Shown piece after piece: positions 1 through 64,000 of a DNA stretch of 64,000 nucleotides. The notes under the pieces were generated by a model. It was not told where the DNA came from. It made no database searches and worked only from the letters and a program-made list of their open reading frames with translations. The stretch is from an uncultured Caenibius sp. (GTDB lineage: Bacteria; Pseudomonadota; Alphaproteobacteria; Sphingomonadales; Sphingomonadaceae): NCBI GenBank assembly GCA_964468045.1, contig CAYXTO010000013.1, positions 21,392 to 85,391 of the forward strand. The letters run 5' to 3'. The number at the start of each line of letters is the position of its first letter. Positions within the stretch are counted from its first letter, which is position 1. Made by a program: the position numbers and the translations under genes.

Positions 1-767
1 GCGTTCTTCTTGGCCTGCTCGAACATGTCGCGCACGCGGCTCGCGCCCACGCCCACGAACATCTCGACGAAATCCGAACCCGAGATGGTGAAGAACGGCA
101 CCCCGGCCTCACCCGCGATCGCGCGGGCCAGCAGGGTCTTGCCGGTGCCCGGGCTGCCGACCAGCAGCGCGCCCTTGGGGATCTGGCCGCCCAGCTTGGA
201 GAAGCGCTGCGGATCGCGCAGGAATTCGACGATCTCCTGCAATTCCTCGCGCGCTTCGTCGATCCCGGCCACATCATCGAAGGTGACCCGGCCCTGGCGT
301 TCGGTCAGCAACTTGGCCTTGGACTTGCCGAAGCCCATCGCGCCCGATCCGCCGCCCTTCTGCATCTGGCGCAGGGCGAAGAAGGCGACGCCGAGGATCA
401 GCAGGAACGGCAGCGACTGGACCAGGATATAGAGCAGAAGATTCGGCTCTTCCGCCTGGCGGCCGGCATATTTCACGCCATTGTCCTGCAGCAGCTTCGG
501 CAGTTCGATATCGTTGGGAATCGGCACGGTGGTGAAGGGCTGGTCGTTCTTCATCACGCCGGTGATGCGGTCGGTGCCGATCTGCACTTCCTTGACGCTG
601 CCTTCCGCGACCTTCTCGCGGAAATCCGAATAGCGCAGCTGCGTGCCGGCCGATGACGCCCCGGTGCCGAACGCGGACACCACGAACAGCAGGGCAAGGA
701 AGATTCCTCCCCAGATCAGAAGGCTCTTCATCCAGGGGTTGCCGCCCGGCGGCTGCTCGTCACGCAT
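1..767 (-). CDS. ftsH: ATP-dependent zinc metalloprotease FtsH, N-terminal part (3' end runs off the window)
   Basis: Absent from the ORF track because it is open at the window edge. Reverse-strand translation from the ATG at 765-767 gives [28 protein letters not shown]..., a second TM segment, then the AAA+ Walker A region [52 protein letters not shown], typical of FtsH. Confidence 0.9.
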
Positions 768-897
768 GGTCCACTCGTTCCTTTCCCCCTGAATGTAGGG
801 CCGCAGGGATGAATGGCAAGCTAATGCAGGCTGGAACCTCCGCATTTTTGCCTCGATCGGGCGGGAAAGAGGCCCGGCCGGGGAATTCGTAAATAGG

Positions 898-925
898 TTG
901 ACATTCTTCCGGTGCCCCGTAATTT
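898..925 (+). promoter_or_regulatory. Candidate sigma70-like promoter (TTGACA, 16 nt, TAATTT) ahead of the membrane-protein operon
   Basis: Perfect -35 hexamer at 898-903 and an AT-rich -10-like hexamer at 920-925, in the 317-nt intergenic region between divergent ftsH and 1085-1807. Sequence match only. Confidence 0.3.
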
Positions 926-1084
926 GCGTAGGCTGTCAACGCGAAATTGCAGGGCCTCCTGTCTGTCGCATCATCGCGATCCGGAGGTTTTGCCAACAAG
1001 GACGGGCGCCCGGATGATGGCGAGAATCTGAAAGCGGGGCGGCTCAAGCCGAAAATGCGGCGGGCCGGCTGGAGGAGAGGGATT

Positions 1085-1807
1085 ATGGTTCAGCTTACCA
1101 CTGACAACAGCTACGGCACCTGGAAGTTCTGCGCCTGGAACGGCATGATTTTCATGGTGGTTTTCATGATCTTCTGGGGCGGCCTGGGTCATAACCTGCC
1201 CCCTTATGGCGGCGATCTGCCGGCCAGCACCATCGCGGATTATTTCCGTGACAATCGCAACATGGTGAGGCTGGGCATGGTCATCTCGATGACCTTCGCC
1301 GTCAGCTACGCGGTGTGGGGAATTTCCATCGGCAAGGTCATGGATCACATCCTTGGCCGGGATCACATCCTCACCAACCTGCAGGTCTGGGGCGCCGGAC
1401 TGACGGTGGTGCCCATCCTGGTTTCTTCCTCCTTCTGGCTGACGGGCGCCTATCGTCCGGAGGCACTGCCGGATGAAATCCTGCAGTTGATGTACGACAT
1501 GGCCTGGCTGCTGATCGACCTGGCCTATTCGGTCACCTCGGTACAGATGATCGCGCTCGGCTTCGGCTGCCTGCGCGACAAACGCGCCCAGCCCTTCTTC
1601 CCGAAATGGGTCTGCTGGTATTCCATCTGGGTCGGCTTCATGTTCGTCGCCGAATGCCTGATGCCGTTCTTCAAGTCCGGGGCCTTCTCCCGGCAGGGTG
1701 TCCTGAACTTCTGGATCGAGTTCGTGATCTTCTTCATCTACGCGCCAATCATCACCTGGTACCTGCTGAAGGCGATCAATCGCATCCAGCGCGGCGAAGG
1801 CGCCTGA
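1085..1807 (+). CDS. Integral membrane protein of unknown family (about 6 predicted TM helices)
   Basis: Internal ATG of ORF 947-1807, preceded by GGAGGAGAGGG at 1071-1081. The 240-aa product is rich in hydrophobic stretches (FMVVFMIFWGGLG, VISMTFAVSYAVWGI, GLTVVPILVSSSFWL, FWIEFVIFFIYAPIITWYLL). I recognise no catalytic motif. Confidence 0.7.
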   Translation: MVQLTTDNSYGTWKFCAWNGMIFMVVFMIFWGGLGHNLPPYGGDLPASTIADYFRDNRNMVRLGMVISMTFAVSYAVWGISIGKVMDHILGRDHILTNLQVWGAGLTVVPILVSSSFWLTGAYRPEALPDEILQLMYDMAWLLIDLAYSVTSVQMIALGFGCLRDKRAQPFFPKWVCWYSIWVGFMFVAECLMPFFKSGAFSRQGVLNFWIEFVIFFIYAPIITWYLLKAINRIQRGEGA

Positions 1808-1810
1808 TCC

Positions 1811-2446
1811 ATGATGGACACGGTCACGGCACCCCGGCCGGGGAAGAAAGCGCACGGCGGAACCGCCGGTCACACTACCGGTGGCGACGCGCGCTTCCCG
1901 GGCGACGAAGGCGTCTGGTTCTTCATCGTTGCGGATATGTGCATGTTCGCGGTGTTCTTCCTGCTGTTCATGGCCGGACAGGCGGAGGACCCGGACACCT
2001 ATCGCGAATCGCGGGCCCAGCTCGTTCCGGCGATCGGGCTGGTGAACACGCTGATCCTGGTTCTGAGCGGCTGGTTCATGGCCCGGGCCGTGAACGCCGC
2101 CCGGGCCGGGGAATGGCGAATCGCGCAACGCAGGATCATCCATGCCCTGCTGGTCGGTTCCTGCTTCGGGATGCTCAAGATCTACGAATATTCGACGAAG
2201 ATTTCGGCGGGCATCACCATCCAGACCAACGAGTTCTTCACATATTATTTCGCCTTCACCGGCATTCACTTCCTTCATTTCCTGATCGGCATCGGCGTGC
2301 TGCTGGTCTGCCTCGGCAAGATCAGGCAGGCCGACAATCCGCACCGGCTGAAATGGATCGAGAGCGCCGGCAATTACTGGCACATGGTCGACCTGCTCTG
2401 GATGATCCTGTTCCCGATGATCTATCTCGCGGGAGGATGGAAATGA
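1811..2446 (+). CDS. Heme-copper oxidase subunit III family protein (NorE/NirO-like, orphan)
   Basis: 211 aa with 5 TM-like segments. C-terminal YWHMVDLLWMILFPMIYL and FTGIHFLHFLIGIGVLL blocks are typical of the cytochrome c oxidase subunit 3 family. Starts 3 nt after the preceding gene. Confidence 0.8.
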   Translation: MMDTVTAPRPGKKAHGGTAGHTTGGDARFPGDEGVWFFIVADMCMFAVFFLLFMAGQAEDPDTYRESRAQLVPAIGLVNTLILVLSGWFMARAVNAARAGEWRIAQRRIIHALLVGSCFGMLKIYEYSTKISAGITIQTNEFFTYYFAFTGIHFLHFLIGIGVLLVCLGKIRQADNPHRLKWIESAGNYWHMVDLLWMILFPMIYLAGGWK

Positions 2447-2709
2447 CCCTCCGGATCAACGAGAACATCGCCCTCGTCCTGCTTGTCCTGCTTTCGCTCG
2501 GCAGCTTCGTCCTGGTCGAGGAGGACATCATGTCGCTCGCGGCCAGCCTTGCCGCTTTCGCCATCGGGCTGGTCAAGATAAACCTCGTGTTCGGCAGCTT
2601 CATGCATCTGGGCTGGCGACATCGCCCCTGGCGACAGGTACTCACTGTATGGCTGGCCGCAGTGGCGGTCATCCTTGCCACCGGGTTGGCAGTTCTTTCT
2701 TGGGAGTAG
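2443..2709 (+). CDS. Small two-TM membrane protein, prokaryotic oxidase subunit IV / NorF-like
   Basis: ATG at 2443 overlaps the upstream TGA (ATGA). The 88-aa product is MTLRINENIALVLLVLLSLGSFVLV...WRQVLTVWLAAVAVILATGLAVLSW. Size, two helices and its position after a subunit III homolog fit subunit IV-family proteins. Confidence 0.6.
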   Translation: MTLRINENIALVLLVLLSLGSFVLVEEDIMSLAASLAAFAIGLVKINLVFGSFMHLGWRHRPWRQVLTVWLAAVAVILATGLAVLSWE

Positions 2710-2713
2710 ATTG

Positions 2714-3658
2714 ATGTTTGACAATTCCGTTCTGGCCGAACCTGAAATGGCCATCGACCCGGCCCATGACGGCCGCCACGAACTGCCCAAGATCGCCATG
2801 GGGCGGGAATCCATCCCCTATATCGTGGTCCTGCCGGAGGAACGAATCGCCTTCTTCACCTACACCTGGGTCTCAGCCGACAGCAGGGCGGGTGCGGCCA
2901 TCGCGGTCTTCGGCCCCGGTGTCGGCGACAAGCCGATCCAGCAGCGCCTGCCGGACCGCCCGGTTCCCGCGGACATGGGTTTCGACAAGTGGGAAATCGA
3001 CGGGTTCCGGATGGAACAGGACCTGAAGTTCGACAAGGCGAAGATCCATTGGGAAACGCCGGAAGCGACGATCGATTTCACTTTCGAGGCGTTCCACCCG
3101 CCCTATGCCTATGCTTCCGACCCGCGCGGCTGCCCCAAATATTGCGCGACGGACCGGATCGAGCAGGCCGGCCGCGTCACCGGCACGCTGAAGCTGCCCG
3201 GCCGCACGATCGAGTTTGAAAGCACCGGGCACCGCGACCACAGCTGGGGCACGCGGGACTGGGTTCCCTTCCAGCAATATGAATGGTTCGTCGGCCAGAG
3301 CGGCACCGATATCGCGGTCCACTTCTGGCGCTTCCATGCGCTCGGCAAGGAGCATGTGCGCGGCTTCGTCTACAAGGACGGGCTGATGTCGCGGATCGAG
3401 ACGGTGGAGAATGACGTCGATTACGACGATCAGTACTGGCAGACCGGCTATCGCGCGCGCCTGGTCGACGCAGCCGGGCGGGAAACCACGGTGGAAACCG
3501 AGGTATTCGGTCATTACACGCTGCTGCCCGATCCGGTGGTGAGCCTGAACGAAAGCGGCGGGCGCGCCTTGATCGACGGCAAACCCGGTATAGGCTGGAT
3601 GGAATGCGCCTGGCCGACAGCCTATCTGGAACACATTCGCGCCCACGGCCCGTATTGA
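2714..3658 (+). CDS. Conserved hypothetical protein, unnamed family A, copy 1 of 3
   Basis: ATG at 2714 with GGGAG at 2702-2706. The 314-aa soluble-looking protein shares the blocks QAGRVTGTLKLPGRTIEFESTGHRDHSWGTRDW with the products of 34289-35248 and 57043-57981. Confidence 0.75.
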   Translation: MFDNSVLAEPEMAIDPAHDGRHELPKIAMGRESIPYIVVLPEERIAFFTYTWVSADSRAGAAIAVFGPGVGDKPIQQRLPDRPVPADMGFDKWEIDGFRMEQDLKFDKAKIHWETPEATIDFTFEAFHPPYAYASDPRGCPKYCATDRIEQAGRVTGTLKLPGRTIEFESTGHRDHSWGTRDWVPFQQYEWFVGQSGTDIAVHFWRFHALGKEHVRGFVYKDGLMSRIETVENDVDYDDQYWQTGYRARLVDAAGRETTVETEVFGHYTLLPDPVVSLNESGGRALIDGKPGIGWMECAWPTAYLEHIRAHGPY

Positions 3659-3720
3659 GACAGGGCCGGTTCAGCCCTATCGCTGGATGAGACCGAAGAG
3701 TACCTAAGGGAGATTGATTC

Positions 3721-4827
3721 ATGGAAGCCGTCGCCGCCGTTCTGGAGGAGCCTTCGGGCCCGTTCTCCATCGAAACCGTCGAAGTGGCCGCGCCCAAGGC
3801 GGGCGAAGTGCTGGTCGATATCAAGGCGGTCGGCATCTGCCATACCGATCTCGCCGCCGCGACCGGCGCCTTCGGCAATCCCTTCCCGGTGGTGCTGGGC
3901 CACGAGGGTGCGGGCGTGGTCGAAGCCGTCGGCGAAGGCGTCACCAACGTCAGGCCGGGCGACAAGGTGCTGCTGACCTTCAACAGCTGCGGCGAATGCA
4001 AGCGCTGCAAGTCCAACGATCCGGCCTACTGCCTCCAGTTCTTCCCGATGAACTTCGGCTGCGTCCACAGCGACGGCACGAACCGCCTCTCCAAGGACGG
4101 CGCCACGGTCTATGACAACTTCTTCGGCCAGTCGTCCTTCGCGGCCAAGGCGGTGGCCAATTCCCGCAACGTGCTGAAAGTGGCAGACGACGCCGATCTC
4201 GCCACGCTCGCGCCTCTCGGCTGCGGCATCCAGACCGGCGCCGGCGGCGTGATGCGCTCGCTCAGCGCGAAGCCGGGCGAATCGCTGGTGGTGATCGGCG
4301 GCGGCGCGGTGGGGCTTTCGGCCGTGATGGGCGGCAAGATCGCCGGATGCGATCCGATCATCCTCATCGAACCGCAGGCCGCCCGCCGCGAGGAAGGGCT
4401 GGCGCTGGGCGCCACCCATGCGATCGATCCCGCGGCACAGGCCAGCACGGCCGAAGCGGTTCGCGCCATCGTGCCGGAAGGCGTGGACATGGTGGTCGAC
4501 ACCAGCGGCTACCTGCCCGCGGTCGAGCAGGCCGTGAACATGGTCTGCACGCTGGGCCGGATCGGCCTGATCGGCGTGCCCGGCTCGCTCGATGCGGCCC
4601 TTCCCGTCCCGCTCGTCCAGTTCATCACCATGGGCGGTACGGTTCGCGGCATCATCGAGGGTGACAGCGACATCATCGGCTTCCTCCCCGAGTTGATCGC
4701 GCACCATGCCGCCGGCCGCCTGCCGGTGGACAGGATCATCTCACGCTATCCCTTCAGCGATATCAATCGGGCTATCGAGGACGGCCATCACGGCAAGTGC
4801 ATCAAGGCCGTGCTGACATTCGACTGA
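3721..4827 (+). CDS. Zinc-dependent alcohol dehydrogenase (MDR family, aryl/alkyl-alcohol dehydrogenase-like)
   Basis: GICHTDL and GHEGAGVVEAVGEGV catalytic-zinc motifs, CGECKRCKSNDPAYC structural-zinc loop, GGGAVGLSAV Rossmann motif. RBS AAGGGAG at 3706-3712. Confidence 0.9.
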   Translation: MEAVAAVLEEPSGPFSIETVEVAAPKAGEVLVDIKAVGICHTDLAAATGAFGNPFPVVLGHEGAGVVEAVGEGVTNVRPGDKVLLTFNSCGECKRCKSNDPAYCLQFFPMNFGCVHSDGTNRLSKDGATVYDNFFGQSSFAAKAVANSRNVLKVADDADLATLAPLGCGIQTGAGGVMRSLSAKPGESLVVIGGGAVGLSAVMGGKIAGCDPIILIEPQAARREEGLALGATHAIDPAAQASTAEAVRAIVPEGVDMVVDTSGYLPAVEQAVNMVCTLGRIGLIGVPGSLDAALPVPLVQFITMGGTVRGIIEGDSDIIGFLPELIAHHAAGRLPVDRIISRYPFSDINRAIEDGHHGKCIKAVLTFD

Positions 4828-4837
4828 GAGGACCGAG

Positions 4838-5626
4838 ATGACCAATCCAAGCATGCGACTTGAGCGCGACGGCGCGCTGGCGCGCATTACCTTCACCCAG
4901 GCCGAGCGCGGCAATCCGATCGACGGGGAATTCTGCAGCGCATTCGGCGATATTGCGGACGATATTTCGGAAGACCGTTCGGTCCGCGCGGTGCTGATCA
5001 CCGCCGAGGGCAAGAATTTCAGTTTTGGCGGGGACGTGCGCAAGTTCCAGGCGGCGAAGGATGACCTGCCGAAGCTGATCAAGGAATGGACCCGCGACCT
5101 GCATGTCGGCATTGCCCGCCTGCAGCGGATGGATGCCCCGATCGTCGCCGCGATCCAGGGCATCTGCACCGGGGGAATGACCGGCACGATCGCGGGCTCC
5201 GACATCGTCGTGATCGAACCGTCCACCAAGTTCGTCGCGGCCTATGCGGGTATCGGCTATTCCAACGACGCCAGTTCCTCGGTGATGTTCGCGCGGCGCA
5301 TGGGCATCGCCCGCGCCAAGCGGTTCCTGATCATGAACGAGATTCTCGATGCGGAGGCCGCCGTCGCGGCTGGCCTAGCCGACGAAATCGTCCCGGCGGA
5401 CAGCCTTCTCGCCAGGGCCGAGGAAATCGCGCAGCGGCTCGCCCAGGGGCCGACGCGCGCCTTCGGCGAAATCCGGCGGCTGCTCAATAGCGTGGGCGAC
5501 CAGCCGCTGGAAACGCAGCTCGAGCTGGAAGCGCAGGCGCTGGCTCGCATCGCCCGTACCGCCGACGCGCAGGAAGGGCTCACCGCTTTCGTCGAGAAGC
5601 GCAAACCGCAATTTCGGGGAGAGTGA
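4838..5626 (+). CDS. Enoyl-CoA hydratase/isomerase (crotonase) family protein
   Basis: 262 aa with a crotonase-fold pattern: LARITFTQAERGNPID, FSFGGDV oxyanion region, and C-terminal EGLTAFVEKRKPQF typical of the family. Confidence 0.9.
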   Translation: MTNPSMRLERDGALARITFTQAERGNPIDGEFCSAFGDIADDISEDRSVRAVLITAEGKNFSFGGDVRKFQAAKDDLPKLIKEWTRDLHVGIARLQRMDAPIVAAIQGICTGGMTGTIAGSDIVVIEPSTKFVAAYAGIGYSNDASSSVMFARRMGIARAKRFLIMNEILDAEAAVAAGLADEIVPADSLLARAEEIAQRLAQGPTRAFGEIRRLLNSVGDQPLETQLELEAQALARIARTADAQEGLTAFVEKRKPQFRGE

Positions 5627-5632
5627 TCGGAA

Positions 5633-7192
5633 ATGTGGCTGTATCCGGAAGTTCGCACTCTCGGGCAATTCATCGAATATCATGCCCGCAAGACGCCTGA
5701 TCGGCGCGCGCTGGTGTGGGGTGACCGCACGATTTCCTTCGCCGAATATGATCGCGCCGCCAATCGGGTTGCAAATGGGCTGATCGCGCGGGGGGTCGAG
5801 GCGGGCCATCGCGTGGGCTTCTTTGGCCTGAACAGCCCGGATTTCTATTTTGCGCTGACCGGCACCGCGAAGACCCGCGGCGCATTCACGGTGTTCAACT
5901 GGCGGCTGGCCGTACCCGAGCTGGTCCAGCTGATCCAGGACAGCCAGACCCGGCTGTGCATAGTCGAACGCGCGCTGGAGGATTTGTGGAACGAGGCGAT
6001 CGCTTCCTGCACAGGCGGGATCGAGACGATCTGGATCGACGAGACCACCACCCTGGAAACGATCTTCGCCGATCAGCCGGGGGAAAAGCCCGACATCTTC
6101 ATCAGCGAGGAAGATACCGCGATCCAGCTTTACACCTCCGGCACCACGGGGATTCCCAAGGGGGTGATGCTCAGCCACGGCGGCTTCAACCGCATGCGGC
6201 TGTGCGAGCATTTCGAGCCCACCTATCATTGGGAAGATGATGACATCTTCATCAATCCGCTTCCCAATTTCCATCTGCTGTCGATCGGCATCGCCTTTCA
6301 GTGCCTCTACAACGGCGTCGGGATCTCGATCGTGCGGCAGTTCAATCCCGCCACGGTGCTGGCGACGATCCAGCATGACAGGCCGACCCTGCTGACGCTG
6401 ACGCCCACGATGATCCAGATGCTGCTGGATCATCCGGATGCCCAGACCACGGATTTCTCGTCGCTGCGCCTGACCCTTTATGCGGGTTCGCCGATTTCGC
6501 TGGGGCTGATCAAGCGCGCCATCGAAATGATGCCTTGCAAGTTCATGCAGTTCTACGGCGCGACAGAGGCCAACGGCGCCTTTTCGATCCTGCGTCCGGA
6601 GGAGCATGACCTCAATGACGAGGCCAAGCTGCAAAGCTGCGGACGGCCCCTGCCGCTGATCGAATTCCGCATCGTGGATTCCGAAGGAAACGAAGTGCCC
6701 GATGGCGAACCCGGCGAATTGCTGGTCCGCGCGCCCGCCATTTTCATGGGCTACTGGAACCAGCCGGAAACCACCGCCAAGGTGATAGAAAGCGGCTGGT
6801 ATCACTCCGGCGATGTCGCCCGGCGCGATGCCGAGGGGCTGTATTATATCGTGGACCGGGTGAAGGACATGATCGTCTCGGGGGGCGAGAACATCTATTC
6901 CGCCGAAGTCGAGAATGTCATTTCCACTCACCCCCAGGTCGCGGCCGTGGCGGTGATCGGGGTGCCGGATGCGCGCTGGGGGGAAGCGGTCAAGGCCTGC
7001 GTGATCGCGAAGCCCGACCAGACGGTGGATGAAGCCGACATCCTGGCCTATGCGCGGGAGAAGCTCGCCGGCTACAAGGTGCCGAAGAGCGTCGATTTCT
7101 TCGAGAGCTTCCCGCTGGTGCCCAGCGGCAAGGTGTCCAAGAAGGATCTGCGCGCACCCTATTGGGAAGGCGTGGGCCGCTCCGTTTCCTGA
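5633..7192 (+). CDS. AMP-dependent acyl-CoA synthetase/ligase
   Basis: AMP-binding motif LYTSGTTGIPKGVMLSH, GYWNQPE, YHSGDVARRDAEGLYYIVDRVKDMIVSGGENIY, and C-terminal PSGKVSKKDLR. Confidence 0.9.
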   Translation: MWLYPEVRTLGQFIEYHARKTPDRRALVWGDRTISFAEYDRAANRVANGLIARGVEAGHRVGFFGLNSPDFYFALTGTAKTRGAFTVFNWRLAVPELVQLIQDSQTRLCIVERALEDLWNEAIASCTGGIETIWIDETTTLETIFADQPGEKPDIFISEEDTAIQLYTSGTTGIPKGVMLSHGGFNRMRLCEHFEPTYHWEDDDIFINPLPNFHLLSIGIAFQCLYNGVGISIVRQFNPATVLATIQHDRPTLLTLTPTMIQMLLDHPDAQTTDFSSLRLTLYAGSPISLGLIKRAIEMMPCKFMQFYGATEANGAFSILRPEEHDLNDEAKLQSCGRPLPLIEFRIVDSEGNEVPDGEPGELLVRAPAIFMGYWNQPETTAKVIESGWYHSGDVARRDAEGLYYIVDRVKDMIVSGGENIYSAEVENVISTHPQVAAVAVIGVPDARWGEAVKACVIAKPDQTVDEADILAYAREKLAGYKVPKSVDFFESFPLVPSGKVSKKDLRAPYWEGVGRSVS

Positions 7193-7203
7193 CGCGGTTG
7201 CGA

Positions 7204-7224
7204 CGAGGGCCTTGTCGGCCCTCG
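7204..7224. terminator. GC-rich hairpin between convergent genes (possible bidirectional terminator, no U-tract)
   Basis: CGAGGGCC (7204-7211), loop TTGTC, GGCCCTCG (7217-7224). Lies in the 51-nt gap between the stops of 5633-7192 (+) and 7244-9109 (-). Confidence 0.3.
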
Positions 7225-7243
7225 CCGCCTCCCCAGCCCGGGA

Positions 7244-9109
7244 CTATAGATCCACCACCAGTTGCGCGCCCCTTGCTCGGGATACGCACAGGCACATATG
7301 CCTGTTTTCGGCTTTCTCCTCGTCCGAGAAATAGGCGTCGCGATGCTCGGCCTCGCCGGAAACGATATCCGCCGCGCACCGCCCGCAGGTGCCCTGCATG
7401 CAGGCGAAGGGCACCTCGATCCCCGCCATCGCCAGCGCATCGATGATGGTGCGGTCGGGCGGCACCTCCACCGATCTGCCGGAGCGGGCGAGTTGCAGGT
7501 TGAACGCCCGGTTCTCGCTGTCGTCGGCAACGGCGGCCGAGAAGGATTCCGTGCGGATCTGGGCCTCGCGCCAGCCTCTCGCGGCTGCTTCCCGGCGGAG
7601 CCAGTCCATGAAGGGCTGCGGACCGCAGAGATAAAGCAGATCTTCCGACCCATGGGTTCCCAGCACTGCGTCGAGATCGATGCCCGAACCGCCCTCGGGC
7701 CGATCCAGATGCACCGTGGCGCAGCGTGACATCGGCCCCTGGGCAAGGTCCTTGCGGAACGCGATTGCGCCTTCATCCCGCGAACAGACATGGAGGTGAT
7801 AAGGCTTGCCCAGCGCATGGAGGCGATGCGCCATCGCCAGCAGCGGCGTGATGCCGATGCCGCCCGCCACCAGCACGAAGCGGGGTGCGTTTTCATAAAG
7901 CACGAAGTTGTTGCGCGGACGGGAGACCGCGATCTCGTCGCCCACCTTCAGCGCATGCATGGCGCGCGAGCCGCCGCGCCCGCCGTCCTCCCGCTTGACC
8001 GCGATGCGATAGCGATTGGCGGCCTGGTCGTGGGACACCAGGGAATATTGGCGGACCAGCCCGTCCGGCAGGTGAACCTCGACATGCGCCCCGGCATCGC
8101 CTGATGGCAGGACGCGGCCGTCGGCCGGCTCAAGATCGAAGGAACGGATGGCATCGGCCTGATCCTCGATCCTGGCGACGCGCATGGCGATCGGCGCACG
8201 ATCCTCCTCGGTCGGGATATGGAATTCTCCCGGCCCTTCGAACCAGCCGCGATCGGGGATGCCCTGCCGGCGCAATACGCCATTGGCGAGCTCCCATACG
8301 CGCCTGTACTTGTACCAGGGCACATGCGGCACGAGGTGGTGAATCGTGTGGTCTTCCTGTCCGAACATCAGCCGCCGGAACGATGAATTGCCCCGCACGT
8401 AAACCGTCGACTGGAACGGTTCATGCTCCCAGGTCAGCCCGGTGGGATGCTGGATATGCGCGAAGGTATAGGCGACGATACCCAGGCCCACGCGCTGCGG
8501 CACCACATAGAGCAGCAGGAATTCCTTCCACCAGGGCGACATCAGGAAGGCGACATGGGAAATCACCACCGTCGCCAGCATGATATGGAACCAGAGGGCG
8601 ACCTTGCCCGACCAGTAATGCCGGCCATAGCGATAATACCAGCCGACCCAGTGCAGATCGGCGAACATCAGGTAGGATACGCCCAGCCATTTCGGCAGAT
8701 CGACGAAGCCGGTGTCGGGATCGCGCCCTTCCTCGCCGGTATAGCGATGATGGTCCATATGAATGGCGCGGAACACCGTCATGTTCACACCGGGCAGGAG
8801 CAGCTGGCCGGGGATCACGCCGAGAAGATCGTTCAGCACGCCATTGCTGGAAACCGCGCGGTGCGAGGCATCGTGCAGCGGCGTGAAGGCCAGATAGACC
8901 GCGCCGAGGTTGAACAGCATCGCGATCCACAAGGGAAGATGGCCGCTCATATAGCCCCATACCCCGAGGCCGAACGCGCCCAGCGCCAGCGCGACCAGCG
9001 CCGCCTGCTGGAACGCCAGAAGCGGCACGCGCATCACATCCGCATAGCGCGGGTCTTTCACAACTTGATTAAGTACATCCCTGACTGCGGGATTTCTGGT
9101 CATGGCCAT
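7244..9109 (-). CDS. Membrane fatty-acid-desaturase-family di-iron enzyme fused to a phthalate-dioxygenase-reductase-type (flavin/NAD/2Fe-2S) reductase
   Basis: The N-terminal ~300 aa has TM helices and three His boxes (HDASH, HMDHHRY, HTIHHLVPHVPWY). The C-terminal ~310 aa has RxYS-like flavin site RQYSLVS, NAD site LVAGGIGITPLL and a plant-type ferredoxin motif CMQGTCGRCAADIVSGEAEH. Confidence 0.85.
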   Translation of the reverse strand: MAMTRNPAVRDVLNQVVKDPRYADVMRVPLLAFQQAALVALALGAFGLGVWGYMSGHLPLWIAMLFNLGAVYLAFTPLHDASHRAVSSNGVLNDLLGVIPGQLLLPGVNMTVFRAIHMDHHRYTGEEGRDPDTGFVDLPKWLGVSYLMFADLHWVGWYYRYGRHYWSGKVALWFHIMLATVVISHVAFLMSPWWKEFLLLYVVPQRVGLGIVAYTFAHIQHPTGLTWEHEPFQSTVYVRGNSSFRRLMFGQEDHTIHHLVPHVPWYKYRRVWELANGVLRRQGIPDRGWFEGPGEFHIPTEEDRAPIAMRVARIEDQADAIRSFDLEPADGRVLPSGDAGAHVEVHLPDGLVRQYSLVSHDQAANRYRIAVKREDGGRGGSRAMHALKVGDEIAVSRPRNNFVLYENAPRFVLVAGGIGITPLLAMAHRLHALGKPYHLHVCSRDEGAIAFRKDLAQGPMSRCATVHLDRPEGGSGIDLDAVLGTHGSEDLLYLCGPQPFMDWLRREAAARGWREAQIRTESFSAAVADDSENRAFNLQLARSGRSVEVPPDRTIIDALAMAGIEVPFACMQGTCGRCAADIVSGEAEHRDAYFSDEEKAENRHMCLCVSRARGAQLVVDL

Positions 9110-9144
9110 TGGTCAGCACTCCTGCTCCCGATTCTCCACGCTTT

Positions 9145-9185
9145 GCGTATATTAGATACGCATTATGCGCTTTGACCTGAGTCAA
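9145..9185 (-). promoter_or_regulatory. Two short inverted repeats in the promoter region of the desaturase-reductase gene
   Basis: GCGTAT-N5-ATACGC at 9145-9161 and TTGAC-CTGA-GTCAA at 9172-9185, 36-76 nt upstream of the start at 9109. On the minus strand a TAATAT -10-like hexamer overlaps the first repeat. Confidence 0.3.
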
Positions 9186-9232
9186 AATGGGAAAAAGCAG
9201 GAGCGGCGCCTGTGGTCGCGTCGCTTCAGTCG

Positions 9233-10189
9233 TCAGGCAGGATAGGGTGGCATCCCCATGCGCGCCCGCGCGCGGGCATAATCCTCCACCAGCCATTCGA
9301 TGTAATCGCCCGCCGGCTCGGAGCGCTTGATCGCGCCGATGCCCTGCCCCGCGCTCCAGATATCCTTCCAGGCCTTGGCATTGTCGCCGCCGCCGTCGAT
9401 ATTGATCGCCTTGCCTTCGGGGCGAACGAGCTGGGCCGGATCGAGGCCATTCTCGAGGATGGAGGGGCGCAGGAAATTGGCGTTCACCCCGGTGAAGCAA
9501 TTGGTCACCACGATATCGTCCGCCACGCCGTCGACGATCATCTGCTTGAAGCCGGGCTGGGTATTCGCTTCCGCGCTCGCGAGGAAGGGCGAGCCGATAT
9601 AGGCGAAATCCGCGCCGAGCACTTCCGCCGCCAGCACGGCCTGCCCGTTGGCGATCGCGCCGGACAGCAGCACCAGGCCATCCCACCATTCGCGCAGTTC
9701 CTGCATCAGTGCGAAAGGCGAGCGATCCCCCGTGTGCCCGCCGGCGCCCGCGCCCACCGCAATGATCCCGTCCACCCCCATCTCCGCACATTTGCGGGCA
9801 TGGCGGTCCTTGATCACATCCTGGAACACCAGCGAGCCATTGGCCTGCAAGGCGCGCACCAGATCGGGATTGGCGGCCAGCGCCAGCACCACGATCGGCA
9901 CCTTATGCTTCAGCACGATCTCCAGATCCGCTTCCAGCCGCGAGTTGGACTTGTGCGCCACCAAATTGATCGCATAGGGCACATCGCCGACGCTGGCCGC
10001 AATCCGCGCGATATCCGCATCCAGTTGCTCGCTGGTGCGCGGGTTGAGCGCGGGCATCGAACCGATGATCCCGGCCCTGCACTGCTCGATCACCAGATCG
10101 GCGGTGGAGGCGATGAACATCGGCCCGGCCATGACCGGCAGCCGCAAATTGGCCTTCAGGCGGCGCGCAAGCTCGGCGCGATTGGACAT
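9233..10189 (-). CDS. FMN-dependent oxidoreductase, nitronate monooxygenase (NMO / 2-nitropropane dioxygenase) family
   Basis: Start moved to MSNRAEL (ATG 10187-10189), 1 nt after the upstream stop. TIM-barrel NMO pattern: LPVMAGPMFIAS, GVDGIIAVGAGAGGHTG, GADFAYIGSPFLAS. Confidence 0.85.
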   Translation of the reverse strand: MSNRAELARRLKANLRLPVMAGPMFIASTADLVIEQCRAGIIGSMPALNPRTSEQLDADIARIAASVGDVPYAINLVAHKSNSRLEADLEIVLKHKVPIVVLALAANPDLVRALQANGSLVFQDVIKDRHARKCAEMGVDGIIAVGAGAGGHTGDRSPFALMQELREWWDGLVLLSGAIANGQAVLAAEVLGADFAYIGSPFLASAEANTQPGFKQMIVDGVADDIVVTNCFTGVNANFLRPSILENGLDPAQLVRPEGKAINIDGGGDNAKAWKDIWSAGQGIGAIKRSEPAGDYIEWLVEDYARARARMGMPPYPA

Positions 10190-10190
10190 T

Positions 10191-11042
10191 CTAGTTACCC
10201 CTCCATTCGATGCGGCCGCCGTCGAGCACCTTGCGATCCCCCACAAAGCCCTGGAAATGCGCCTGCGTCCCGTCCTTCCATATCCGGAAAGTCAGGGTGT
10301 CGCCCGGCATCACCACGCCCGAAAAACGGCACGACAGATGGCCGACAGCCGACGGGTCCCGGCCCAGCGCGCGGGAAACGGCGACGCCCGCGATGCCGTA
10401 GCTCGCCAGCCCTTGCAGGATCGGCCGCTCGAACCCGGCCTTCTTGGCGAAATCGGGCTTGAGATGGAGCGGGTTCCAGTCCCCCGACAGGCGATAGATC
10501 AGCGCCGCGCGCGGCGACGTCTCGAAGCTGCCGGTCGCATCGGGATCACTCGCAAAATCGAAGCCCTGCTCGCGCGCGGGCGGCTCCCCGCCGAAGCCGC
10601 CATCGCCGCGCAGCAACAGCGTCTGGTGCAGGCGGCAATAGGAGCGGCCATCGGCGGCGTCGCGGATTTCCCGCTCCACCACCATGATCGCGCCCTTGCC
10701 TTCGCCGCGATCCGCCAGCGTATGGACACGGGCAGTGCCGACGATCTCGCCGGAGGCGGGCAGCGGATGCTCGAACCACGCCGCCTGCGCCATATGGACC
10801 AGCTTGGTGAAGTCGATCCCGAACTTGGGGTCGCGCATCCACATGCCGGGCGAGGCCAGCGTCACCGCATAGGTGGGCAGCACCTTGAGCGCGGTCTCGT
10901 CCATGAAGGCGAGATCGCCTTCATCGAGCGGATCGCGGGCAAGACCGACCCCCAATGCGTAGAGGATCGCGTCGCGCGCCTGCCATGCATGGCGCGTCTC
11001 GCCGAAATCATGGGCGAACAGCGCGGCGCTATCGATCGGCAT
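10191..11042 (-). CDS. MaoC-like double hot-dog (R)-specific enoyl-CoA hydratase (MFE-2 hydratase-2-like)
   Basis: 283 aa. C-terminal half has the hydratase-2 motif region YRLSGDWNPLHLKPDFAKKAGFERPILQGL. The N-terminal half is a degenerate hot-dog, as in peroxisomal MFE-2 / Hsd4B-type proteins. Confidence 0.85.
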   Translation of the reverse strand: MPIDSAALFAHDFGETRHAWQARDAILYALGVGLARDPLDEGDLAFMDETALKVLPTYAVTLASPGMWMRDPKFGIDFTKLVHMAQAAWFEHPLPASGEIVGTARVHTLADRGEGKGAIMVVEREIRDAADGRSYCRLHQTLLLRGDGGFGGEPPAREQGFDFASDPDATGSFETSPRAALIYRLSGDWNPLHLKPDFAKKAGFERPILQGLASYGIAGVAVSRALGRDPSAVGHLSCRFSGVVMPGDTLTFRIWKDGTQAHFQGFVGDRKVLDGGRIEWRGN

Positions 11043-11046
11043 GGCG

Positions 11047-11961
11047 TCAGCAGGGGTCCCAGGTGAACACGTCGCCCGAGCGGTGCAGCGGATAGAAATC
11101 GTTGCGAAACTGGTCGAACACCCGCTCCGTCACCGTTTCCGGCGTCCAGCCATCCGAAGTATGCGCGGTGCGGATCGGGCGCGGCTGCGAGAACAGGTAG
11201 ATCTCGTTGTTGCGCACGCCGAAGATCTGCCCGGTCACGTCCCTCGCCTCGTCACTGGTCAGGGCCACCACGAAGGGCGCGATCTTGTTGGCATCGAGCT
11301 TCTTCAGCCCTTCCACGCGCTTCTGCTGTTCCGGCGTATCGGTCGGGATCGAATCGATCATCCGGGTCCAGGCGAAGGGCGCGACCGCGTTGGAACGCAC
11401 GCCGAAGCGCTGCATGTCGATCGCGATGCTCTTGGACAGGCCGACGATGCCCATCTTCGCCGATGCATAATTGGCCTGGCCGAAATTGCCGATCAGGCCC
11501 GCAGTGGACGTCATGTGGACATAGGCGCCGGAGCCCTGCTCCTTGAAGTAGGGGGCGGCGGCGCGGCTGGTGTTGAAGCTGCCCTTGAGGTGGACCGCCA
11601 GCACCGCGTCGAAATCGTCCGGCCCCATCTTGTGGAAGAACAGGTCGCGCAGATTGCCGGCATTGTTCACCACGCCGTCGATCCGGCCGAAATTGTCGAT
11701 GGCGGCCTTGATCATGGCGACGCCGCCTTCCCAATCCGCCACGGAATCATGGCTGGCGACAGCCTTGCCGCCCATGGCGCGGATCTCTTCCACGACCTGC
11801 TCGGCCGGCGAGGGGCCTTCCTGCCCTTCCCCGGTCAGCGAAACGCCGAGATCGTTGACCACCACGGCCGCGCCGGCCTTCGCCATTTCCAGCGCGATGC
11901 CGCGCCCGACGCCGCGCCCGGCGCCGGTGACGAGGACGGCCTTGCCTTCCATCATGCCCAT
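11047..11961 (-). CDS. SDR-family 3-hydroxyacyl-CoA dehydrogenase (MFE-2 dehydrogenase-domain-like)
   Basis: TGAGRGVGRG cofactor motif, NNAG, catalytic YASAKMG. The extended C-terminal region is as in MFE-2 / Hsd4A-type enzymes. 4 nt from the downstream hydratase gene. Confidence 0.85.
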   Translation of the reverse strand: MGMMEGKAVLVTGAGRGVGRGIALEMAKAGAAVVVNDLGVSLTGEGQEGPSPAEQVVEEIRAMGGKAVASHDSVADWEGGVAMIKAAIDNFGRIDGVVNNAGNLRDLFFHKMGPDDFDAVLAVHLKGSFNTSRAAAPYFKEQGSGAYVHMTSTAGLIGNFGQANYASAKMGIVGLSKSIAIDMQRFGVRSNAVAPFAWTRMIDSIPTDTPEQQKRVEGLKKLDANKIAPFVVALTSDEARDVTGQIFGVRNNEIYLFSQPRPIRTAHTSDGWTPETVTERVFDQFRNDFYPLHRSGDVFTWDPC

Positions 11962-11971
11962 GTGACTTACC

Positions 11972-13150
11972 TCAATAGCTCCTGGGGAGTTCCAGCACCT
12001 TTTCGGCGATGAAGCTCATGATCAGTTGTTCGGTGATGGGGGCGAGGCGGGTCAGCACGCTTTCGCGGAACAGCCGCTCGACGTGATATTCCTTGGCATA
12101 GCCGAAGCCGCCATGGGTCGCGACCGCCTGATAGGCCGCATCGAAGCAGGCCCGGGCCGCCAGGAACTTGGCCGCATTGGCTTCCGCCCCGCAGGGCAGG
12201 CCGCTGTCGTACAGGCGCGCGGCCTTCTCGACCATCAGCCAGGCGCTTTCCAGATACATCCACTTTTCCGCGAGCGGATGCTGGATGCCCTGGTTCTGGC
12301 CGATCTGCCGATCGAACACGACGCGTTCCTTGGCGTATTTCACTGCGCGGCGCAGCGCATCGCGGCCGATGCCGATCGCCTCGCAGGCGATCAGGATGCG
12401 TTCCGGGTTGAGGCTGTGCAGGATGTAGCCGAAGCCCTTGCCCTCCTCGCCGATCCGGTCCTCCTCGGGAATGAACAGGTCCTCGATGAAGATGGCGTTC
12501 GAATCCACCGCCTTGCGGCCCATCTTGGGGATCAGGTGGACGTCGATCTTGGAACGGTCGAGATCGGTGTAGAAGATCGTGATGCCATCGGTCGGCTTCT
12601 TGCAATCCTCGAACTTGGTGGTGCGCGTCAGCAGCATGATCTTGTTCGCCACCTGCGCGGTGGAGGTCCACACCTTCTGCCCGTTCACCCGATAGCCGCC
12701 CGGCACCTTCTCGGCGAAGGTCTTGATCCGGGTGGTGTTGAGCCCGGCATCCGGCTCGGTGAAGCCGAAGCACACCTGGTCCTCGCCAGCGACGAGCCGG
12801 GGCACCCAGCGCGCCTTCTGCTCGTCCGTGCCCTTGACCACGATGGGATGCGGGCCGAACAGATTGATGTGGATGGTGGACGCCGCCGCGAAGCCGCCGC
12901 CCGAAGCAGCGACCTCGTTCATCATGGTCATCGCTTCGGTCACACCGAGGCCGGACCCGCCATATTCCTCCGGCATGGTGATGCCCAGCCAGCCGCCCTC
13001 GGCCATGGCGCGGTGAAATTCGCGGGGGAACTTGCCGTCGTCGTCGCGGGCAAGCCAGTATTCGTCGTCGAAGGGTGCGCAGGCCGCGCGCACGCCTTCG
13101 CGAATGGCGTTCAGGTCTTCCTCCGTTGGCAGGGGCCGTTGCTCACTCAT
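11972..13150 (-). CDS. Acyl-CoA dehydrogenase
   Basis: 392 aa. ACAD blocks FGFTEPDAGLNTT, VNGQKVWTSTA, and C-terminal GGFGYAKEYHVERLFRES with the catalytic Glu context. Confidence 0.9.
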   Translation of the reverse strand: MSEQRPLPTEEDLNAIREGVRAACAPFDDEYWLARDDDGKFPREFHRAMAEGGWLGITMPEEYGGSGLGVTEAMTMMNEVAASGGGFAAASTIHINLFGPHPIVVKGTDEQKARWVPRLVAGEDQVCFGFTEPDAGLNTTRIKTFAEKVPGGYRVNGQKVWTSTAQVANKIMLLTRTTKFEDCKKPTDGITIFYTDLDRSKIDVHLIPKMGRKAVDSNAIFIEDLFIPEEDRIGEEGKGFGYILHSLNPERILIACEAIGIGRDALRRAVKYAKERVVFDRQIGQNQGIQHPLAEKWMYLESAWLMVEKAARLYDSGLPCGAEANAAKFLAARACFDAAYQAVATHGGFGYAKEYHVERLFRESVLTRLAPITEQLIMSFIAEKVLELPRSY

Positions 13151-13219
13151 CTTGTCAGGCTCCGTCTGATGTTTCTTGTCGAATAACGGGACATATGCAG
13201 GCGAGGGTCGCTCGCGATC

Positions 13220-14092
13220 TCATGCTTCTCCGGCGGCGGCCAGCGTCTTGCGGGCGGCGACCAGATGCGGGATGTCGACCATCTTGCCGTCGATCCCGAG
13301 CGTGCCCGCATCGGGATTGGCGGCAAAGGCATCCACCACGCGCCGGGCGAAAGCCACTTCCTCGTCCGAGGGGGAGAAGCAGCGATTGATCGTCTCGACC
13401 TGCGCGGGGTGGATCGCGACGCGGCCGGTAAACCCGTCGCGCCGGGCGCGGCGGCAATCGGCTTCCAGCCCTTCCGGGTCCTTGAAGTTGGCATAGAGCG
13501 TATCGAGCGGCGCCACTCCGGCGGCGGCGGCGGCGAACAGGCACTGCGCCCGCGCGACCTGATAGGGAAAGGTCCAGCTTCCGTCCGGTTCCTTGTTGTC
13601 GGTGATGCCGATCGCGGCGCCGAGATCCTCCGCCCCCCACGTCAAGCCGACCAGCCGCTCGCCGGCCTGCTGGTAGCTCCCGAGCGCGAACATGGCCGCC
13701 GGGGTTTCGGTGGAAACCACCGCGATCTTGACCGTGCCCTGCGCAATGCCCGAGCGCTGCTCCAGCGCGTCGAGATAATGGCCGATCCGCTCGATGTCGT
13801 GGGCGCCATTGGCCTTGGGCACCAGGATCCCGGCAAGGCCCGGGCGGACCACCGCGGAAAGATCCGCCAGGGTCAGCCCGGTATCGAGCGGGTTGATCCG
13901 CACGAACAGCGCCGGTTCGACCTCGCCCGCCTGGTCCAGCCAGCCCTGCACCATTTCGCGGGCGGTGTCCTTCATCGAAGGCGCGACCGAATCCTCCAGG
14001 TCCAGGATCAGCACGTCGGCGCCGCTCTCGCGGGCCTTGGCGAACTTCTTGTCCGAATCGCCCGGGACGAACAGAAGCGAGCGCAGCCTCAT
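13220..14092 (-). CDS. HpcH/HpaI-CitE family CoA-ester lyase (citryl/malyl/beta-hydroxyacyl-CoA lyase-like)
   Basis: Start moved to MRLRSLLFVPGDSDKKFAKA (ATG 14090-14092), which overlaps the upstream stop as ATGA. CitE-type pattern LFVPG, DVLILDLEDSV, GAEDLGAAIG. Confidence 0.85.
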   Translation of the reverse strand: MRLRSLLFVPGDSDKKFAKARESGADVLILDLEDSVAPSMKDTAREMVQGWLDQAGEVEPALFVRINPLDTGLTLADLSAVVRPGLAGILVPKANGAHDIERIGHYLDALEQRSGIAQGTVKIAVVSTETPAAMFALGSYQQAGERLVGLTWGAEDLGAAIGITDNKEPDGSWTFPYQVARAQCLFAAAAAGVAPLDTLYANFKDPEGLEADCRRARRDGFTGRVAIHPAQVETINRCFSPSDEEVAFARRVVDAFAANPDAGTLGIDGKMVDIPHLVAARKTLAAAGEA

Positions 14093-14544
14093 GCCTGCGG
14101 CTTCTTCATCATCAGCGCGTTGCGCACGGTGCGGCAGACCACCTCGTCGCGCTGGTTGTAGCCGACATGCTCGAAAGTGACGATGCCCTGGGTCGGGCGC
14201 GATTTGCTCTCGCGCAGCGCCAGAACCTTGGTTTCGCTGCGGATCGTATCGCCCGCGAACACCGGCTTGGGGAAGGTTGTCTCGGTCATCCCGAGATTGC
14301 CGATGGTCGTGCCGAAAGTGGTGTCCTGCACCGAAAGGCCGATGACGAGGCCCAGCGTGAACATCGAATTCATCAGCGGCTTGCCGAATTCGGTCGTCTC
14401 GCAATAGGCGTGGTCGATATGGATCGCCGCCGGATTATAGGTCAGCGACGAGTACAGCATATTGTCCATGTCGAGCACGGTCCGGCGGACTTCGTGCCGG
14501 AAAACCTGACCTTCGGTGAATTCATCGAAATACAAACCCGGCAT
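14089..14544 (-). CDS. MaoC-family (single hot-dog) enoyl-CoA hydratase/dehydratase
   Basis: Start at MPGLYFDEFTEGQVF (ATG 14542-14544) with GAGGGA upstream. The hot-dog fold pattern is comparable to itaconyl/mesaconyl-CoA hydratase-like proteins. Confidence 0.8.
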   Translation of the reverse strand: MPGLYFDEFTEGQVFRHEVRRTVLDMDNMLYSSLTYNPAAIHIDHAYCETTEFGKPLMNSMFTLGLVIGLSVQDTTFGTTIGNLGMTETTFPKPVFAGDTIRSETKVLALRESKSRPTQGIVTFEHVGYNQRDEVVCRTVRNALMMKKPQA

Positions 14545-14557
14545 CTGCCCTGCTCCC

Positions 14558-15760
14558 TCAATCCTTGCGGCCGAGAATCGAGACGGCCGCGACATTGTTG
14601 AACGGCGCGCCGCCCAGATTGTGAGTCAGACCGAACTTCACATCCTGCCGCTGCCGTTCGCCAGCGCGCCCTAGCAGTTGGTTGTAGACTTCGTAAGCCA
14701 TCCTGAGACCCGAAGCGCCGACCGGGTGCCCGAAGCACTTCAGCCCGCCGTCGAGCTGGCACGGGATCGCGCCGCCGGCATCATAGCGTCCATCGAGAAT
14801 ATCGGCGGGAGCGCGGCCGGGGTCGGACAGGCCGAGATCTTCCATGATCACCAGCTCGGTGATCGAGAAGCAGTCATGCACCTCGGTCAGATCGATATCC
14901 GCCTTGGGATCGGAAATCCCGGCTTCGGCATAGGCGCGCTGCGCCGCCGCCTGGGTATTGGGCACATGGGCGCCGTCCCATTCGGAGAACTGCATCTCGC
15001 TGCCGTTGCTGGCGGAAAGCTGGATCGCCTTGATCGTCACCGGGTTGTCGATGCCCAGTTCCTTCGCGATCTCGGGCGTGGTGAGAATGGCGGCGGCCGC
15101 ACCGTCGGACACGCCGCAGCAATCGAACAACCCCAGCGGATCGGCAATCAGCGGGGCATTGACGATAGTTTCCATATCGATCGCCTTGCGCAGATGCGCC
15201 TTGGGCGAATGGACCCCGTTCTGATGGCTCTTCCACGAAACATGCGCCATCGCGCGCTTGAGATCGCCCGCATCGACTCCGTGCCTGGCGGCATAGGCTC
15301 CGGCCAGTTGCGCGAAGGTGCCGGGCGCGGAACCGTAGGGCATCCACAGGTCGTTCTGCACGCCCTTGGTCTTGAGCGGCAGCCCGCCGTAGCCGGTGTC
15401 CTTGAGCTTCTCGACGCCGATGGCCAGCGCCACGTCGACCGCGCCGGACGCCACCGCATAGGCCGCGCCGCGCAGGGCCTCCGTGCCAGTCGCGCACATG
15501 TTCTCGACCCGCGTTACCGGAACCCGGTCCAGCCGCAGGGCATGCGCCGCCGGCAGCGAGCTGTTGCCGACATTGATGTCGTCCAGCGCATTGCCGACCC
15601 ACACCGCCTCGATCCGCTTCCGGTCGATCCCGGCGTCGGCCAGCGCCTCGGTGAAAGCCTCTACCATCAGCCCTTCAGCGGCGATGTCCCAGCGCTCGCC
15701 GAAACGGGTGCAGCCCATGCCGATGACGGCGACCTTGTCCCTGATTCCGCGAGCCATCAA
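14558..15760 (-). CDS. SCP-x / lipid-transfer-protein-type thiolase with a complete catalytic set
   Basis: Nucleophile loop VENMCATGTEAL, HDCFS, and GGLKCFGHPVGASG all present. The start overlaps the stop of the upstream gene (ATGA). Confidence 0.9.
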   Translation of the reverse strand: MMARGIRDKVAVIGMGCTRFGERWDIAAEGLMVEAFTEALADAGIDRKRIEAVWVGNALDDINVGNSSLPAAHALRLDRVPVTRVENMCATGTEALRGAAYAVASGAVDVALAIGVEKLKDTGYGGLPLKTKGVQNDLWMPYGSAPGTFAQLAGAYAARHGVDAGDLKRAMAHVSWKSHQNGVHSPKAHLRKAIDMETIVNAPLIADPLGLFDCCGVSDGAAAAILTTPEIAKELGIDNPVTIKAIQLSASNGSEMQFSEWDGAHVPNTQAAAQRAYAEAGISDPKADIDLTEVHDCFSITELVIMEDLGLSDPGRAPADILDGRYDAGGAIPCQLDGGLKCFGHPVGASGLRMAYEVYNQLLGRAGERQRQDVKFGLTHNLGGAPFNNVAAVSILGRKD

Positions 15761-17184
15761 TTCTCTCCGATCCGGGGCCGCTGCAGAGGCGCGGCCTTCC
15801 AGAAGTAAGTGCGGAAACCGAGCAGCTTGTTCTGCGACTTGATCCGCAGGCGCATCCGCACCCGGTCGCCCACCGCGAAGCCTGCCTCGGGCCGGTCGAC
15901 CATCTCCATCAGCACGCGCGCCCCATTGTCGAACTGCACCAGGCCGAAATCGAACGGCGGATCGGGATTGAAGTTCAGGCGATCGGCCGTGACCGACACG
16001 ATCCGCGCTTCCTCGTCGGCCAGCCGCACATCCTCTAGCGACTCCGGCCCGTCGGCGGCCGGATTGACCGGGATCGCGCTCTTGGGGAACTGCACATTGC
16101 CGTGGCTATCGCGCCCGCCGATGAAGCCGATCATGTCGCGGCCCACCCGCTCCAGCACCGTGGCCTGGGCCTTCAGCTCGAATTCGGAGCGCATCCCCCA
16201 GTCGAGATCGATCACCCCGGACAGGTTGAGGAAGCGGGTATAGTCCGCCAGCGCCTGTCCTTCCGCCAGCATCGCGGCGAGGTCCTTCGCGCCGGGCACT
16301 TCCTCCACCACCTCGAACAGCATCACGTCGATGCCGCTGCCGAAACCCGCGAGCAGCACCACATCGCCCGGCTGCGCCACCGCGAAGGCCAGCCCCAGTC
16401 CGAACAGCGGATGCGCCGCGCCGAGATCACCGGCCTCATCCGACAATTGCTGGCAATGGTTGACCGCGCCGATGCCCAGCTTGCGCGCGGCGGCAGCCCA
16501 GCAGCCGGAGACCGGCTCGGCGCAGGCAACCTGGGCAATGGCTGCCGCTTCGATGCCCGCCTTTTCGCATGCGCTGCGGATGGCGGGGATGAACAGCTCC
16601 GCCACCGAAACGTCGCGGACGAAGCGTTCCTCATAGGCGTAGGGGGTCGGGTGATCGAGCGTGGTGTAGCGGTCCACCAGATCGTGGCTCAACGCGGCAT
16701 GGCCGATCAGCCGCGCCGCGCCGCTCTCACCCGTCAGCACCGCCGCCGCGCCATCGCCATAGGCAAGCTGGGCCGCGCTGCCCGCCTGGGTCCTGCGCTT
16801 CTCCGCCGCCGCGACAAGCTGCGGGCCGCCCGCCAGCAGCGAGTCGAGCAAGGCGCTGGTCCCGGCCCGGCGCATATTCGCGGCATCCAGGGTGCGCACC
16901 TTGCGCGGCAGGGCCAGCGCATCGAGCATGATGCCGGCCTGCGAACGGTCCGTGAAATAGGCGGAGGTCGAAGCGAAACGCAGCACCTCCACATCCGCCC
17001 CGGCAAGGTCCCGGGATGCCTCCACTGCCATGGTCAGCGGATCTTCATCCCAGCCCGCGACCGCGCGCGCGCCCTTGCGCGGCATCGGCAGGCCCGACCA
17101 CGCCAGCTGCCTGGCGGCCGCCTTGCGATCCAGCCGCAACAAGGGCAGATAGCCGCCCATTCCGGAAATCCATGCCTTCTGCAT
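15757..17184 (-). CDS. HMG-CoA-synthase/KAS III-like thiolase-fold domain fused to a C-terminal DUF35-type OB-fold domain
   Basis: N-terminus carries the WDEDPLTMAVEA motif of the HMGCS family, but the expected nucleophile loop reads DAANMRRAGTSAL with no Cys. The C-terminal ~130 aa (GNVQFPKSAIPV...GLVQFDNGARVLMEMVD...VGDRVRMRLRI) matches the DUF35 OB-fold pattern without zinc-ribbon cysteines. Confidence 0.8.
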   Translation of the reverse strand: MQKAWISGMGGYLPLLRLDRKAAARQLAWSGLPMPRKGARAVAGWDEDPLTMAVEASRDLAGADVEVLRFASTSAYFTDRSQAGIMLDALALPRKVRTLDAANMRRAGTSALLDSLLAGGPQLVAAAEKRRTQAGSAAQLAYGDGAAAVLTGESGAARLIGHAALSHDLVDRYTTLDHPTPYAYEERFVRDVSVAELFIPAIRSACEKAGIEAAAIAQVACAEPVSGCWAAAARKLGIGAVNHCQQLSDEAGDLGAAHPLFGLGLAFAVAQPGDVVLLAGFGSGIDVMLFEVVEEVPGAKDLAAMLAEGQALADYTRFLNLSGVIDLDWGMRSEFELKAQATVLERVGRDMIGFIGGRDSHGNVQFPKSAIPVNPAADGPESLEDVRLADEEARIVSVTADRLNFNPDPPFDFGLVQFDNGARVLMEMVDRPEAGFAVGDRVRMRLRIKSQNKLLGFRTYFWKAAPLQRPRIGEN

Positions 17185-17239
17185 CGTCTCTCTTCGCCAA
17201 ATCGCTTCAGCCGCCCGCGCCGGAAATCGACGAAGCGGC

Positions 17240-17297
17240 TTGACAGGTGCGGGTCATTTCGTAAACAAGTTGACTATCGGTTGGCAAGAGCTAATTG
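17240..17297 (+). promoter_or_regulatory. Candidate tandem promoters plus an imperfect palindrome with an AAC-NN-GTT core
   Basis: TTGACA at 17240-17245. TTGACT at 17270-17275, then 16 nt, then TAATTG at 17292-17297. The palindrome GTAAACAAGTTGAC at 17261-17274 (10 of 14 symmetric positions) overlaps the second -35, 48 nt upstream of the SDR start. Confidence 0.3.
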
Positions 17298-17321
17298 AGC
17301 CGATGCCATCAGGAGAGGCCA

Positions 17322-18212
17322 ATGGAAATTTTTCGCGACGATGTGCTGTCCGGCAAGAATATTCTGGTGACCGGCGGCGGCGGCGGCCTTGGCAAGGAAA
17401 TCGCGCAGGCGCTATCCGCAAAGCATGCCACGGTCCATATTTCCGGGCGCCGGCTCGGAATGCTGGAAGAAACCGCCGCGCGGATCTCGGCGCAGACCGG
17501 ACACCCCGTTCACGCCCATGCCTGCGACGTGCGCGACGCCGATGCGATGGACGCGCTGATCGAGGAAATCTGGCAGGACAAGCCGCTGACCGGGCTGATC
17601 AACAACGCGGCGGCCAACTTCATCTCGCCGACCAAGGATCTCAGTGCGCGGGGCTTCCGCGCCATCACCTCCACGGTGATGGACGGCAGCTTCCACGCCA
17701 CCCTGTCTTGCGGCAAGCGCTGGATTCGCGATGGCCTGCCCGGTTCGGTCGTCTCCAATCTCGTGACCTGGGTATGGACCGGATCCGCCTTCGTGGTGCC
17801 TTCGGCCATGGCCAAGACCGCGCTGCACGCCATGACCATGTCGCTGGCGGCGGAGTGGGGCCCCTACGGCATCCGCCTGAACGCGACCGCTCCCGGCCCC
17901 TTCCCGACGCCCGAAGCCTGGGAAAAGCTGAACCCGCTGCCCGATACGCAAAGCTCCGCGACCAATTGCGACACGATCCCGATGCGGCGCTACGGCAACA
18001 TGCCGGAGCTGACCAACCTCATCACTTTCCTGATGTCGGACGGCTGCGATTTCCTGACCGGGCAGACGATTGCGGTGGACGGGGCGCAGCATCTCGCGGC
18101 CCCCAGCACATTCGCCGACCTCACCAACCTCACCGATGAGCAGTGGCAGGCCGCCCGCGCGGCGATCGAAGCTTCCACCGCCAAATCCAAAGCCGCTCAG
18201 AACCAGGGCTAA
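17322..18212 (+). CDS. SDR-family reductase (2,4-dienoyl-CoA reductase / trans-2-enoyl-CoA reductase-like)
   Basis: Start at MEIFRDDVLSGK with AGGAGAGG at 17311-17318. VTGGGGGLGKE, NNAAANF and the SAMAKTAL active-site region resemble the DECR-type SDR subgroup. Confidence 0.8.
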   Translation: MEIFRDDVLSGKNILVTGGGGGLGKEIAQALSAKHATVHISGRRLGMLEETAARISAQTGHPVHAHACDVRDADAMDALIEEIWQDKPLTGLINNAAANFISPTKDLSARGFRAITSTVMDGSFHATLSCGKRWIRDGLPGSVVSNLVTWVWTGSAFVVPSAMAKTALHAMTMSLAAEWGPYGIRLNATAPGPFPTPEAWEKLNPLPDTQSSATNCDTIPMRRYGNMPELTNLITFLMSDGCDFLTGQTIAVDGAQHLAAPSTFADLTNLTDEQWQAARAAIEASTAKSKAAQNQG

Positions 18213-18218
18213 TCTTCC

Positions 18219-19382
18219 ATGATCGAACGCACGCTTTTCACCCCCGAGCACGAAATGTGGCGCGATACCGCCCGCAAATTCGTGGAGAAGGAAATCGTTC
18301 CCTTCCACGACCAGTGGGAGAAGGACGGCATCGTCCCGCGCGACCTCTGGCTCAAGGCGGGCGAGGCGGGCCTGCTGTGCTGCACCGTGCCGGAAGAATA
18401 TGGCGGGATCGGCGCCGACTATCTCTATGATGTCGTGGTGTTCGAGGAATTGTGGCGGGCCGGCACCAGCGGACCGGGCTTCCTGATCCATACCGACCTC
18501 GTCGCGACCTATATCAAGTCCTTCGGCACCGAGGAGCAGAAGCAGCAATGGCTGCCGAAGATGGTCACCGGCGAAGCCATCGGCTCGCTGGGCATGACCG
18601 AGCCCCATGCCGGCTCCGACCTCAAGGCGATCAAGACCAAGGCAGTACGCGACGGCGACGATTACGTCATCAACGGGCAGAAGGTGTTCATTTCCAACGG
18701 CCAGATGTGCGACGTGCTGGTGCTCGCCACCAAGACCGACAGCGAGGCGGGCGCCAAGGGCGTGACCCTGTTCCTGGTCGACACCAGCCTGCCCGGCTTC
18801 AAGCGCGGCCAGAATCTCGACAAGCTGGGGATGAAAGCGCAGGATACGTCGGAACTGTTCTTCGAGGATCTGCGCGTTCCGGCCAGCGCCATGCTGGGCG
18901 GCGAGGGCGAAGGCTTCAAGCTGATGATGACCAAGCTGTCGCAGGAACGGCTGGCCCAGGCCATCCGCTCCGCCACGGTGACCGAGACGATGATCGAATG
19001 GACGGTGGATTACACCTCGGAACGCAAGGCCTTCGGACAGACCATCGCCGATTTCCAGAACACCCAGTTCGTGCTGGCCGACCTCAAGGCCCGCTCGGTG
19101 ATGGCCCGGGTCTTCACCGACAAGTGCATCGAGCTGTTCATGCAGGACAAGCTGGACGCGGTGGATGCGGCGATGCTCAAGATGGTCACCTCGGAGCTGC
19201 ACTGCGAAGCGGCGGACAAGTGCCTCCAGCTGTTCGGCGGCTGGGGCTATATGTGGGAATATCCGATCTGCCGCGCCTATGCGGATTCCCGCATCGTCAA
19301 GATCGCGGGCGGCTCGATCGAGATCATGAAGACCATCATCGCGCGTGAAATGTTCAAGGGCAGGATCGGCAGGAAACAATGA
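18219..19382 (+). CDS. Acyl-CoA dehydrogenase
   Basis: 387 aa. GMTEPHAGSDL, INGQKVFISNG, and C-terminal GGWGYMWEYPICRAYADSRIVKIAGGSIEIMKTIIARE with the catalytic Glu. Confidence 0.9.
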   Translation: MIERTLFTPEHEMWRDTARKFVEKEIVPFHDQWEKDGIVPRDLWLKAGEAGLLCCTVPEEYGGIGADYLYDVVVFEELWRAGTSGPGFLIHTDLVATYIKSFGTEEQKQQWLPKMVTGEAIGSLGMTEPHAGSDLKAIKTKAVRDGDDYVINGQKVFISNGQMCDVLVLATKTDSEAGAKGVTLFLVDTSLPGFKRGQNLDKLGMKAQDTSELFFEDLRVPASAMLGGEGEGFKLMMTKLSQERLAQAIRSATVTETMIEWTVDYTSERKAFGQTIADFQNTQFVLADLKARSVMARVFTDKCIELFMQDKLDAVDAAMLKMVTSELHCEAADKCLQLFGGWGYMWEYPICRAYADSRIVKIAGGSIEIMKTIIAREMFKGRIGRKQ

Positions 19383-19879
19383 GCGCCAAGCCATATCGTC
19401 CGATGCAAAAGGATCTCGACGCCTATCTGCGGTTCGGGTTCCTGATCCACGATGTCTCGCGGCTGCGCCGCATCGTGGTGGACCGGGCGCTCAAGCCGCT
19501 GGGCATCACGCGCTCGCAATGGTGGGTGCTCGCCTTCCTGTCGCGCCGCGACGGGATGACGCAGACCGCGCTGGCCGCCGATCTCGACCTTACCAAGGTC
19601 GCCATCGGCGGGCTCATCGACCGCATGGAGTCGGCCGGCTTCGTCGAACGCCGGTCTGACGAACGCGATGCCCGCGCAAGGCGCGTGTTCCTGACCGGCG
19701 CGGGGCAGAACCTGGTCGCCACCATCCGCCGGGCGGTGGATGCGGTCGAATCCGATATCCTCGAAGTGGTCAGCGTCGAGGAGCTCGATGCCGCGGCGCA
19801 GGCCCTCGTCAAGGTGAAGGGACGCTTGCTCGAACTCTTGGGCGGCGAAACCGATTTCGCGCAGGACCTGGAGCCCTGA
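19379..19879 (+). CDS. MarR-family transcriptional regulator
   Basis: 166 aa. Winged-helix pattern LGITRSQWWVLAFLSRRDGMTQTALAADLDLTKVAIGGLIDRMESAGFVERRSDERDARARRVFLT. ATGA overlap with the ACAD gene. Confidence 0.85.
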   Translation: MSAKPYRPMQKDLDAYLRFGFLIHDVSRLRRIVVDRALKPLGITRSQWWVLAFLSRRDGMTQTALAADLDLTKVAIGGLIDRMESAGFVERRSDERDARARRVFLTGAGQNLVATIRRAVDAVESDILEVVSVEELDAAAQALVKVKGRLLELLGGETDFAQDLEP

Positions 19880-19910
19880 TCGCACAACCCAATCGTCAAT
19901 GGAGGAATTT

Positions 19911-20669
19911 ATGAAGGGATTGGCCGGAAAGGTGGCGATCGTCACCGGTGGCGGACAAGGTATCGGCAGGGCGCTGGCGTTGCGCCTGGCCGAGGAAGGC
20001 TGCAAGGTCGCAATCTTCGATCTCAGCATCGAAGCCGGCGAGGAGACCGCGAAGCTGGCCGGTGACGCAACCGTGAAGACCTACAAGGTCGATGTGAGCG
20101 ATTTCGACGCGGTTCAGGCTGCGGTAGAGGCCGTCGAGAACGATCTCGGTCCCGTCTGGGCGCTCGTCAACAATGCCGGCTGGGACAAGGTCCAGCCCTT
20201 CCTCACCACCACGCCCGATCTCTGGGAAAAGATCATCGCGATCAATCTCAAGGGCAATCTCAACACGCACTTCGCGGTCGCCAGCCGGATGGCCAGCCGT
20301 GGCGGCGGGCGCATCATCAATATCGCCTCGGATGCGGCGCGCGTCGGCACCAGCAATGAAGCCGTCTATTCGGCCTGCAAGGGCGGCCTGATCGCCTTCA
20401 CCAAGTCGATTGCCCGCGAGCTGGCCCGCAAGGGCGTGCTCGCCAATTGCGTCTGCCCGGGGCCGACCAACACCCCGATGATGGAAGCGACGCTGGGCCA
20501 GGGTCCGGAGGCCGAGAAGTGGAAGGACGCGATGGTCCGCGGCGTTCCGGTCAAGCGCATCGGCGAACCGGAAGACTATGCCGGCATGGTCGCGCTGCTC
20601 GCGTCGGACGATGGCGCCTACATCACCGGCCAGGCAATCTCGATTTCCGGCGGCCTGACGATGGTCTGA
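19911..20669 (+). CDS. SDR-family dehydrogenase, BadH-like (2-hydroxycycloalkane-carboxyl-CoA dehydrogenase-like)
   Basis: ATG at 19911 follows GGAGGA (19901-19906). An alternative ATG lies at 19899. VTGGGQGIG, NNAGWDKVQPFLTTTPDLWEKIIAINLKG, YSACKGG. The WDK..PF..T block is what I associate with BadH-type enzymes. Confidence 0.8.
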   Translation: MKGLAGKVAIVTGGGQGIGRALALRLAEEGCKVAIFDLSIEAGEETAKLAGDATVKTYKVDVSDFDAVQAAVEAVENDLGPVWALVNNAGWDKVQPFLTTTPDLWEKIIAINLKGNLNTHFAVASRMASRGGGRIINIASDAARVGTSNEAVYSACKGGLIAFTKSIARELARKGVLANCVCPGPTNTPMMEATLGQGPEAEKWKDAMVRGVPVKRIGEPEDYAGMVALLASDDGAYITGQAISISGGLTMV

Positions 20670-20675
20670 CCGCAG

Positions 20676-21104
20676 ATGGGTTTCGTGCAATCTCCTCCCG
20701 GCGGCTTCGAATTGCTGACTCCCAATAACCCCTATTGGGAGCAATTCGGCCCGGTCTATGCGGACCGGCCCAGGAAGCTGCTGGGTTTCAGGATTGCGGA
20801 GCACCACTGCAACCCGGTCAAATCGCTACACGGTGGGGCACTGGCCACTTTCGCCGACATGCAGCTCATGGCGCTGCCTGAGTATGACGGCAAGCTGGAA
20901 ACACACGCCCCCACCATCTCACTATCGCTGGACTATATCGGTCCGGCTCATCTCGGCGAGTGGGTCGAGGCGGAAGTGGTGGTCGATCGGACCACCCGGA
21001 GGCTTCTGTTCATTCGCTCGATGATCACCGCCGAGGGCCGCACCATCGCCCGGTCGAATGCCCTCTACCGCAATCACGACAAGACAGGATACCCCCTGAC
21101 ATGA
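20676..21104 (+). CDS. PaaI/YdiI-type hot-dog thioesterase
   Basis: 142 aa. HCNPVKSLHGGALATFADM is typical of PaaI-family thioesterases. Paralog of 62705-63223. Confidence 0.8.
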   Translation: MGFVQSPPGGFELLTPNNPYWEQFGPVYADRPRKLLGFRIAEHHCNPVKSLHGGALATFADMQLMALPEYDGKLETHAPTISLSLDYIGPAHLGEWVEAEVVVDRTTRRLLFIRSMITAEGRTIARSNALYRNHDKTGYPLT

Positions 21105-21889
21105 CCCAAGCATTCGAAGACATCATCTACGAAATTCGCGGCCGTGCGGCCTGGATCATCATCAACCGGCCCAAGCTGTACAACGCCTTCCGCGCCCAAA
21201 CGCTGGAAGAAATGATTTCCGCGTTCAAGCTGGCGGCAGACGACAAGGGCGTGTCCTGCGTCGTGCTCACCGGCGCGGGCGACAAGGCATTCTGCACCGG
21301 CGGCGACCAGAGCGCCCATGAAGGCCAGTATGACGGGCGCGGCATCGTCGGCCTGCCGATCGACGAATTGCAGTCGATCATCCGCGACATCCCCAAGCCG
21401 GTCATCGCCCGCATCAATGGCTTCGCGATCGGCGGCGGCAATGTCTTCGCCACGCTGTGCGACCTCTCGATCATGGCCGACACCGCCAAGCTCGGCCAGG
21501 TCGGCCCGAAGGTCGGCTCGATCGACGCCGGCTGGGGCACCGCTCTGCTGGCCCGCCACGTGGGCGACAAGAAGGCCCGCGAGATCTGGTATCTCAACCT
21601 GCAGTATACCGCGCAGGAAGCGCTGGCGATGGGCCTGGTCAACAGGGTCGTCCCCGCCGCCGAGCTGGACGACGCGGTGAACGAATGGACCGACATCATC
21701 GGCCAGCGTTCGCCCACCGCCCTTGCTCTCGCCAAGCGCAGCTTCAACGCCGACAGCGACAATATCCGCGGTATCTCGATGCTCGCGCTGAACGCGGTGA
21801 AGCTGTTCTACGATACCGCTGAATCGAAGGAAGGGGTCAACGCCTTCAACGAAAAGCGCACTCCGGATTTCCACAAATATGTCAAGTAA
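21101..21889 (+). CDS. MenB/BadI-subfamily crotonase (candidate beta-ketoacyl-CoA ring hydrolase / Dieckmann-type enzyme)
   Basis: ATGA overlap with the thioesterase gene. FCTGGDQ, GQVGPKVGSIDAGWGT, AREIWYLNLQYTAQEALAMGLVNRVVP, and C-terminal EGVNAFNEKRTPDF match the pattern shared by naphthoate synthase MenB and 2-ketocyclohexanecarboxyl-CoA hydrolase BadI. Confidence 0.85.
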   Translation: MTQAFEDIIYEIRGRAAWIIINRPKLYNAFRAQTLEEMISAFKLAADDKGVSCVVLTGAGDKAFCTGGDQSAHEGQYDGRGIVGLPIDELQSIIRDIPKPVIARINGFAIGGGNVFATLCDLSIMADTAKLGQVGPKVGSIDAGWGTALLARHVGDKKAREIWYLNLQYTAQEALAMGLVNRVVPAAELDDAVNEWTDIIGQRSPTALALAKRSFNADSDNIRGISMLALNAVKLFYDTAESKEGVNAFNEKRTPDFHKYVK

Positions 21890-21904
21890 GCTACGGGCTG
21901 CCGC

Positions 21905-23149
21905 ATGACGATCCAGCCGCGCCGCCTTGCATCCGGTGAACTCGCCGGGGCCCTGTCCCCCGGCGGGCACACCATCCTGTCCTCCTGCTCGGCGGAGAGC
22001 GATCTGCTCGCCGCCGAAGTGGAAGGTGCAGGCAGCGCGCTGGGCGATATGCGATTCTCGGGCATCTTCGTGCCCGCCGTGAACCGGCATGTGTGGCGGG
22101 CCGGCCCGGAAAGCAGCGTCACCACCTTCTTCCAGACACCCGACCTGCGCAAGGAAGGCGCGCGCAGCACCTTCCTGCCGCTGTGCTATCAGGACGTGAG
22201 CGGCTGGTACGGGCAGAACCCGCCCTCGGCGGCGCTGTTCATGTGCTCGCCCCCCGATGCGAATGGCCGCTGCAGCTTCGGCACCGAGGTCGCCTTCGTG
22301 GCGGACAACTGGCGCAGGACCCGCACCCGCATCGCCCATATCAATCCGCTGATGCCGGCCACGCCGGGCGATGAAGGCATTCCGTTCTCCGAGCTCACCG
22401 CCTATTTCGAGGCGGAACAGCCGCTCCGCACCATGGCCGTGGGCGGAACCGATCCGATCACCCAGGCCATCGCGGTCAACGCCGCCCGGTTCGTGGAGGA
22501 TGGAGCGACCGTGCAGACCGGCCTCGGCAAGCTGCCCGACGCCGTGCTGGACCTGTTGGTCGATCGCCGGAACCTGAGGCTCAATACCGGGCTGATCTGC
22601 GACGCCGCGCTGCGCCTCGTCAATTCCGGGGCCATGGCGGATGGCCCCTCCGCCATCGTCGGCTGCGCCTTCGGCGCTGAAACTCTCTATGCCGGGCTGG
22701 ACAACCCGCATTTCCAGTTCCGCCCGGTCTCCGTCACGCACGATGTCATTCGCCTTGCGGGCGTGCCGAAGCTGATAACCATCAACTCCGTGATGAGCGT
22801 GGATCTGTTCGGCCAGGGCTTTGCCGAGGCGTCCGCGCGCGGGTTCATGTCAGGCCCCGGCGGCGCCAGCGATTTCGCGCGCGCGGCGCGCTATAGCCCG
22901 GGCGGCCTGCGGATCATCATCCTGCCATCGGCGGCGGGCGATATCAGCCGTATCGTCGCTCCGGGCGAAGGGATCGGGCCCGCGTCGCTCAGCCGGATGG
23001 ACATCGACGTCGTGGTAACGGAACATGGCGCGGCGGACCTGCGCGGCAAGAGCCATCAGGACCGGGCAAAACTGCTGATCGGCATTGCCGATCCCGCCCA
23101 TCGCGAGGCATTGGAGCGCGCCTGGGCGGAAGTAGCGGTAATCATCTGA
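21905..23149 (+). CDS. Acetyl-CoA hydrolase/transferase family protein (CoA-transferase)
   Basis: 414 aa. C-terminal GPGGASDFARAA and VVTEHGAADLRGKS blocks are typical of the 4-hydroxybutyrate/acetyl-CoA transferase family. Confidence 0.85.
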   Translation: MTIQPRRLASGELAGALSPGGHTILSSCSAESDLLAAEVEGAGSALGDMRFSGIFVPAVNRHVWRAGPESSVTTFFQTPDLRKEGARSTFLPLCYQDVSGWYGQNPPSAALFMCSPPDANGRCSFGTEVAFVADNWRRTRTRIAHINPLMPATPGDEGIPFSELTAYFEAEQPLRTMAVGGTDPITQAIAVNAARFVEDGATVQTGLGKLPDAVLDLLVDRRNLRLNTGLICDAALRLVNSGAMADGPSAIVGCAFGAETLYAGLDNPHFQFRPVSVTHDVIRLAGVPKLITINSVMSVDLFGQGFAEASARGFMSGPGGASDFARAARYSPGGLRIIILPSAAGDISRIVAPGEGIGPASLSRMDIDVVVTEHGAADLRGKSHQDRAKLLIGIADPAHREALERAWAEVAVII

Positions 23150-23161
23150 AGGGAAGAGGAA

Positions 23162-24091
23162 ATGGCGAAGGACAAGGTTATCATCAGCTGCGCGATCACG
23201 GGGTCGATCCACACCCCGTCGATGTCGCCGCATCTTCCGGTCACACCCGCCGAGATCGCGGAAAGCGCGCTCGGCGCGGCGGAAGCCGGCGCGGCCATCG
23301 TGCATCTCCATGCCCGTAACCCGGAGGATGGCCGCCCCGATCAGTCGCCCGAGGCGTTCGAGCCCTTCCTCAAGGTCATCAAGCAAAGCTCCAACGTGGT
23401 GGTGAACCTCACCACCGGCGGATCGCCCTACATGCCGGTGGAAGAGCGGGTGAAGCCCGCCGAAGTGTGGAAGCCGGAGGTCGCCAGCCTCAACATGGGT
23501 TCGATGAACTTCGGCCTGTTTCCGATGCTGAAGCGCTACAAGGATTTCAAGTATGACTGGGAAGAGCCGATGCTCCGCAATTCGGACGATCTGGTCTTCC
23601 GCAACAGCTACAAGGACATCCGCTACGCGCTCGAAACGCTGAACAAGTCCGGCGCCCGCTACGAGTTCGAATGCTACGACACCAGCCACCTCTATAATCT
23701 GCACTATTTCTGGCAGGAAGGCCTCGTCCAAGCGCCATTGTTCATCCAGACCTGTTTCGGCCTGCTCGGCGGTATCGGCTCGCATCCTGACGATGTGATG
23801 CATATGAAGCGCACGGCCGACCGCCTGTTCGGCGACAATTACCGCTGGTCGGTGCTGGCTGCGGGCGTGGGCCAGATGCGCGTCGCGGCAATGGCCGCGT
23901 CAATGGGCGGCCATGTCCGGGTCGGCCTCGAGGATTCGCTCTGGATCGGGCGCGGCAAGCTGGCCGAAACCAACGCGGCGCAGGTCAGCAAGGTTCGCCA
24001 GATCATCGAAGGGCTCGGCCTTGAGATCGCCACGCCCGACGACGCGCGCGAAATCCTTTCGCTCAAGGGCGGCGATCAGGTCGGCTTCTGA
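23162..24091 (+). CDS. Beta-keto acid cleavage enzyme (BKACE, 3-keto-5-aminohexanoate cleavage enzyme family, DUF849)
   Basis: N-terminal VIISCAITGSIHTPSMSPHLPVTPAEIA...AAIVHLHARNPEDGRP and C-terminal GGHVRVGLEDSLW are the characteristic BKACE TIM-barrel / zinc-site blocks. Confidence 0.9.
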   Translation: MAKDKVIISCAITGSIHTPSMSPHLPVTPAEIAESALGAAEAGAAIVHLHARNPEDGRPDQSPEAFEPFLKVIKQSSNVVVNLTTGGSPYMPVEERVKPAEVWKPEVASLNMGSMNFGLFPMLKRYKDFKYDWEEPMLRNSDDLVFRNSYKDIRYALETLNKSGARYEFECYDTSHLYNLHYFWQEGLVQAPLFIQTCFGLLGGIGSHPDDVMHMKRTADRLFGDNYRWSVLAAGVGQMRVAAMAASMGGHVRVGLEDSLWIGRGKLAETNAAQVSKVRQIIEGLGLEIATPDDAREILSLKGGDQVGF

Positions 24092-24131
24092 CCGCATCAC
24101 CCAGCATTCCAGACTTTCAGGGACCGATAGA

Positions 24132-25415
24132 ATGAGCCTTGCCGATCTGACTCAATTCCGCGTCGAACAGCGGGATAACGGCCTCGTCCACTTCATCTTC
24201 GACGCGCCGCGCTCGATGAATGTCTTCTCCAACGCGGCGATCGCGGAGCTCGGCATCTTCGCGGACTGGCTGAAGGACAGCGACGCCAGGGGCGTGGTGA
24301 TCCGTTCCGGCAAGGCCAACGGCTTCTGCGCCGGGGCCGACCTCACGGAGCTGGCGGAAGCCTATCAGATGATCGTGGCGGCCCGCCCGGAAGACCGCTT
24401 CGACATCGCCTTCGATCATTTCTTCCGCCTCAGCCATGCGATCCGGCGGATGGAACGCGCCGGCAAGCCCATTGCCGCCGCGATCGCGGGGGTTGCACTC
24501 GGCGGCGGATGCGAGCTGGCGCTCGGCGCGCATTACCGCATCCTCGCGGATACGCCCCGCGCCATGCTGGGCCTGCCGGAACATGCCGTGGGCCTGCTGC
24601 CCGGCGCGGGCGGAACCCAGCGCATGACGCGACTGGTCGGCATCGACATCGGCCTCGAAGTCCTGCTGCACGGCCGCACCTTTGCGGGACAGGAAGCGCT
24701 GCAGGTCGGGGTGGCCAACCGTCTGGTGCCGGAAGGCGAGGAAGTCGCGGCGGCCGAGGAATGGTTGCTGGGCGCGCAAGCCAGCGCGATCCAGCCCTGG
24801 GATGCCAATGGATACCAGCCGCTGGCCCATGCCGATTATGCCGACGCCATCGAACGCCATCGTGGGGCCGAACTGGCGCGGATGCTGGGCCACGAACCGG
24901 CACCACTTTCCATTCTCGAATGCGTCGAGCTCGGCCTGATGCAGCATATGGACGGGGCGATCCGTTCCGAAATGGCCGTGTTCTCTCAGCTGATCCAGCG
25001 GCGAGAGCCCCGCAACATGATCCGCGCCTCGTTCCTCGGCAAGCAGGCCTTCGACAAGGCGCGCCGCGCCGAAGCGATCCCGCAAGCGGCAAAGGATGCT
25101 GCCGCAAAGGCAGGCGAGGCGGTGAACGATGCGCTGGCCGCCACCCCTGCCCTTGCCAGGGGCGGTTTCGGATCGGCCAAGGGCCAGGCACCCGTGCAGA
25201 ACAGCATCGAGCGTGGTTATTGGCTTGAGAGCAGCACCGCTGATGCTGCGGAAGCACGCAGCGCGGTCGCCAGGCTGAAAGCCGCCATCGAACCGCTCGC
25301 CGCAGGGTTGAGCGAGGACGAACGGCTGATCTTCGACCATATGCTGGTGCGGGAAGGCCTCGTTCCGGCCTATCTTGGCGGCAGCTACGGCATTCTGGAC
25401 GGTGACTGGAACTGA
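24132..25415 (+). CDS. Crotonase-fold protein with a ~230-aa C-terminal extension of unknown function
   Basis: Start moved to MSLADLTQFRVEQRDNGLVHFIFD (ATG 24132). The first ~190 aa are crotonase-like (GFCAGADL, AAIAGVALGGGCELAL). The remainder has no dehydrogenase Rossmann motif. Confidence 0.75.
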   Translation: MSLADLTQFRVEQRDNGLVHFIFDAPRSMNVFSNAAIAELGIFADWLKDSDARGVVIRSGKANGFCAGADLTELAEAYQMIVAARPEDRFDIAFDHFFRLSHAIRRMERAGKPIAAAIAGVALGGGCELALGAHYRILADTPRAMLGLPEHAVGLLPGAGGTQRMTRLVGIDIGLEVLLHGRTFAGQEALQVGVANRLVPEGEEVAAAEEWLLGAQASAIQPWDANGYQPLAHADYADAIERHRGAELARMLGHEPAPLSILECVELGLMQHMDGAIRSEMAVFSQLIQRREPRNMIRASFLGKQAFDKARRAEAIPQAAKDAAAKAGEAVNDALAATPALARGGFGSAKGQAPVQNSIERGYWLESSTADAAEARSAVARLKAAIEPLAAGLSEDERLIFDHMLVREGLVPAYLGGSYGILDGDWN

Positions 25416-25440
25416 GGCCCTCGCGGGGTCAGACAGAACC

Positions 25441-26472
25441 TCAGATCTGCCCGCCTTTTCCATCCGAGATACGGGCCAGCAAGGTGCCTTCGTTCCGCCC
25501 GGAGAACAGCAGGGACAGCGTTTCCGGCAGGTTTTTCAGTCCATCGCGCACGTCTTCGCGATGGGCCAGCAGACCCTTGGCATCCCAGGCCGCAAGGTCC
25601 GCAAGCCCTTGGGGGATGATGTCGAGATGATGGCGGACCAGGAAGCCTTCCATCCGGATCCCGCCATAGATCAACCGCATCATGTCGATCGGCGGCGCGG
25701 TGATCGCGCCTCCGCTCTCATAGCTCGAGATCTGGCCGCACAGCACGATCCGCCCGCGTGGCCGCATCCGCGCCGCGGCCGCCACCAGCATGTCGCCACC
25801 GACATTGTCGAAATAGATGTCGATCCCATCCGGGCAATGCGCATCCATGCCTGCCGCGACATCTTCCGACTTGTAGTCGATCAGATGCTCGATCCCGCAT
25901 TCCTCGCGCAGCCAGCGCAGCTTGTCCGGCCCACCAGCGATGCCGACGACCTTGCATCCGACAATGCGGCCGATCTGCGCGACGATGGAGCCCACCGACC
26001 CGGCCGCGCCCGACACCAGCAGCACCTCGCCCGCCTTCGGCTCGCCCAGGCGCATCAATCCGCAATAGGCGGTCAGCGCATTGATCCCCAGGACGCCCAT
26101 GGCATCCACCGATCCGATGTCCTCGGGAATGATCCGATAGCCTGCGGTCGGATCGACCCATTGCTGGTCCTGCCAGCTGCCCGATCCGAACAGCCGCGCC
26201 CCCGCCGGAAAGTCGGGGTTGTTGCTTTCGACAATCCGGCCGATCGCCGGCGCGAGGATGGGCTGCCCCAGCTCGACCACCGGATGAAAGCTGTCGCGCT
26301 GCCCGCTGATCCAGTTGCGGATCGTCGGCGCGCATAGCAGCAGTTCCCACTGTATCAGCACCTGGCCGGGAGCGCCCTGCCCCGCCACATCGGGCACTTC
26401 GCGATATTCAAAGCAATCACGCCCGACGGCGCCCACCGGATGCTTGGCAAGCAGCCACTGCCGATTGGTCAT
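25441..26472 (-). CDS. NADP-dependent zinc-independent MDR oxidoreductase (alkenal/enone double-bond reductase, YncB/PTGR1-like)
   Basis: 343 aa. VSGAAGSVGSIVAQIGRIVGCKVVGIAG cofactor motif, no zinc ligands. The N-terminal KHPVG...F pattern fits the leukotriene B4 dehydrogenase / enone reductase subgroup. Confidence 0.85.
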   Translation of the reverse strand: MTNRQWLLAKHPVGAVGRDCFEYREVPDVAGQGAPGQVLIQWELLLCAPTIRNWISGQRDSFHPVVELGQPILAPAIGRIVESNNPDFPAGARLFGSGSWQDQQWVDPTAGYRIIPEDIGSVDAMGVLGINALTAYCGLMRLGEPKAGEVLLVSGAAGSVGSIVAQIGRIVGCKVVGIAGGPDKLRWLREECGIEHLIDYKSEDVAAGMDAHCPDGIDIYFDNVGGDMLVAAAARMRPRGRIVLCGQISSYESGGAITAPPIDMMRLIYGGIRMEGFLVRHHLDIIPQGLADLAAWDAKGLLAHREDVRDGLKNLPETLSLLFSGRNEGTLLARISDGKGGQI

Positions 26473-26493
26473 CTCTGTTCCTTCTTGTTTCGT

Positions 26494-26784
26494 TCAGGAA
26501 TTGGCCGAAGCCACTACCACCTGGAATTCCGAATTGCCTTCGCGCAGTTTCTTGACCTGGGTATATTCCGGCGAATGCCAGAAGGTTTCTGCGGCTTCGA
26601 CCGAGGGAAACTCCAGCACGCCCACGGTGTGCCAGGGCCAATCGCCTTCGAGCACCACCGGCGGAACGCCACGACCGATCAATTTTCCGCCATGCGCCGC
26701 GATCAGCGGCTGCACTGCCTCGACATATTTGCCGAACTGCTCCGCATCATCCACGCGGGCAAAAACCACCATGTAAGCGGACAT
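26494..26784 (-). CDS. DUF1330 domain protein (dimeric alpha/beta-barrel superfamily)
   Basis: 96 aa. MSAYMVVFARVDDAEQFGKYVEAVQPLIAAHGGK...EFPSVEAAETFWHSPEY is the typical DUF1330 pattern. Confidence 0.8.
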   Translation of the reverse strand: MSAYMVVFARVDDAEQFGKYVEAVQPLIAAHGGKLIGRGVPPVVLEGDWPWHTVGVLEFPSVEAAETFWHSPEYTQVKKLREGNSEFQVVVASANS

Positions 26785-26809
26785 CAGGAAATCCTCCCCT
26801 CTGGTTTGT

Positions 26810-27700
26810 TCACTTTGCGAAGCGCGCTTCGGCGAAGTTGGCTATCTCGTCCATCGCTTCCCGCGTCGCTTCGAGGAAGGGGAAGAAAGTCCAGATATGG
26901 ACGAGATCGTCATGCAGGGAGAGGCGAACCTTGCCCCTGGCTTCCCCGATGCTCACCGCCAGGCGCACGGAATCGTCGCGCAAGGCTTCGGTCGAACTGG
27001 CGATCAGCATGATCGGCGGCAGCCCCCGATGATCGCCCCACAGCGGCGAAGCAAGCGGCTCCTTCTTCGGGTCGAGATCGCCGACATAGACCTTGCCCAT
27101 ACCGACGATCAGGTCTTGCTGGATCAGCGGATCGGTGTCGATGTTCGCGCTGTTGCCTTCGCCGGCCAGATCAGTGAGCGGCGCAATTCCAAGCGCACCG
27201 CACGGCAGAGGCAAGCCCCGGTCGCGCGCATTCATCAACGTGGCGATGCACAGCCCGCCGCCCGCCGAATCCCCGCTCAACAGGAATTTCTCCGGCGGAT
27301 GATTGGAAACGCACCACTGGTACACCTTCAAGCCGTCCTCGACCGGCGCGGGATAGGGATGCTCGGGAGCCAGGCGATAATCGGGAAGAATCACCGGAGC
27401 CCGGGTCGCGGCGGAAAGCCGGCCGCCGAACTCGCGATAGGCGCGGGCCGACCCCATGACATAGCCCCCGCTATGGAAGTGAACCACCAGCCGGTCAGCC
27501 TGGGCGCCGGGGGCGGTGACCTTGTAGCAGGGCACCCCTTCGATCTCGATCTGCTCGATGATCAGGTCCGCGGGCAACGGGATCTTGTCCGCCATGTCCT
27601 CGAAACCCTGGCGATACTCCTCGATCGGCGCATCGACCGCTTCGGGTGTCGCTTCGCGGAACATGGCGATAGCCCGGGCGCGGGCCTCTGCTTCGGTCAT
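26810..27700 (-). CDS. Alpha/beta-hydrolase esterase (hormone-sensitive-lipase family)
   Basis: Oxyanion HFHSGGY (HGGG-type) and nucleophile elbow GDSAGGG. 296 aa. Confidence 0.85.
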   Translation of the reverse strand: MTEAEARARAIAMFREATPEAVDAPIEEYRQGFEDMADKIPLPADLIIEQIEIEGVPCYKVTAPGAQADRLVVHFHSGGYVMGSARAYREFGGRLSAATRAPVILPDYRLAPEHPYPAPVEDGLKVYQWCVSNHPPEKFLLSGDSAGGGLCIATLMNARDRGLPLPCGALGIAPLTDLAGEGNSANIDTDPLIQQDLIVGMGKVYVGDLDPKKEPLASPLWGDHRGLPPIMLIASSTEALRDDSVRLAVSIGEARGKVRLSLHDDLVHIWTFFPFLEATREAMDEIANFAEARFAK

Positions 27701-27818
27701 CCTCTATCTCCTGCAGGGCCAGCCGAACTAGCCGAACCTCATTCGGATAATGAGTAGTCAGCAGCCCGATCGAAGGCAAGAGCCGCCTCGAGCCATCAAA
27801 ACGATCGGGAGCAGGAAC

Positions 27819-27837
27819 TGTCCGAAATTGTCCGAAA
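27819..27837 (+). repeat. Tandem direct repeat TGTCCGAAA x2 (10-bp period) upstream of the SDR gene
   Basis: TGTCCGAAA at 27819-27827 and 27829-27837, about 70 nt upstream of the start at 27909, in the 208-nt divergent intergenic region. Confidence 0.35.
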
Positions 27838-27908
27838 ATGACTCGCCTTTCCCGCCGGGCAGACGCTACACAGCGCGCGATTTGTTGATGCACGAAAGGG
27901 AGCAAGGC

Positions 27909-28649
27909 ATGGCCGGACGGCTGGAAGGAAAAGTTGCGATCATCACCGGGGCCGCGCAAGGCCAGGGCGCGCATGAAGCGCGCGCCTTTGTCGCGGAGGG
28001 CGCGAAAGTCATGCTGACGGATGTCAGGGACGAAGTGATGGATGTCGCCCGTGAGCTGGGCAATTCGGCCCGGGCCATGAAGCACGATGTCTCCGATGAA
28101 GACCAGTGGAATGCGGTCGTCGCCGAAACCATCGCCGCATTCGGCAAGGTCGACATCCTGGTCAACAATGCCGGGATCTTCGCACCCAATCCGATCACCG
28201 AGACCAGCAAGGAAAGCTATATCGCCCACTTCAACGTCAACCAGCTGGGCATGTTTCTGGGCATGAAGGCGGTGATCGAACCGATGAAGGCCAACGGCGG
28301 TGGCTCGATCGTCAATATCTCCTCGGGCGCCGGGCAGCGCGGCTATCCCGACATGATCGCTTACCTGTCCACCAAATGGGCTGCGTCCGGCATGACCAAG
28401 GGCGCGGCCCGCGAGCTGGCTCCGTTCAAGATCAGGGTCAATTCGATACACCCCGGCCTGATCGAAACGCCGATGATCACCGGCGCGGGCGGGGATGCCG
28501 ACTTCATGAAGGAAATCGCGGCCACCGTTCCGCTCGGCAAGATCGGCAAGACCGACGACGTGGTGGAGCCGGTGATCTATCTCGCCTCCGACCAGTCCAG
28601 CTATGTGACCGGCTCGCAGATGACGATGGACGGGGGAACGGGGCTCTAA
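27909..28649 (+). CDS. SDR-family dehydrogenase (3-alpha/20-beta-hydroxysteroid dehydrogenase-like classical SDR)
   Basis: Start at MAGRLEGKVAIITGAAQGQG with AAGGGAG upstream. NNAG, YLSTKWA catalytic region, PGLIETPM. Confidence 0.85.
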   Translation: MAGRLEGKVAIITGAAQGQGAHEARAFVAEGAKVMLTDVRDEVMDVARELGNSARAMKHDVSDEDQWNAVVAETIAAFGKVDILVNNAGIFAPNPITETSKESYIAHFNVNQLGMFLGMKAVIEPMKANGGGSIVNISSGAGQRGYPDMIAYLSTKWAASGMTKGAARELAPFKIRVNSIHPGLIETPMITGAGGDADFMKEIAATVPLGKIGKTDDVVEPVIYLASDQSSYVTGSQMTMDGGTGL

Positions 28650-28664
28650 GCCCCGCCCGGATGA

Positions 28665-29696
28665 TCAGATACGATAGAAGCGCGCGGCGTTGTCATGGAA
28701 CAGTGCCGCGCGTTCGCTTTCGCTGGCGCCTGAGGCCAGGCGCTTGAAGGCATTCCACAGCGTGACATAGTCGTACATCGCCTTGTCGACCGGGAAATTG
28801 CTCTCGAACACGCAGCGTTCCGCGCCGAACAGCTCGATTGTCGTTTCGAACCACGGGCGCCAGCTATCCGCCAGTTCCTGCGAACTGGGCGGCGTCGGCC
28901 GTTCATGCCATTCCGCGCCGGTGATGATCATTCCGAGCCCGCCCAGCTTGACATGGACGTTCGGGCAGCGGGCAAGCTCCGTCATATCCCTGCGCCAGTC
29001 GCTGAAGCGTTCCTTTTCCCGTGTCTTGTAGGGACCGACCCCGATCGGGGTGCCATAGTGATCCAGCATGACGCGCAGGTCCGGCAGCGCCCGCGCCACC
29101 TCCGCGAGTTCGGGCAATTGCTGGTGATAGAGCATCGCCTCATAGGACAGATCGTTGGCGATCAGCCGCTTCAGTCCATCGCGATAGGCAGGTTCGGCCA
29201 GCAGATAGCGCTGCGCGGGCTTCAGGACGATGCCATCGGGAAAATTGCTGTCATAGCTGACGCTATGCCGGATACCGCGCAAGCGCCCGTCCGCCACCCG
29301 GCGATGTTCGTTGAGCACATCCTCCAGCCTGTCGCCCAGGGTAAGGTCCGCAAAGGAAACGATCGCCGCGCATAATCTGGCCGCGATCCCGCGCCGCTCC
29401 GCTTCCCTGGCGACCCTGGTGACCGCTTCGGTTTCCCCGGCGCTGCGGAATTCGGCAGGACCTGAATCGCGATAGGCATAGCCCGCCTGGACCAGCACGG
29501 TGGCGACCACATTGTGCCCGCACGCCAGATCTTCCGCCAGCTCGTCGAGCAGATAGGCGTGGCCGCCTTCTTCCCACAGGTGATGATGGGCATCGATGAT
29601 CGGCAGGCCGGGATCGATTACCTCTTCGCGCGCCAGAGCGAGCCAGGCCGGATCGGGTGGCGGATACCGGTAGTGACCGGCAAGATCGAGTCCCAT
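28665..29696 (-). CDS. Amidohydrolase-2 family metal hydrolase (lactonase-like)
   Basis: Start moved to MGLDLAGHY (ATG 29694-29696). The N-terminal IIDAHHHLW motif and a C-terminal D-containing FESNFPVD are characteristic of amidohydrolase-2 lactonases / LigI-type enzymes. Confidence 0.8.
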   Translation of the reverse strand: MGLDLAGHYRYPPPDPAWLALAREEVIDPGLPIIDAHHHLWEEGGHAYLLDELAEDLACGHNVVATVLVQAGYAYRDSGPAEFRSAGETEAVTRVAREAERRGIAARLCAAIVSFADLTLGDRLEDVLNEHRRVADGRLRGIRHSVSYDSNFPDGIVLKPAQRYLLAEPAYRDGLKRLIANDLSYEAMLYHQQLPELAEVARALPDLRVMLDHYGTPIGVGPYKTREKERFSDWRRDMTELARCPNVHVKLGGLGMIITGAEWHERPTPPSSQELADSWRPWFETTIELFGAERCVFESNFPVDKAMYDYVTLWNAFKRLASGASESERAALFHDNAARFYRI

Positions 29697-29707
29697 GAGA
29701 TGAAGCC

Positions 29708-30415
29708 TTAGCGGTTGACAGGGTTGACAGGGTTGAGAAGTGTCATCGCCCGATCGAGCATCTTGGCAGTCGCCTTGTTGATGTCCTTCGGCTTGCGCAT
29801 CAGCAGCCAGGTCACGATCACCTGGTTGACGGCGCCAACCAGTATCGATGCGGTCTCGTAATAGTCGAGCTTCTCGCCGCTCCATTCGCCCCGCGCCGTT
29901 CCCATGCGCAAGGCATAGAGCAGGATCCGGGTGTAATCGTCGAACATATCCTTGAGCTCGCCCTGCGTGACCGTGACGCTGGGCCAGATTTCCAGATAGA
30001 GCGCCCGTGCCCAGTCGGGATTGCGACGCGCGAAATCGACCGAGAGGTAGAGGAAGTGCCAGACATATTCGTATGCGGTGGACTTCTTTTCGACAAGGGC
30101 GCGATATTCCTCGAAGAATCGGCACAGATTGGCCACCGGCACGGCGTGCGCGATGTCTTCCTTGCCTGCGTAATATTCATAGATGGTCGAGACCGGAATC
30201 CCGGCCTCCGCGGCAATGTCGGATATGCGCGATGCCGACAGGCCATCCCGCGCAAACACCCGCATGGCTGCGTTCAGGATCTCCTTCTCACGTTGCCGGC
30301 TGCGATCCTGCTTGCGGGAACTGTTCGGCTTGCACCGTTCCACCCTGCTATCGAGATAAGCGTACCACTCCTCGTCGGAGTAGGCATCCTGTTGTTTAGG
30401 CTGAATTGCCGCCAA
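29708..30415 (-). CDS. TetR-family transcriptional regulator
   Basis: HTH region KEILNAAMRVFARDGLSASRISDIAAEAGIPVSTIYEYYAGKEDI. 235 aa. Confidence 0.85.
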   Translation of the reverse strand: MAAIQPKQQDAYSDEEWYAYLDSRVERCKPNSSRKQDRSRQREKEILNAAMRVFARDGLSASRISDIAAEAGIPVSTIYEYYAGKEDIAHAVPVANLCRFFEEYRALVEKKSTAYEYVWHFLYLSVDFARRNPDWARALYLEIWPSVTVTQGELKDMFDDYTRILLYALRMGTARGEWSGEKLDYYETASILVGAVNQVIVTWLLMRKPKDINKATAKMLDRAMTLLNPVNPVNR

Positions 30416-30451
30416 TTTCTGGTTCTCCCGCTGCCGCCCTTTTCAGTCACC

Positions 30452-30469
30452 TAGCTTAAATATAAGCTA
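30452..30469. promoter_or_regulatory. Inverted repeat TAGCTTA-N4-TAAGCTA, candidate TetR operator
   Basis: Perfect 7-bp arms at 30452-30458 and 30463-30469. Lies 37 nt upstream of the TetR start, in the region divergent to the SnoaL/acyl-CoA synthetase/LLM genes. AT-rich relative to its surroundings. Confidence 0.4.
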
Positions 30470-30473
30470 CAGC

Positions 30474-30540
30474 AAAGTCGAGAAGTGGTCCCGAAGGCAA
30501 GCTGGCGGATGATTCGCCAGACCGACTCAAAAGTCGAGAA
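30474..30540. repeat. Pair of 11-bp direct repeats AAAGTCGAGAA
   Basis: Identical copies at 30474-30484 and 30530-30540 (56-bp period), in the same divergent intergenic region. Confidence 0.35.
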
Positions 30541-30600
30541 AAATTCTTGTTTCGGGGGTGCCAAAATGCTTTGAACCTGCTGCGGGATGAGGATCGGATT

Positions 30601-31176
30601 ATGAGCGACACAGTGGAAACCTCTGAGAAGCAGGGCTGGCAATTGCCCGGATGGGCACATGCGACCGGCGCGATCACCCTTGGCCCAGGCGTCCTGCACG
30701 GCGATGCGGAAGCTCGGCAGCTCGTGGTCGAGCGGGTGGCCCGCTATTGCTGGGCCTATGATGAACGGCGGGCGGATCTGCTCGCCGATTGCTTTACCGA
30801 GGATGGCGTCTGGGAAGGAAATGTGCTGGACCAGGTCCCGATCGGCCCGTTCAAGACACGCCAGGGGATAGTCGAATGGCTGACGGGTTTCTGGCCGCAC
30901 CAGCATGACCAGCGCCGGCATATGCTGCTCAACAATCTTGTTGAAAGTCTGGATTCCGACAGCGCAGTGACGTTCAGCTATCTGCTGCTGATGTCGAGCG
31001 ACGGTGAGGCCTCCAAGATCGAGTGCACCGGCTTCTACCGTTGCGAATTGTCCAGGCAGGGCAATGTCTGGCGGATCGGCAGGATGACCGCCTGTTTCGA
31101 TGCGCCGTTCTGGCCCGGCAAGCTCGATCGCATGAGTGAGAGGGGGCGGCGGCGGCATGGTGTCCTTGCAGACTGA
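30601..31176 (+). CDS. SnoaL-like / NTF2-superfamily protein
   Basis: Start at MSDTVETSEK (ATG 30601). VVERVARYCWAYDERRADLLADCFTEDGVWEG is the typical SnoaL_4-type N-terminal helix / cone pattern. Confidence 0.7.
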   Translation: MSDTVETSEKQGWQLPGWAHATGAITLGPGVLHGDAEARQLVVERVARYCWAYDERRADLLADCFTEDGVWEGNVLDQVPIGPFKTRQGIVEWLTGFWPHQHDQRRHMLLNNLVESLDSDSAVTFSYLLLMSSDGEASKIECTGFYRCELSRQGNVWRIGRMTACFDAPFWPGKLDRMSERGRRRHGVLAD

Positions 31177-32815
31177 ACTGCAGCCGGTGTCGGAAAGAAG
31201 GAAGCCGCTGACCGAATCCTACTGGCCTGCCAGTCAGGATTCGCAATTATATCCCGTGACCTGCGGCAGCGTGCTGCGCGCTTCGGCGGCGCGATGGCCC
31301 GACAAGGTGGCGCTGGTCGATCCCGGCGAAGATGGCCGGCCCATCCGCCGCTGGACCTATGCGGAATTGCTTGCCGAGGCCGAAAAGGTCGCCGATCTCC
31401 TCGCCGCGCGGTTTGCGAAAGGGACCCATGTCGCAATCTATGCGGCGAATTGCCCGGAATGGGTGTTCGTCCAGTTCGGCGCCGCATTGGCCGGAATGGT
31501 GCTGGTGACCGTAAATCCGGCCTGCAACACCGCAGAGCTCGCTTATATCTTGAGGCAGTCGCGATCGCGTGCCGTATTCCATCAGCAATCGTGGCGCGGC
31601 ATCGAAATGGGCGCCGTGGTGGATGAAGCGGCCGCGCGGGAACGGCTGGAGATCGCGCTGAAGGTCAATATCGACGATCCCGCCCGGCTTCGCGCCCCGG
31701 ATGGTCCGCCGGCGCCGTTGCCCAATGTCGCTCCCGCCGATCCGGCGATGATCCAGTATACGTCCGGCACCACGGGTTATCCCAAGGGCGTATTGCTGTC
31801 CCATCACCAGATCGCCAACACTTCGCGCATCATGGCGGAAGTGAAGGAGCTCGACGAGAGCACCATAAACCTTTCCGTGGCGCCGCTGTTCCACACCGGG
31901 GGCTGCGTGGGCGGTGTTCTCGGCGCGGTTCAGATGGGATCCACCCTCATTCTTCTGCGCTCCTTCGAGCCGGAGTTCATGCTGGACCTGATCGAGGCGG
32001 AAAAGGTCACATATACCTTCGCCGTGCCGACCATGCTGATCTCCTTGCTGCAAGCGCAGCGTCAGCGGCCGCGCGATCTTTCCAGCCTCTCCATGGTCTT
32101 CTCCGGCGGCGCGACAGTGCCGGTTTCGGTCGTGCAGGACACGGAACGGGAATTCGGCGTGCGCCTGATCATCGGCTATGGCCTGACCGAAAGCTCGCCA
32201 GCCATTACCCATACCCGCCCCGGCGACAATGCCAGGGACATCAGCGAAACCATCGGACGGCCCATCCCGCTGGTGGAGGTCAAGATCGTCGATCCGGAGA
32301 CCGGCGCAATCCAGCCGATCGGGGTCTCGGGTGAATTATGCTGCCGCGGTTTCAACGTCATGATGGGCTATTACGACATGCCCGAGGCGACCGCCGCCGC
32401 CATCGATCCGGACGGCTGGCTGCACTCGGGCGACCTGTGCCAGATGGACGAGCGCGGCTATTGCCGCATCACCGGCCGCCTGAAGGACATGATCATTCGC
32501 GGCGGCGAGAACATCTATCCGCGAGAGATCGAGGAAGTCCTGATCGCTCATCCTGAAATCGCTTCGGTCGCGGTGTTCGGTATCCCCGATGAATATTGGG
32601 GAGAGCAGGTGGGTTGCGCATTCGTGCCGGAACCTGGCCGGGCACCGAATGCGGCGACGCTGGCCGAACATTGCGGCAAGAGCCTGGCCCGCCACAAGAT
32701 CCCGAAGATATGGTTCTCGATGGCGGACCTGCCGCTGACTCCGTCCGGCAAGATCCAGAAATTCCGCCTGGGGGAAATGGCGGCGGCCGGCGATCTCGAT
32801 TACGCCCGGCTGTGA
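31157..32815 (+). CDS. AMP-dependent acyl-CoA synthetase/ligase
   Basis: IQYTSGTTGYPKGVLLSH, GYGLTESS, HSGDLCQMDERGYCRITGRLKDMIIRGGENIYPREIE, PSGKIQKF. ATG at 31157 preferred over GTG at 31136. Overlaps the SnoaL stop by 20 nt. Confidence 0.85.
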   Translation: MVSLQTELQPVSERRKPLTESYWPASQDSQLYPVTCGSVLRASAARWPDKVALVDPGEDGRPIRRWTYAELLAEAEKVADLLAARFAKGTHVAIYAANCPEWVFVQFGAALAGMVLVTVNPACNTAELAYILRQSRSRAVFHQQSWRGIEMGAVVDEAAARERLEIALKVNIDDPARLRAPDGPPAPLPNVAPADPAMIQYTSGTTGYPKGVLLSHHQIANTSRIMAEVKELDESTINLSVAPLFHTGGCVGGVLGAVQMGSTLILLRSFEPEFMLDLIEAEKVTYTFAVPTMLISLLQAQRQRPRDLSSLSMVFSGGATVPVSVVQDTEREFGVRLIIGYGLTESSPAITHTRPGDNARDISETIGRPIPLVEVKIVDPETGAIQPIGVSGELCCRGFNVMMGYYDMPEATAAAIDPDGWLHSGDLCQMDERGYCRITGRLKDMIIRGGENIYPREIEEVLIAHPEIASVAVFGIPDEYWGEQVGCAFVPEPGRAPNAATLAEHCGKSLARHKIPKIWFSMADLPLTPSGKIQKFRLGEMAAAGDLDYARL

Positions 32816-32823
32816 TCCCCGGC

Positions 32824-32904
32824 TGGCCGGAGATTGACCTGACCATCGAAACCTCCATTACCGACAAATAACCAAAATTGATTCGGATTTTGGCCGGAGA
32901 TTGA
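32824..32904 (+). repeat. 14-bp perfect direct repeat TGGCCGGAGATTGA flanking an AT-rich spacer
   Basis: Copies at 32824-32837 and 32891-32904. The second ends 14 nt before the LLM start codon, the first begins 8 nt after the synthetase stop. Confidence 0.5.
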
Positions 32905-32918
32905 AAGGAAACCATAAC

Positions 32919-34118
32919 ATGGCGCAAAAGCGCATGAGATTTGGTGCATTCATTGCGCCGCATACCCCAACCGACGAGCATCCCTCGCTGAGCCTTGAAG
33001 AGGATATGGAGCGAGTGGTGTGGATGGAAAAGCTGGGTTTCGATGAAGCCTGGATTGGCGAACATCACTCCAGCGGCTGGGAAATCAACGGCAGCCCGGA
33101 GATCTTCATCGCCGCGGTCTCGCAACGCACCAGCCGAATCAAGCTCGGCACCGGGGTGGTTTCACTGCCCTATCACAATCCTTTTACGGTGGCCGACCGC
33201 ATCCGGCAGCTCGACCATGTCACCAAGGGCCGCACCATTCTCGGCATGGGGCCGGGCTCGCTGCCGTCCGATGCGTACATGATGGGCATTCCCACCGCTG
33301 AAGCGCGGGACCGGATGGAGCAAGCGATCGAGCCGATCGTGCGGCTGCTGAACAATGAGATCGTGACCGCCAAGACCGACTGGTTCAACCTGCAGGAAGC
33401 CAGGCTCCAGCTCGATCCCTATAATGACGATGGCGTGGAAGTAGCTGTCGCCAGCCAGGTTTCGCCGACCGGGGCGCGAGCGGCGGGCAAGTTCGGCCTG
33501 TCGATGTTGGCGATCGGCGCGACCTCTGCAGGCGGGTTCAATGCGCTGGCCTCCAACTGGGCGATCGCCGAAGAAACCGCCGCCGAGCACGGCAACCAGA
33601 TGGACCGGAATGGCTGGCGCCTGGTCGGACCCGTTCACGTGGCCGAAACCCGCGAAAAGGCCCGCGAGAATGTCCGTTACGGATTGGAACGGTGGATCGA
33701 ATACATGTCGCAGGTTGCGGCTATTCCGCTGGCGCCGCCTGCCGGGCAGGATCCGGTGGATTATATGATCGATACCGGGTTCGGAGTGATCGGAACGCCG
33801 GACGATTTCGTGGCGCAGATGAGCCGGCTGTCGGAGCAATCGGGCGGGTTCGGCTGCTTCCTCAACCTGGACAATCACTGGGCCGACTGGGAGCAGACCA
33901 AGCGCTCCTACGAGCTGATCGCCCGCTTCGCCATTCCGAAGATCAACAAGCTCAACGAATCCCGCATCCGTTCGGAGACCTGGCTGCGGGAGAACAACGC
34001 CCAGTTCAAGGGCGAACTGACCGCGGCGGTGCGCTCCAAGATGGAGGAATACGCCCGGGAAAAGGGCATGGACAAGCTGTCCCCCGATCTCGTCGCACAC
34101 TTCAAGGCCAATACCTGA
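32919..34118 (+). CDS. Luciferase-like (LLM-class) flavin-dependent monooxygenase/oxidoreductase
   Basis: ATG at 32919. MRFGAFIAPH...GFDEAWIGEHHSSGWEINGSPEIFIAAVSQRTSRIKLGTGVVSLPYHNPF is the typical LLM TIM-barrel N-terminus, seen in proteins annotated as limonene monooxygenase-like. Confidence 0.85.
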   Translation: MAQKRMRFGAFIAPHTPTDEHPSLSLEEDMERVVWMEKLGFDEAWIGEHHSSGWEINGSPEIFIAAVSQRTSRIKLGTGVVSLPYHNPFTVADRIRQLDHVTKGRTILGMGPGSLPSDAYMMGIPTAEARDRMEQAIEPIVRLLNNEIVTAKTDWFNLQEARLQLDPYNDDGVEVAVASQVSPTGARAAGKFGLSMLAIGATSAGGFNALASNWAIAEETAAEHGNQMDRNGWRLVGPVHVAETREKARENVRYGLERWIEYMSQVAAIPLAPPAGQDPVDYMIDTGFGVIGTPDDFVAQMSRLSEQSGGFGCFLNLDNHWADWEQTKRSYELIARFAIPKINKLNESRIRSETWLRENNAQFKGELTAAVRSKMEEYAREKGMDKLSPDLVAHFKANT

Positions 34119-34128
34119 AGGCCGATCC

Positions 34129-34159
34129 GGGGCGGTGCAATGCGCCGCCCCTTTATATT
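34129..34159 (+). terminator. Candidate rho-independent terminator after the LLM gene
   Basis: GGGGCGG (34129-34135), 9-nt loop, CCGCCCC (34145-34151), followed by TTTATATT. Confidence 0.45.
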
Positions 34160-34288
34160 GCAGCCGTCGATCAGGCTATCACTGAACAATTCGCCAGCGA
34201 TAGCCCCCAAGGTTCGTGGCTTTGTCATTGAAGCCTGCCAGTAGTACAGGACTGCCAGCCCCACCAACAATTATCCGGAGAGGACGAA

Positions 34289-35248
34289 ATGATTCGCCCC
34301 GAAGACGTAAGCTACCATACGCCCCAGGACGTCCAGTACGACTGGGCTGAAACCAGCTTCTTCTCCTTCCATGTTCCCGAAGCAAATCTTACGGGATGGA
34401 TCTATCTCATCGCCCGGACCGGCCTCGGCTCCATAGTCTGCGATATCGAAGTGATGGACCGGATCGGCCGGATCACTCTCGAAACCGTCTATTTCGACTT
34501 CCAGCAGCATCTGCCCTTGCCGGAAAAGCTCGAGGACTTCTCGCTGCTCAATGGCCTTTCCCTCAAGACCGAGAACGAACCGCGCGACTATGTTCTCGAT
34601 TACCAGGGCACGGACGACACCTTCTTCAAGCTGAAGTTTACCGGGCTGATGGATCCGTTCGATATCCATGATCCCAGCATGGATCCCCTTGCATCGGTGG
34701 ATCCCAACCAGAGCGGGTTCGGTTCCGCTTATGCAAACCACTTCGACATGACGGTTCACACCACCGGCAAGGTCCGCATCCGGGGCAAGGACTACGACAT
34801 CGATTGCGTGACGACGATGGATCACAGCTGGGGGCCCCGCAACGAGCGTGGCATGAACCCGATGGGCTGGATCAACGGCAATTTCGGGACCGATTTCGCT
34901 TTCCAGACAATCTGGAAGCTGGATCAGCTCAAGCAAGGCTGGGACCAGTTCGAGCTGGCCCACGGCTACGTGCTGATCGACGGCAAGGTGAAGGGCCTGA
35001 CCAAGGGCCGGATGCAGGCCGTCCGGCAAGGTCCCTTCCCGGCCGGGTATGAAACTGTCCTGACCGATCTGGACGGTCGCGAATACACCTTCACCGGCAC
35101 CACGGTGAACCAGACGCCCTGGGCTTGCTACAGCAACATCATGGCCATCAATTCGACCGTGAAGTGGTTCCACAATGGCCGGCCCGGCTATGGTCTCGCT
35201 CAGGAAAACTGGCCGCTCGACCGCTTGACCGGCAAGGGCCTTGCCTGA
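34289..35248 (+). CDS. Conserved hypothetical protein, unnamed family A, copy 2 of 3
   Basis: 319 aa. Shares WAETSFFSFHVPE and HTTGKVRIRGKDYDIDCVTTMDHSWGPRNE with the corresponding blocks of 57043-57981 and 2714-3658. RBS GGAGAGGA upstream. Confidence 0.75.
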   Translation: MIRPEDVSYHTPQDVQYDWAETSFFSFHVPEANLTGWIYLIARTGLGSIVCDIEVMDRIGRITLETVYFDFQQHLPLPEKLEDFSLLNGLSLKTENEPRDYVLDYQGTDDTFFKLKFTGLMDPFDIHDPSMDPLASVDPNQSGFGSAYANHFDMTVHTTGKVRIRGKDYDIDCVTTMDHSWGPRNERGMNPMGWINGNFGTDFAFQTIWKLDQLKQGWDQFELAHGYVLIDGKVKGLTKGRMQAVRQGPFPAGYETVLTDLDGREYTFTGTTVNQTPWACYSNIMAINSTVKWFHNGRPGYGLAQENWPLDRLTGKGLA

Positions 35249-35291
35249 AGGTCACTCCGCGAAAGACGGACCGAAGCTGATGTCTTGAGCA

Positions 35292-35329
35292 AAAAGGCCG
35301 CGCCCCATCCGGACGCGGCCTTTTGTTTT
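35292..35329. terminator. Bidirectional rho-independent terminator
   Basis: AAAAGGCCGCG (35292-35302) pairs with CGCGGCCTTTT (35314-35324), with an A-tract upstream and TTTTGTTTT downstream. Lies between convergent genes. Confidence 0.65.
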
Positions 35330-35366
35330 GTGTCCTATGCCCGGGATAAAATCCCGGCCTTTGGCA

Positions 35367-36830
35367 TCATCCGTATTTGCGCAGGGTCATGTTGAGGGTG
35401 GAGGACTTCACCTCGATCACCGGCATGTTGGCGATCTTCATCAGCTTGCGCGCCTGCTCCAGCTCCGGCGTCGACAGCAGCGGATAGTTCCGCCGGATTG
35501 GCCCGGCTGCCTTCATCTTGTCCCTGTCTGCCTGCGGAACAGTCATCCGATAGATCAGCTCGTCCTCGTCCTCGGTGTCGTACTGCTTCTTCAACTCTTC
35601 CAGCGTCGGCTCCTCCGGCGGGTTGGCCAGCACTTCCTTGGCCCGGCTCGACGCCATGATCTTGTCCATCACCTCCGGATCCACCGGCGCCACGGGCTTG
35701 CCGTAATATTCCGCCGCATACTGGATCACTTCATCCGGCACCGTCCCATAGCGCTTGCCCGTCACCACATTCAGCACCGCCTGGATCCCCACCAGCTGGC
35801 TGAACGGCGTCGCCATCCCCGGATAGCCCAGGTCCCGCCGCACCGCCGCCACCTCGTCCAGAACCTCGTCCAGCTTGTCCATCATGTTGTGGTTGGCCAA
35901 CTGCGCCTTGAACGTGCCCATCATCCCGCCCGGGATCTGGTGCTCGATCGAGAAGATGTCGTATTCGGCATACTGGTTCACCAGGAAGCCCGCCGCCTTG
36001 CCGACCGCCTCGAAATGATCGGCCACCGGCTTGAACAGCGCTTCATCCAGATTGTGGGTATGGCCCTTGAGCTGGATGTTCCTGGCCATGATCTCGGTTG
36101 AGGGCACCGAGGGTCCATTGGCCATCGGCCGGCTCGCGGTGTGGATCACCGACACCCCGAAATCGATCGCATCGAGATAGGCCTTGGCCGACATCCCCAG
36201 CAGGTTGTTCGAATGCATCTCGATCGGCTTGCCGTTGGCCACCTTCACCAAGGCCGGCACCAGCGTCGACAGCCGCTCCCGCTCCAGCACACCCGCCGTG
36301 TCGTAGAGCAGGATGGAGTCGATGTTGGGATCGGAAGCCAGGATCCCGGCCTTCTCGATGAAATATTCGTCGGTATGGACCGGCGAAAGCGCGAACATGA
36401 TGGCGCCAGCCACCTGCGCCCCGTTCGCCGCCTTCGCTTCCTTGGCAAGCCGGCGCATATTGTCGGTGCCCAGCAGCACGTCATACAGCCAGAACGAGCG
36501 CACGCCATGCGCGCACAGGCGGCGCACCCACAGGTCCATCAGCGCCGGCGGCGTGATGCCGAAGGTGACGTTGGCATTGGCGCGCAGGCCCGCCCGGACC
36601 GGGGTGTTGGGCATCGACGCCACCAGCAGGTCCAGCCCGGACCAGTAATCCTCCTGGCAATAGCGGATCAGCACGTCCATCATGCCGCCGCCGGTCAGGT
36701 CGATGATCTTGAACCCGGTCCTGTCGATCAGCGGGGAGACCGGCAGCGCCATCCCGGCCTGCATCCGCAGGCCCCACAGGCTTTGCTGCCCGTCACGCAT
36801 GGTTTCGTCGAGAAATTCGATATGGGCCAT
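35367..36830 (-). CDS. OadA/PycB-type carboxyltransferase-like subunit (HMGL-like TIM barrel plus conserved carboxylase domain) without a biotinyl domain
   Basis: Start moved to MAHIEFLDETMRDGQQSL (ATG 36828-36830). The N-terminal D-x-T-x-RD-x-QS motif and the central EHQIPGGMMGTF...VRRDLGYPGMATPFSQLVGIQAVLNVV blocks match oxaloacetate decarboxylase alpha / pyruvate carboxylase B. There is no C-terminal MKM/biotinyl motif. Confidence 0.85.
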   Translation of the reverse strand: MAHIEFLDETMRDGQQSLWGLRMQAGMALPVSPLIDRTGFKIIDLTGGGMMDVLIRYCQEDYWSGLDLLVASMPNTPVRAGLRANANVTFGITPPALMDLWVRRLCAHGVRSFWLYDVLLGTDNMRRLAKEAKAANGAQVAGAIMFALSPVHTDEYFIEKAGILASDPNIDSILLYDTAGVLERERLSTLVPALVKVANGKPIEMHSNNLLGMSAKAYLDAIDFGVSVIHTASRPMANGPSVPSTEIMARNIQLKGHTHNLDEALFKPVADHFEAVGKAAGFLVNQYAEYDIFSIEHQIPGGMMGTFKAQLANHNMMDKLDEVLDEVAAVRRDLGYPGMATPFSQLVGIQAVLNVVTGKRYGTVPDEVIQYAAEYYGKPVAPVDPEVMDKIMASSRAKEVLANPPEEPTLEELKKQYDTEDEDELIYRMTVPQADRDKMKAAGPIRRNYPLLSTPELEQARKLMKIANMPVIEVKSSTLNMTLRKYG

Positions 36831-36834
36831 CGGC

Positions 36835-38205
36835 TCAGCTTCCCATCTTCTTGTCAAAGTCCGGCAGGCACTTGTCTTCCGCCCAGCGGGTTGTGATCTG
36901 GTTGTTCCGGAAATCGGGATGATCGACGATGAACGCAGCAAGCGGCATCGTGGTCTTGATCCCTTCCAGTTCGAATGCATTGATCGCCGCGATCAGCTTG
37001 TCGATCGCCTCGTTGCGGTCCTTCCCATACACGATCAGCTTGCCGATCATGGAATCGTAGAACGGTGGAACGAGGTAGTTCTCGCCGGCATGGCTATCCA
37101 GGCGGATACCCTCGCCCTGCGGCGGGTTCCACTTGGTGATCCGCCCGGGCGATGGTGCGAAATCGCGCTGCGCATCCTCCGCATTGATGCGGCATTCGAT
37201 GGCGTGGCCCCGAACTTCGACTTCATCCTGGGTGATACCGATCCCTTCGCCGCCCGCGACGCGAAGCTGGCAAGCGATCAGGTCGCGCCCGGTGATCTCT
37301 TCCGTCACCGGATGCTCGACCTGGATGCGCGAGTTGACCTCGATGAAGTAGAAATCGTTGCGATCGACGTCGTAGAGGAACTCGACCGTGCCGGCATTGC
37401 GATACTTCGCGGTCGAGGTGAGGCGCACCGCGGATTCATGCAACCGCTTGCGGACATCGTCCGGCACCGCCGTGGCCGGCGCTTCCTCGATCAGCTTCTG
37501 ATAACGGCGCTGGACGGTGCAGTCCCGCTCGCCGAAATGGACGACATTACCTTCGCCGTCACCGACGATCTGCACTTCGACATGGCGTGCCCGTTCGACA
37601 AAGCGTTCCATGTAAAGGCGATTGTCGCCAAAGGCGCTCTCCGCTTCGCGTGAGGCGCGTTCGAACGATGCGTCCAGTTCTTCCGGCGACACCGCCTTGA
37701 ACATCCCTCGTCCGCCGCCGCCGGCAGTCGCCTTCATGACCACCGGATAGCCGAGCTGGTCCGCAGCCTTCTTCGCCTCTTCCACGGAACGGATATGGTC
37801 TGTTCCAGGAACAGTCTGGACGTTGGCCGCAGCGGCCAATTCACGCGAAGAGATCTTGTCGCCCAGAATTTCGATGGAATCCGGACGGGGACCGACGAAG
37901 ACGATCCCTTCCTGCTCGCAAAGCCTGGCAAGCTCCGGCTTTTCCGACAGGAAACCATAGCCCGGATGCAAGGCATCGCAGCCGGTAGCCACGGCGGCGT
38001 GCACCACCAGGTTGACATCGAGATAGCTCTTGGTCGACGGCGCCGGCCCCAGCACGACCGCACGGTCGGCCATGCGCGCGCCCATGCTGTCCTTATCGGC
38101 GGCGGAAACCCCGATCACCGTCTCGATGCCAAGCGCCTTCGCGGTGCGCAGCACGCGGACCGCGATTTCGCCACGATTGGCGACAAAAAGGCGTTTGATC
38201 GCCAC
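36835..38205 (-). CDS. Biotin carboxylase (ATP-grasp) subunit
   Basis: RLFVANRGEIAVRVLRTAKALGIETV, HPGYGFLSE, GYPVVMKATAGGGGRGM, EVNSRIQVEHPVTE. 456 aa. Confidence 0.92.
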   Translation of the reverse strand: MAIKRLFVANRGEIAVRVLRTAKALGIETVIGVSAADKDSMGARMADRAVVLGPAPSTKSYLDVNLVVHAAVATGCDALHPGYGFLSEKPELARLCEQEGIVFVGPRPDSIEILGDKISSRELAAAANVQTVPGTDHIRSVEEAKKAADQLGYPVVMKATAGGGGRGMFKAVSPEELDASFERASREAESAFGDNRLYMERFVERARHVEVQIVGDGEGNVVHFGERDCTVQRRYQKLIEEAPATAVPDDVRKRLHESAVRLTSTAKYRNAGTVEFLYDVDRNDFYFIEVNSRIQVEHPVTEEITGRDLIACQLRVAGGEGIGITQDEVEVRGHAIECRINAEDAQRDFAPSPGRITKWNPPQGEGIRLDSHAGENYLVPPFYDSMIGKLIVYGKDRNEAIDKLIAAINAFELEGIKTTMPLAAFIVDHPDFRNNQITTRWAEDKCLPDFDKKMGS

Positions 38206-38208
38206 GGG

Positions 38209-38718
38209 TCAGGCCTTTTCGACGTAGAACAGCGGCTGTCCGTGCTCGACCATGTCGGCATCGTTGACGCAAACCTGCACGACCTTGCCGGAAACGCCAG
38301 CCTTCACCGCGGTGAAGAGCTTCATCACTTCGAGCAGGCAGATTTCGGTGTCTTCCGTGACCTGCTGGCCGATTTCCACGAAGGGCGCCGCGCCTGGCTT
38401 CGGTGCGCGGTAGAAGGTGCCGAGGTTCGGCGCTGTCACCGCCACCCAATTGGCCGGAATGCTGTCCGCAGCCGGCGCGCTTGCAGCGGGAGCCGAAGCG
38501 GCGGGCGCTGCAGCCGGGGCCGCAGGAGCGGCGGCGGCAGGTGCGGCGACAGCCGCCGGAGCGCTGGCAAGACCGCCGCCAATACCCGAAGTAAGCTGCG
38601 CATCGGCGCGCCGCGACAGGAACAGGTGCAGCCCGTCCAGTTCGATGTGCAATTCGTCCCAATCGGATTGTTCGAACAAATCGACAATCGCCACTACGTC
38701 TTTTGAGTTGTCAGACAC
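38209..38718 (-). CDS. Biotin carboxyl carrier protein
   Basis: Ala/Pro-rich linker (APAAVAAPAAAAPAAPAAAPAASAPAAS) followed by the biotinyl domain with CLLEVMKLFTAVKA (E-V-M-K-L attachment motif). Confidence 0.85.
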   Translation of the reverse strand: MSDNSKDVVAIVDLFEQSDWDELHIELDGLHLFLSRRADAQLTSGIGGGLASAPAAVAAPAAAAPAAPAAAPAASAPAASAPAADSIPANWVAVTAPNLGTFYRAPKPGAAPFVEIGQQVTEDTEICLLEVMKLFTAVKAGVSGKVVQVCVNDADMVEHGQPLFYVEKA

Positions 38719-38776
38719 CTGTCACTCGCTCCCGAAAAATGAATCCCCACGCCGGCCGAATCTATCGGCCAGCAGA

Positions 38777-40237
38777 TTACTTTGCCGATTCCAGCAACTT
38801 GTCACGCACCGAACGGCGCAGAATCTTGTTGGCCCCGCTCTTGGGAAGTTCATCCCACACATGGATCTCCTTCGGGCGCTTCACGCTCGAAAGCTTCCCG
38901 CGCGCGAATTCCATGATCGCCTCCGGATCGAGATCGCCGGTTCCGGCGACCACGGCCACCACGCGATCGCCCCATTTCTCGTCCGGCAGGCCAACCACCG
39001 CCACTTCGGAGACGCCGGGATAATCCATCAGGCCATCTTCGACTTCGCGCGGATAGATATTGTAGCCGCCCGAGATCAGCATGTCGTTCTTGCGATCGAC
39101 GATATAGAAGAAGCCATCCTCGTCCATGATGCCGATGTCGCCGGTGTGGAGCCAGCCATTGCGAAAGGCTTCGGCGGTCTTTTCCGGCATCTGCCAGTAT
39201 CCCGCCATGGTCTGCGGGCCACGGCAGACGATCTCGCCACGCTCACCCGGCGGCAGCGGATTGTCCTCGTCGTCGAAGATCGCGACCTCGACCACCGAGA
39301 ACGGACGTCCGCACGAACCCACGCGGTCATGATGTTCCGGGCGCAGATAGGTGATCGCCATCGGGCTTTCGGCCTGGCCGTAGCATTGTGCGAACACGCG
39401 GCCGAAACGCTCCTCGCCCCGCTTCATCACGTTTGGAGAGATGGAGGAGCCGCCATAGGAGATGATCTTGAAGCTGGTCTTCACCTGGTTGCCGACCGGA
39501 TCGTCCAGCAGCATGGCCAGCATCGTCGGCACCAGGAAGGAATAGGACGCCTGGGTCTGCTCCGCCAGCTTGAGATATTCGGTCGTGTCGAACTTGGTCA
39601 TCATGACCGAATGCACGCCGCGAATGATCGACGGCAGGAAGTAGGCACCCCCGGCATGGGCGATCGGCGCCCCGTGCAGGAAGATCTCCCCTTCGGCCAG
39701 TTCGGGGATGAGATCGGCCAGGAAGACATTGATCTCGACGAGATCGCTGCGGGTCGTCAGCACAACGACCTTCGACTTGCCGGTGGTGCCGCCGGTGAAT
39801 GCGAAGCGCAGCGGTGCATCCAGATCGCGGTCCACCGCACAGGGGTTCTGTTCACCCTTTTCGATCATTTCCAGCAGTTCTGGGAGCTGGATCTGGATTT
39901 CCGTATTGAGCTCGTCGATCCCGTCGTGGATCACGCAACGCGATTGCGACGCTTCAAGCTTGTGCAGATGGGTGTCGAGCGTTTCCTTCACATTGAGCTG
40001 CACCCGGACCAGCCCGGCCTTGAGGATCGCATAATAGGCGATCATGCATTCCGTGGAATTGGGCAGCAGCACCGCAACGCGATCGCCCGGATTGAGGCCC
40101 TTGGCGATCAGCGCGTTGCCGAGACGATCGGTCGCCGCATCGAAATCCCGGAAGCTGAGAGTGCGGTCGCCTTCGGTAATGCAAGGCGCATCCTTGTATT
40201 GGAGCGCCGCCCGGCGGATGATCGAACCGATCTGCAT
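38777..40237 (-). CDS. AMP-dependent acyl-CoA synthetase/ligase
   Basis: FTGGTTGKSKVVVL, YGQAESP, HTGDIGIMDEDGFFYIVDRKNDMLISGGYNIYPREVE, SGANKILRR. Confidence 0.9.
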   Translation of the reverse strand: MQIGSIIRRAALQYKDAPCITEGDRTLSFRDFDAATDRLGNALIAKGLNPGDRVAVLLPNSTECMIAYYAILKAGLVRVQLNVKETLDTHLHKLEASQSRCVIHDGIDELNTEIQIQLPELLEMIEKGEQNPCAVDRDLDAPLRFAFTGGTTGKSKVVVLTTRSDLVEINVFLADLIPELAEGEIFLHGAPIAHAGGAYFLPSIIRGVHSVMMTKFDTTEYLKLAEQTQASYSFLVPTMLAMLLDDPVGNQVKTSFKIISYGGSSISPNVMKRGEERFGRVFAQCYGQAESPMAITYLRPEHHDRVGSCGRPFSVVEVAIFDDEDNPLPPGERGEIVCRGPQTMAGYWQMPEKTAEAFRNGWLHTGDIGIMDEDGFFYIVDRKNDMLISGGYNIYPREVEDGLMDYPGVSEVAVVGLPDEKWGDRVVAVVAGTGDLDPEAIMEFARGKLSSVKRPKEIHVWDELPKSGANKILRRSVRDKLLESAK

Positions 40238-40254
40238 CGAAAACCCTCTCTGTC

Positions 40255-41304
40255 CTACTTCGCCATGGCGTGATCATGCATCAGCACGACACGACCGGTG
40301 ATTTCTTTCGCTTCCATCGCCCGGTGGGCCTCGGCGGCTTCGCTGACCGGCATGACGCGCCCGATCTCCGGCGTGATCTTCCCATCTGCCACGATCTGGA
40401 TGATCTTGCGCAGATCGTTGAGCGTCGCGTGGGCGCTGCCGATGAATTCCAGTTCCTTGAGGATCGAAAGCGCGGGATTGAACGGCCAGTTGCCCGGCTC
40501 CATCGTGCCTACGATGACCATGCGACCACCGGCCCGGATCGAGCGCACGCTCGACGGAAAGGTCGCGGCGCCGGCGATCTCGAGCACGCCATCAACGCCG
40601 ATGCCATCGGTCCAGTCGCGCAGTTCCTTGTGGAAGCCGCCCTCGCCCGCGACCACCACATGATCCGCGCCCGCATCCTTCAATTGCCGGGCCTTCGCCG
40701 GCGAAGTGGTCGCGGCGACCACGCGCAACCCGCCCAGCGCAGCCAGGCGAACCGCGTGGATGCCCACGCCCCCGGAAGCGCCGGTGATCAGCACCGTGCT
40801 GCCGATCGGCAGGGCCGCCCGGCGCAGCGCATGATAGCCCGTGCCGATCGCACAGCTCAGGACGGGCGCCACGTCCAGCGGGATTTCCTCGGGCAGATGC
40901 AGCGTATTGCGCTCCGAAGCGATGACATATTCGCCATAGCCGCCCGAGATCTGCTCGCCATAGAATCCGGCGCCGGAAACGCAGATGTTCTCCTGCCCGT
41001 TGCGGCAGGGAATGCAGGTGCCGCAACCGATCCGCTGGATCATCGCGACCCGGTCGCCGACCTTGAACCTGGTGATCAGCGATCCGACCTCGACCACTTC
41101 CCCGGCCACCTCATGCCCCATCACGCAGGGCAGCTGGGTGGTCGAGAAATGACCGGCGCGATTGAGCAGGTCGTGCCCGCACACGCCGCAGCCGGCGACG
41201 CGCACCAGCATCTGGTCCGCGGTGATTTCCGGAACCGGCACTTCCACCTGGTGCAGGACGGAAGGAGCGCCGAATTCGGAAAGCTGGATCGCCTTCATCT
41301 TCAT
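40255..41304 (-). CDS. Zinc-binding MDR-family dehydrogenase/reductase
   Basis: CGVCGHD, GHEVAGEVVEVG, structural-zinc loop CGTCIPCRNGQENIC, cofactor motif ITGASGGVGIHAV. Confidence 0.85.
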   Translation of the reverse strand: MKMKAIQLSEFGAPSVLHQVEVPVPEITADQMLVRVAGCGVCGHDLLNRAGHFSTTQLPCVMGHEVAGEVVEVGSLITRFKVGDRVAMIQRIGCGTCIPCRNGQENICVSGAGFYGEQISGGYGEYVIASERNTLHLPEEIPLDVAPVLSCAIGTGYHALRRAALPIGSTVLITGASGGVGIHAVRLAALGGLRVVAATTSPAKARQLKDAGADHVVVAGEGGFHKELRDWTDGIGVDGVLEIAGAATFPSSVRSIRAGGRMVIVGTMEPGNWPFNPALSILKELEFIGSAHATLNDLRKIIQIVADGKITPEIGRVMPVSEAAEAHRAMEAKEITGRVVLMHDHAMAK

Positions 41305-41310
41305 CCGGCG

Positions 41311-42432
41311 TTACCCCGCCGCCAGCAAAGCGACGGTGCCCGCCAGCACGCGTTCCTGATGATACTCGGTCGAACCGTAGAGCGTGCCCAGCAGGCGGCC
41401 CCGGCGATAATGAAAATGCAGCGCCATTTCCCAGGTATAACCCATCCCGCCATGCAGCTGGATCGCCTCGCGCATCACATGCACTGCCATCCGGTTGGCC
41501 TTGGACTTGGCCATCGACACAGCACGCTCCCGCTCATCCACATCGGCCGAAGCCATCGCCCAGGATGCATAGTAGGCGCCGGAACGGGCCGTGTTCAGAT
41601 CGACCGCCATGTCGGCGCAGCGATGCTTGATCGCCTGGAACGCACCGATCGGCTGGCCGAACTGCACGCGTTCCTTCACATAGCCGAGGGTGACGTCGAG
41701 CAGCCTACCGCCGATGCCGACCATGCCGAGCGAAGCGATCGTCGCCAGCAGATCGATCACATAAGCGGCATTCGCCGCACTGGCGGCGCCCAGAATGTCT
41801 TCCCTGGCGATCGCGACATTGTCGAAGCCGATGCTGTAGTAATCGCCGCTGATATCCAGCGCTTCCTCGCGGGAGATGGACACCCCATCGCGGTTGCGGT
41901 CGATCGCCAGCAGAATCGGTTCGCCAGCGACGTCCTTGGCGATCACCAGCAGCAGATCGGCGCGATCGGCGCCCGCCACCAGCAGCTTCCTGCCATTGAG
42001 GCGGTTGTCGGCAGTAAGCGCCGAGGCGAAACCCTCAGCCGCATAGCCGCCATCCTTCTCATAGACCGCGAACGCCACGCGAAGGCCGCCCGTGGAAAGG
42101 TCTTCCAGCCACTTCGCCTTCTGCGCATCATCGCCGAACCGGGCGATGACCAGGCTGGCCGCGATGGTGTCGGTCACCGTCAGGGGAACCAGCGCGGCGC
42201 CGAATTCCTCGGCGATCAGGGCCAGATCGACCGTGGTCAGGCCAAGGCCGCCCTGCTCTTCGGGAACCAGCAGGCCGAACAGGCCCAGCTCGGCCAGCTT
42301 CGGCCACAGCTCCGCCTCAAGCGCCACCGGATCGCCACCGTCGCGCAGGAGGTCGATCGGATATTCGGCGGAGAGGCTCTCACGAACCGTCTCCTGGAAC
42401 ATGTATTGTTCTTCGTTGAAGTCGAAATTCAT
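41311..42432 (-). CDS. Acyl-CoA dehydrogenase family protein, second member of an adjacent pair (beta-like subunit)
   Basis: Start moved to MNFDFNEEQYMF (ATG 42430-42432), 7 nt after the stop of the upstream ACAD. Overall ACAD fold pattern, but more divergent than its partner. Confidence 0.8.
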   Translation of the reverse strand: MNFDFNEEQYMFQETVRESLSAEYPIDLLRDGGDPVALEAELWPKLAELGLFGLLVPEEQGGLGLTTVDLALIAEEFGAALVPLTVTDTIAASLVIARFGDDAQKAKWLEDLSTGGLRVAFAVYEKDGGYAAEGFASALTADNRLNGRKLLVAGADRADLLLVIAKDVAGEPILLAIDRNRDGVSISREEALDISGDYYSIGFDNVAIAREDILGAASAANAAYVIDLLATIASLGMVGIGGRLLDVTLGYVKERVQFGQPIGAFQAIKHRCADMAVDLNTARSGAYYASWAMASADVDERERAVSMAKSKANRMAVHVMREAIQLHGGMGYTWEMALHFHYRRGRLLGTLYGSTEYHQERVLAGTVALLAAG

Positions 42433-42439
42433 GGCGGGC

Positions 42440-43630
42440 CTACTTCGGCAGGCCGAGCACGCGCTCGGCGATGATATTGCGCTGGATCTCGGATGTGCCG
42501 GAATAGATCGTGAAGGCACGGCTCTGCAGGCAGCTCATCGGGAAACGCCCCCGCGCCAGTGCATCCTCATCACCCTGCATCAGCAGCGCTTCCGGACCGA
42601 GAATCTCGATCGACATGTCGAACATGTCCTGCGCCACATGGCTCCAGTAGAGCTTCATCATGGAGCTTTCCGGGCCGGGCTTCTCGCCCTTGATCGCCTT
42701 GCTGAACTCGCGCAGGCAATTCATCCGCATCAGCTCGAGATCGACGATGGATTGGGCCAGGCGCTGACGAATGGCGGGATTATCGATCGCCTTCCCCTCA
42801 CCAAGCTCGACCTCGCCGGCGGTTTCGATCAGCAGATCGAGCTCCTGCTTGAAGCGGATCTGCCGGGCAAGCGCATCTTCCGCGCCGCGTTCGTAGGACA
42901 GCGTGGTCATCGCGATGCGCCAGCCATCGTTCAGTTCGCCAACGAGATTTTCCTTCGGAACGCGAACATTCTCGAAGAAGGTTTCGTTGAATTCCTTCTC
43001 CCCCGAAATCTGGGTGAGCGGGCGGATGGTGATTCCCGGCGTGCTCATGTCGACCAGGAAGAAGCTCAGCCCCTTGTGCTTCGGGGCGTTCTGATCGGTC
43101 CGCGCCAGCAGGATGCACCATTGGGAATACTGGGCGAAGCTGGTCCAGATCTTCTGCCCGTTGATGACGAATTCATCGCCGTCGAGATCAGCGCGGCAAC
43201 GGGAGGACGCCAGGTCCGACCCGGCATTCGGCTCGGAGAAGCCCTGGCACCAGATTTCCTCGGCAGCGAGGATCTTGGGAAGGTAGCGTTCGCGCTGCGC
43301 TTCCGACCCGTGGTGCATCAGCGTGGTGGCCGCAAGGTTGCGGCCGATGACATTGATGCCTTCCGGGGCCTGTGCGCGGGCCAGTTCTTCCGCGAAGATG
43401 CCCTGTTCGACCAAGGTCGCGCCACGGCCGCCATATTTCTGGGGCCAGCTGATGCCACTCCACCCGCCTTCATAGAGCTTGCGCTCCCAGTCGATCCGGA
43501 AATGGGCGCGCTCATCCTCGTCTTCCGGTTCGAAGATGGTCTTGCCCCAGCCTTTCGGCAAGGCATCGACCAGCCACGCACGCACCTCGCTGCGGAAACG
43601 CTGTTCTTCTTCCGAGTAATTGAAATCCAT
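42440..43630 (-). CDS. Acyl-CoA dehydrogenase, first member of the pair (alpha-like subunit)
   Basis: WPQKYGGRGATLVEQ, CQGFSEPNAGSDLAS, INGQKIWTSFA, and C-terminal IYSGTSEIQRNIIAERVLGLPK resemble the FadE26/FadE28-type steroid/bulky-substrate ACADs. Confidence 0.9.
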   Translation of the reverse strand: MDFNYSEEEQRFRSEVRAWLVDALPKGWGKTIFEPEDEDERAHFRIDWERKLYEGGWSGISWPQKYGGRGATLVEQGIFAEELARAQAPEGINVIGRNLAATTLMHHGSEAQRERYLPKILAAEEIWCQGFSEPNAGSDLASSRCRADLDGDEFVINGQKIWTSFAQYSQWCILLARTDQNAPKHKGLSFFLVDMSTPGITIRPLTQISGEKEFNETFFENVRVPKENLVGELNDGWRIAMTTLSYERGAEDALARQIRFKQELDLLIETAGEVELGEGKAIDNPAIRQRLAQSIVDLELMRMNCLREFSKAIKGEKPGPESSMMKLYWSHVAQDMFDMSIEILGPEALLMQGDEDALARGRFPMSCLQSRAFTIYSGTSEIQRNIIAERVLGLPK

Positions 43631-43639
43631 GGGGTCGCC

Positions 43640-44425
43640 CTATTCCTTTCCGAATTCCGGGGCGCGCTTTTCACGGAAGGCGGCAACGCCTTCGGCATGG
43701 TCAGGCGTGGTGTAGGCCAGCGTCTGCGCATAGCCTTCGTATTCGAGCATCTGATCGAGCGTGGAATCCGCCGACTTGTTCAGCAGCGTCTTGATCATGG
43801 CCAGCGCGACCGGCGGGCCGGCGGCGATTTCCTTCGCGATCTTCCCGGCTTCGGCCAGCAGATCGTCATGCGGGACGACATGGTTCACAATGCCGAGATC
43901 GTAGGCTTCCTGCGCGCTGATCTTCTTGGCGGTGAAGCACAGTTCCTTCGCCTTGTTCACACCAACGATGCGGGTGAGGAAGTAAAGCCCGCCGAGATCC
44001 GGCACCAGACCCATCTTGGTGAAGATCTGGCTGTACATGGCCTTGTCGCTGGAAACGATGAAATCGCACGCCAGCGCGATGTTGAAGCCCGCGCCGACGG
44101 CCACGCCGTTCACGGCTGCGATCACCGGCTTTTCCAGGTCGAATAGCGGACGCAGCACATTGCGCAGGATGCCGCGATGGCGCGCGCGACGGGCCAGCAG
44201 CTTCATGTTCGGGTCCATGCCGCGGACATCGGCGCCGGCGCAGAAACCACGGCCCGCACCCGTCAAGATGACGCAACGCACTTCCGGATTGGCGGCGATC
44301 TCGCCAATCAGGTAATTCAGTTCCTTGTACATCTGGTCATTGGTGCTGTTCAGCGCGTCAGGGCGGTTCAGCGTGATCGTCGCTACACGCTCGTCCAGCT
44401 CATAGGTGATCGTTTCGAAATCCAA
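43640..44425 (-). CDS. Enoyl-CoA hydratase (crotonase)
   Basis: No in-frame ATG near the conserved N-terminus. TTG at 44423-44425 is preceded by AGGAG 8 nt upstream, giving (M)DFETITYELDERVATITLNRPDALN. FCAGADV, AAVNGVAVGAGFNIALACD, EGVAAFREKRAPEF. Confidence 0.85.
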   Translation of the reverse strand: MDFETITYELDERVATITLNRPDALNSTNDQMYKELNYLIGEIAANPEVRCVILTGAGRGFCAGADVRGMDPNMKLLARRARHRGILRNVLRPLFDLEKPVIAAVNGVAVGAGFNIALACDFIVSSDKAMYSQIFTKMGLVPDLGGLYFLTRIVGVNKAKELCFTAKKISAQEAYDLGIVNHVVPHDDLLAEAGKIAKEIAAGPPVALAMIKTLLNKSADSTLDQMLEYEGYAQTLAYTTPDHAEGVAAFREKRAPEFGKE

Positions 44426-44468
44426 GGTCTCAACTCCTAGGCAACCTGCGCAAGAATGCAGGCAATGA

Positions 44469-45302
44469 TCAGAATGCGATTGCGTCAGACTGCTGCGGCG
44501 GCACGAACGCGATATCCCCTTCGGTCGAATCCGGAATCGCCCACCAGTCCTCAGGCATATGCGTCGGAATGCGGAAATCATGCGCGGGCACGACGATATC
44601 GGCATGGTCCATCACGCGCTGCATCGCCGCCGCCCAGTCACGCTCGCTTTCAGAGCGGATGGGGCCCGGCAGGAATGTGTCGGCAAGATAGCGGGTCGGC
44701 CTGTCCGTGGCCCGCGGATCGGCGGGATACCAATATTTGTAATGGTCCCCCAGATCAGACACGAGCGCGACCTTGCCCTTGGCCGTGGTCACGATCGGAA
44801 CCTGCATGCCCGGCGTATGGGAAGGAACATGCAGGACGTGGATGCCATCCACGAAATCGAAATCGCCCTCGACCAGGCGCAGACCCTTGGGGCGCTTGCG
44901 GCTCAGAAGCTCGGCCATGATGTGGCCCTTGAAGAAAGGCCGCTGGCTCGGCGTCGGATCGATCGCGTGGAACAGTTCCTCGCGCTGCACCACGACGCAG
45001 GCATTGGGAAACAGGTCGGTGTTGTCGGCATGGTCGAAATGCATGTGGGTCAGGATGACATGGCTGATATCGTCCGGGGTCAGCCCATGTTCGGCAAGGC
45101 GTGCGCGCAAGGCCGCGTGGCCGCCGCCCCAGCCGCTCACCTTCAGCATCTCCTCGATCCGGGCGATATCGGTCATCCCGCTATCGACCAGGAAATGCTG
45201 CTTGCCGTCGGTCACGAGCCAGACGTGAATGGGGTCGCGATGGATCTTCCCGCCTTGCGGCAGATAGAGTTCACCAATCCTGAGCGAATGAACCTCGAAC
45301 AT
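44469..45302 (-). CDS. MBL-fold metallo-hydrolase (lactonase-like)
   Basis: H-x-H-x-D-H motif THMHFDHADN. 277 aa. Pattern resembles N-acyl-homoserine-lactonase-type MBL proteins. Confidence 0.85.
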   Translation of the reverse strand: MFEVHSLRIGELYLPQGGKIHRDPIHVWLVTDGKQHFLVDSGMTDIARIEEMLKVSGWGGGHAALRARLAEHGLTPDDISHVILTHMHFDHADNTDLFPNACVVVQREELFHAIDPTPSQRPFFKGHIMAELLSRKRPKGLRLVEGDFDFVDGIHVLHVPSHTPGMQVPIVTTAKGKVALVSDLGDHYKYWYPADPRATDRPTRYLADTFLPGPIRSESERDWAAAMQRVMDHADIVVPAHDFRIPTHMPEDWWAIPDSTEGDIAFVPPQQSDAIAF

Positions 45303-45321
45303 CCCAACTTACCCGATTATT

Positions 45322-45349
45322 GCCCCGCGCCTGTTTCCGGGCGCGGGGC
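45322..45349 (-). other. 10-bp GC-rich hairpin inside the operon (between the DUF35 gene and the MBL gene)
   Basis: GCCCCGCGCC (45322-45331), 8-nt loop, GGCGCGGGGC (45340-45349). No clear U-tract on the transcribed (minus) strand. Confidence 0.4.
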
Positions 45350-45357
45350 ATTTGCAT

Positions 45358-46287
45358 TTACTCGTCGATGACCTCGAACCGCTCGATGTCCGACACGCTG
45401 CCCTTGCGCTCGCCTTGCGTCCAGATCGCGCGGACACGGGTGCCCGGCTTGATCTTCTGCTTGGCGCTTTCAAGGTCCTCGATATCGATCATGTGGATCA
45501 TGCGGGTGGAAGCTCCATCGAGAACGATCTCGGCATAGACATAGGGCACCTGCCGGGTCTGGCCAAAGACTTCCATGTTGATGATCGAACATGCGCGGAT
45601 CGTGCCGGTGTTGGCGCACGCCTTCCAGGTGCCGGTGCGCTTATGCGTCACGTCGTCGACCTCGCGCGGCGGCAGCAGCGCATCGTCGCCATTCGAGGTG
45701 CGCACGCCCATCACCCGTCCATGCTCGCGGATCTCGTCGAACATGCGGCCGTAATAGGGGCCGTAGGCATGCTCGTAGTCGAGAGTCATGGAATAGTCGA
45801 TGACGCCAAGCGGTTCGGCTGGATCGGTCAGATCCTTGACCGCGCCGGCCGGCGCGTCGGCCGATGGGACGAAGCCGGCGATCGCCAGGATGGACGTGCC
45901 CTGGTCATCATCGCTCCATTTCGCCGCGACGCGCTGGCCGACCGACAAATCGCCCAGATCGGCAAGGATCTTGTGCGGGAATTCGTTGTCGCAGCCATCA
46001 AGGCGGATCAGGCCGATGACCTCGCCGTTCACGCGGGTGAAGGCGGTGAGAACACCGGTTTCCGGAACCTGGACCAGCGCCACGGGCTCGTCGCCGTTGA
46101 CGGGCGAAAAGTCCTGCGCGGGGGCAACCACCTTGCCATCGGGGAACTTCGAGCCGACGATGCGGCGGTTCGGCATTTCCGCGAGGAACGTTCCGGCCGC
46201 TCGGCCAGGAGTCAGCGTGTAAGGCATGCTGATCTGGCTGTGGAAGGTCGGAAGATCGAGCGGGTAAGCTTCTGGTGCGGAGTACAT
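45358..46287 (-). CDS. Tandem DUF35-type OB-fold protein (two OB-fold modules, no zinc-ribbon cysteines)
   Basis: 309 aa. Two repeats of the DUF35 C-terminal OB pattern (GVLTAFTRV...IGLIRLDG...VGQRVAAKW and GTIRACSIIN...YVYAEIVLDG...PGTRVRAIW). Confidence 0.8.
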   Translation of the reverse strand: MYSAPEAYPLDLPTFHSQISMPYTLTPGRAAGTFLAEMPNRRIVGSKFPDGKVVAPAQDFSPVNGDEPVALVQVPETGVLTAFTRVNGEVIGLIRLDGCDNEFPHKILADLGDLSVGQRVAAKWSDDDQGTSILAIAGFVPSADAPAGAVKDLTDPAEPLGVIDYSMTLDYEHAYGPYYGRMFDEIREHGRVMGVRTSNGDDALLPPREVDDVTHKRTGTWKACANTGTIRACSIINMEVFGQTRQVPYVYAEIVLDGASTRMIHMIDIEDLESAKQKIKPGTRVRAIWTQGERKGSVSDIERFEVIDE

Positions 46288-46299
46288 CTGTCGTTCTCC

Positions 46300-47451
46300 T
46301 TAAGCGCTCAGCACGGCACAGCCGCGCAGGTTGGCCCAGCCGCCGCCCGACTGGACGAGTGCGGTCTTGGCGCCTTTGATCTGGTGGCTCTCGTTGCGGC
46401 CCATGACCTGGGTCGCCCCTTCGATCAGCCGGATAACGCCGACCGCGCCGATCGGATTGGCGCCCATGCAGCCTCCCGAGGGATTGACCGGAATATCGCC
46501 ATCGAGCTGGGTGGCGCCGGAAGCGATCAGCTCAGCCGCCTGGCCCGGAGGGCACAGACCAAGGCTTTCGTAATAGTTGAGCTCGAAGCAGCTATAGGGC
46601 TCCTGCACCTCGACCACGTCGAACTGGCGACGCGGATTGGTGATGCCGGCGGCGCGATAGACGCGCTTCGAAGCGATTGCGAGCGGTTCCGACAGCATCA
46701 GCGAGCGTTCCGGGGCATTGTCCGCTTCGCAGCAATAGGCAATGCCGCGAATCCATGCCGGCGTGGTGGTCGAATGGTGCGCCACCTTCTCGTTGGCGAG
46801 AACGATGGCAGCCGCGCCGTCCGAGATCGGCGGCACGTCGAGCAGCTTGATCGGCCAGCACAACGGCCGGGAATTGAGCACGTCCTCGACGGTCACTTCC
46901 TTCTTCACATGCGCATAGGGATTGGCGATCGCGTTCTTGCGATTCTTGGCCGCAACCATCGCCGCGGCTTCTTCCGTATGGCCCAGCACCTCCATGCGCG
47001 CCCGCCAGTAAGCGGCGGAAAAGCCCATGATGCCGACCGCGAACTCACGACCCCAGAACGGATCGTAAAGCGTCGAGATCGAGTACTGAAGCTGGCCTTC
47101 GGACAGCTTGTCGTACGCGACCACGAGCGTGCGCTCCGAATAGCCGCCCGCGACCTGGTAATAGCCGGCAAGAGCGCCGGCAAAGCCTGCGCCGCCGCCG
47201 CTGGTGAGGCGCACGACCGACTTGCCCTGCGCGCCGATCGCATCGACTACCCACTTTTCCGGCTGGTTCACCGCAGCGAACAGCACGGGGCCGGTAGCGA
47301 CGACCACCGTGTCGATCTCATCCATCGACAGCTTCGCGTCAGCCAATGCACGATCCACCGCCTCGCGGACGAGACCAGCCTGGCTGACATCGGTCCGACG
47401 GCGTGCGTGATGCGTCTGTCCGACGCCTACAATTCCTACTTCACGGCCCAT
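46300..47451 (-). CDS. Thiolase-fold (SCP-x/Ltp-like) protein with an incomplete catalytic set
   Basis: ATG at 47449-47451 (TTG alternative at 47457). The expected nucleophile loop reads VRLTSGGGAGFAGAL with no Cys. The C-terminal GGCMGANPIGAVG has Asn where canonical thiolases have His. Confidence 0.85.
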   Translation of the reverse strand: MGREVGIVGVGQTHHARRRTDVSQAGLVREAVDRALADAKLSMDEIDTVVVATGPVLFAAVNQPEKWVVDAIGAQGKSVVRLTSGGGAGFAGALAGYYQVAGGYSERTLVVAYDKLSEGQLQYSISTLYDPFWGREFAVGIMGFSAAYWRARMEVLGHTEEAAAMVAAKNRKNAIANPYAHVKKEVTVEDVLNSRPLCWPIKLLDVPPISDGAAAIVLANEKVAHHSTTTPAWIRGIAYCCEADNAPERSLMLSEPLAIASKRVYRAAGITNPRRQFDVVEVQEPYSCFELNYYESLGLCPPGQAAELIASGATQLDGDIPVNPSGGCMGANPIGAVGVIRLIEGATQVMGRNESHQIKGAKTALVQSGGGWANLRGCAVLSA

Positions 47452-47453
47452 GA

Positions 47454-48560
47454 TCAAACCTCGAGAGTAAAGACGCAGTTGGTCTGCATCGCGACACCGC
47501 CGGTGCCGTGGACGACAGCGCGGCTCGGCGCGGCTGCGCCGGACTGGGGTTGCAAAAGCTGGCCGGACGCAGCCGCCAGACGCGCAAGACCCGTAGCCAG
47601 CACCGGATCGGCCGGCAAAGCGCCGCCCGAACGGTTGACCTTGTCGGACAGCGCCGCATCGAGACCCTTGCCTGCCTTGGCGACGCCGATGCCTTCCAGC
47701 GCCAGCAGCTCGCCAACGACCGAGCTGCCGCTGACCTCGACCACATCCGCTTCGGCCGCATTCCAGCCGGCCTTGGCCGATGCCATCGCGGCCGCGCTGG
47801 CGACCGAATCAAGCTTGCCGGCGCCACGTGCGGCAAAGGAATGGGTATCCATCGAAGTGCCCATGCCGGTGATGAAGACGGGCGGACGACCCAGCCGGCG
47901 AGCGATCTCTTCGGTGCTGAGGAGAATTGCGACAGCGCCGTCCACCGGGCGCGAGATCATCAGCTCTGTCAGCGGCGCGGCCCCTTCGCCCGATGCCAGC
48001 ACGGCATCGACGTCGGGCACGCTGTCGATCGCGACCTGACCGCCTTCGGCGGCCGCGGCCCAGCGCTTCGCCACGACATCGGCGAGATCGCGATCCTTGA
48101 CGCCGCTGGCATCGAGGTAACGCTGCGCCTGGATGCCGAGGGCAACACGCTGATTGAAACCGACGGGCCGCTGGTAGAACGGCTCCACCATGGACGACCA
48201 GTACAGGCTGATGTCGGATTCCGAAGGCTTGGAATAGGCCACGATCAGGCCGATGGACGAACCCGCGCGGAGCTTGTTCACGCCATAGAGCGCGCCCCAC
48301 AGCCCGTCCTCCTCGACACGCGCCTCTTCCTTGTGATGGGCGCCGAGCGCACCAAGGAAGCCGCAGTTCGAGATCGAACGGCCATCGAGCACGTCACTGC
48401 CGGAGTCGATGATGAAATCGACATCGTCCAGCGTCAGGCCCGTGCCCTTGAACACATCCGTAACGACTGCGGAAATGAGGTCGATATGCTGGGCGCTATC
48501 CCATGCGGGACGCAGCTGGGTCATCGACGTCGAAATAATGCCAACGCGAGGCATGCTCAT
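47454..48560 (-). CDS. Thiolase-fold (SCP-x/Ltp-like) protein, degenerate partner
   Basis: 368 aa. The C-terminal loop reads NRSGGALPADPVLATG and lacks both the Cys and the His of the canonical CxGHP motif. RBS AGGGGGG upstream. Confidence 0.8.
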   Translation of the reverse strand: MSMPRVGIISTSMTQLRPAWDSAQHIDLISAVVTDVFKGTGLTLDDVDFIIDSGSDVLDGRSISNCGFLGALGAHHKEEARVEEDGLWGALYGVNKLRAGSSIGLIVAYSKPSESDISLYWSSMVEPFYQRPVGFNQRVALGIQAQRYLDASGVKDRDLADVVAKRWAAAAEGGQVAIDSVPDVDAVLASGEGAAPLTELMISRPVDGAVAILLSTEEIARRLGRPPVFITGMGTSMDTHSFAARGAGKLDSVASAAAMASAKAGWNAAEADVVEVSGSSVVGELLALEGIGVAKAGKGLDAALSDKVNRSGGALPADPVLATGLARLAAASGQLLQPQSGAAAPSRAVVHGTGGVAMQTNCVFTLEV

Positions 48561-48621
48561 GATGCACCCCCCTGCGTTGCCGGCTCAGTCATGTTCATGG
48601 CCAACCTTCCTGAAAAACACC

Positions 48622-48649
48622 CTCTCCAAACTTCTCTCCAAATTTGGAG
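48622..48649 (-). promoter_or_regulatory. Operator-like array: CTCTCCAAA x2 (12-bp period) merging into the perfect 14-bp palindrome CTCCAAATTTGGAG
   Basis: Direct copies at 48622-48630 and 48634-48642. Palindrome at 48636-48649. Lies 62-89 nt upstream of the thiolase-fold gene start (48560), in a 240-nt lower-GC intergenic region. Confidence 0.4.
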
Positions 48650-48800
48650 CGGCACGCGAAAAACCGGAGGGGGGAAGCCCGCCGGCATAAATTAAGTCGA
48701 GTGTCCGAATAGGAACGACGCCTTTTCGAGTCAACCCGCGTTTTCGAAATAACATCGGCTTTTTGAATGACAAGCGCCAAATGCTCCCAATCCCTGAAAT

Positions 48801-49601
48801 TCAGACATCGCTAAACTTTGGAGAACGGCCCTGCAGGAATGCGGCAACACCTTCCTGGCTATCGCGAGTGGCCACCAAATCAGCGGACAGCGACTGCGCA
48901 TCCAGATAGGCTTCCATCCAGCTCATGCCCTCGAGTCGCGACGAGGCGATCTTGCGGGCCTGGATCGAAGGCAGGCTCTTGGCCGCTATCGCCTCCGCCA
49001 GCTGCAGCGCCTTGGGCAACACCTCTTCACGGGGCACGACGTAATTGAAGAAGCCTGTCGGCTCCAATTCACGCGCCGTGTATTTCTGGCCGGTGAAGAG
49101 GATCTCCCGCATCTTCGCTTCGGGCATCTTGAGCATCGAGAACAGGCCGGCGCCTCCGCAGACCAACCCATAGTCGATCTCAGGGCACGAGAACTTCGCA
49201 TCCTCCCACGCGATCCGCATGTCGCACAGCCCGGACAGGATCATGCCTATGCCGATGGCCGGCCCATTCACGGCGGCGATGACCGGCCGATCCAGATAAT
49301 AGAAGGAAGGGAGCTTTTCATTGATGTAGCGATAGCGCTCCTTGCGCTTCGCGGTGTCCATCCCGACGAAGTCGTTGAGGTCCGCTCCGCCGCACCACGC
49401 GCGCGCCTCCTCCGGGGCGGTCAGAATCAGCACCCTGATCGCCGGATCCCCGGCCACGCGTTCGCTCAGGTCGCCGATATTCTCGTAAACCGACAAGGAT
49501 ACCGCATTCACCGGCGGCCGGCTGAAGGTCGCCAGGCCGACTCCGGAAGCCAGCAGATCGAGGCGCAAGGCGCCGAATTCTTCTGTCCTGACTATATCCA
49601 T
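48801..49601 (-). CDS. Enoyl-CoA hydratase/isomerase (crotonase) family protein
   Basis: Start at MDIVRTEEFG (ATG 49599-49601) with GGGGAGA upstream. WCGGADL, AAVNGPAIGIGMILSGLCD, EGVAAFLQGRSPKF. Confidence 0.85.
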   Translation of the reverse strand: MDIVRTEEFGALRLDLLASGVGLATFSRPPVNAVSLSVYENIGDLSERVAGDPAIRVLILTAPEEARAWCGGADLNDFVGMDTAKRKERYRYINEKLPSFYYLDRPVIAAVNGPAIGIGMILSGLCDMRIAWEDAKFSCPEIDYGLVCGGAGLFSMLKMPEAKMREILFTGQKYTARELEPTGFFNYVVPREEVLPKALQLAEAIAAKSLPSIQARKIASSRLEGMSWMEAYLDAQSLSADLVATRDSQEGVAAFLQGRSPKFSDV

Positions 49602-49740
49602 CTTCTCCCCGCATCGAAAACGCAATTTCCCGGCTGCCGTAACTGCACGTCCGGGACGGGTAAAGCCGAAAGACTTTTTGATTCGGTTTGACCTGTCTTG
49701 CCTCTCTTTCTACACCCAAGAGCGGAGGGAGAAGAATAAA

Positions 49741-52140
49741 ATGGCGAAGCTCGCATCACGGTCTCTTGCAACCATACTGCTCATCATCGGCCTGATGGTC
49801 GGATTGGGCGGAGCCTGGCTCATCGTGCTGGGGGGCTCGCCCTATTATCTTCTCGGCGGCATGGCCGTGGCGCTGTCCGGGTTCTGGCTGTGGCGCTCCA
49901 ACTCCCGCGCCGGCTGGCTCTATGCGGCCTTCCTGATCGTCACCGCCTTGTGGGCGCTGTGGGAAGTCGGCCTCGATGGCTGGCAGCTGACCGCACGCAT
50001 CATCGGTCCGGCCCTGTTCGGTCTGTTCTTCGCGCTGCCCGGTGTGAGGAAGCAGATCGGCAAGAGCGGATGGGCCGCTGCCGCTGCCGGCCTGCTGGGT
50101 TTCCTGGTGGTGTTCGGCGCGGCCCTGCGCTCCCCGATGGAAGTGGCCGCGGACAAGGCACCCCAGGTGCGCACGGCGCAGACGCTCGGTAACGACAACG
50201 AATGGAGCGCCTGGGCCCGCGACAATGCCGGATCGCATTTCTCCCCCCTGAGCCAGATCACCCCGGCCAATGTCGACAAGCTCGAACTCGCCTGGGAATT
50301 CGACACCGGCTACGACCCGATGACCGATGCCGCGCCCAGTCCGCTCCAGGCGACTCCGCTGATGGTGGATGGCCGGCTTTACCTCTGCACGCAGACCAAC
50401 GTCGTCTTCGCGCTCGATCCGGAAACCGGCAAGGAACTCTGGCGCTTCGATCCCAAGGTCGACCCGACCGGCGGCACCGCCGTGCGTACCTGCCGCGGCG
50501 TGACCTATTATGAAAGCCAGGCAACGGCGCCCGCCCAAGGTGCTGGTGCTGCTGGTACGGCGCCTGCCGCCGTGCCCTTCTGTGCTCGCCGGATCATCAC
50601 CGGCACCTTCGGCGCGCAGCTGATCGCGCTCGACAGCGCCACCGGCAAGCCCTGCCCGGGCTTCGGCGAAAACGGCATCGTCGACCTCAAGGAAGGCATG
50701 GGCGAAGTGCTGCCGGGCTATTATCATATCTCTTCGGCCCCCACGATCGTGCGCGGTACGATCGTCGTTGGCGGCTGGGTGGCCGATAATCTGAGCGCCA
50801 ATCAGCCGTCCGGCGTCATCCGCGGCTTCGATGCGGAAACCGGCCGGCTGCGCTGGGCATGGGACGCCGGCAATCCGGCCAACCGGAACGGCCCGCCGCC
50901 GGGACAATGGTATACCCGCTCGACTCCCAACAGCTGGGCCCCGATGAGCGCGGACGAGGAACTGGGCCTCGTCTATGTGCCTACCGGCAATCCCGCGCCG
51001 GACTATTTCGGCGGCTACAGGTCGCAGGCGAGCGAGACGTACGGCAGCGCGGTCGTCGCGCTGGATGCGCAGACGGGGGAGCCGAAATGGCATTTCCAGA
51101 CCGCGCACCATGATCTTTGGGATTATGACGTCGCATCCCAGCCCACGCTGTTCAACTTCCCCGGCAAGAACGGGCCGATCCCGGCCCTGGCCCAGGCGAC
51201 CAAGCGCGGCGAATTGTTCGTGCTGGATCGCCGGACCGGCACACCGCTGACCCAGGTCGTCGAGAAGCCTGCGCCGCAAAGAGGCAAGGTGCCGGACGAT
51301 CGCCTCTCCCCGACCCAGCCGTTCTCCACCGGGATGCCCAGCTTCGCCGGGGATCGCCTGACCGAAAAGGACATGTGGGGCATCACTCCGATCGACCAGC
51401 TGTTCTGCCGGATCTGGTTCAAGCGGCTGCGGTATGACGGGCCGGTGACTCCTCCGGGGCTGGACGAGGCGATCGTCTATCCCAGCATCGGCGGCGGCAT
51501 GAACTGGGGCGGCGTGGCGTTCGATCCGGATCGCCGGATCATGATCATCAATTCACTCTATTATGCAACGCTGCTGTCGCTTATTCCGCGGGTAGAAGCC
51601 GACCGGCAGATCGAAGCGGCAGGCAAGGCGGGCGACAGCCACGATCTGGCGCTGGCCGCCGCACCGCTGCCGATGGCCGGGACGCCCTATGGCGCTCGGG
51701 TGCGGGGTTTCACGACACCGCTCAACACGCTGTGCCACGCGCCGCCCTATGGCCGGATGACGGCGGTCGACATGGATACGCAGAAGATCCTCTGGCAACG
51801 TCCGGTAGGCACCGTCCAGGATAGCGGCCCGCTCGGCCTCAAGGTCGGCCTGCCGATCCGCATGGGCATGCCGGGCTTCGGCGGATCTCTGGTTACACGC
51901 AGCGGCCTGACGTTCTTCGGCGCCCAGAAGGAGCAAGCCTTCCGCGCCTTCGACACCGCGACCGGAAAGGAACTCTGGTCCACCCGGATGCCGGCATCCG
52001 GCAATGCGAATCCGATGACCTATAGCGGCCCCAGGAGCGGGCGCCAGTTCGTCGTGATTGCCGCCAGCGGTCACGTCACCTCCCAATCCTTGCCTCTGGG
52101 CCGGACTTTCCGCGCTTATGCCCTTCCGGAGAAAAAATGA
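49741..52140 (+). CDS. Membrane-bound PQQ-dependent dehydrogenase (glucose/quinate/shikimate dehydrogenase family)
   Basis: ATG at 49741 after GGAGGGAGAAG. The N-terminal 5-TM anchor (GGSPYYLLGGMAVALSGFWLW...LWALWEVGLDGWQL) is typical of Gcd/QuiA. It is followed by the PQQ beta-propeller (repeated W-motifs, DLWDYD). Confidence 0.9.
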   Translation: MAKLASRSLATILLIIGLMVGLGGAWLIVLGGSPYYLLGGMAVALSGFWLWRSNSRAGWLYAAFLIVTALWALWEVGLDGWQLTARIIGPALFGLFFALPGVRKQIGKSGWAAAAAGLLGFLVVFGAALRSPMEVAADKAPQVRTAQTLGNDNEWSAWARDNAGSHFSPLSQITPANVDKLELAWEFDTGYDPMTDAAPSPLQATPLMVDGRLYLCTQTNVVFALDPETGKELWRFDPKVDPTGGTAVRTCRGVTYYESQATAPAQGAGAAGTAPAAVPFCARRIITGTFGAQLIALDSATGKPCPGFGENGIVDLKEGMGEVLPGYYHISSAPTIVRGTIVVGGWVADNLSANQPSGVIRGFDAETGRLRWAWDAGNPANRNGPPPGQWYTRSTPNSWAPMSADEELGLVYVPTGNPAPDYFGGYRSQASETYGSAVVALDAQTGEPKWHFQTAHHDLWDYDVASQPTLFNFPGKNGPIPALAQATKRGELFVLDRRTGTPLTQVVEKPAPQRGKVPDDRLSPTQPFSTGMPSFAGDRLTEKDMWGITPIDQLFCRIWFKRLRYDGPVTPPGLDEAIVYPSIGGGMNWGGVAFDPDRRIMIINSLYYATLLSLIPRVEADRQIEAAGKAGDSHDLALAAAPLPMAGTPYGARVRGFTTPLNTLCHAPPYGRMTAVDMDTQKILWQRPVGTVQDSGPLGLKVGLPIRMGMPGFGGSLVTRSGLTFFGAQKEQAFRAFDTATGKELWSTRMPASGNANPMTYSGPRSGRQFVVIAASGHVTSQSLPLGRTFRAYALPEKK

Positions 52141-52625
52141 TGGCCAGCCTTGCAGTCAGCCCGTTCAGCCCGCCCGAACTGCTCGAGAAAGCGAGCAGTG
52201 ACGATGCGCGGGAGTGGGTTCCAGCGGCCATGGACGGCGTGTGGATGCGTCCTTTGCTGTTCGATACCGTTGCTGGCGCATGGGTGAATGTCACGCGGCT
52301 GGAACGGGAAGGCTTCATCAGCCGCCATGCGCATCCCTGCCCGGTCCACGCCTATGTGCTGTCCGGCCAATGGCGCTATGCGGAAAGGGACTGGATCGCA
52401 ACCGCAGGCAGCTACCTGCTCGAACCGCCGGGCGACATCCACACGCTGATGGGATTACCAGGCGGGTCGGAAACGCTTTTCTGGATTGGCGGAACGTTGG
52501 TCGAACTCGACGAAAACGGCAATACGACCGGCTATGCCGATGTGTTCACCCGCATCGAACAGGCTGCAAAGCACTTCGAAAAGGTCGGGCTTGGCCGCGA
52601 TTACGTGAAGCGTTTCATTCGCTGA
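52137..52625 (+). CDS. Cupin, 2,4'-dihydroxyacetophenone dioxygenase (DAD)-like family
   Basis: ATGA overlap with the PQQ dehydrogenase gene. RHAHPCPVHAYVLSGQWRYAERDWIATAGSYLLEPPGDIHTL is the His-rich cupin pattern I associate with DAD-family proteins. Confidence 0.75.
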   Translation: MMASLAVSPFSPPELLEKASSDDAREWVPAAMDGVWMRPLLFDTVAGAWVNVTRLEREGFISRHAHPCPVHAYVLSGQWRYAERDWIATAGSYLLEPPGDIHTLMGLPGGSETLFWIGGTLVELDENGNTTGYADVFTRIEQAAKHFEKVGLGRDYVKRFIR

Positions 52626-52647
52626 CGTCGAACCGGTTTGGTCCAGG

Positions 52648-52682
52648 AAAAAAGCCGCGCCCGTCAGGACGCGGCTTTTTTT
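52648..52682. terminator. Bidirectional rho-independent terminator
   Basis: AAAAAAGCCGCG (52648-52659) pairs with CGCGGCTTTTTT (52670-52681), flanked by an A-tract and a T-tract. Lies between the convergent cupin and BVMO genes. Confidence 0.7.
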
Positions 52683-52700
52683 ATTTCACTTCCCGGGTTT

Positions 52701-54359
52701 TCAGGCGTCGACCAAGGCCCCCTGACGCATCACGAAGCCTTCGTAACCGTTGGCTTTCACCTCCGCCACCTTCGCGCGGTAGGCGGGATTGCCGCCATTA
52801 TACACCAGCAGGCGATGGCCCCGCTTAGCGCCTTCGCCGAACTCGCCCCAGAACCAGCTGTTGGTGGCGGTGGTGAGCAAGGTCTGGTTGGCGACATCAT
52901 AGACATGCTGCGTCCATTCCTCCGCGGCGCTCTCTTCCGTTTCGATCCGTTCCACCCCATTGTCCTTCATGTACTGGAACAGGTCCGCGACCCATTCCAC
53001 CTGGGCTTCGGAACAGCGCGGGATATTGCAGAACGTGGCACCGTTGTGCGCACCGACCAATGTGAAGAGATTCGGAAATTCGGGAATCTGGAGGCCAAGA
53101 TAGGTGAAGGGGCCGTTGAACCAGGCTTCCTTCATCGTTTTTCCACCGATCCCGCGAATATCCATCTGCTTGATGCCGCCGATGATGGCATCGAAGCCGG
53201 TGGCATAGATGATCATGTCGAGATCGTACTTGGCATGCTCCGTTTCGATGCCTTCGGGCGTCATGCGCTGGATCGGATCTTCGTGAATATCCACCAGATG
53301 GACGTTCGGCTGGTTGTAGGCCTCGTAATACTTGGTTTCCATCGGCACGCGCTTCAGGCCGAAGCCGTGGTCCTTGGGAATCAGCTTTTCCGCGACCTTC
53401 GGATCCTTCACCCGCTCGCGAATCTTCTTGGCGATGAAATCGGTGATGTAGCCATTCACCTTGGGATCGGTGAACATGTCCGCATAATGGCCGACCCAGA
53501 TGGCGTAGCCTGACTGGTTGTAAAGCTCTTCGAACAGAGCCTCACGCTCCTCATGCGTCGTACCTTCGGCCGTTTCGTACATGAAATCGTGCTGGAAGCC
53601 GGAATTGGTGTTTCCGCACTTCTCGAAGATCTTCGGATAGTTCGCCTTGATCTCGGCCATGCGCTCCGGCTCGATCGGCTTGTCGCACAGCGGCGCGCAC
53701 CAATTGGGATGGCGCTGAAAGACATAGAGCTCGCCGGCCGTCTTGGCCACTTCCTGGATGACCTGAACCCCGGTTGCGCCGGTGCCGATCACACCCACGC
53801 GCTTGCCCGCGAAATCGACCTTCTGCCCGCCATAGCCATCGCGCTCATGCGGCCAGTAATAGGTGTGATAGGTCTCGCCCCGGAACAGGTCCATGCCCGG
53901 ATAGTTGGGCATATTCGGATGAGAGAGCGCCCCGACGCAAGTCAGCAGGAAGCGGGACTTGTACACCTCCGCATTGTCCAGCTCGACCGACCAGCTGTTT
54001 TCCTCATTGTTGAAGATGGCCTTCTTGATCTGCGTATTGAACGTGATGTCCTTGCGCACATCCATCTTGTCCGCCGCCTTGCTGAAGAACTCGTTGAGTT
54101 CCGGCTGGGTGGCGAATTCGGTCTTCCAGTCCCATTCCTGCAGCAGCTCGGGCAGGAACGAATAGGGATAGGTGTAGGATTCCGAATCCAGCTTGCAGCC
54201 CGGATAGCGGTTCATCGTCCAGGTGCCGCCCACATCCCCGTTCTTCTCGAACGCATGGACTGAATAGCCCATCTTCCGCAGACGATAGAGCGTATACATC
54301 CCGGTGATGCCAGCACCGATGATGATGACATCGAAATCCAGATCAGACCTTTGTGCCAT
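52701..54359 (-). CDS. Type I Baeyer-Villiger monooxygenase (FAD/NADPH, cyclohexanone-monooxygenase-like)
   Basis: GAGITG FAD motif, GGTW, BVMO fingerprint FRGETYHTYYWP (FxGxxxHxxxWP), second Rossmann motif GTGATG. 552 aa. Confidence 0.92.
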   Translation of the reverse strand: MAQRSDLDFDVIIIGAGITGMYTLYRLRKMGYSVHAFEKNGDVGGTWTMNRYPGCKLDSESYTYPYSFLPELLQEWDWKTEFATQPELNEFFSKAADKMDVRKDITFNTQIKKAIFNNEENSWSVELDNAEVYKSRFLLTCVGALSHPNMPNYPGMDLFRGETYHTYYWPHERDGYGGQKVDFAGKRVGVIGTGATGVQVIQEVAKTAGELYVFQRHPNWCAPLCDKPIEPERMAEIKANYPKIFEKCGNTNSGFQHDFMYETAEGTTHEEREALFEELYNQSGYAIWVGHYADMFTDPKVNGYITDFIAKKIRERVKDPKVAEKLIPKDHGFGLKRVPMETKYYEAYNQPNVHLVDIHEDPIQRMTPEGIETEHAKYDLDMIIYATGFDAIIGGIKQMDIRGIGGKTMKEAWFNGPFTYLGLQIPEFPNLFTLVGAHNGATFCNIPRCSEAQVEWVADLFQYMKDNGVERIETEESAAEEWTQHVYDVANQTLLTTATNSWFWGEFGEGAKRGHRLLVYNGGNPAYRAKVAEVKANGYEGFVMRQGALVDA

Positions 54360-54413
54360 AAGGCATCTCCCAATTCAGCAGCTGTGCCGATTCCGGCTAA
54401 GCTCCGGGATATT

Positions 54414-54476
54414 CTAGCGCCTTGACCTTGATCAAGAAAGCGAATCTTTCTCGGCTTTTGATCAAGGCCTCGCTAG
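54414..54476. repeat. Nested inverted-repeat element containing two TTGATCAA palindromes
   Basis: CTAGCG (54414-54419) / CGCTAG (54471-54476). CCTTGATCAA (54426-54435) / TTGATCAAGG (54458-54467). GAAAG / CTTTC around 54436-54450. Lies between the EthD stop and the BVMO start. Confidence 0.5.
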
Positions 54477-55261
54477 AGCGCCCACTCGCGCTCAACGTAG
54501 GGATACTCCTTCCCGGAAAACAGGAACGACTGCCCCAGCTCTATGAAATTGCGCTCGTCCTGAGCCGCCGTCAACCTGGCCTGTTCCACATCGGCGCCGC
54601 CGGGAACACGCGAGCGGTCGAACCACGCCTCGGCATGCCCGATAAACCGCCCCACTCCGAAGCCGAGCGCCGACGCGACCTGCCCGGTCAGCGGATAATC
54701 GCGGCGATGGACCTGATAATAGCAGGTGGTGCCCCGCGCGACGGCATGGGAGCGGACCAGCGGGCCATGCTCGGTCAGCCAATAGCTTTGGGCCTCGGCA
54801 TCGGTCATGCCGGCGCGCGGCATCAGCGGAAAGGCGAGCTTCAGCAGCGGCGTGCGCGGCCGCGCGGCGACACGCCCGGGAGCGGAGGAAACCTGCGGAA
54901 ATTCGTGCGCCAGCCAGCACAGCGATCCGGCCGCGTCGATAATTCCCTCGCCCGCCTGGCGGACCAGAGCGAGCGCAGAAGCGCCCCCAGAAGAGCCACA
55001 GAGCGACTCAAGCGCATCATGGGATGGCCACCAGAAGTCCGCCATCGCCTCGAACGGGCTGATCAGGCTGCCGCGCAACTCCGTTGCGATGCGATCGCCT
55101 TCCGCTGCATCGGGGTCGGCATGGAACTGGACGTAGCGGATCAGCCCGAGCTTCGCCTGCAAGCCCGCGACGGCGGGCCCGACCACATCCCGTAAGCCGG
55201 CGAAGAACGCCTCGGGAGCCAGCGCCGCATCGCGTTTCAGAAGACAGACCAGCCTTATCAT
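54473..55261 (-). CDS. Tandem EthD-domain protein (two dimeric alpha/beta-barrel modules)
   Basis: MIRLVCLLKRDAALAPEAFFAGL... and a second module LLKLAFPLMPRAGMTDAEAQSYWLTEHGPLV... both fit the EthD N-terminal pattern (beta-strand, K/R-R, helix with F/Y-W). Confidence 0.75.
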   Translation of the reverse strand: MIRLVCLLKRDAALAPEAFFAGLRDVVGPAVAGLQAKLGLIRYVQFHADPDAAEGDRIATELRGSLISPFEAMADFWWPSHDALESLCGSSGGASALALVRQAGEGIIDAAGSLCWLAHEFPQVSSAPGRVAARPRTPLLKLAFPLMPRAGMTDAEAQSYWLTEHGPLVRSHAVARGTTCYYQVHRRDYPLTGQVASALGFGVGRFIGHAEAWFDRSRVPGGADVEQARLTAAQDERNFIELGQSFLFSGKEYPYVEREWAL

Positions 55262-55303
55262 TCCTACATCCCCTCCGCACGATCGAGGATAGCCCCGATC
55301 GCC

Positions 55304-55804
55304 TCAGATCACCGTTTCGAGCGGCGGCAGCTTGTCGCGGTCAGGATCGATCCCGTTGCCCTTGAACCACACCCGGCTGCGCAGCGCATCCTTCTCGCCA
55401 TAAGCGAGAATTACATCCCAGGCACCGCGTGGCAATGGCTTGCGGCCTTCATCGCCGAGGATGACCCGGTCGATCGCATGGCCGAGCGTGCAGATGCCCC
55501 CATTGAGCGCATCGATATCGTACAGGTCGAGATCCGCCACCTGACCGAGCGCGGCGCGCAGACCGGCGGCCTGCTCATCATCCACCTCGGGCGCGAGCGC
55601 TTCGGCCAACTCGCGGATCATCCGGAAGGAACCGGCTTCGTAGCGCACGGCGTGCTTCCATTGATCCTTGAGCATGGCGAGATGGCCGACGATCAGGCGC
55701 ACCTGCTCCTGCGCCAGTTTCTGGTCATCCGGAATGGCGGGAGCGACCACTTCCTGCATCGCCTTCATCATGTTCCTGAAGCGGACATCGACACTGGGCA
55801 GCAT
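55304..55804 (-). CDS. Hypothetical protein (166 aa, probably all-helical), translationally coupled to the kinase gene
   Basis: ATG at 55802-55804 overlaps the kinase stop (ATGA), with AGGAGGA 7 nt upstream. No recognisable motif. Confidence 0.65.
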   Translation of the reverse strand: MLPSVDVRFRNMMKAMQEVVAPAIPDDQKLAQEQVRLIVGHLAMLKDQWKHAVRYEAGSFRMIRELAEALAPEVDDEQAAGLRAALGQVADLDLYDIDALNGGICTLGHAIDRVILGDEGRKPLPRGAWDVILAYGEKDALRSRVWFKGNGIDPDRDKLPPLETVI

Positions 55805-56997
55805 CAGATTTCCTCCTTGAGCATCTTGGTGATCTGTTCGAGGAAAACCGCGCCCGCCGAGCCGAGCCAGGTCATCACGTTTTCCTGATGATTGGTGTGC
55901 CCTTCGGCGACGCGCATCGCCTGGCCGAGATCCATCACCGCGCATTTGTAGGCGTTCAGCATCTCATACCAGCGCAACTTGACCGGATCGATCACATTGC
56001 CCGACAGCTGCTGATATTTTTCCAGAAACTCTTCGCGCGGGAGAAAGCCGGAAACGAGGAACTGCCCGTTGTCGTCGAGATAGCCGAACAGGCGCTGGAT
56101 GGTCCAGGCGATGTCCTCATGATAATCGCCCAGATGGCCCAGCTCCCAGTCGAGCACGGCCGTGAATTGCCCGCTCGGCTCCTCGAACATGAAATTGCCG
56201 ATGCGCAGGTCGCCGTGCACCACCCCGACCTTGTCGCAAACCGGGATGTTCTCCCGCAGCCAGCGTTCGCACAGGGTAATGATCGGCACGGGCTCGACTA
56301 TCGCGTTCCAGTAAAGGCCGGACCAGAAGTTCAGCTCCCACAACGCGGCATCCGTGGTGCCCGCCCTCGGCCTGGCGAAGAGCGAGAGATCCTTCGAACG
56401 CCAGTCCAGCCCATGGGTCTTGACGAATGCATCGACGAACTGGGGCGTAAGCTTGGGCGCGATGTCGTCGAAGCGGGTGCCCATGCCCGACACGCCCTTG
56501 GCCCCGCCGCTGGTGGGCTCGGTCACCCCGGAAACGAATTCCAGGATGGAGCCCGCCTGATCCAGTATGTCGGCATCGACATCGACGTGGCGGATCGTGG
56601 CGACCGGCAAGGTGCCGATCATCGCGTTCTGCAATTGCGCCTCGCGACCGCGGCAGGATTGGGAAATCCCTTCCGGCGGATCCATCCGCAGGACGAGCTT
56701 CTCGCCGCCCGGCCTGTCGGCATGGGCCACATCGAAAATGAACTGCTCCTTGGAAGCCCCGCCGGACATGCGGCGCACGTTCGCGATGGTGGCGTCCTTG
56801 TAGCCGAGATGATCGAAATAGCGCTTGAGCATCGCCGCGATCTCGTCACTCGTGCGGGCGCGATAAGGCCCCTTCCGCCGATAGGCGAGCGTGCGCTCCA
56901 GAACCCATTTCTGCCGGGGGTCCATCGCATCGCGATCCCATGGATCGGCAAAGGTCTTATCGTCCCCTTCGCGGACTTCCTCTTCAAGCATCTGCAT
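55804..56997 (-). CDS. APH-fold phosphotransferase (aminoglycoside phosphotransferase / ACAD10-11 N-terminal kinase-like family)
   Basis: SGGASKEQFIFDV nucleotide-lobe block, catalytic loop VVHGDLRIGNFMFEE (HGD-x4-N), and VLDWELGHLGDYHEDIAW (DWE motif). Confidence 0.85.
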   Translation of the reverse strand: MQMLEEEVREGDDKTFADPWDRDAMDPRQKWVLERTLAYRRKGPYRARTSDEIAAMLKRYFDHLGYKDATIANVRRMSGGASKEQFIFDVAHADRPGGEKLVLRMDPPEGISQSCRGREAQLQNAMIGTLPVATIRHVDVDADILDQAGSILEFVSGVTEPTSGGAKGVSGMGTRFDDIAPKLTPQFVDAFVKTHGLDWRSKDLSLFARPRAGTTDAALWELNFWSGLYWNAIVEPVPIITLCERWLRENIPVCDKVGVVHGDLRIGNFMFEEPSGQFTAVLDWELGHLGDYHEDIAWTIQRLFGYLDDNGQFLVSGFLPREEFLEKYQQLSGNVIDPVKLRWYEMLNAYKCAVMDLGQAMRVAEGHTNHQENVMTWLGSAGAVFLEQITKMLKEEI

Positions 56998-57042
56998 CTC
57001 CTTGGTGCCGGTCTACCCAGCCGGCCTGAACCTCGAGTGAAA

Positions 57043-57981
57043 CTAGTTTCCGTTGCCGCGCCACGGGAAATTGAAGCCGCCTTCGCCCATGCCATAGCCG
57101 AGCGTGCCGTCCGCGAGCCGGAACTCCATCATCTGCTCGACCATCATGAAAGTGTCGAACGGATAGTGCCAATGGAACATCGGCTTGCCTGTGAACTCCC
57201 ACAGGCGGCCGGTTTCATCCCATATCTTCCAATGGCCCGATTTGAAGCGGACGCCGTCTTCGTAATATTCGATTTCCTCTTCCATACGGTCGATCGCCAT
57301 CCAGCGCGTGCCATCATGCAGGATTTTCTGATAGCTGTGCCCGTGGTCGGTGATGCCGTGGACGGCGACGCAGGCCATGCCATTGTCGAAGATCGGCCAG
57401 ACGAGGCGATAATGGTGAAGCCCGGACCAGTTGCGCGGCCCCGCGCTGATATCGCGCCAGCCCGTGGTATCGATCGCCACGGTTTCGCCATTCTTCAGCT
57501 TGAGCGTACCCTTGACCGAGCACACGCCCTCGGGGTGGTAGAAACTCAGCTCGCGCCCGATCGCGTCATCGTCGCTCTTCTCGTCCTTGCCGACATGGAT
57601 GCTGTCGCAAAGCTCGAACAGCTGATCCCACAAGAGATCCGCCGAGAAATCCTCATGCGCGATGGTGACCCTGCAGCTCTGGAGGGGTTTCTCGACCTTG
57701 AAGGTAATCCCGGCCAGGGTGACGCCCGGATCGGGCCGATCCTCGGTATAGGGGAGGTTCATGTTGCTGCGCAGGAACAGCGGCTTTCCATCGCGGAAGA
57801 AGATCGCCCAGCAATTGCTTTCACCGAGGTTCTCCAGAAACCCCATCCGGATGAAGGCGCCGCAGCCCGTGTGGCGGTCATAGAAATTGAAGAAGTAGCT
57901 CTGGTTCCATTTGCGGATGTCCGGATTGCGGATCAGCTTCTCGCAATCCCGCTGCAGGGCATCCAGAGTCAGCTCGGTCAT
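57043..57981 (-). CDS. Conserved hypothetical protein, unnamed family A, copy 3 of 3
   Basis: Start at MTELTLDALQ (ATG 57979-57981) with GGGAGAG upstream. WNQSYFFNFYDRH and VCSVKGTLKLKNGETVAIDTTGWRDISAGPRNW align with the other two copies. Confidence 0.75.
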   Translation of the reverse strand: MTELTLDALQRDCEKLIRNPDIRKWNQSYFFNFYDRHTGCGAFIRMGFLENLGESNCWAIFFRDGKPLFLRSNMNLPYTEDRPDPGVTLAGITFKVEKPLQSCRVTIAHEDFSADLLWDQLFELCDSIHVGKDEKSDDDAIGRELSFYHPEGVCSVKGTLKLKNGETVAIDTTGWRDISAGPRNWSGLHHYRLVWPIFDNGMACVAVHGITDHGHSYQKILHDGTRWMAIDRMEEEIEYYEDGVRFKSGHWKIWDETGRLWEFTGKPMFHWHYPFDTFMMVEQMMEFRLADGTLGYGMGEGGFNFPWRGNGN

Positions 57982-58069
57982 GTTTCTCTCCCGTATTTGC
58001 GTTGCCCCATACGCAAAAGAGCCCCGGCCGTAAAGCCGGAGCCCCCATTGCAACCGATTTTTGTTCGGA

Positions 58070-60529
58070 TCAGTTGAACTTGAAGCCGAAGGTCACGCCA
58101 TAGGTGGCCGGCATGCCCGCGAAGCGAGCGGCCGAGTCAGCCGAGGAGATCACGTTGGTCCAGTAGTAGGTGTTGAAGATGTTCTTGCCCCAGACCATGA
58201 CCTTCCAGGCGCCTTCCGGAGCCTCGTAGCCCAGGCGGGCGTCAACCGTGGTCCAGCCCTTGAGAGCGAACGGGTTGGTCACGCCAGCCGGCAGGAAGCA
58301 GACCGGATCGCCGGAGGTATCGACCTGGCAACCCTCTAGATACCTCATCCTGCGAGCACCCGGCTGCGAGTCGGACTTGGTCCGCGCGCTGAGGGTGACA
58401 CCGAAGAACGGCGAACCGCCATTTTCGAGTTCCTTGCGGTAATCGAGGTTGACCGTGCCCGACCATTCCGGCGTGAACGGCAGGTCATCACCTGCGAAGT
58501 CGTCCGCAACACCCAGCACGTTGTAGTTGTACGGAGCCGCCGGGCTCTCCTTGATCTTGGAGTTCAGGTAGGTCACCGCGCCGCTCAGGGTCAGACCATC
58601 GGTCGGACGAACGGTCAGTTCGGCTTCCGCACCCCAGATGCGGGACTTGGGAATGTTGACCAGGGTTTCCAGGCCACCGAAGATCGCGTCAAGCAAGCGA
58701 CCACGGATCTGCTTGTCCTTGTAGTCCATGTAGAAGCCGGCCGCATTGAACTGGACCGCACGGTTGGCCAGCGAAGCCTTGAAACCGCCTTCAAAGGCCG
58801 TCACCGATTCCTGCGTCACCGGCTCGAGCGCAACGAACAAAGCTGCCGCCAAGGTCGGGAAGGAACCTGCCTTGTAGCCACGTGACACGTTGGCATAGAC
58901 CAGCACGTCCGGATTGACCTTGTAGTCAACGCCGACACGCCAGGAGACATTGTCTTCCTTCAAATTGCCACGGAACACTTCACCCGGCACGCCATCATAG
59001 TTGAGCGTGTAGCAGCCTTCCGGTGGGATCGGCGTGAACGGGTTACCGCTGATACCGCCCAGCACGTTGAAGAACTTGTTCACGTTGCCGTTGGGGGAAG
59101 TGTAGGAACACATCGCGTTCTTGTTCGAAGTGTCGGTGTAACGCGCAGCGGCTTTCAAGGTCAGCTGCTCGGTCACGTCGAATTCGAGGTTACCGAACAC
59201 GGCGATGTTCTCGATCTTCTGGAGATTCCGCGCGCCCGAATAGTTGATGTAGAACAGGCTGGAATCGTGGCTGGTGTTGTCGAAATAACGCAGGCCCTGA
59301 TCGTCCAGGGTCTTGCTCTTTTCGTAGTTGGCGCCAAGCAGCCAGCGGATCTGCGAAACCGGATCATTGGCCAGGCGGAGTTCCTGGTTGAAGGTCTTGA
59401 TGAAACCGTCGTTCTTCTCAAGATCGTAGGTGACATAGGCCATGCCGTCGCCATCCACGCCCTGGTTCTGCTTGTAATGCGCGTAGGAGGTCAGCGAGGT
59501 CAGGGTCAGCGAACCGAGCTCGATATCGGCCCGCATCGCCGCCTGCCACATCCGGCGATTGGAATAGGGGTCAAGATTGGTCTGGCCCCACTTCGCACGC
59601 TCGACCGGATCCAGCTGGCCCGCGTAACCTACATCGTTGGACGCCACGGTGCCCGGATCGGAAACGAGCGTCGACCAATCGGCGATACGCGGATTGCCGA
59701 ACGACCACAGCGCGCCCGGATTGCGATAGAAATCATGCAGGATTTCGCGTTCCGCGCTCCAGTTCTGGACGCGGATACCGACCAGCTGCTGCGCCTGCGG
59801 CTGCGACTTGTCGCGCCAGGCGTTGACGTTGAACGACAGCTTGACGGTTTCGCTGGCATCCACATCGAGCAGCATGCGGCCGGCGACATAGGACTGGCCG
59901 CCGTTGGTGTCGCGGCGAGTCGCGCTGTACTGCCAATCGTCGCCGTTCAGGCCGGTCACGGCCACACGGCCACGCACGCCTTCGGCCAGCGGGCCGCTGA
60001 TGAAGGCATTGCCTTCGATCGTGTTGAAGCGGCCGTAGCTGATGTCACCGCCGGCCTCGAAGGTTTCGGTCGGCTTGTTGGCGATGTAGTTGATCGCGCC
60101 GCCGGTGGAGTTCTGGCCGAACAGGGTGCCCTGCGGACCCTTCAGCGCTTCGATGCGCTGCAGGTCGTAAGCGGCGTGCGAGGCAAGCGCCGGGAACGGC
60201 ATCGGGATCTGGTCGAGATAGACGGAAACGGCCGGATAGACGCCCAGCGAGCTTTCGTTGAAGCCGACGCCACGCAGCGTCAGGATCGGCGTACCGGTGT
60301 TCGACGGCGCGAAGGCGAGGCCCGGAACCACCGAAGCAACGTCGGAAAGCGACGTCAGCTTGCGTTCCTGCAGAGCCGCACCGGAAATGGCGGTGATGGT
60401 CAGACCGACGTCGTTGAGGTTTTCCTCACGCTTGTTGGCCGTAACGACGATTTCGCCTGCATCCTGGGCGATAGCTACGCCAGGCACCATGATCATGGCA
60501 GTTGCGAGTAGATAATTGCGGAAATGCAT
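58070..60529 (-). CDS. TonB-dependent outer-membrane receptor
   Basis: Start at MHFRNYLLATAMIMVPGVAIAQ (signal peptide) with GGGAGGA upstream. Plug domain IVVTANKREENLNDV...RIEALKGPQGTLFGQNSTGGAINY. Long beta-barrel ending in an aromatic-rich YGVTFGFKFN. Confidence 0.92.
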   Translation of the reverse strand: MHFRNYLLATAMIMVPGVAIAQDAGEIVVTANKREENLNDVGLTITAISGAALQERKLTSLSDVASVVPGLAFAPSNTGTPILTLRGVGFNESSLGVYPAVSVYLDQIPMPFPALASHAAYDLQRIEALKGPQGTLFGQNSTGGAINYIANKPTETFEAGGDISYGRFNTIEGNAFISGPLAEGVRGRVAVTGLNGDDWQYSATRRDTNGGQSYVAGRMLLDVDASETVKLSFNVNAWRDKSQPQAQQLVGIRVQNWSAEREILHDFYRNPGALWSFGNPRIADWSTLVSDPGTVASNDVGYAGQLDPVERAKWGQTNLDPYSNRRMWQAAMRADIELGSLTLTSLTSYAHYKQNQGVDGDGMAYVTYDLEKNDGFIKTFNQELRLANDPVSQIRWLLGANYEKSKTLDDQGLRYFDNTSHDSSLFYINYSGARNLQKIENIAVFGNLEFDVTEQLTLKAAARYTDTSNKNAMCSYTSPNGNVNKFFNVLGGISGNPFTPIPPEGCYTLNYDGVPGEVFRGNLKEDNVSWRVGVDYKVNPDVLVYANVSRGYKAGSFPTLAAALFVALEPVTQESVTAFEGGFKASLANRAVQFNAAGFYMDYKDKQIRGRLLDAIFGGLETLVNIPKSRIWGAEAELTVRPTDGLTLSGAVTYLNSKIKESPAAPYNYNVLGVADDFAGDDLPFTPEWSGTVNLDYRKELENGGSPFFGVTLSARTKSDSQPGARRMRYLEGCQVDTSGDPVCFLPAGVTNPFALKGWTTVDARLGYEAPEGAWKVMVWGKNIFNTYYWTNVISSADSAARFAGMPATYGVTFGFKFN

Positions 60530-60734
60530 CAAGTTCCTCCCTGAAGCGAACTCCGACATGAGTTCGGCTTTTCCAGAGAGCGGCTCGTAATTTCGGACGA
60601 CGGATTGTCAACGTATTCCCGACAATGTTTCAGGAAAATACTCCAACGTGTTGCAAAAAAGGCGCAGCCGCTTTTCTACGGTGATCCTCGGGTCTGGAGT
60701 GTGATTTCCCCGCCGTGCCGTTCAAAGCAAACCA

Positions 60735-60761
60735 GGCCGGCAACGCCACGCGCTGCCGGCC
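60735..60761 (-). terminator. Candidate terminator after the DDN-like gene
   Basis: GGCCGGCA (60735-60742), 11-nt loop, TGCCGGCC (60754-60761). On the minus strand it is followed by TGGTTTGCTTTG. Confidence 0.45.
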
Positions 60762-60785
60762 CGATCCCAATTATGGCAAGGCTGG

Positions 60786-61304
60786 TTAGAGAGTGACGCC
60801 TTCGGGCAGGTCGAGCGCGACCACCGGGATCTCCCGCTGGCAACGAGTCTGATATTCAGCCTGGGCCGGCTGCTCCTTGGTGATGAAATCCCAATAGGCC
60901 TTGCGCGCTTCGCCGGTGATCACGCGCGCGGTGGCTTCGGAGCCGTTGGCGCCGACCTGGATGCGGCACTGCGGGTTCGCCTGCAGGTTGAGGAACCATA
61001 CCGGCGGCTCTTCCGTGCCGCCGCGCGAGGCGACGATCAGGATATCGCCATTGAAGCGATAATATTGCAGCGCCGTGTTGCGCCATTCCCCGCTCTTGCG
61101 GCCGAGATGGTGCAGCAGCAGGCAGGAAACCGGGCCGCCCGGCGTGCCGATCGCGATCGGATCCCAGTAATGCGCCGCCTCCGGATCGGTGAGATATTGC
61201 TGCCGGTGCTTTTCCAGCTCTTCCTTCACCAGGTCCGGGAGAGCCTTGAACTCATCCTTCGCAAAATTTGCTGCGCGAACCTCATCCATCTTTCCAGACG
61301 ACAT
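60786..61304 (-). CDS. Deazaflavin-dependent nitroreductase (DDN / DUF385, split beta-barrel FDOR-A) family protein
   Basis: LLLHHLGRKSGEWRNTALQYYRFNGDILIVASRGGTEEPPVWFLNLQANPQCRIQVG matches the G-R-K-S-G...R...P-L...V-A-S-x-G-G...P-x-W-x-x-N-L-x-A-N-P pattern of the family. Confidence 0.8.
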   Translation of the reverse strand: MSSGKMDEVRAANFAKDEFKALPDLVKEELEKHRQQYLTDPEAAHYWDPIAIGTPGGPVSCLLLHHLGRKSGEWRNTALQYYRFNGDILIVASRGGTEEPPVWFLNLQANPQCRIQVGANGSEATARVITGEARKAYWDFITKEQPAQAEYQTRCQREIPVVALDLPEGVTL

Positions 61305-61494
61305 CTCTCTACTCTCCCGATTTCGCTACGAAGAGCGAGGTAAACCGGCAGGGCCTGTCATTGTCAATCGATTCTCCTTCGGCTTTTGGAGATTCGCGCT
61401 GCCCCCTTGGCTTGCCGGGCGACAGGCTATAGGCGGGTGTTCCGCAAAACCATGGGCCATCAGCAGGCCGGACCACATCCAACTGGACGAGGAT

Positions 61495-62691
61495 ATGCCG
61501 ACAGACATTCGCAGCAACCCAGACAAGGCCTGGATCGAAGCCGTTCGCGAGCGGTATGAGGTCGAACGGACGGTGGACCTCGCCCTCACCCGCAAGCTGG
61601 AGCGGCGCGGCGCGCAGACTTTCAGCATCGCCCAGCTCGATGAATTGACCCAGCGGCTGGAAGCCTTCCTGGCGAAGCGGCTCGAAGGACCTTTCGCGAT
61701 TCGCAACCTGCGCGCGCTGACGGGGGGCAATTCCAAGGAGCAGTTCTCCTTCGAGCTCGACTGGAATTGCAATGGCGAGGCCCGCAAGGGCGAAAAGATG
61801 GTGCTCCGCCGCGAGCAGGCCGAATCCATCGTGGAGGCCGACAAGCTGAGGGAATTCCAGCTGGTCAGGGTGGCCGCATCGATGATGCCGGTTCCTACCG
61901 CCTACTGGCTGGACGAAAGCGGGGATGAGCTGGGCCGCCCCGCGCTGATCTACAGCTTCGTGACCGGAGTGCAGAAGCCGACCAAGTCAACCAGCAAGGT
62001 CACTGGAATCGGGATCAATTTCGATGCCGATTACCGCGCCGCGCTCGGGCCGCAATTCATCGATTACCTCGCGCGGATCCATAATTTCGAGCCTGCCGGG
62101 CACGACCTGTCCGCCTTCGATATGCCGCAGGTCGGCACCACTCAGGATGTGGACTGGCAGATCAACTGGTGGGCCAGGGCCTGGTTCGAGGACCGGCTGG
62201 AAGAGGTCCCGCTCATGACTATGGCCGAGCGGTGGCTCCGGGCCAACCGCAAGCCCCTCGATCATGTGTCGCTGATCCACGGCGATTTCCGCACCGGCAA
62301 CTTCCTGTTCGACGAGGATACGCTCAAGATCACGGCGATACTCGATTGGGAAACCGGATATTTCGGCGATCGCCATGGCGATCTAGCGTGGGTCCTCAAT
62401 CCGGTCTTCATCACCCCATCCGAAACCGGCGAGCCGCTGTACACTTCGCTCTTCGCACGCGACAAGTTCCTGCGTGATTACGAGAAGGCGAGCGGCCTCA
62501 CGGTGGATGAGGAACGGCTGACCTATTATAATATATTCGCTTATTGGCGTTCGGTCGTGCTCACCCTGGGCGCCGGCCCGCGCGCGGCGGGGGCGCTCAA
62601 GACTCATCAGGACGTCGTGCTGAGCTGGTTCGCGGGGATTTCCTATCCTCTCATCGAGGCACTGCGCCGGGAACTGGACAAGGTCGTCTGA
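61495..62691 (+). CDS. APH-fold phosphotransferase, paralog of 55804-56997
   Basis: Start moved to MPTDIRSNPDK (ATG 61495). TGGNSKEQFSFEL, LIHGDFRTGNFLFDE, ILDWETGYFGDRHGDLAW align block for block with the other kinase. Confidence 0.85.
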   Translation: MPTDIRSNPDKAWIEAVRERYEVERTVDLALTRKLERRGAQTFSIAQLDELTQRLEAFLAKRLEGPFAIRNLRALTGGNSKEQFSFELDWNCNGEARKGEKMVLRREQAESIVEADKLREFQLVRVAASMMPVPTAYWLDESGDELGRPALIYSFVTGVQKPTKSTSKVTGIGINFDADYRAALGPQFIDYLARIHNFEPAGHDLSAFDMPQVGTTQDVDWQINWWARAWFEDRLEEVPLMTMAERWLRANRKPLDHVSLIHGDFRTGNFLFDEDTLKITAILDWETGYFGDRHGDLAWVLNPVFITPSETGEPLYTSLFARDKFLRDYEKASGLTVDEERLTYYNIFAYWRSVVLTLGAGPRAAGALKTHQDVVLSWFAGISYPLIEALRRELDKVV

Positions 62692-62704
62692 TCGGCAGTC
62701 CAGC

Positions 62705-63223
62705 ATGACAAGCCCGACACCGGACGGCTTCGTCCGCTTCGACAATCTGGCAGGCAATGCCTACATGGAAATGGTCGGCCCGCTGTTCATGCGGGTCGAT
62801 TCCGAACGCGGCCCCTTGTTCGGCTTCCGGGTCGAGCAGCGTCACTGCAACGCCATCGGCATCTGCCATGGCGGAATGATCGCCACCTTCGCCGATATCT
62901 ACCTGCCGACCCAATTGCGGTTCGATCCGGAATTCGACGACGGCTATACGCCCACGATATCCCTGACGCTCGATTTTCTGGGCATGGCCAGGGTCGGCGC
63001 ATGGGTCGAGGGAAGCGGGCGCCTGCTCAGAAGAACCGGCCGGATAATCTTCACCGAGGGCCTTGTCACCGCCGATGGCGAACCGGTCCTGCGGGCGAGC
63101 GGAACGTTCCGGAAAGGCAAGCCGGGCGAGCGGGTCGATACCAACGAGCATCTGCAATCACTGGCGGGGACGTGGCCGACTCCGCCGCTTTCCGGCCCGG
63201 GGCCTTCAGTGCGCCGCCAGTGA
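62705..63223 (+). CDS. PaaI-type hot-dog thioesterase, paralog of 20676-21104
   Basis: HCNAIGICHGGMIATFADI and TPTISLTLDFLGMARVGAWVEGSG align with the other thioesterase. The low-complexity C-terminal tail overlaps the convergent MFS gene by 18 nt. Confidence 0.8.
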   Translation: MTSPTPDGFVRFDNLAGNAYMEMVGPLFMRVDSERGPLFGFRVEQRHCNAIGICHGGMIATFADIYLPTQLRFDPEFDDGYTPTISLTLDFLGMARVGAWVEGSGRLLRRTGRIIFTEGLVTADGEPVLRASGTFRKGKPGERVDTNEHLQSLAGTWPTPPLSGPGPSVRRQ

Positions 63224-64000
63224 AGTATCGCCCGCGGCCAACGCCCGCTCCGTCACCGTAGCCTCGCCTTCCGGCAGGATGATGGCGAGCCGCCACAGCA
63301 GCAGCAGCAAGGGCGGCATGACTAGGAAAAGCGAGAGCATCGCCATCTGCAGATTGCCGGTGATGTCGCTGATCACCCCCACCATGTAGGGCCCGAGACC
63401 GAGGCCAACGAGGCTGCTGGCCAGGGTCTGCACGGCGAACCCCGCCCCCCGCAGACGGGGAATGACCAGGTCCTGCGCGCTGGCGATCATGATCGGCGAC
63501 CAGACCGTCAGCAGCATCAGCGAAAAGAAGTTCAGCACGAAGAACTGCATGACGCTGGTGGTGGTATATTGGACGATCGTGACGGCGGAGAAGCCGATCA
63601 TGCAAAGGATCAGGAAATATATGCGCCCCGCGGGATGGCGCAGCTTGACCCAATCCCCGATCCATCCGCCAAGGAATGTGCCGAGACCGCCGCCAAAGAC
63701 GGCTATCAGGCCGAGCGCGAGGCCATCTTCCGGCCCGAGCCCGAGATAGCGATTGCCATATACATAGACGAAGGCGCCGGTGGCGTAGGTATAGATTCCC
63801 AGCAGGCCGCAGCAGAGCGCGAGCAGGCGGTAAGTCTTCCCGCCCAGGGTGAGCGCATGGGTGACCGGATCGCGCAGCCTCACCGACTGGCCCCAGCTGA
63901 ATGCCGCATAGGAGCCGATGCCGATGGCGAGCCACTGAACCAGATTGCTCGTCACGGTGAAGCCGGCAATGGTTCCGATCACGGCGCGCCGCTCTGGCGG
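63206..64000 (-). CDS. MFS-type transporter, C-terminal part (5' end beyond the window)
   Basis: Continuous hydrophobic helices (GLGTFLGGWIGDW, FFVLNFFSLMLLTVWSPIMIA, GLGLGPYMVGVISD). The reading frame stays open to the window edge. Confidence 0.75.
   Translation of the reverse strand, partial: PPERRAVIGTIAGFTVTSNLVQWLAIGIGSYAAFSWGQSVRLRDPVTHALTLGGKTYRLLALCCGLLGIYTYATGAFVYVYGNRYLGLGPEDGLALGLIAVFGGGLGTFLGGWIGDWVKLRHPAGRIYFLILCMIGFSAVTIVQYTTTSVMQFFVLNFFSLMLLTVWSPIMIASAQDLVIPRLRGAGFAVQTLASSLVGLGLGPYMVGVISDITGNLQMAMLSLFLVMPPLLLLLWRLAIILPEGEATVTERALAAGDTSLAAH

What the first reader, a model, noticed from the sequence alone, without database searches (positions are those of the whole stretch)
45358..48560. 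Two degenerate thiolase-fold proteins plus a tandem-DUF35 protein: an Ltp/DUF35-type C-C lyase system rather than a thiolase
Seen: the two thiolase-fold genes are adjacent (2-nt gap between them). One lacks the N-terminal nucleophilic Cys (loop TSGGGAGFAGAL) and has GGCMGANP instead of CxGHP. The other lacks both Cys and His in the C-terminal loop (GGALPADP). The next gene encodes two DUF35 OB-fold modules without zinc-ribbon cysteines.

Established: Ltp2, a thiolase-fold protein without the thiolase nucleophile, is a retro-aldolase that needs the DUF35 domain of ChsH2. BbsAB-type thiolases also pair with DUF35 subunits. As far as I recall, the M. tuberculosis cholesterol region contains ltp3 and ltp4 next to a DUF35-type gene of unknown function. 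That recollection needs checking.

Inference: this is a heteromeric thiolase-fold/OB-fold complex catalysing an aldol-type or otherwise non-thiolytic C-C cleavage. It would be fed by the crotonase encoded just upstream (48801-49601). The function of this three-gene arrangement appears uncharacterised.
Basis: partly seen in the sequence, partly recalled or inferred. Interest (0 to 1): 0.65.

Follow-up and report, generated by a model that had tools for sequence, protein, structure and literature searches.

The report
Cysteine-less thiolase pair with tandem DUF35
Three adjacent genes in a sphingomonad from wastewater sludge encode two thiolase-like proteins that have lost the thiolase catalytic residues plus a double, zinc-less DUF35 "staple" protein; they most likely form a carbon-carbon lyase for branched acyl-CoAs, as a distant and distinct relative of the mycobacterial Ltp3/Ltp4 sterol-branch system.

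Summary
On the minus strand lie LtpA-like (47454-48560), LtpB-like (46300-47451, 2-nt gap) and a tandem DUF35 protein (45358-46287). Alignment with a solved SCP2 thiolase shows that both thiolase-fold proteins lack the nucleophilic Cys, the HDCF Cys and the GHP His. Both DUF35 zinc ribbons lack their cysteines, which some actinobacterial relatives keep.

The nearest named families are Ltp4 (PRK07937) and Ltp3 (PRK08313). Both window proteins score far below the cut-offs (26% and 39% identity to true members). They also lack the Tyr-based catalytic motifs of the Ltp2 and Sal aldolases.

The trio defines a separate clade found in 58 genomes, mostly Sphingomonadales, with some other Proteobacteria and Actinobacteria. 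It sits in a fixed operon with a lactonase-like MBL protein, a PaaG-like crotonase and a ChsE4-like ACAD pair. Usually there is also a biotin carboxylase whose 5S-type carboxyltransferase has an altered metal site.

LtpB is unusually conserved (median 93% among sphingomonads, 74% against Actinobacteria).

Best reading: a heteromeric, non-thiolytic C-C lyase that bypasses a branch in an acyl-CoA. The substrate is unknown. This is a new variant of a known but biochemically uncharacterised kind.

The parts
47454..48560 (-). LtpA-like thiolase-fold subunit (368 aa). Distantly Ltp4-like, with no thiolase catalytic residues. Inferred non-catalytic or auxiliary partner.
   Evidence: Pfam Thiolase_C_1. 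Best NCBIfam hit is PRK07937 at 155.6 bits against a cut-off of 419. It is 26% identical to the Tsukamurella Ltp4-type protein. The nucleophile loop is deleted, HDCF is SGSS and GHP is ADP. Median identity among sphingomonads is 70%.
46300..47451 (-). LtpB-like thiolase-fold subunit (383 aa). Distantly Ltp3-like and extremely conserved. Inferred catalytic subunit.
   Evidence: Best NCBIfam hit is PRK08313 at 353.5 bits against a cut-off of 514. It is 39% identical to the Tsukamurella Ltp3-type protein. Changes are Cys->Gly86, HDCF->Q283-E284-P285-Y286 and GHP->A331-N332-P333, with 163 residues invariant across 52 sequences. Median identity is 93% in sphingomonads, 81% in other Proteobacteria and 74% in Actinobacteria.
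45358..46287 (-). Tandem DUF35 protein (309 aa): two OB-fold modules with cysteine-less zinc-ribbon remnants. Inferred staple across the LtpA/LtpB pair.
   Evidence: PF01796 matches residues 221-289. The N half against the C half gives hhalign 99.5%. It is 29% identical over its full length to the Tsukamurella Rv3521-type protein. The cysteines are lost in all Proteobacteria and kept in some Actinobacteria. The top Foldseek hits are the DUF35 chains 6esq_F, 9myr_B, 7pxp_A and 6ok1_D, although the model is poor (pLDDT 57.9).
44469..45302 (-). MBL-fold, lactonase-like protein. It always follows the DUF35 gene in Proteobacteria.
   Evidence: Pfam Lactamase_B. Best NCBIfam hits are AiiA, AidB and 4-pyridoxolactonase, all below their cut-offs. 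It is present in all 44+5 proteobacterial loci that cover the position.
43640..44437 (-). Conserved crotonase-fold protein (ECH2). PaaG-like, lacking both hydratase glutamates.
   Evidence: Pfam ECH_1. It is conserved next to the trio in Proteobacteria and Actinobacteria. The motifs are GAGFNIALACD and GLVPDLGG, whereas EchA19 has both Glu residues. The best PDB hits are 2ej5 and PaaG 4fzw_C.
42440..43630 (-). Acyl-CoA dehydrogenase a, ChsE4-like.
   Evidence: Pfam ACAD domains. The best PDB hits are 4x28_A (E = 1.5e-55) and 6wy9_A, against 1e-38 for ordinary ACADs. It is conserved in 47 loci.
41311..42519 (-). Acyl-CoA dehydrogenase b, the likely partner of ACADa.
   Evidence: Pfam. It hits 6wy8_A, the partner chain of a heteromeric ACAD, among others. 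It is conserved next to ACADa but only about 44% identical.
40255..41304 (-). Zn-dependent MDR-family oxidoreductase. Present in a subset of loci.
   Evidence: Pfam ADH_N and ADH_zinc_N. NCBIfam hits are PRK13771 and acryloyl-CoA reductase-like, both below their cut-offs. Orthologues occur in 9 loci.
38777..40237 (-). Acyl-CoA ligase.
   Evidence: Pfam AMP-binding. Orthologues with 68-85% identity occur in 10 loci, and a paralogous ligase is present elsewhere in most other loci.
38209..38718 (-). Biotin carboxyl carrier protein.
   Evidence: Pfam Biotin_lipoyl. It precedes the carboxyltransferase in 33 proteobacterial loci, plus one weak (37%) actinobacterial match.
36835..38205 (-). Biotin carboxylase.
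   Evidence: The ORF translation shows a typical AccC-like sequence. It lies adjacent in the window, L004-L006, L048 and the actinobacterial loci, and further along in L009-L011, L014, L018 and L023.
35367..36830 (-). Divergent 5S/PycB-type carboxyltransferase with an altered metal site.
   Evidence: Pfam PYC_OADA. NCBIfam PRK09282 scores 327 bits against a cut-off of 402. The OadA ligands D17/Kcx178/H207/H209 correspond to D13/Y176/H206/N208 here. RDGHQS is RDGQQS in all 42 homologues.
48801..49601 (-). It is a variable neighbour separated by a 240-nt gap.
   Evidence: Pfam ECH_1. It keeps only the second hydratase Glu. It is adjacent only in L004 and L006, and lies elsewhere in the neighbourhood in about 8 other loci.

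Best explanation
LtpA, LtpB and the tandem DUF35 protein probably assemble into a pseudo-symmetric 1:1:1 unit, or a multiple of it. Each DUF35 module would clamp one thiolase-fold protomer, as single DUF35 domains do in the Ltp2-ChsH2, Sal-Shy, BbsAB and archaeal thiolase/HMGCS complexes.

The Cys-His-Cys machinery is absent from both protomers. The complex therefore cannot work through an acyl-enzyme thiolysis. It most likely performs a non-thiolytic C-C cleavage of a CoA thioester, of retro-aldol or HMG-CoA-lyase type, at a carbon whose branch blocks ordinary beta-oxidation. LtpB would be the catalytic subunit, with the invariant E284, Y286, C288 and N332 as candidate residues.

The operon supplies the surrounding steps:
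- a CoA ligase;
- a ChsE4/ChsE5-like ACAD pair, for alpha,beta-desaturation of a bulky or branched acyl-CoA;
- a PaaG-like crotonase, for isomerisation or hydration;
- a lactonase-like MBL protein;
- in most genomes, an ATP- and biotin-dependent carboxylase with a non-canonical 5S-type carboxyltransferase.

The carboxylase either carboxylates the branch before cleavage, following the Atu/Liu and proposed sitosterol C28 logic, or carboxylates the ketone released by cleavage.

Shown: gene content, loss of catalytic residues, homology, and synteny across 58 genomes. Inferred: complex formation, which subunit is catalytic, the lyase chemistry, and the order of steps. Unknown: the substrate. A branched isoprenoid, alicyclic or sterol-side-chain-like acid is the best guess.
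For: - Both proteins lack all three thiolase catalytic residues when aligned with SCP2 thiolase 6hsj. A second thiolase in the same window (14558-15760), which has its own DUF35 partner, keeps C, HDCF and GHP. The loss is therefore specific to this pair.
- The nearest families are Ltp3 and Ltp4. Deletions of those genes block removal of the C24 branch of sterols, and they are described as a heteromeric aldol-lyase acting after carboxylation and hydration.
- The same three-gene set occurs in Mycobacteriales next to EchA19, with tandem OB-fold, Ltp4 and Ltp3 genes.
- The order LtpA-LtpB-DUF35 is invariant in every one of the 58 loci that covers these genes, with 2-12 nt gaps.
- LtpB is far more conserved than its partners: 93/81/74% against 70/60/53% and 72/52/44%.
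- ACADa best matches the sterol side-chain enzyme ChsE4.
- BCCP plus the 5S-type carboxyltransferase are linked in 35 sphingomonad loci, one gammaproteobacterial locus and 5 actinobacterial loci.
- DUF35 partners of solved thiolase-fold complexes are the top structural matches.
Against: - No catalytic motif of a proven thiolase-fold aldolase is present. Ltp2 has YDHF plus Tyr344 and Sal has YDCY. LtpB has QEPY plus Asn332, and even the Tyr kept by Mycobacteriales Ltp3 (YVPF) is Gln here.
- The conserved crotonase lacks both hydratase glutamates and resembles the isomerase PaaG. No clear hydratase is therefore part of the conserved core.
- The carboxylase is missing within 10 kb in L038, L046, L047 and L050, so it is not obligatory.
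- 5S-type carboxyltransferases are known only for 2-oxo acids, not for acyl-CoAs or ketones (my own knowledge).
- Ltp3/Ltp4 themselves have never been assayed in any paper I could find.
- The AF2 model of the DUF35 protein is poor.
Confidence: 0.5

Rival explanations
1. The trio is a true orthologue of mycobacterial Ltp3/Ltp4/Rv3521 and removes the C24 ethyl or methyl branch of phytosterol side chains. The linked carboxylase would then be the long-sought C28 carboxylase.
For: The best family hits are Ltp3 and Ltp4. ACADa is most like ChsE4, which makes the 24,25 double bond. EchA19 is among the best hits for both crotonases. The published pathway needs carboxylase, hydratase and aldol-lyase. 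The organism lives in activated sludge, where sterols are abundant.
Against: Scores fall far below the family cut-offs, and identity is only 26%, 39% and 29%. Actinobacteria carry both clades: same-clade LtpB proteins are 73-76% identical, against 38-40% for Ltp3-type proteins. The two clades are therefore paralogous. No steroid-ring genes (KshA, KstD, HsaC types) turned up among the roughly 50 annotated genes of the window or in L062. The regulators are TetR and MarR types, with no sign of a KstR context.
Confidence: 0.12
2. The complex acts on a carboxylated intermediate in another way. It could be a decarboxylase, as Cys-less KS/CLF-type thiolase-fold proteins are, or a hydrolase or isomerase. 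The C-C cleavage would then be done elsewhere, for example by the PaaG-like crotonase or the HMGL-like TIM barrel.
For: Thiolase-fold proteins without the nucleophile are known decarboxylases (KS-CLF, KS-DC; my own knowledge). The trio is tightly linked with a biotin carboxylase. Crotonase-fold enzymes include C-C hydrolases and retro-aldolases, and ECH2 hits the 'oxepin-CoA hydrolase, alternative type' family. LtpB lacks all proven aldolase residues.
Against: Four complete loci have the trio but no carboxylase. The only functional data for any relative (Ltp3/4, Ltp2, Sal) point to aldol cleavage.
Confidence: 0.2
3. LtpA and LtpB are catalytically dead scaffolds (pseudoenzymes). Together with DUF35 they would organise or channel between the ACAD, crotonase and carboxylase.
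For: All canonical catalytic residues are lost in both proteins. DUF35 is known as a 'molecular staple' or channelling scaffold. High conservation of LtpB could reflect many protein-protein interfaces.
Against: 163 of 383 LtpB residues are invariant across two phyla. These include the former active-site loops (TSGGG, QEPYxCFEL, GANPIGA, GGGWANLRG). That pattern is typical of a working active site rather than a surface scaffold.
Confidence: 0.1
4. It is an ordinary 3-ketoacyl-CoA thiolase that uses a relocated cysteine, either LtpB Cys288 or LtpA Cys66/Cys362.
For: These cysteines are invariant.
Against: The nucleophilic elbow carries Gly in LtpB and is deleted in LtpA. The His of GHP is lost in both. 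Cys66 aligns with a non-catalytic Cys region of SCP2 thiolase. A normal SCP2-type thiolase with intact residues is encoded elsewhere in the window, and a classical thiolase is encoded next to the trio in L062.
Confidence: 0.05

Closest known systems
Ltp3-Ltp4 (Rv3523/Rv3522) with Rv3521, the actinobacterial sterol C24-branch 'aldol-lyase'
   Same: It has two adjacent Cys-less thiolase-fold genes plus a roughly 300-aa tandem OB-fold gene. It is the best NCBIfam match for both window proteins. Both share Asn in place of the GHP His. Both sit with a CoA ligase, a crotonase and ChsE4-like ACADs.
   Different: Identity is 26%, 39% and 29%, and scores fall below the cut-offs. The gene order is DUF35-Ltp4-Ltp3 there and LtpA-LtpB-DUF35 here. 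Ltp3 has YVPF where LtpB has QEPY. The nucleophile loop is HTAGSVGGS there and TSGGGAG here. No carboxylase is linked in L002 or L003, and no sterol context is seen here. The two are paralogous clades that coexist in Actinobacteria.
Ltp2-ChsH2(DUF35) and Sal-Shy(DUF35) steroid side-chain retro-aldolases (PDB 6ok1, 9myr)
   Same: They have an SCP2-type thiolase fold without the nucleophilic Cys and depend on a DUF35 partner. They cleave 3-hydroxyacyl-CoA into a ketone or aldehyde plus acyl-CoA. Their DUF35 chains are among the top structural matches.
   Different: Those enzymes are homodimers, each flanked by a single Zn-containing DUF35 domain fused to a MaoC hydratase. Their catalytic residues are Tyr294/Tyr344 (YDHF) or Tyr302/Cys304 (YDCY). 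Here the pair is heteromeric, the DUF35 is free-standing, tandem and zinc-less, the motif is QEPY, and Asn332 replaces the second residue. The phmmer E-value of LtpB against 6ok1_A is only 5e-19.
Atu/Liu pathway (geranyl-CoA or methylcrotonyl-CoA carboxylase, hydratase, HMG-CoA-type lyase)
   Same: It follows the same logic for bypassing a beta-branch, combining a biotin carboxylase, a crotonase-fold enzyme and a C-C lyase (my own knowledge; compare).
   Different: The folds are swapped. In Atu/Liu the carboxyltransferase is crotonase-like and the lyase is an HMGL TIM barrel. Here the carboxyltransferase is an HMGL/5S-type TIM barrel and the putative lyase has a thiolase fold.
Two thiolase-fold proteins plus DUF35: archaeal acetoacetyl-CoA thiolase/HMG-CoA synthase/DUF35 (6esq) and PhlACB
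   Same: The composition is the same: two different thiolase-fold proteins held by DUF35. 6esq_F is the best structural match of the DUF35 model, and PhlC appears among the PDB hits of LtpB. One source names a homologue 'PhlB family protein'.
   Different: Those enzymes keep their catalytic cysteines and are biosynthetic. The system here is Cys-less and sits in a catabolic operon.
Pyruvate carboxylase subunit B, oxaloacetate decarboxylase alpha and transcarboxylase 5S
   Same: The fold and domain order are the same (HMGL-like TIM barrel plus PYC_OADA). Separate BC and BCCP genes are present.
   Different: The carbamylated Lys is Tyr (Glu in Actinobacteria), the second His is Asn, and RDGHQS is RDGQQS. 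The score is below the NCBIfam cut-off. The operon context is acyl-CoA catabolism rather than anaplerosis.

Membership tests
SCP2-type / degradative thiolase | Nucleophilic Cys at the N-terminal elbow (NNNCSTG) | tested here: not met
   LtpB has Gly86 (TSGGGAG). In LtpA the loop is deleted (VEED--GLW).
SCP2-type / degradative thiolase | HDCF acid/base Cys and GHP His | tested here: not met
   LtpB has QEPY and ANP. LtpA has SGSS and ADP. The control thiolase at 14558-15760 has all three features.
Ltp3 (NCBIfam PRK08313) / Ltp4 (PRK07937) | Score above the curated family cut-off | tested here: not met
   LtpB scores 353.5 against 514 and LtpA scores 155.6 against 419. The Tsukamurella proteins pass, at 734 and 593.
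Ltp3/Ltp4/Rv3521 system | Two adjacent Cys-less thiolase-fold genes plus a tandem OB-fold (DUF35) gene | tested here: met
   The gene order differs.
Ltp3/Ltp4/Rv3521 system | Sterol catabolic (KstR regulon) context and a requirement for C24-branched sterols | tested here: inconclusive
   No steroid-ring genes were found in the window or in L062. ACADa is ChsE4-like. The phenotype cannot be tested with these tools.
Ltp2/Sal thiolase-fold retro-aldolases | Catalytic Tyr at the first position of the YDHF/YDCY motif | tested here: not met
   LtpB has Gln283 there. Mycobacteriales Ltp3 keeps Tyr (YVPF).
Ltp2/Sal thiolase-fold retro-aldolases | Second catalytic residue (Ltp2 Tyr344 at the GHP position, Sal Cys304 in the motif) | tested here: not met
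   LtpB has Asn332 and Pro285. The Ltp2 and Sal sequences were not aligned directly. The positions were mapped through the HDCF/GHP equivalence stated in PMC12329534.
Ltp2/Sal thiolase-fold retro-aldolases | Retro-aldol activity that depends on a bound DUF35 domain | not testable with these tools
   This needs protein expression and assay.
DUF35 (PF01796 OB fold plus PF12172 zinc ribbon) | OB fold | tested here: met
   PF01796 scores 43.6 bits against 27.1 for module 2. Module 1 matches module 2 by hhalign at 99.5%. Foldseek hits are DUF35 chains.
DUF35 (PF01796 OB fold plus PF12172 zinc ribbon) | Four-Cys (or C3H) zinc ribbon | tested here: not met
   Neither ribbon has Cys in the window or in any proteobacterial homologue. 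The cysteines are kept in L056 and L063 (both modules) and in L053, L054 and L059 (module 2).
5S-type carboxyltransferase (PycB/OadA) | Metal ligands Asp, carbamyl-Lys, His and His, plus the RDGHQS motif | tested here: not met
   The window has D13, Y176, H206 and N208, and RDGQQS. The fold and the PYC_OADA domain are present.
Enoyl-CoA hydratase (crotonase, two-Glu type) for ECH2 | Both catalytic glutamates | tested here: not met
   ECH2 and all its orthologues have N, S or A at the first position and Phe at the second, with a PaaG-like GLxPDxG. EchA19 has both Glu residues.

The most novel reading that the evidence does not exclude
The trio is the catalytic core of a previously undescribed, horizontally spread branch-bypass module. 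A thiolase-fold heterodimer with an entirely new active site, stapled by a zinc-free double DUF35, would cleave a tertiary 3-hydroxyacyl-CoA. It would work together with a new subfamily of 5S-type biotin carboxylase that acts on a ketone or an acyl-CoA rather than on a 2-oxo acid. If so, the same enzyme logic could also identify the still-unknown carboxylase step of branched sterol or isoprenoid side-chain degradation.
Probability: 0.3. Interest if true: 0.75.

Novelty: new variant of a known kind. Interest (0 to 1): 0.6.

Why it matters
Thiolase-fold proteins that have given up thiolysis (Ltp2, Sal) are a recent and small chapter of enzymology, and their heteromeric relatives Ltp3/Ltp4 have only genetic support.

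This clade offers a tractable, highly conserved, non-pathogen version found in cultured Novosphingobium, Sphingobium and Chelatococcus strains. It lacks even the Tyr-based residues of the known aldolases, so its chemistry must rest on a different residue set.

Its fixed linkage with a metal-site-altered 5S-type carboxylase suggests two things. One is a new substrate class for that carboxylase family. The other is a general route for degrading branched or alicyclic acids (terpenoids, naphthenic acids, sterol side chains) in wastewater and soil bacteria.

The zinc-ribbon series (4+4 Cys, then 0+4, then 0+0) is also a clean natural experiment on whether DUF35 needs zinc.

Tried and rejected
- Exact-sequence look-up of the 385-aa TTG-start ORF found nothing. 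The real start is the ATG at 47451.
- Only one other contig carries the identical proteins, a 7.6-kb Logan contig, so context had to come from homologues.
- phmmer of the DUF35 protein against PDB sequences gave only noise. A profile comparison and a fold search were needed instead.
- The AF2 model from a shallow 14-sequence alignment is poor: pLDDT is 57.9 and the C-terminal module is below 50. I use its Foldseek hits only as weak support.
- I checked the Sphingobium sp. Chol11 bile-salt side-chain cluster as a candidate. That paper reports no thiolase or aldolase homologues in its cluster 2, which is unrelated to this operon.
- I checked the actinobacterial oestrogen cluster aedK/aedL. It is an Ltp2/ChsH2-type pair, not this architecture.
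- Literature searches for a sitosterol C28 carboxylase gave nothing relevant.
- An all-against-all ORF clustering of the 58 loci was confounded by antisense ORFs in this high-GC DNA, and its labelling step failed. I relied on the tblastn matrix and the annotated loci.
- The promoter scan found nothing, and the terminator-like hits did not exceed the shuffled expectation.
- No RNA-seq runs hold this sequence. Only DNA metagenomes do.
- I considered a shifted alignment that would make Y286-x-C288 equivalent to Sal's Y302-x-C304. I rejected it because the flanking strand and helix align without gaps.

Full report
**What is there.**

The finding covers three minus-strand genes:
- LtpA-like, 47454-48560 (368 aa);
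- LtpB-like, 46300-47451 (383 aa);
- a 309-aa OB-fold protein, 45358-46287.

The gene caller used on an identical metagenome contig starts the second gene at the ATG (383 aa), and homologues begin MGRxVG. GC3 of 0.78-0.81 and hundreds of homologues show these are real genes.

They lie in a run of 13 same-strand genes from 49625 down to 35367. In order these are:
1. crotonase ECH1;
2. LtpA;
3. LtpB;
4. tandem DUF35;
5. MBL-fold lactonase-like protein;
6. crotonase ECH2;
7. and 8. two ACADs;
9. Zn-MDR oxidoreductase;
10. CoA ligase;
11. BCCP;
12. biotin carboxylase;
13. a 5S/PycB-type carboxyltransferase.

A 240-nt gap separates ECH1 from LtpA.

**Check of the observation.**

HMMER alignment to the solved SCP2 thiolase 6hsj and a MAFFT alignment of 52 homologues give the following for LtpB:
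- the nucleophile Cys is Gly86 (TSGGGAG);
- HDCF is Q283-E284-P285-Y286;
- GHP is A331-N332-P333.

In LtpA the nucleophile loop is deleted (VEED--GLW), HDCF is SGSS and GHP is ADP.

A useful internal control sits in the same window. A second thiolase (14558-15760) with its own DUF35 partner (15757-17184) keeps Cys, HDCF and GHP.

For the OB-fold protein, Pfam sees only the C-terminal OB fold. The N-terminal half nevertheless matches the C-terminal half at 99.5% probability (E = 3e-23). The whole protein aligns end to end with the tandem OB-fold protein of a Tsukamurella ltp locus.

Neither zinc ribbon has cysteines. The family alignment shows a graded loss:
- 4+4 Cys in Acrocarpospora (L056) and L063;
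- 0+4 in Saccharomonospora and Sporichthya;
- 0+0 in all Proteobacteria.

The AF2 model is poor (pLDDT 57.9). Even so, its best PDB matches are exclusively the DUF35 chains of thiolase-fold complexes: 6esq_F, 9myr_B, 7pxp_A and 6ok1_D.

**Relation to Ltp3/Ltp4.**

The best NCBIfam models are PRK08313 for LtpB and PRK07937 for LtpA. Both scores are far below the cut-offs: 353.5 against 514, and 155.6 against 419.

A Tsukamurella plasmid locus found by tblastn carries EchA19, a CoA ligase, a 309-aa tandem OB-fold protein and two thiolase-domain proteins. EchA19 passes its equivalog cut-off, and the two thiolase-domain proteins pass PRK07937 and PRK08313. This is the Rv3521-ltp4-ltp3 arrangement.

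The literature agrees. Rv3521 lies beside ltp4 behind a KstR operator and was still a 'hypothetical conserved protein' in 2022.

Window proteins are 26%, 39% and 29% identical to these proteins. Ltp3 and Ltp4 are called a heteromeric aldol-lyase. They are said to act after C28 carboxylation and hydration in C24-branched sterol degradation, on the basis of gene deletions (Wilbrink 2012, cited in PMC6678751 and PMC6593523). I found no enzymology or structure for them.

**A distinct clade with a conserved operon.**

A scan of one genome per species found 58 loci. They comprise:
- about 45 Sphingomonadales (Novosphingobium, Sphingobium, Sphingomonas, Caenibius, Erythrobacter-group genera);
- a Rhodospirillaceae MAG;
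- a Porticoccaceae MAG;
- Chelatococcus;
- Enterovirga;
- a gammaproteobacterial MAG;
- Actinobacteria (Saccharomonospora, Sporichthya, Frankiales, Acrocarpospora, Acidimicrobiia).

A tblastn matrix and annotated examples show an invariant order LtpA-LtpB-DUF35. In Proteobacteria this is followed by MBL, ECH2, ACADa and ACADb, and usually by BCCP and the 5S-type carboxyltransferase. Biotin carboxylase lies adjacent or a few kb away.

Actinobacterial members have LtpA-LtpB-DUF35-ECH2-type crotonase-luciferase-like monooxygenase-carboxyltransferase-CoA ligase, with biotin carboxylase and EthD nearby.

Four complete loci (L038, L046, L047, L050) lack the carboxylase.

Identity to the window is strikingly uneven:

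| Protein | Sphingomonads (median) | Other Proteobacteria | Actinobacteria |
|---|---|---|---|
| LtpB | 93% | 81% | 74% |
| LtpA | 70% | 60% | 53% |
| DUF35 | 72% | 52% | 44% |

Across 52 sequences, 163 of 383 LtpB residues are invariant. These include the remodelled active-site loops.

Same-clade actinobacterial LtpB proteins are 73-76% identical to the window protein, while Mycobacteriales Ltp3 is 38-40% identical. The two are therefore paralogous clades, not one family stretched by phylogenetic distance.

**Mechanistic reading.**

Proven thiolase-fold aldolases use Tyr294/Tyr344 (Ltp2, YDHF) or Tyr302/Cys304 (Sal, YDCY) (PMC12329534). LtpB has Gln, Pro and Asn at those positions. Mycobacteriales Ltp3 keeps the first Tyr (YVPF). 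Membership of the Ltp2/Sal catalytic type is therefore not met, and the chemistry cannot be read from the residues.

Several things do point to a non-thiolytic C-C cleavage at a branched carbon:
- thiolysis is impossible;
- functional data for every relative point to aldol cleavage;
- the setting is beta-oxidation-like;
- ACADa best matches ChsE4, the sterol 24,25-desaturating ACAD (4x28_A, E = 1.5e-55, against 1e-38 for ordinary ACADs);
- a carboxylase recurs in the operon, which mirrors both the Atu/Liu pathway and the proposed sitosterol route.

A double DUF35 fits a pseudo-symmetric heterodimer, with one module per protomer. This is an inference.

Two cautions are new.

First, the conserved crotonase ECH2 lacks both hydratase glutamates and has the PaaG-type GLxPDxG motif, whereas EchA19 has both. 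A dedicated hydratase is therefore not evident.

Second, the carboxyltransferase has lost two of the four metal ligands of OadA/5S. Kcx178 is Tyr (Glu in Actinobacteria), His209 is Asn, and RDGHQS is RDGQQS in all 42 homologues. It is unlikely to be a pyruvate carboxylase, and its substrate is open. The candidates are the branch of an enoyl-CoA before cleavage, or the ketone released by cleavage.

**Substrate.**

The substrate is unknown. The window is a large catabolic island containing:
- a PQQ alcohol dehydrogenase;
- a type I Baeyer-Villiger monooxygenase;
- EthD;
- a luciferase-like monooxygenase;
- an esterase;
- several CoA ligases, ACADs and crotonases;
- a BKACE;
- a CitE-like lyase;
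- a TonB-dependent receptor.

I found no steroid-ring enzymes. The typical sphingomonad locus adds a divergent amidohydrolase_2, CoA ligase, hydrolase, true thiolase, SDR and SnoaL set. Branched terpenoid, alicyclic or sterol-side-chain-like acids are the best guess. The organism occurs in activated-sludge and bioreactor metagenomes.

**Verdict.**

It needs four corrections:
1. the system is a separate clade, not Ltp3/Ltp4 proper;
2. Ltp3/Ltp4 do have genetic characterisation;
3. the named crotonase is not the conserved partner;
4. the conserved carboxylase was missed.

I rate it a new variant of a known but biochemically untested kind, with interest 0.6.

Noticed in passing
window 14558-17184 (minus strand), with 13220-14404, 11972-13150 and 11047-11961: There is a second DUF35/thiolase pair. 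A 475-aa protein has a C-terminal OB_ChsH2_C domain and an N-terminal part that Pfam does not recognise. It is followed by a 400-aa SCP2-type thiolase with intact Cys, HDCF and GHP. After that come an HpcH/CitE-like lyase, an ACAD and an SDR. It looks like a BbsAB-type or archaeal-type true thiolase system.
   Followed up: partly
window 35367-38718 (minus strand): A biotin carboxylase, a BCCP and a 5S/PycB-like carboxyltransferase. In the carboxyltransferase the carbamylated-Lys and second-His metal ligands are Tyr176 and Asn208, and RDGHQS is RDGQQS. These changes are conserved in 37 proteobacterial homologues. Actinobacterial homologues have Glu and His. This is possibly a new carboxylase subfamily.
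   Followed up: partly
window 43640-44437 (minus strand): The conserved operon crotonase lacks both canonical hydratase glutamates and carries a PaaG-like GLVPDLGG motif. The longest ORF (to 44605) overlaps the MBL gene and is probably too long.
   Followed up: partly
window 45321-45350: A perfect 10-bp GC-rich inverted repeat (GCCCCGCGCC ... GGCGCGGGGC) lies in the 55-nt gap between the DUF35 and MBL genes. It is unique in the window and has no T-run on the sense strand. In Sphingobium psychrophilum the two genes overlap by 4 nt instead. It may be an mRNA hairpin or a processing site.
   Followed up: partly
window 2675-3658, 34289-35248, 57043-58053; also 55804-56997 and 61189-62691: Three paralogous DUF7064/DUF7065 proteins and two APH-family phosphotransferases are scattered through the island. 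Their functions are unknown.
   Followed up: no
window 49678-55261: Divergent from the operon lie a PQQ-dependent alcohol dehydrogenase with a roughly 175-aa N-terminal extension and a ChrR-type cupin. They are followed by a type I Baeyer-Villiger/FMO-like monooxygenase and an EthD-domain protein. This set is shared only with the nearest relatives (L004-L006). An EthD protein also lies next to the carboxyltransferase in the Saccharomonospora locus L053.
   Followed up: partly
window 20960-25415: A crotonase, an acetyl-CoA hydrolase/transferase-family protein, a BKACE (beta-keto acid cleavage enzyme, 362 bits) and a 500-aa crotonase-domain protein form another small acyl-CoA module.
   Followed up: no
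window 7244-9109 (minus strand): A single 621-aa protein fuses a fatty-acid-desaturase/alkane-hydroxylase-like domain with FAD_binding_6 and a 2Fe-2S ferredoxin domain. It is a self-sufficient membrane oxygenase.
   Followed up: no
window 9212-11066: Two overlapping long ORFs on the plus strand (9212-10462 and 10035-11066) have no Pfam hit. The coding status of this 1.9-kb stretch is unclear.
   Followed up: no
L056 13433-14899 and about 19200 onward (Acrocarpospora catenulata): This actinobacterial locus carries two copies of the divergent 5S-type carboxyltransferase flanking a CoA ligase, a putative cyclase, a BCCP and a biotin carboxylase.
   Followed up: no

What the first reader, a model, noticed from the sequence alone, without database searches (positions are those of the whole stretch)
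52701..60529. Receptor - family A - APH kinase - small ORF - tandem EthD - BVMO: an operon that may link uptake and Baeyer-Villiger oxidation to phosphorylation-dependent removal of a hydroxyl group
Seen: six co-directional genes from the TonB-dependent receptor (start 60529) to the type I BVMO (stop 52701). Gaps are 88, 45, -1 (ATGA), 42 and 113 nt. A terminator lies only after the BVMO.

Established:
- BVMOs convert ketones into esters or lactones, whose hydrolysis yields hydroxy acids.
- In the Pseudomonas putida lva operon, the APH-fold kinase LvaA with the small protein LvaB phosphorylates 4-hydroxyvaleryl-CoA, and an ACAD-family protein then eliminates phosphate.
- Mammalian ACAD10/ACAD11 use the same kinase-plus-ACAD logic for 4-hydroxy acids.
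- EthD-domain proteins are accessory to oxygenases in ether-fuel degradation, with unknown mechanism.

Inference: hydroxyacyl-CoAs generated downstream of the BVMO and lactonases would be blocked for beta-oxidation when the hydroxyl reaches C4. They would be rescued by kinase-dependent phospho-elimination. Family A copy 3 and the EthD tandem are unexplained members that could perform the elimination or assist the BVMO. The combination with a dedicated outer-membrane receptor is not a described system, as far as I know.
Basis: partly seen in the sequence, partly recalled or inferred. Interest (0 to 1): 0.75.

Follow-up and report, generated by a model that had tools for sequence, protein, structure and literature searches.

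The report
Kinase-plus-lyase alcohol dehydration gene cassette
The six genes are real, but their conserved heart is a three-gene cassette (a relative of a phosphate-removing lyase, a small-molecule kinase and a small unknown helical protein) that most likely strips a hydroxyl group from an imported oily compound by phosphorylating it and then expelling phosphate. In this lineage the cassette sits next to a ring-opening oxygenase.

Summary
The six co-directional genes, their coordinates and their gaps are confirmed, with small corrections. "Family A" (DUF7065+DUF7064) is a homologue of 25-phosphosteroid lyase (25-PSL) of Sterolibacterium. 25-PSL is the best fold match (Foldseek E 1e-15) and the only significant PDB sequence-profile hit (E 6e-9). 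They share an R-D-x-S-x-G-x-R motif whose Asp is Asn in the phosphate/product crystal entry.

In 26 related APH-small gene pairs, drawn from 32 fetched loci plus the window, the kinase always sits immediately upstream of the small ORF. Family A is adjacent in 18, sometimes as a tandem-duplicated or transposon-flanked triad, and also in Rhodococcus. The tandem EthD gene follows in seven lineages and the EthD-BVMO pair in six. No acyl-CoA dehydrogenase is ever adjacent.

The Lva/ACAD10-11 route is not supported, and the Baeyer-Villiger link is lineage-specific. The substrate is unknown. I rate this a new variant of a known kind: a genetically linked kinase-lyase system with an extra, unannotated small partner, in aerobic bacteria.

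The parts
58070..60529 (-). TonB-dependent outer-membrane receptor (819 aa), first gene of the cluster
   Evidence: Plug 1.7e-12 and TonB_dep_Rec_b-barrel 7.5e-41. A Shine-Dalgarno sequence plus ATG lies at 60529, and a terminator-like site of the upstream gene at 60663-60680. Homologous receptors sit directly upstream of the kinase module in L001, L003, L006-L008, L027-L029.
58014..58045 (-). 12-bp GC-rich hairpin plus UUUU immediately after the receptor stop codon; terminator- or attenuator-like
   Evidence: RNA fold of 57995-58069(-): -32.2 kcal/mol, z -3.8, 0 of 200 shuffles as stable. Sequence read. The consensus scan did not list it.
57043..57981 (-). 'Family A' copy 3: DUF7065+DUF7064 protein (312 aa), homologue of 25-phosphosteroid lyase; proposed phosphate lyase
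   Evidence: Pfam DUF7064 4e-12 and DUF7065 1.6e-8. AF2 model pLDDT 95. Best PDB folds are the 25-PSL chains 9g4c/9fzn/9g2i, E 1e-15 to 1e-13, TMq 0.65-0.69. Family profile A7 hits 25-PSL chain A at E 6.3e-9, the only significant hit. D177, G181 and R183 of the RDxSxGxR motif are invariant.
55804..56997 (-). APH-fold small-molecule kinase (397 aa from 56997; more likely 395 aa from ATG 56991)
   Evidence: PF01636 3e-14. The G-rich loop GGxSK, HGDxRxGN and DWE motifs are invariant in 32 homologues. PDB sequence hits: 9o56 2e-15, 3dxp 2.5e-11, Rv3168 (3ats) 5e-9, ACAD11 9e-9. Scores against resistance-enzyme models are far below cut-off.
55304..55804 (-). Small ORF (166 aa), all-helical, translationally coupled to the kinase (TGATG overlap); obligate kinase partner of unknown fold family
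   Evidence: No Pfam, NCBIfam or PDB sequence hit. AF2 model is helical with five main helices, pLDDT 86. No PDB fold match with E<1. The family has 574 representatives at 50% identity; among the 150 listed, most are stand-alone proteins of about 155-190 aa. It sits immediately downstream of an APH gene in every related gene pair.
54473..55261 (-). Tandem EthD-domain protein (262 aa); accessory, function unknown
   Evidence: PF07110, two stretches, 4.8e-14. No PDB sequence hit. It directly follows the small ORF in the seven nearest lineages (window, L027, L022, L028, L008, L006/L007/L025, L001) and also on the short contig L023.
54424..54469 (-). Long palindrome (CCTTGATCAA ... TTGATCAAGG) in the 113-nt EthD-BVMO gap; possible operator or RNA structure
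   Evidence: Fold of 54360-54472(-): -42.7 kcal/mol, z -2.95. Function not tested.
52701..54359 (-). Type I Baeyer-Villiger monooxygenase (552 aa), closest to OTEMO of the camphor pathway
   Evidence: PDB 3uov (OTEMO) E 7e-179, then phenylacetone, steroid and cyclohexanone monooxygenases. Motifs GAGITG, FRGETYHTYYWP and GTGATG are in the translation.
52650..52679 (.). Bidirectional intrinsic terminator shared by the BVMO and the convergent cupin gene
   Evidence: AAAAAGCCGCGTC-CTGA-CGGGCGCGGCTTTTT read. Fold -33.3 kcal/mol, z -4.9.
60786..61304 (-). Context: F420H2_quin_red-like (split beta-barrel) gene upstream of the receptor; a recurrent neighbour of kinase-small-ORF pairs
   Evidence: PF04075 6.6e-31. 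Homologues lie next to the module in L002, L011, L012, L014, L021 and L028.
61546..63223 (+). Context: divergent second APH kinase (34% identical to the first) followed by a 4HBT hotdog thioesterase
   Evidence: tblastn. Pfam APH 6.5e-27 and 4HBT 1.9e-6. The same divergent arrangement occurs in L006, L008, L025 and L028.
49678..52625 (+). Context: PQQ-dependent dehydrogenase and Cupin_7 protein, convergent with the BVMO; syntenic in relatives
   Evidence: PQQ 9e-234 and Cupin_7 2e-18. The same pair follows the cluster in L001, L007, L008, L022, L027 and L028.

Best explanation
**The unit.** The functional unit is a three-gene cassette: family A (a DUF7065/DUF7064 protein homologous to 25-phosphosteroid lyase), an APH-fold kinase, and a 166-aa helical protein translationally coupled to the kinase.

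**Proposed mechanism.** The cassette performs an ATP-dependent dehydration in two steps.
1. The kinase, with the small protein as an obligate partner (substrate-binding, stabilising or bridging subunit), phosphorylates a hydroxyl group that cannot be removed by ordinary dehydrogenase or dehydratase chemistry, most plausibly a tertiary or hindered alcohol.
2. Family A eliminates phosphate to leave a C=C bond, as 25-HSK and 25-PSL do on the sterol side chain in Sterolibacterium denitrificans.

**Wiring in this lineage.** In this Novosphingobium/Caenibius-like lineage the cassette sits between a TonB-dependent receptor and a tandem EthD protein plus an OTEMO-like BVMO. The receptor would import a hydrophobic alicyclic, isoprenoid or steroid-like compound. 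The BVMO would open a ring ketone. The island around the cluster is full of CoA ligases, ChsE-like ACADs, hydratases and Ltp2/ChsH2-like aldolase genes.

**Shown.** Gene order and its conservation, domain identities, intact kinase motifs, homology of family A to 25-PSL including the motif Asp, and obligate kinase-small-ORF adjacency.

**Inferred.** The phosphorylation-elimination chemistry itself, the role of the small protein, the nature of the substrate (free alcohol or CoA ester), co-transcription, and any order of action relative to the BVMO. One attractive but untested link is that Baeyer-Villiger ring opening next to a substituted carbon creates exactly such non-oxidisable alcohols.
For: **Family A is related to 25-PSL.**
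- The confident family A model (pLDDT 95) best matches all five 25-PSL chains. Their E-values (1e-15 to 1e-13) are at least about 100-fold better than those of the next fold relatives: pericyclases, AttH, kievitone hydratase.
- A broadened family profile finds 25-PSL chain A as the only significant PDB sequence hit (E 6.3e-9; next hit 0.57). The alignment pairs family A R176-D177-x-S-x-G181-x-R183 with GSRDRSWGVRP.
- The entry with phosphate and product bound (9g4c) carries Asn at that Asp.
- D177, G181 and R183 are invariant even among 15-20%-identical paralogues.

**The kinase looks active.** Its catalytic motifs are invariant. Its nearest solved relatives are metabolite kinases of the ACAD11/Rv3168 group.

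**Gene linkage**.
- APH is immediately upstream of the small ORF in 26/26 pairs.
- Family A is adjacent in 18/26.
- The triad is tandemly duplicated in Sphingobium (L029).
- The triad stands alone between transposase and integrase genes in P. borbori (L030).
- The triad is present on a Rhodococcus ruber megaplasmid (L031) and on Sphingomonas pISP1 (L032).

**Precedents.**
- M. tuberculosis Rv3168 (APH) and Rv3169 form an operon repressed by Rv3167c (PMC5340868). The window's family A matches NCBIfam's Rv3169-family model at E 6e-11, below that model's cut-off.
- Kinase-then-lyase dehydration of a tertiary alcohol is established for 25-HSK/25-PSL (PMC8449060, PMC11061730).
Against: - No biochemical data exist for any member.
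- Identity to 25-PSL is only 16-18%, and the superfamily also contains hydratases and pericyclases.
- 25-PSL crystallised with two different chains (A and B), whereas only one family A gene is adjacent here.
- Recombinant 25-HSK was active when expressed without any partner protein (PMC8449060).
- Seven of the 26 kinase-small-ORF pairs have no family A gene in the fetched flank. These include the four closest clades, which carry a second receptor instead (L028, L008, L006/7/25, L001).
- Two family A paralogues in the window, and the pairs in L018/L019, have no kinase nearby. The family is therefore not restricted to phosphoester chemistry.
- I could not compare the kinase with the 25-HSK sequence.
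- A terminator-like hairpin separates the receptor gene from the cassette.
Confidence: 0.55

Rival explanations
1. Lva/ACAD10-11-type pathway. The kinase (with the small ORF acting like LvaB) phosphorylates a 4- or 5-hydroxyacyl-CoA produced downstream of the BVMO and a lactonase. One of the island's acyl-CoA dehydrogenases then eliminates phosphate to give an enoyl-CoA.
For: - The kinase is in the APH subgroup that includes the ACAD11 kinase domain and 3dxp.
- It has a small co-translated partner, as LvaA has LvaB (PMC6692424).
- The BVMO's best match, OTEMO, acts on a CoA ester (own knowledge).
- The window holds several CoA ligases and four ACADs.
Against: - No ACAD is adjacent to the kinase in the window (nearest about 12 kb away, in another transcription unit) or in any of 26 related pairs.
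- The nearest ACADs best match ChsE4/ChsE5 and Tcur3481/3483. ACAD11 is not among their 60 best PDB hits.
- None of the four window ACADs has a Y-E/D-G catalytic motif at the C-terminal position (a weak test).
- The small ORF is 166 aa, whereas LvaB is 12 kDa (PMC6692424).
- The conserved partner is instead a 25-PSL homologue.
Confidence: 0.12
2. Family A is a cofactor-free hydratase, isomerase or cyclase of the AttH/CrtC/kievitone-hydratase/pericyclase type. It acts on a C=C bond of the substrate independently of phosphate. The kinase and small ORF do something else, such as trapping or activating the imported compound or making a phospho-intermediate for another enzyme.
For: - The same fold search returns pericyclases (E 1e-11), AttH (1e-10) and kievitone hydratase (3e-9).
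- One source names a homologue 'hydroxyneurosporene synthase'.
- Family A paralogues occur without kinases (window copies 1 and 2; L018/L019).
Against: - The 25-PSL chains score better than the other fold relatives by at least about 100-fold.
- 25-PSL is the only significant sequence-profile hit; AttH scores E 0.57.
- The motif Asp that is altered in the 25-PSL product complex is invariant in family A.
- Tight, repeated and mobile linkage with the kinase (18/26 pairs, duplicated triad, transposon-flanked triad) argues for a shared intermediate.
Confidence: 0.18
3. The six genes are a juxtaposition of separate units (receptor; kinase cassette; EthD+BVMO) that do not act on one substrate. Alternatively, the kinase is a resistance or detoxification enzyme for an antibiotic-like compound.
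For: - A terminator-like hairpin follows the receptor, and a palindrome precedes the BVMO.
- The modules recombine freely between genomes.
- PF01636 includes resistance kinases.
Against: - The complete six-gene order, plus the downstream cupin/PQQ pair, is kept at 91-92% kinase identity in independent assemblies (L027, L022).
- Receptor-cassette adjacency recurs in distant taxa (Spongiibacter L003, Sphingobium L029).
- Scores against aminoglycoside and macrolide kinase models are far below cut-off (31 vs 205 bits; 17 vs 650 bits).
- The whole neighbourhood is catabolic.
Confidence: 0.1

Closest known systems
25-hydroxysteroid kinase (25-HSK) + 25-phosphosteroid lyase (25-PSL) of Sterolibacterium denitrificans: ATP-dependent dehydration of the tertiary C25 alcohol of sterols (PMC8449060; PMC11061730; PDB 9fzn, 9g2i, 9g4c)
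   Same: - A phosphotransferase-family kinase of about 40 kDa is paired in function with a lyase.
- The lyase has the two-lobed beta fold.
- Family A is a detectable homologue of 25-PSL chain A and keeps the RDxSxGxR motif.
- The logic is the same: phosphorylate, then eliminate phosphate to make an alkene.
   Different: - Here the kinase and lyase genes are adjacent and move together. In S. denitrificans no lyase candidate lay near the kinase gene (PMC8449060).
- A third, obligatory small helical protein is present here. Recombinant 25-HSK was active when expressed alone.
- Only one lyase gene is adjacent here, whereas 25-PSL has two different chains.
- The hosts are aerobic sphingomonads, gammaproteobacteria and actinobacteria, and the context is oxygenase-rich.
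- Identity to 25-PSL is only 16-18%.
- The substrate is unknown.
Levulinate lva operon (LvaA kinase, LvaB 12-kDa partner, LvaC ACAD) and mammalian ACAD10/ACAD11
   Same: - An APH-fold kinase with HxDxxxxN sits in the same broad subgroup (ACAD11 E 9e-9).
- The kinase works with a small partner protein.
- The hydroxyl is removed via a phosphoester.
   Different: - The eliminating enzyme there is an ACAD with special active-site residues, fused or adjacent to the kinase. Here no ACAD is linked and the linked protein is a 25-PSL homologue.
- The small ORF is 166 aa and its relation to LvaB is untested.
- Dependence on a CoA ester is unknown.
Mycobacterium tuberculosis Rv3168-Rv3169 operon (APH-fold kinase, structure 3ATS/3ATT, plus the Rv3169 protein), repressed by the TetR regulator Rv3167c (PMC5340868)
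   Same: - A kinase gene is paired with an Rv3169-type gene. The window kinase hits Rv3168 at 5e-9.
- Family A hits NCBIfam's Rv3169-family model at 6e-11.
   Different: - The score is below the Rv3169 subfamily cut-off (42 vs 150 bits), so family A is a relative and not a member.
- I did not check whether M. tuberculosis has a small-ORF partner.
- The function of the Mtb pair is also unknown.
OTEMO (2-oxo-delta3-4,5,5-trimethylcyclopentenylacetyl-CoA monooxygenase) and other type I BVMOs
   Same: The BVMO matches OTEMO over its full length at E 7e-179 and has all type I fingerprints.
   Different: - No camphor-pathway neighbours were identified.
- The substrate is unknown.
- Association with the kinase cassette is confined to the nearest relatives.

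Membership tests
25-HSK/25-PSL-type kinase-lyase dehydration system | Phosphotransferase (APH) family kinase with intact catalytic motifs | tested here: met
   PF01636 3e-14. GGxSK, HGDxRxGN and DWE are invariant in 32 homologues.
25-HSK/25-PSL-type kinase-lyase dehydration system | Lyase homologous to 25-PSL in fold and sequence | tested here: met
   Foldseek E 1e-15 to 1e-13, TMq 0.65-0.69 against 9g4c/9fzn/9g2i. Profile A7 vs PDB: 25-PSL chain A at E 6.3e-9 is the only significant hit. A narrower profile (A2) found nothing.
25-HSK/25-PSL-type kinase-lyase dehydration system | Conserved Asp of the RDxSxGxR motif (Asn in the phosphate/product complex 9g4c) | tested here: met
   D177 aligns with that Asp. 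It is invariant in 50 orthologues and in 20 divergent paralogues. That the Asp is catalytic is my inference from the D-to-N difference between the PDB entries.
25-HSK/25-PSL-type kinase-lyase dehydration system | Lyase built from two different paralogous chains (A and B) | tested here: inconclusive
   Only one family A gene is adjacent in the window; two distant paralogues lie elsewhere. Tandem or flanking pairs exist in L013, L018-L020 and L032.
25-HSK/25-PSL-type kinase-lyase dehydration system | Kinase orthologous to 25-HSK; activity on 25-hydroxysteroids | not testable with these tools
   The 25-HSK sequence could not be obtained. PDB entries 9fsg and 9o56 could not be identified from the literature.
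Lva / ACAD10-ACAD11 4-hydroxyacyl-CoA pathway | APH-fold kinase with the HxDxxxxN motif related to LvaA/ACAD11 | tested here: met
   HGDLRIGN is present. ACAD11 (8v3v) E 9e-9 and 3dxp 2.5e-11.
Lva / ACAD10-ACAD11 4-hydroxyacyl-CoA pathway | Kinase fused or adjacent to an LvaC/ACAD11-type acyl-CoA dehydrogenase that eliminates phosphate | tested here: not met
   0 of 26 related pairs have an adjacent ACAD. The window ACADs at 41311-43630 best match ChsE4/5-type enzymes, and ACAD11 is not in their top 60.
Lva / ACAD10-ACAD11 4-hydroxyacyl-CoA pathway | Small partner homologous to LvaB (12 kDa) | not tested
   No LvaB sequence was available. The small ORF is 166 aa, about 18 kDa. Its relatives are mostly about 155-190 aa.
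Aminoglycoside / macrolide resistance phosphotransferases | Score above the NCBIfam cut-off for a resistance kinase family | tested here: not met
   APH(3') 31 bits vs cut-off 205. Mph(F) 17 vs 650.
Type I Baeyer-Villiger monooxygenase | Two GxGxxG dinucleotide motifs and the FxGxxxHxxxWP fingerprint; full-length similarity to characterised BVMOs | tested here: met
   GAGITG, GTGATG and FRGETYHTYYWP. OTEMO 7e-179, PAMO 6e-146, CHMO 1e-129.
TonB-dependent receptor | N-terminal plug plus 22-strand barrel domains | tested here: met
   Plug 1.7e-12 and barrel 7.5e-41. No specific substrate subfamily reached its cut-off.
EthD family | EthD domain (PF07110), here in tandem | tested here: met
   Two stretches, 4.8e-14, 53.7 bits vs cut-off 22.
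AttH / CrtC / kievitone hydratase-type hydratases | Sequence-level membership in the hydratase families | tested here: not met
   Fold similarity only (AttH 1e-10, kievitone hydratase 3e-9). Profile vs AttH sequence gives E 0.57. No CrtC/AttH Pfam hit.

The most novel reading that the evidence does not exclude
The family A - APH - small ORF triad is a widespread, mobile, three-component ATP-dependent alcohol dehydratase of aerobic bacteria. It occurs in sphingomonads, marine gammaproteobacteria and Rhodococcus, and as the Rv3168-Rv3169 pair in M. tuberculosis. It removes tertiary or otherwise non-oxidisable hydroxyl groups from terpenoid- or steroid-like compounds. The unannotated small helical protein (574 clusters at 50% identity) is a new obligatory subunit that couples the kinase to the lyase. 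If so, two DUF families, an unnamed family and a long-unexplained Mtb operon would all gain a function.
Probability: 0.4. Interest if true: 0.75.

Novelty: new variant of a known kind. Interest (0 to 1): 0.62.

Why it matters
**Why it would matter.**
- ATP-dependent dehydration of alcohols through a phosphoester is known from only a few systems: the anaerobic sterol side-chain pathway, and the levulinate and ACAD10/11 pathways.
- This cluster suggests the kinase-plus-lyase version is much more common. It appears to be genetically packaged as a mobile three-gene cassette and used by aerobic degraders alongside oxygenases and a dedicated outer-membrane receptor.
- It gives a concrete, cheaply testable function to DUF7064/DUF7065, to an unannotated small-protein family, and by extension to the Rv3168-Rv3169 operon of M. 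tuberculosis.
- It points to a way bacteria could deal with tertiary alcohols, which ordinary dehydrogenases cannot oxidise. Examples are terpene alcohols, hydroxylated sterols and the products of Baeyer-Villiger ring opening.

Tried and rejected
- **Exact-sequence look-up of the window kinase.** Nothing on record. The window itself is not in that index under this product, although a 100%-identical small ORF exists on a 93-kb NCBI contig.
- **Narrow family A profile (A2, 50 orthologues) against PDB sequences.** Only noise. The link to 25-PSL appeared only after distant paralogues were added (A7).
- **Single-sequence PDB searches** for family A, the small ORF and EthD. Nothing was found.
- **Fold search of the small-ORF model.** No match with E<1, so its fold gives no functional lead.
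- **Wider small-ORF alignments (A4, A5) for a metagenome scan.** The scan with A1 gave only five loci and the genome scan 13, so the co-occurrence statistics rest on 26 gene pairs.
- **Literature.** I found no paper on the 25-PSL structures, on DUF7064/65, or on PDB entries 9fsg and 9o56. I therefore could not learn the published catalytic residues or whether 9fsg is 25-HSK.
- **LvaB homology.** Not tested, for lack of a sequence.
- **Sigma-70 promoter scan.** Nothing above chance.
- **ACAD catalytic-motif check.** Treated as weak evidence only.
- **Rejected: resistance kinase.** Scores were far below the NCBIfam cut-offs.
- **Rejected: BVMO as part of the conserved core.** It is absent from most related loci.

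Full report
**1. The observation**

Six minus-strand ORFs lie between 60529 and 52701. Pfam and NCBIfam confirm each label:
- TonB-dependent receptor, 58070-60529: Plug + barrel.
- 'Family A', 57043-57981: DUF7065 + DUF7064, with a weak match to NCBIfam's Rv3169 family.
- APH-fold kinase, 55804-56997.
- A small ORF with no family hit.
- Tandem EthD protein, 54473-55261.
- Type I BVMO, 52701-54359.

The stated gaps (88, 45, -1, 42, 113 nt) are reproduced. Three corrections follow from reading the DNA.
- The kinase stop and the small-ORF start overlap as TGATG, behind an AAGGAGGA Shine-Dalgarno sequence. The small ORF is therefore 55304-55804, 166 aa.
- The kinase probably starts at the second ATG, 56991 (395 aa, the length of its homologues).
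- The bidirectional terminator after the BVMO is real. In addition, a 12-bp GC-rich hairpin followed by UUUU sits right after the receptor stop (58018-58045, z -3.8), and a long palindrome fills the EthD-BVMO gap.

'One operon with a single terminator' is therefore not established by sequence.

It is a GC-rich (about 62%) catabolic island with many CoA ligases, hydratases, ACADs, SDRs and oxygenases. The closest relatives are Novosphingobium and Caenibius MAGs.

**2. What is conserved**

I collected 32 loci through homologues of the kinase, the small ORF and family A. I scored them with tblastn and HMMs. After removing duplicates and two very short contigs, there are 26 kinase-small-ORF pairs.

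| Feature | Count or loci |
|---|---|
| APH gene immediately upstream of the small ORF, usually overlapping | 26/26 |
| Family A adjacent (at most one small gene away) | 18/26 |
| Family A within 6 kb | one more (L020) |
| TonB-dependent receptor directly upstream | 8 |
| Tandem EthD directly downstream | 7 (nearest clades only) |
| BVMO after the EthD gene | 6 (nearest clades only) |
| ACAD adjacent | 0 |

Telling cases:
- L027 and L022 (kinase 91-92% identical) repeat the cluster (all six genes in L027; the L022 contig begins at family A) plus the downstream cupin/PQQ pair.
- L028, L008 and L006/L007/L025 carry a second receptor in place of family A.
- Sphingobium sp. KCTC 72723 (L029) has receptor-(family A-APH-small)x2.
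- Pseudomonas borbori (L030) has the bare triad between transposase and integrase genes.
- A Rhodococcus ruber megaplasmid (L031) and Sphingomonas pISP1 (L032) carry the triad too.

The conserved unit is therefore the triad. The receptor is a frequent addition. EthD and the BVMO are lineage-specific additions.

**3. What family A is**

An AlphaFold2 model built on 50 homologues is confident (pLDDT 95, pTM 0.92) and almost all beta. Foldseek against the PDB gives these matches:
- The top five are all chains of 25-phosphosteroid lyase: 9g4c with phosphate and desmost-1,4-diene-3-one, plus 9fzn and 9g2i. E is 1e-15 to 1e-13 and TMq 0.65-0.69.
- Fungal pericyclases follow at 1e-11, AttH at 1e-10 and kievitone hydratase at 3e-9.

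A profile of close orthologues found nothing in PDB sequences. A profile that included distant paralogues (A7) found 25-PSL chain A at E 6.3e-9 as the only significant hit, with AttH next at 0.57.

The alignment pairs family A's R176-D177-I-S-A-G181-P-R183 with 25-PSL's GSRDRSWGVRP, and the C-terminal DGxxGYGxxE motifs also align. The 9g4c chain, crystallised with phosphate and product, differs from 9fzn by Asn at that Asp. I infer that this residue is catalytically important. D177, G181 and R183 are invariant in 50 orthologues and in 20 sequences that reach down to 15-20% identity.

**4. The kinase and the small protein**

The kinase keeps the glycine-rich loop, HGDxRxGN and DWE in all 32 aligned homologues. 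Its nearest solved relatives are 9o56 (unidentified), 3dxp, Rv3168 and the ACAD11 kinase domain. Resistance-kinase models score far below their cut-offs. A second kinase in the window (61546-62688) is 34% identical and is followed by a hotdog thioesterase rather than a small ORF.

For the small protein:
- It is predicted to be helical, with five main helices (pLDDT 86).
- It has no structural relative in the PDB and no Pfam family.
- An exhaustive profile search finds 574 cluster representatives. Among the 150 listed, most are stand-alone proteins of about 155-190 aa matching from residue 1.
- Relatives sit behind APH genes even in Sterolibacteriaceae MAGs (L016, L017) and in Rhodococcus.

**5. 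Mechanism**

Established knowledge:
- In Sterolibacterium denitrificans the tertiary C25 alcohol of sterols is phosphorylated by a 40-kDa phosphotransferase-family kinase (25-HSK). A separate lyase then eliminates phosphate to give the delta-24 alkene. In 2021 the lyase gene was unknown and no candidate lay near the kinase gene (PMC8449060, PMC11061730).
- LvaA with LvaB, and the kinase domains of ACAD10/11, phosphorylate 4-hydroxyacyl-CoAs. An ACAD then eliminates phosphate (PMC6692424; bioRxiv 10.1101/2024.01.09.574893).

The data here fit the first scheme. The protein genetically welded to the kinase is a 25-PSL homologue, not an ACAD. I therefore propose that the triad is an ATP-dependent dehydratase:
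1. Kinase plus small partner make a phosphoester.
2. Family A expels phosphate.

The receptor implies an imported, probably hydrophobic, substrate. Several features of the island point to an alicyclic, isoprenoid or steroid-like compound:
- the OTEMO-like BVMO;
- the ChsE4/5-like ACAD pair;
- the thiolase-like pair with a ChsH2-type OB protein.

Whether the kinase sees a free alcohol or a CoA ester is open. A rationale for the BVMO link is that Baeyer-Villiger ring opening next to a substituted carbon yields alcohols that dehydrogenases cannot oxidise. This is inference only.

**6. Rivals**

- **Lva/ACAD10-11 reading.** It fails its key membership test: no linked ACAD, and the nearest ACADs are of another type. 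It keeps some probability because the kinase subgroup and the CoA-rich context are compatible.
- **Pure hydratase or pericyclase role for family A.** This is possible because the superfamily is functionally diverse and some paralogues lack kinases. Against it stand the specific sequence link to 25-PSL and the repeated, mobile linkage to the kinase.
- **Juxtaposition of unrelated units, or a resistance function.** This is unlikely given the synteny and the scores.

**7. Known versus new**

The chemistry would be a known kind. New features would be:
- the genetic packaging of kinase and lyase;
- the obligatory third protein;
- the occurrence in aerobes of several phyla and on mobile elements;
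- the coupling to a TonB-dependent receptor and, in one lineage, to EthD and a BVMO.

The M. tuberculosis Rv3168-Rv3169 operon (PMC5340868) looks like a relative of the same pair. I found no paper that mentions DUF7064/65 and none on the 25-PSL structures. Prior description in literature I could not reach cannot be excluded.

**8. Verdict**

- Novelty: new variant of a known kind.
- Interest: 0.62.
- Confidence in the kinase-lyase mechanism: 0.55.

Noticed in passing
window 61546-63223 (+): A second APH kinase (34% identical to the first) is followed by a 172-aa 4HBT hotdog thioesterase instead of a small helical ORF. The same divergent APH (with the 4HBT gene called in L028) lies upstream of the receptor in L006, L008, L025 and L028. 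This suggests a different, possibly acyl-CoA-linked, kinase system.
   Followed up: partly
window 2675-3658 (+) and 34289-35248 (+): Two further DUF7064/DUF7065 paralogues (15-17% identical to copy 3) have no kinase nearby. One sits next to a Zn-ADH, an enoyl-CoA hydratase and a CoA ligase. The other sits next to a luciferase-like monooxygenase and a CoA ligase. They keep the RDxSxGxR Asp column, yet they may use another leaving group or act as hydratases.
   Followed up: partly
window 41311-49625 (-): This operon resembles steroid side-chain beta-oxidation. It holds two ACADs that best match ChsE4/ChsE5 and Tcur3481/3483, two enoyl-CoA hydratases, a metallo-beta-lactamase-fold protein, a ChsH2-type OB-fold protein and a pair of thiolase-like (Ltp2-like) genes.
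   Followed up: partly
window 35367-38718 (-): Biotin carboxylase, a biotin carrier protein and a PYC_OADA-type carboxyltransferase lie together next to a CoA ligase and a Zn-ADH. This is an unassigned biotin-dependent carboxylase inside the catabolic island. A similar biotin carboxylase/carrier pair lies near the kinase module in Novosphingobium lentum (L002).
   Followed up: no
window 60786-61304 (-); L002, L011, L012, L014, L021, L028: An F420H2_quin_red-like (split beta-barrel) gene is a recurrent immediate neighbour of the kinase-small-ORF pair in proteobacteria, which are not expected to make F420. It is a possible fourth component or ligand-binding protein.
   Followed up: no
window 54424-54469: A near-perfect long palindrome (CCTTGATCAA ... 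TTGATCAAGG) lies in the EthD-BVMO intergenic gap. It may be an operator for separate control of the BVMO.
   Followed up: partly
L029 9072-14365; L030 588-3283; L031 4845-7528; L032 4882-7513: The family A-kinase-small triad is tandemly duplicated in Sphingobium sp. KCTC 72723. It is flanked by transposase and integrase genes in Pseudomonas borbori. It lies next to a P450 system on a Rhodococcus ruber megaplasmid and is present on the conjugative plasmid pISP1. In L029 and L032 it is followed by an MmgE/PrpD-family gene and a Zn-ADH, with a tyrosine-phosphatase-like gene nearby.
   Followed up: partly
L016 and L017 (Sterolibacteriaceae MAGs), 8789-10531: Kinase-small-ORF pairs also occur in relatives of Sterolibacterium. 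There they lie beside a soluble di-iron monooxygenase, a Rieske oxygenase, a FAD_binding_2 (KstD-like) protein and an aldehyde dehydrogenase. No family A gene was found within 10 kb.
   Followed up: partly
window 7244-9109 (-): A fatty-acid-desaturase-family domain is fused to FAD-binding and 2Fe-2S ferredoxin domains in one 621-aa ORF. This is a self-sufficient membrane di-iron oxygenase or desaturase.
   Followed up: no
window 49678-52625 (+): A PQQ-dependent dehydrogenase (820 aa) overlaps a Cupin_7 (ChrR-like) gene by 4 nt. The pair is convergent with the BVMO, and it stays next to the cluster in six related loci even where the BVMO is missing (L001).
   Followed up: partly
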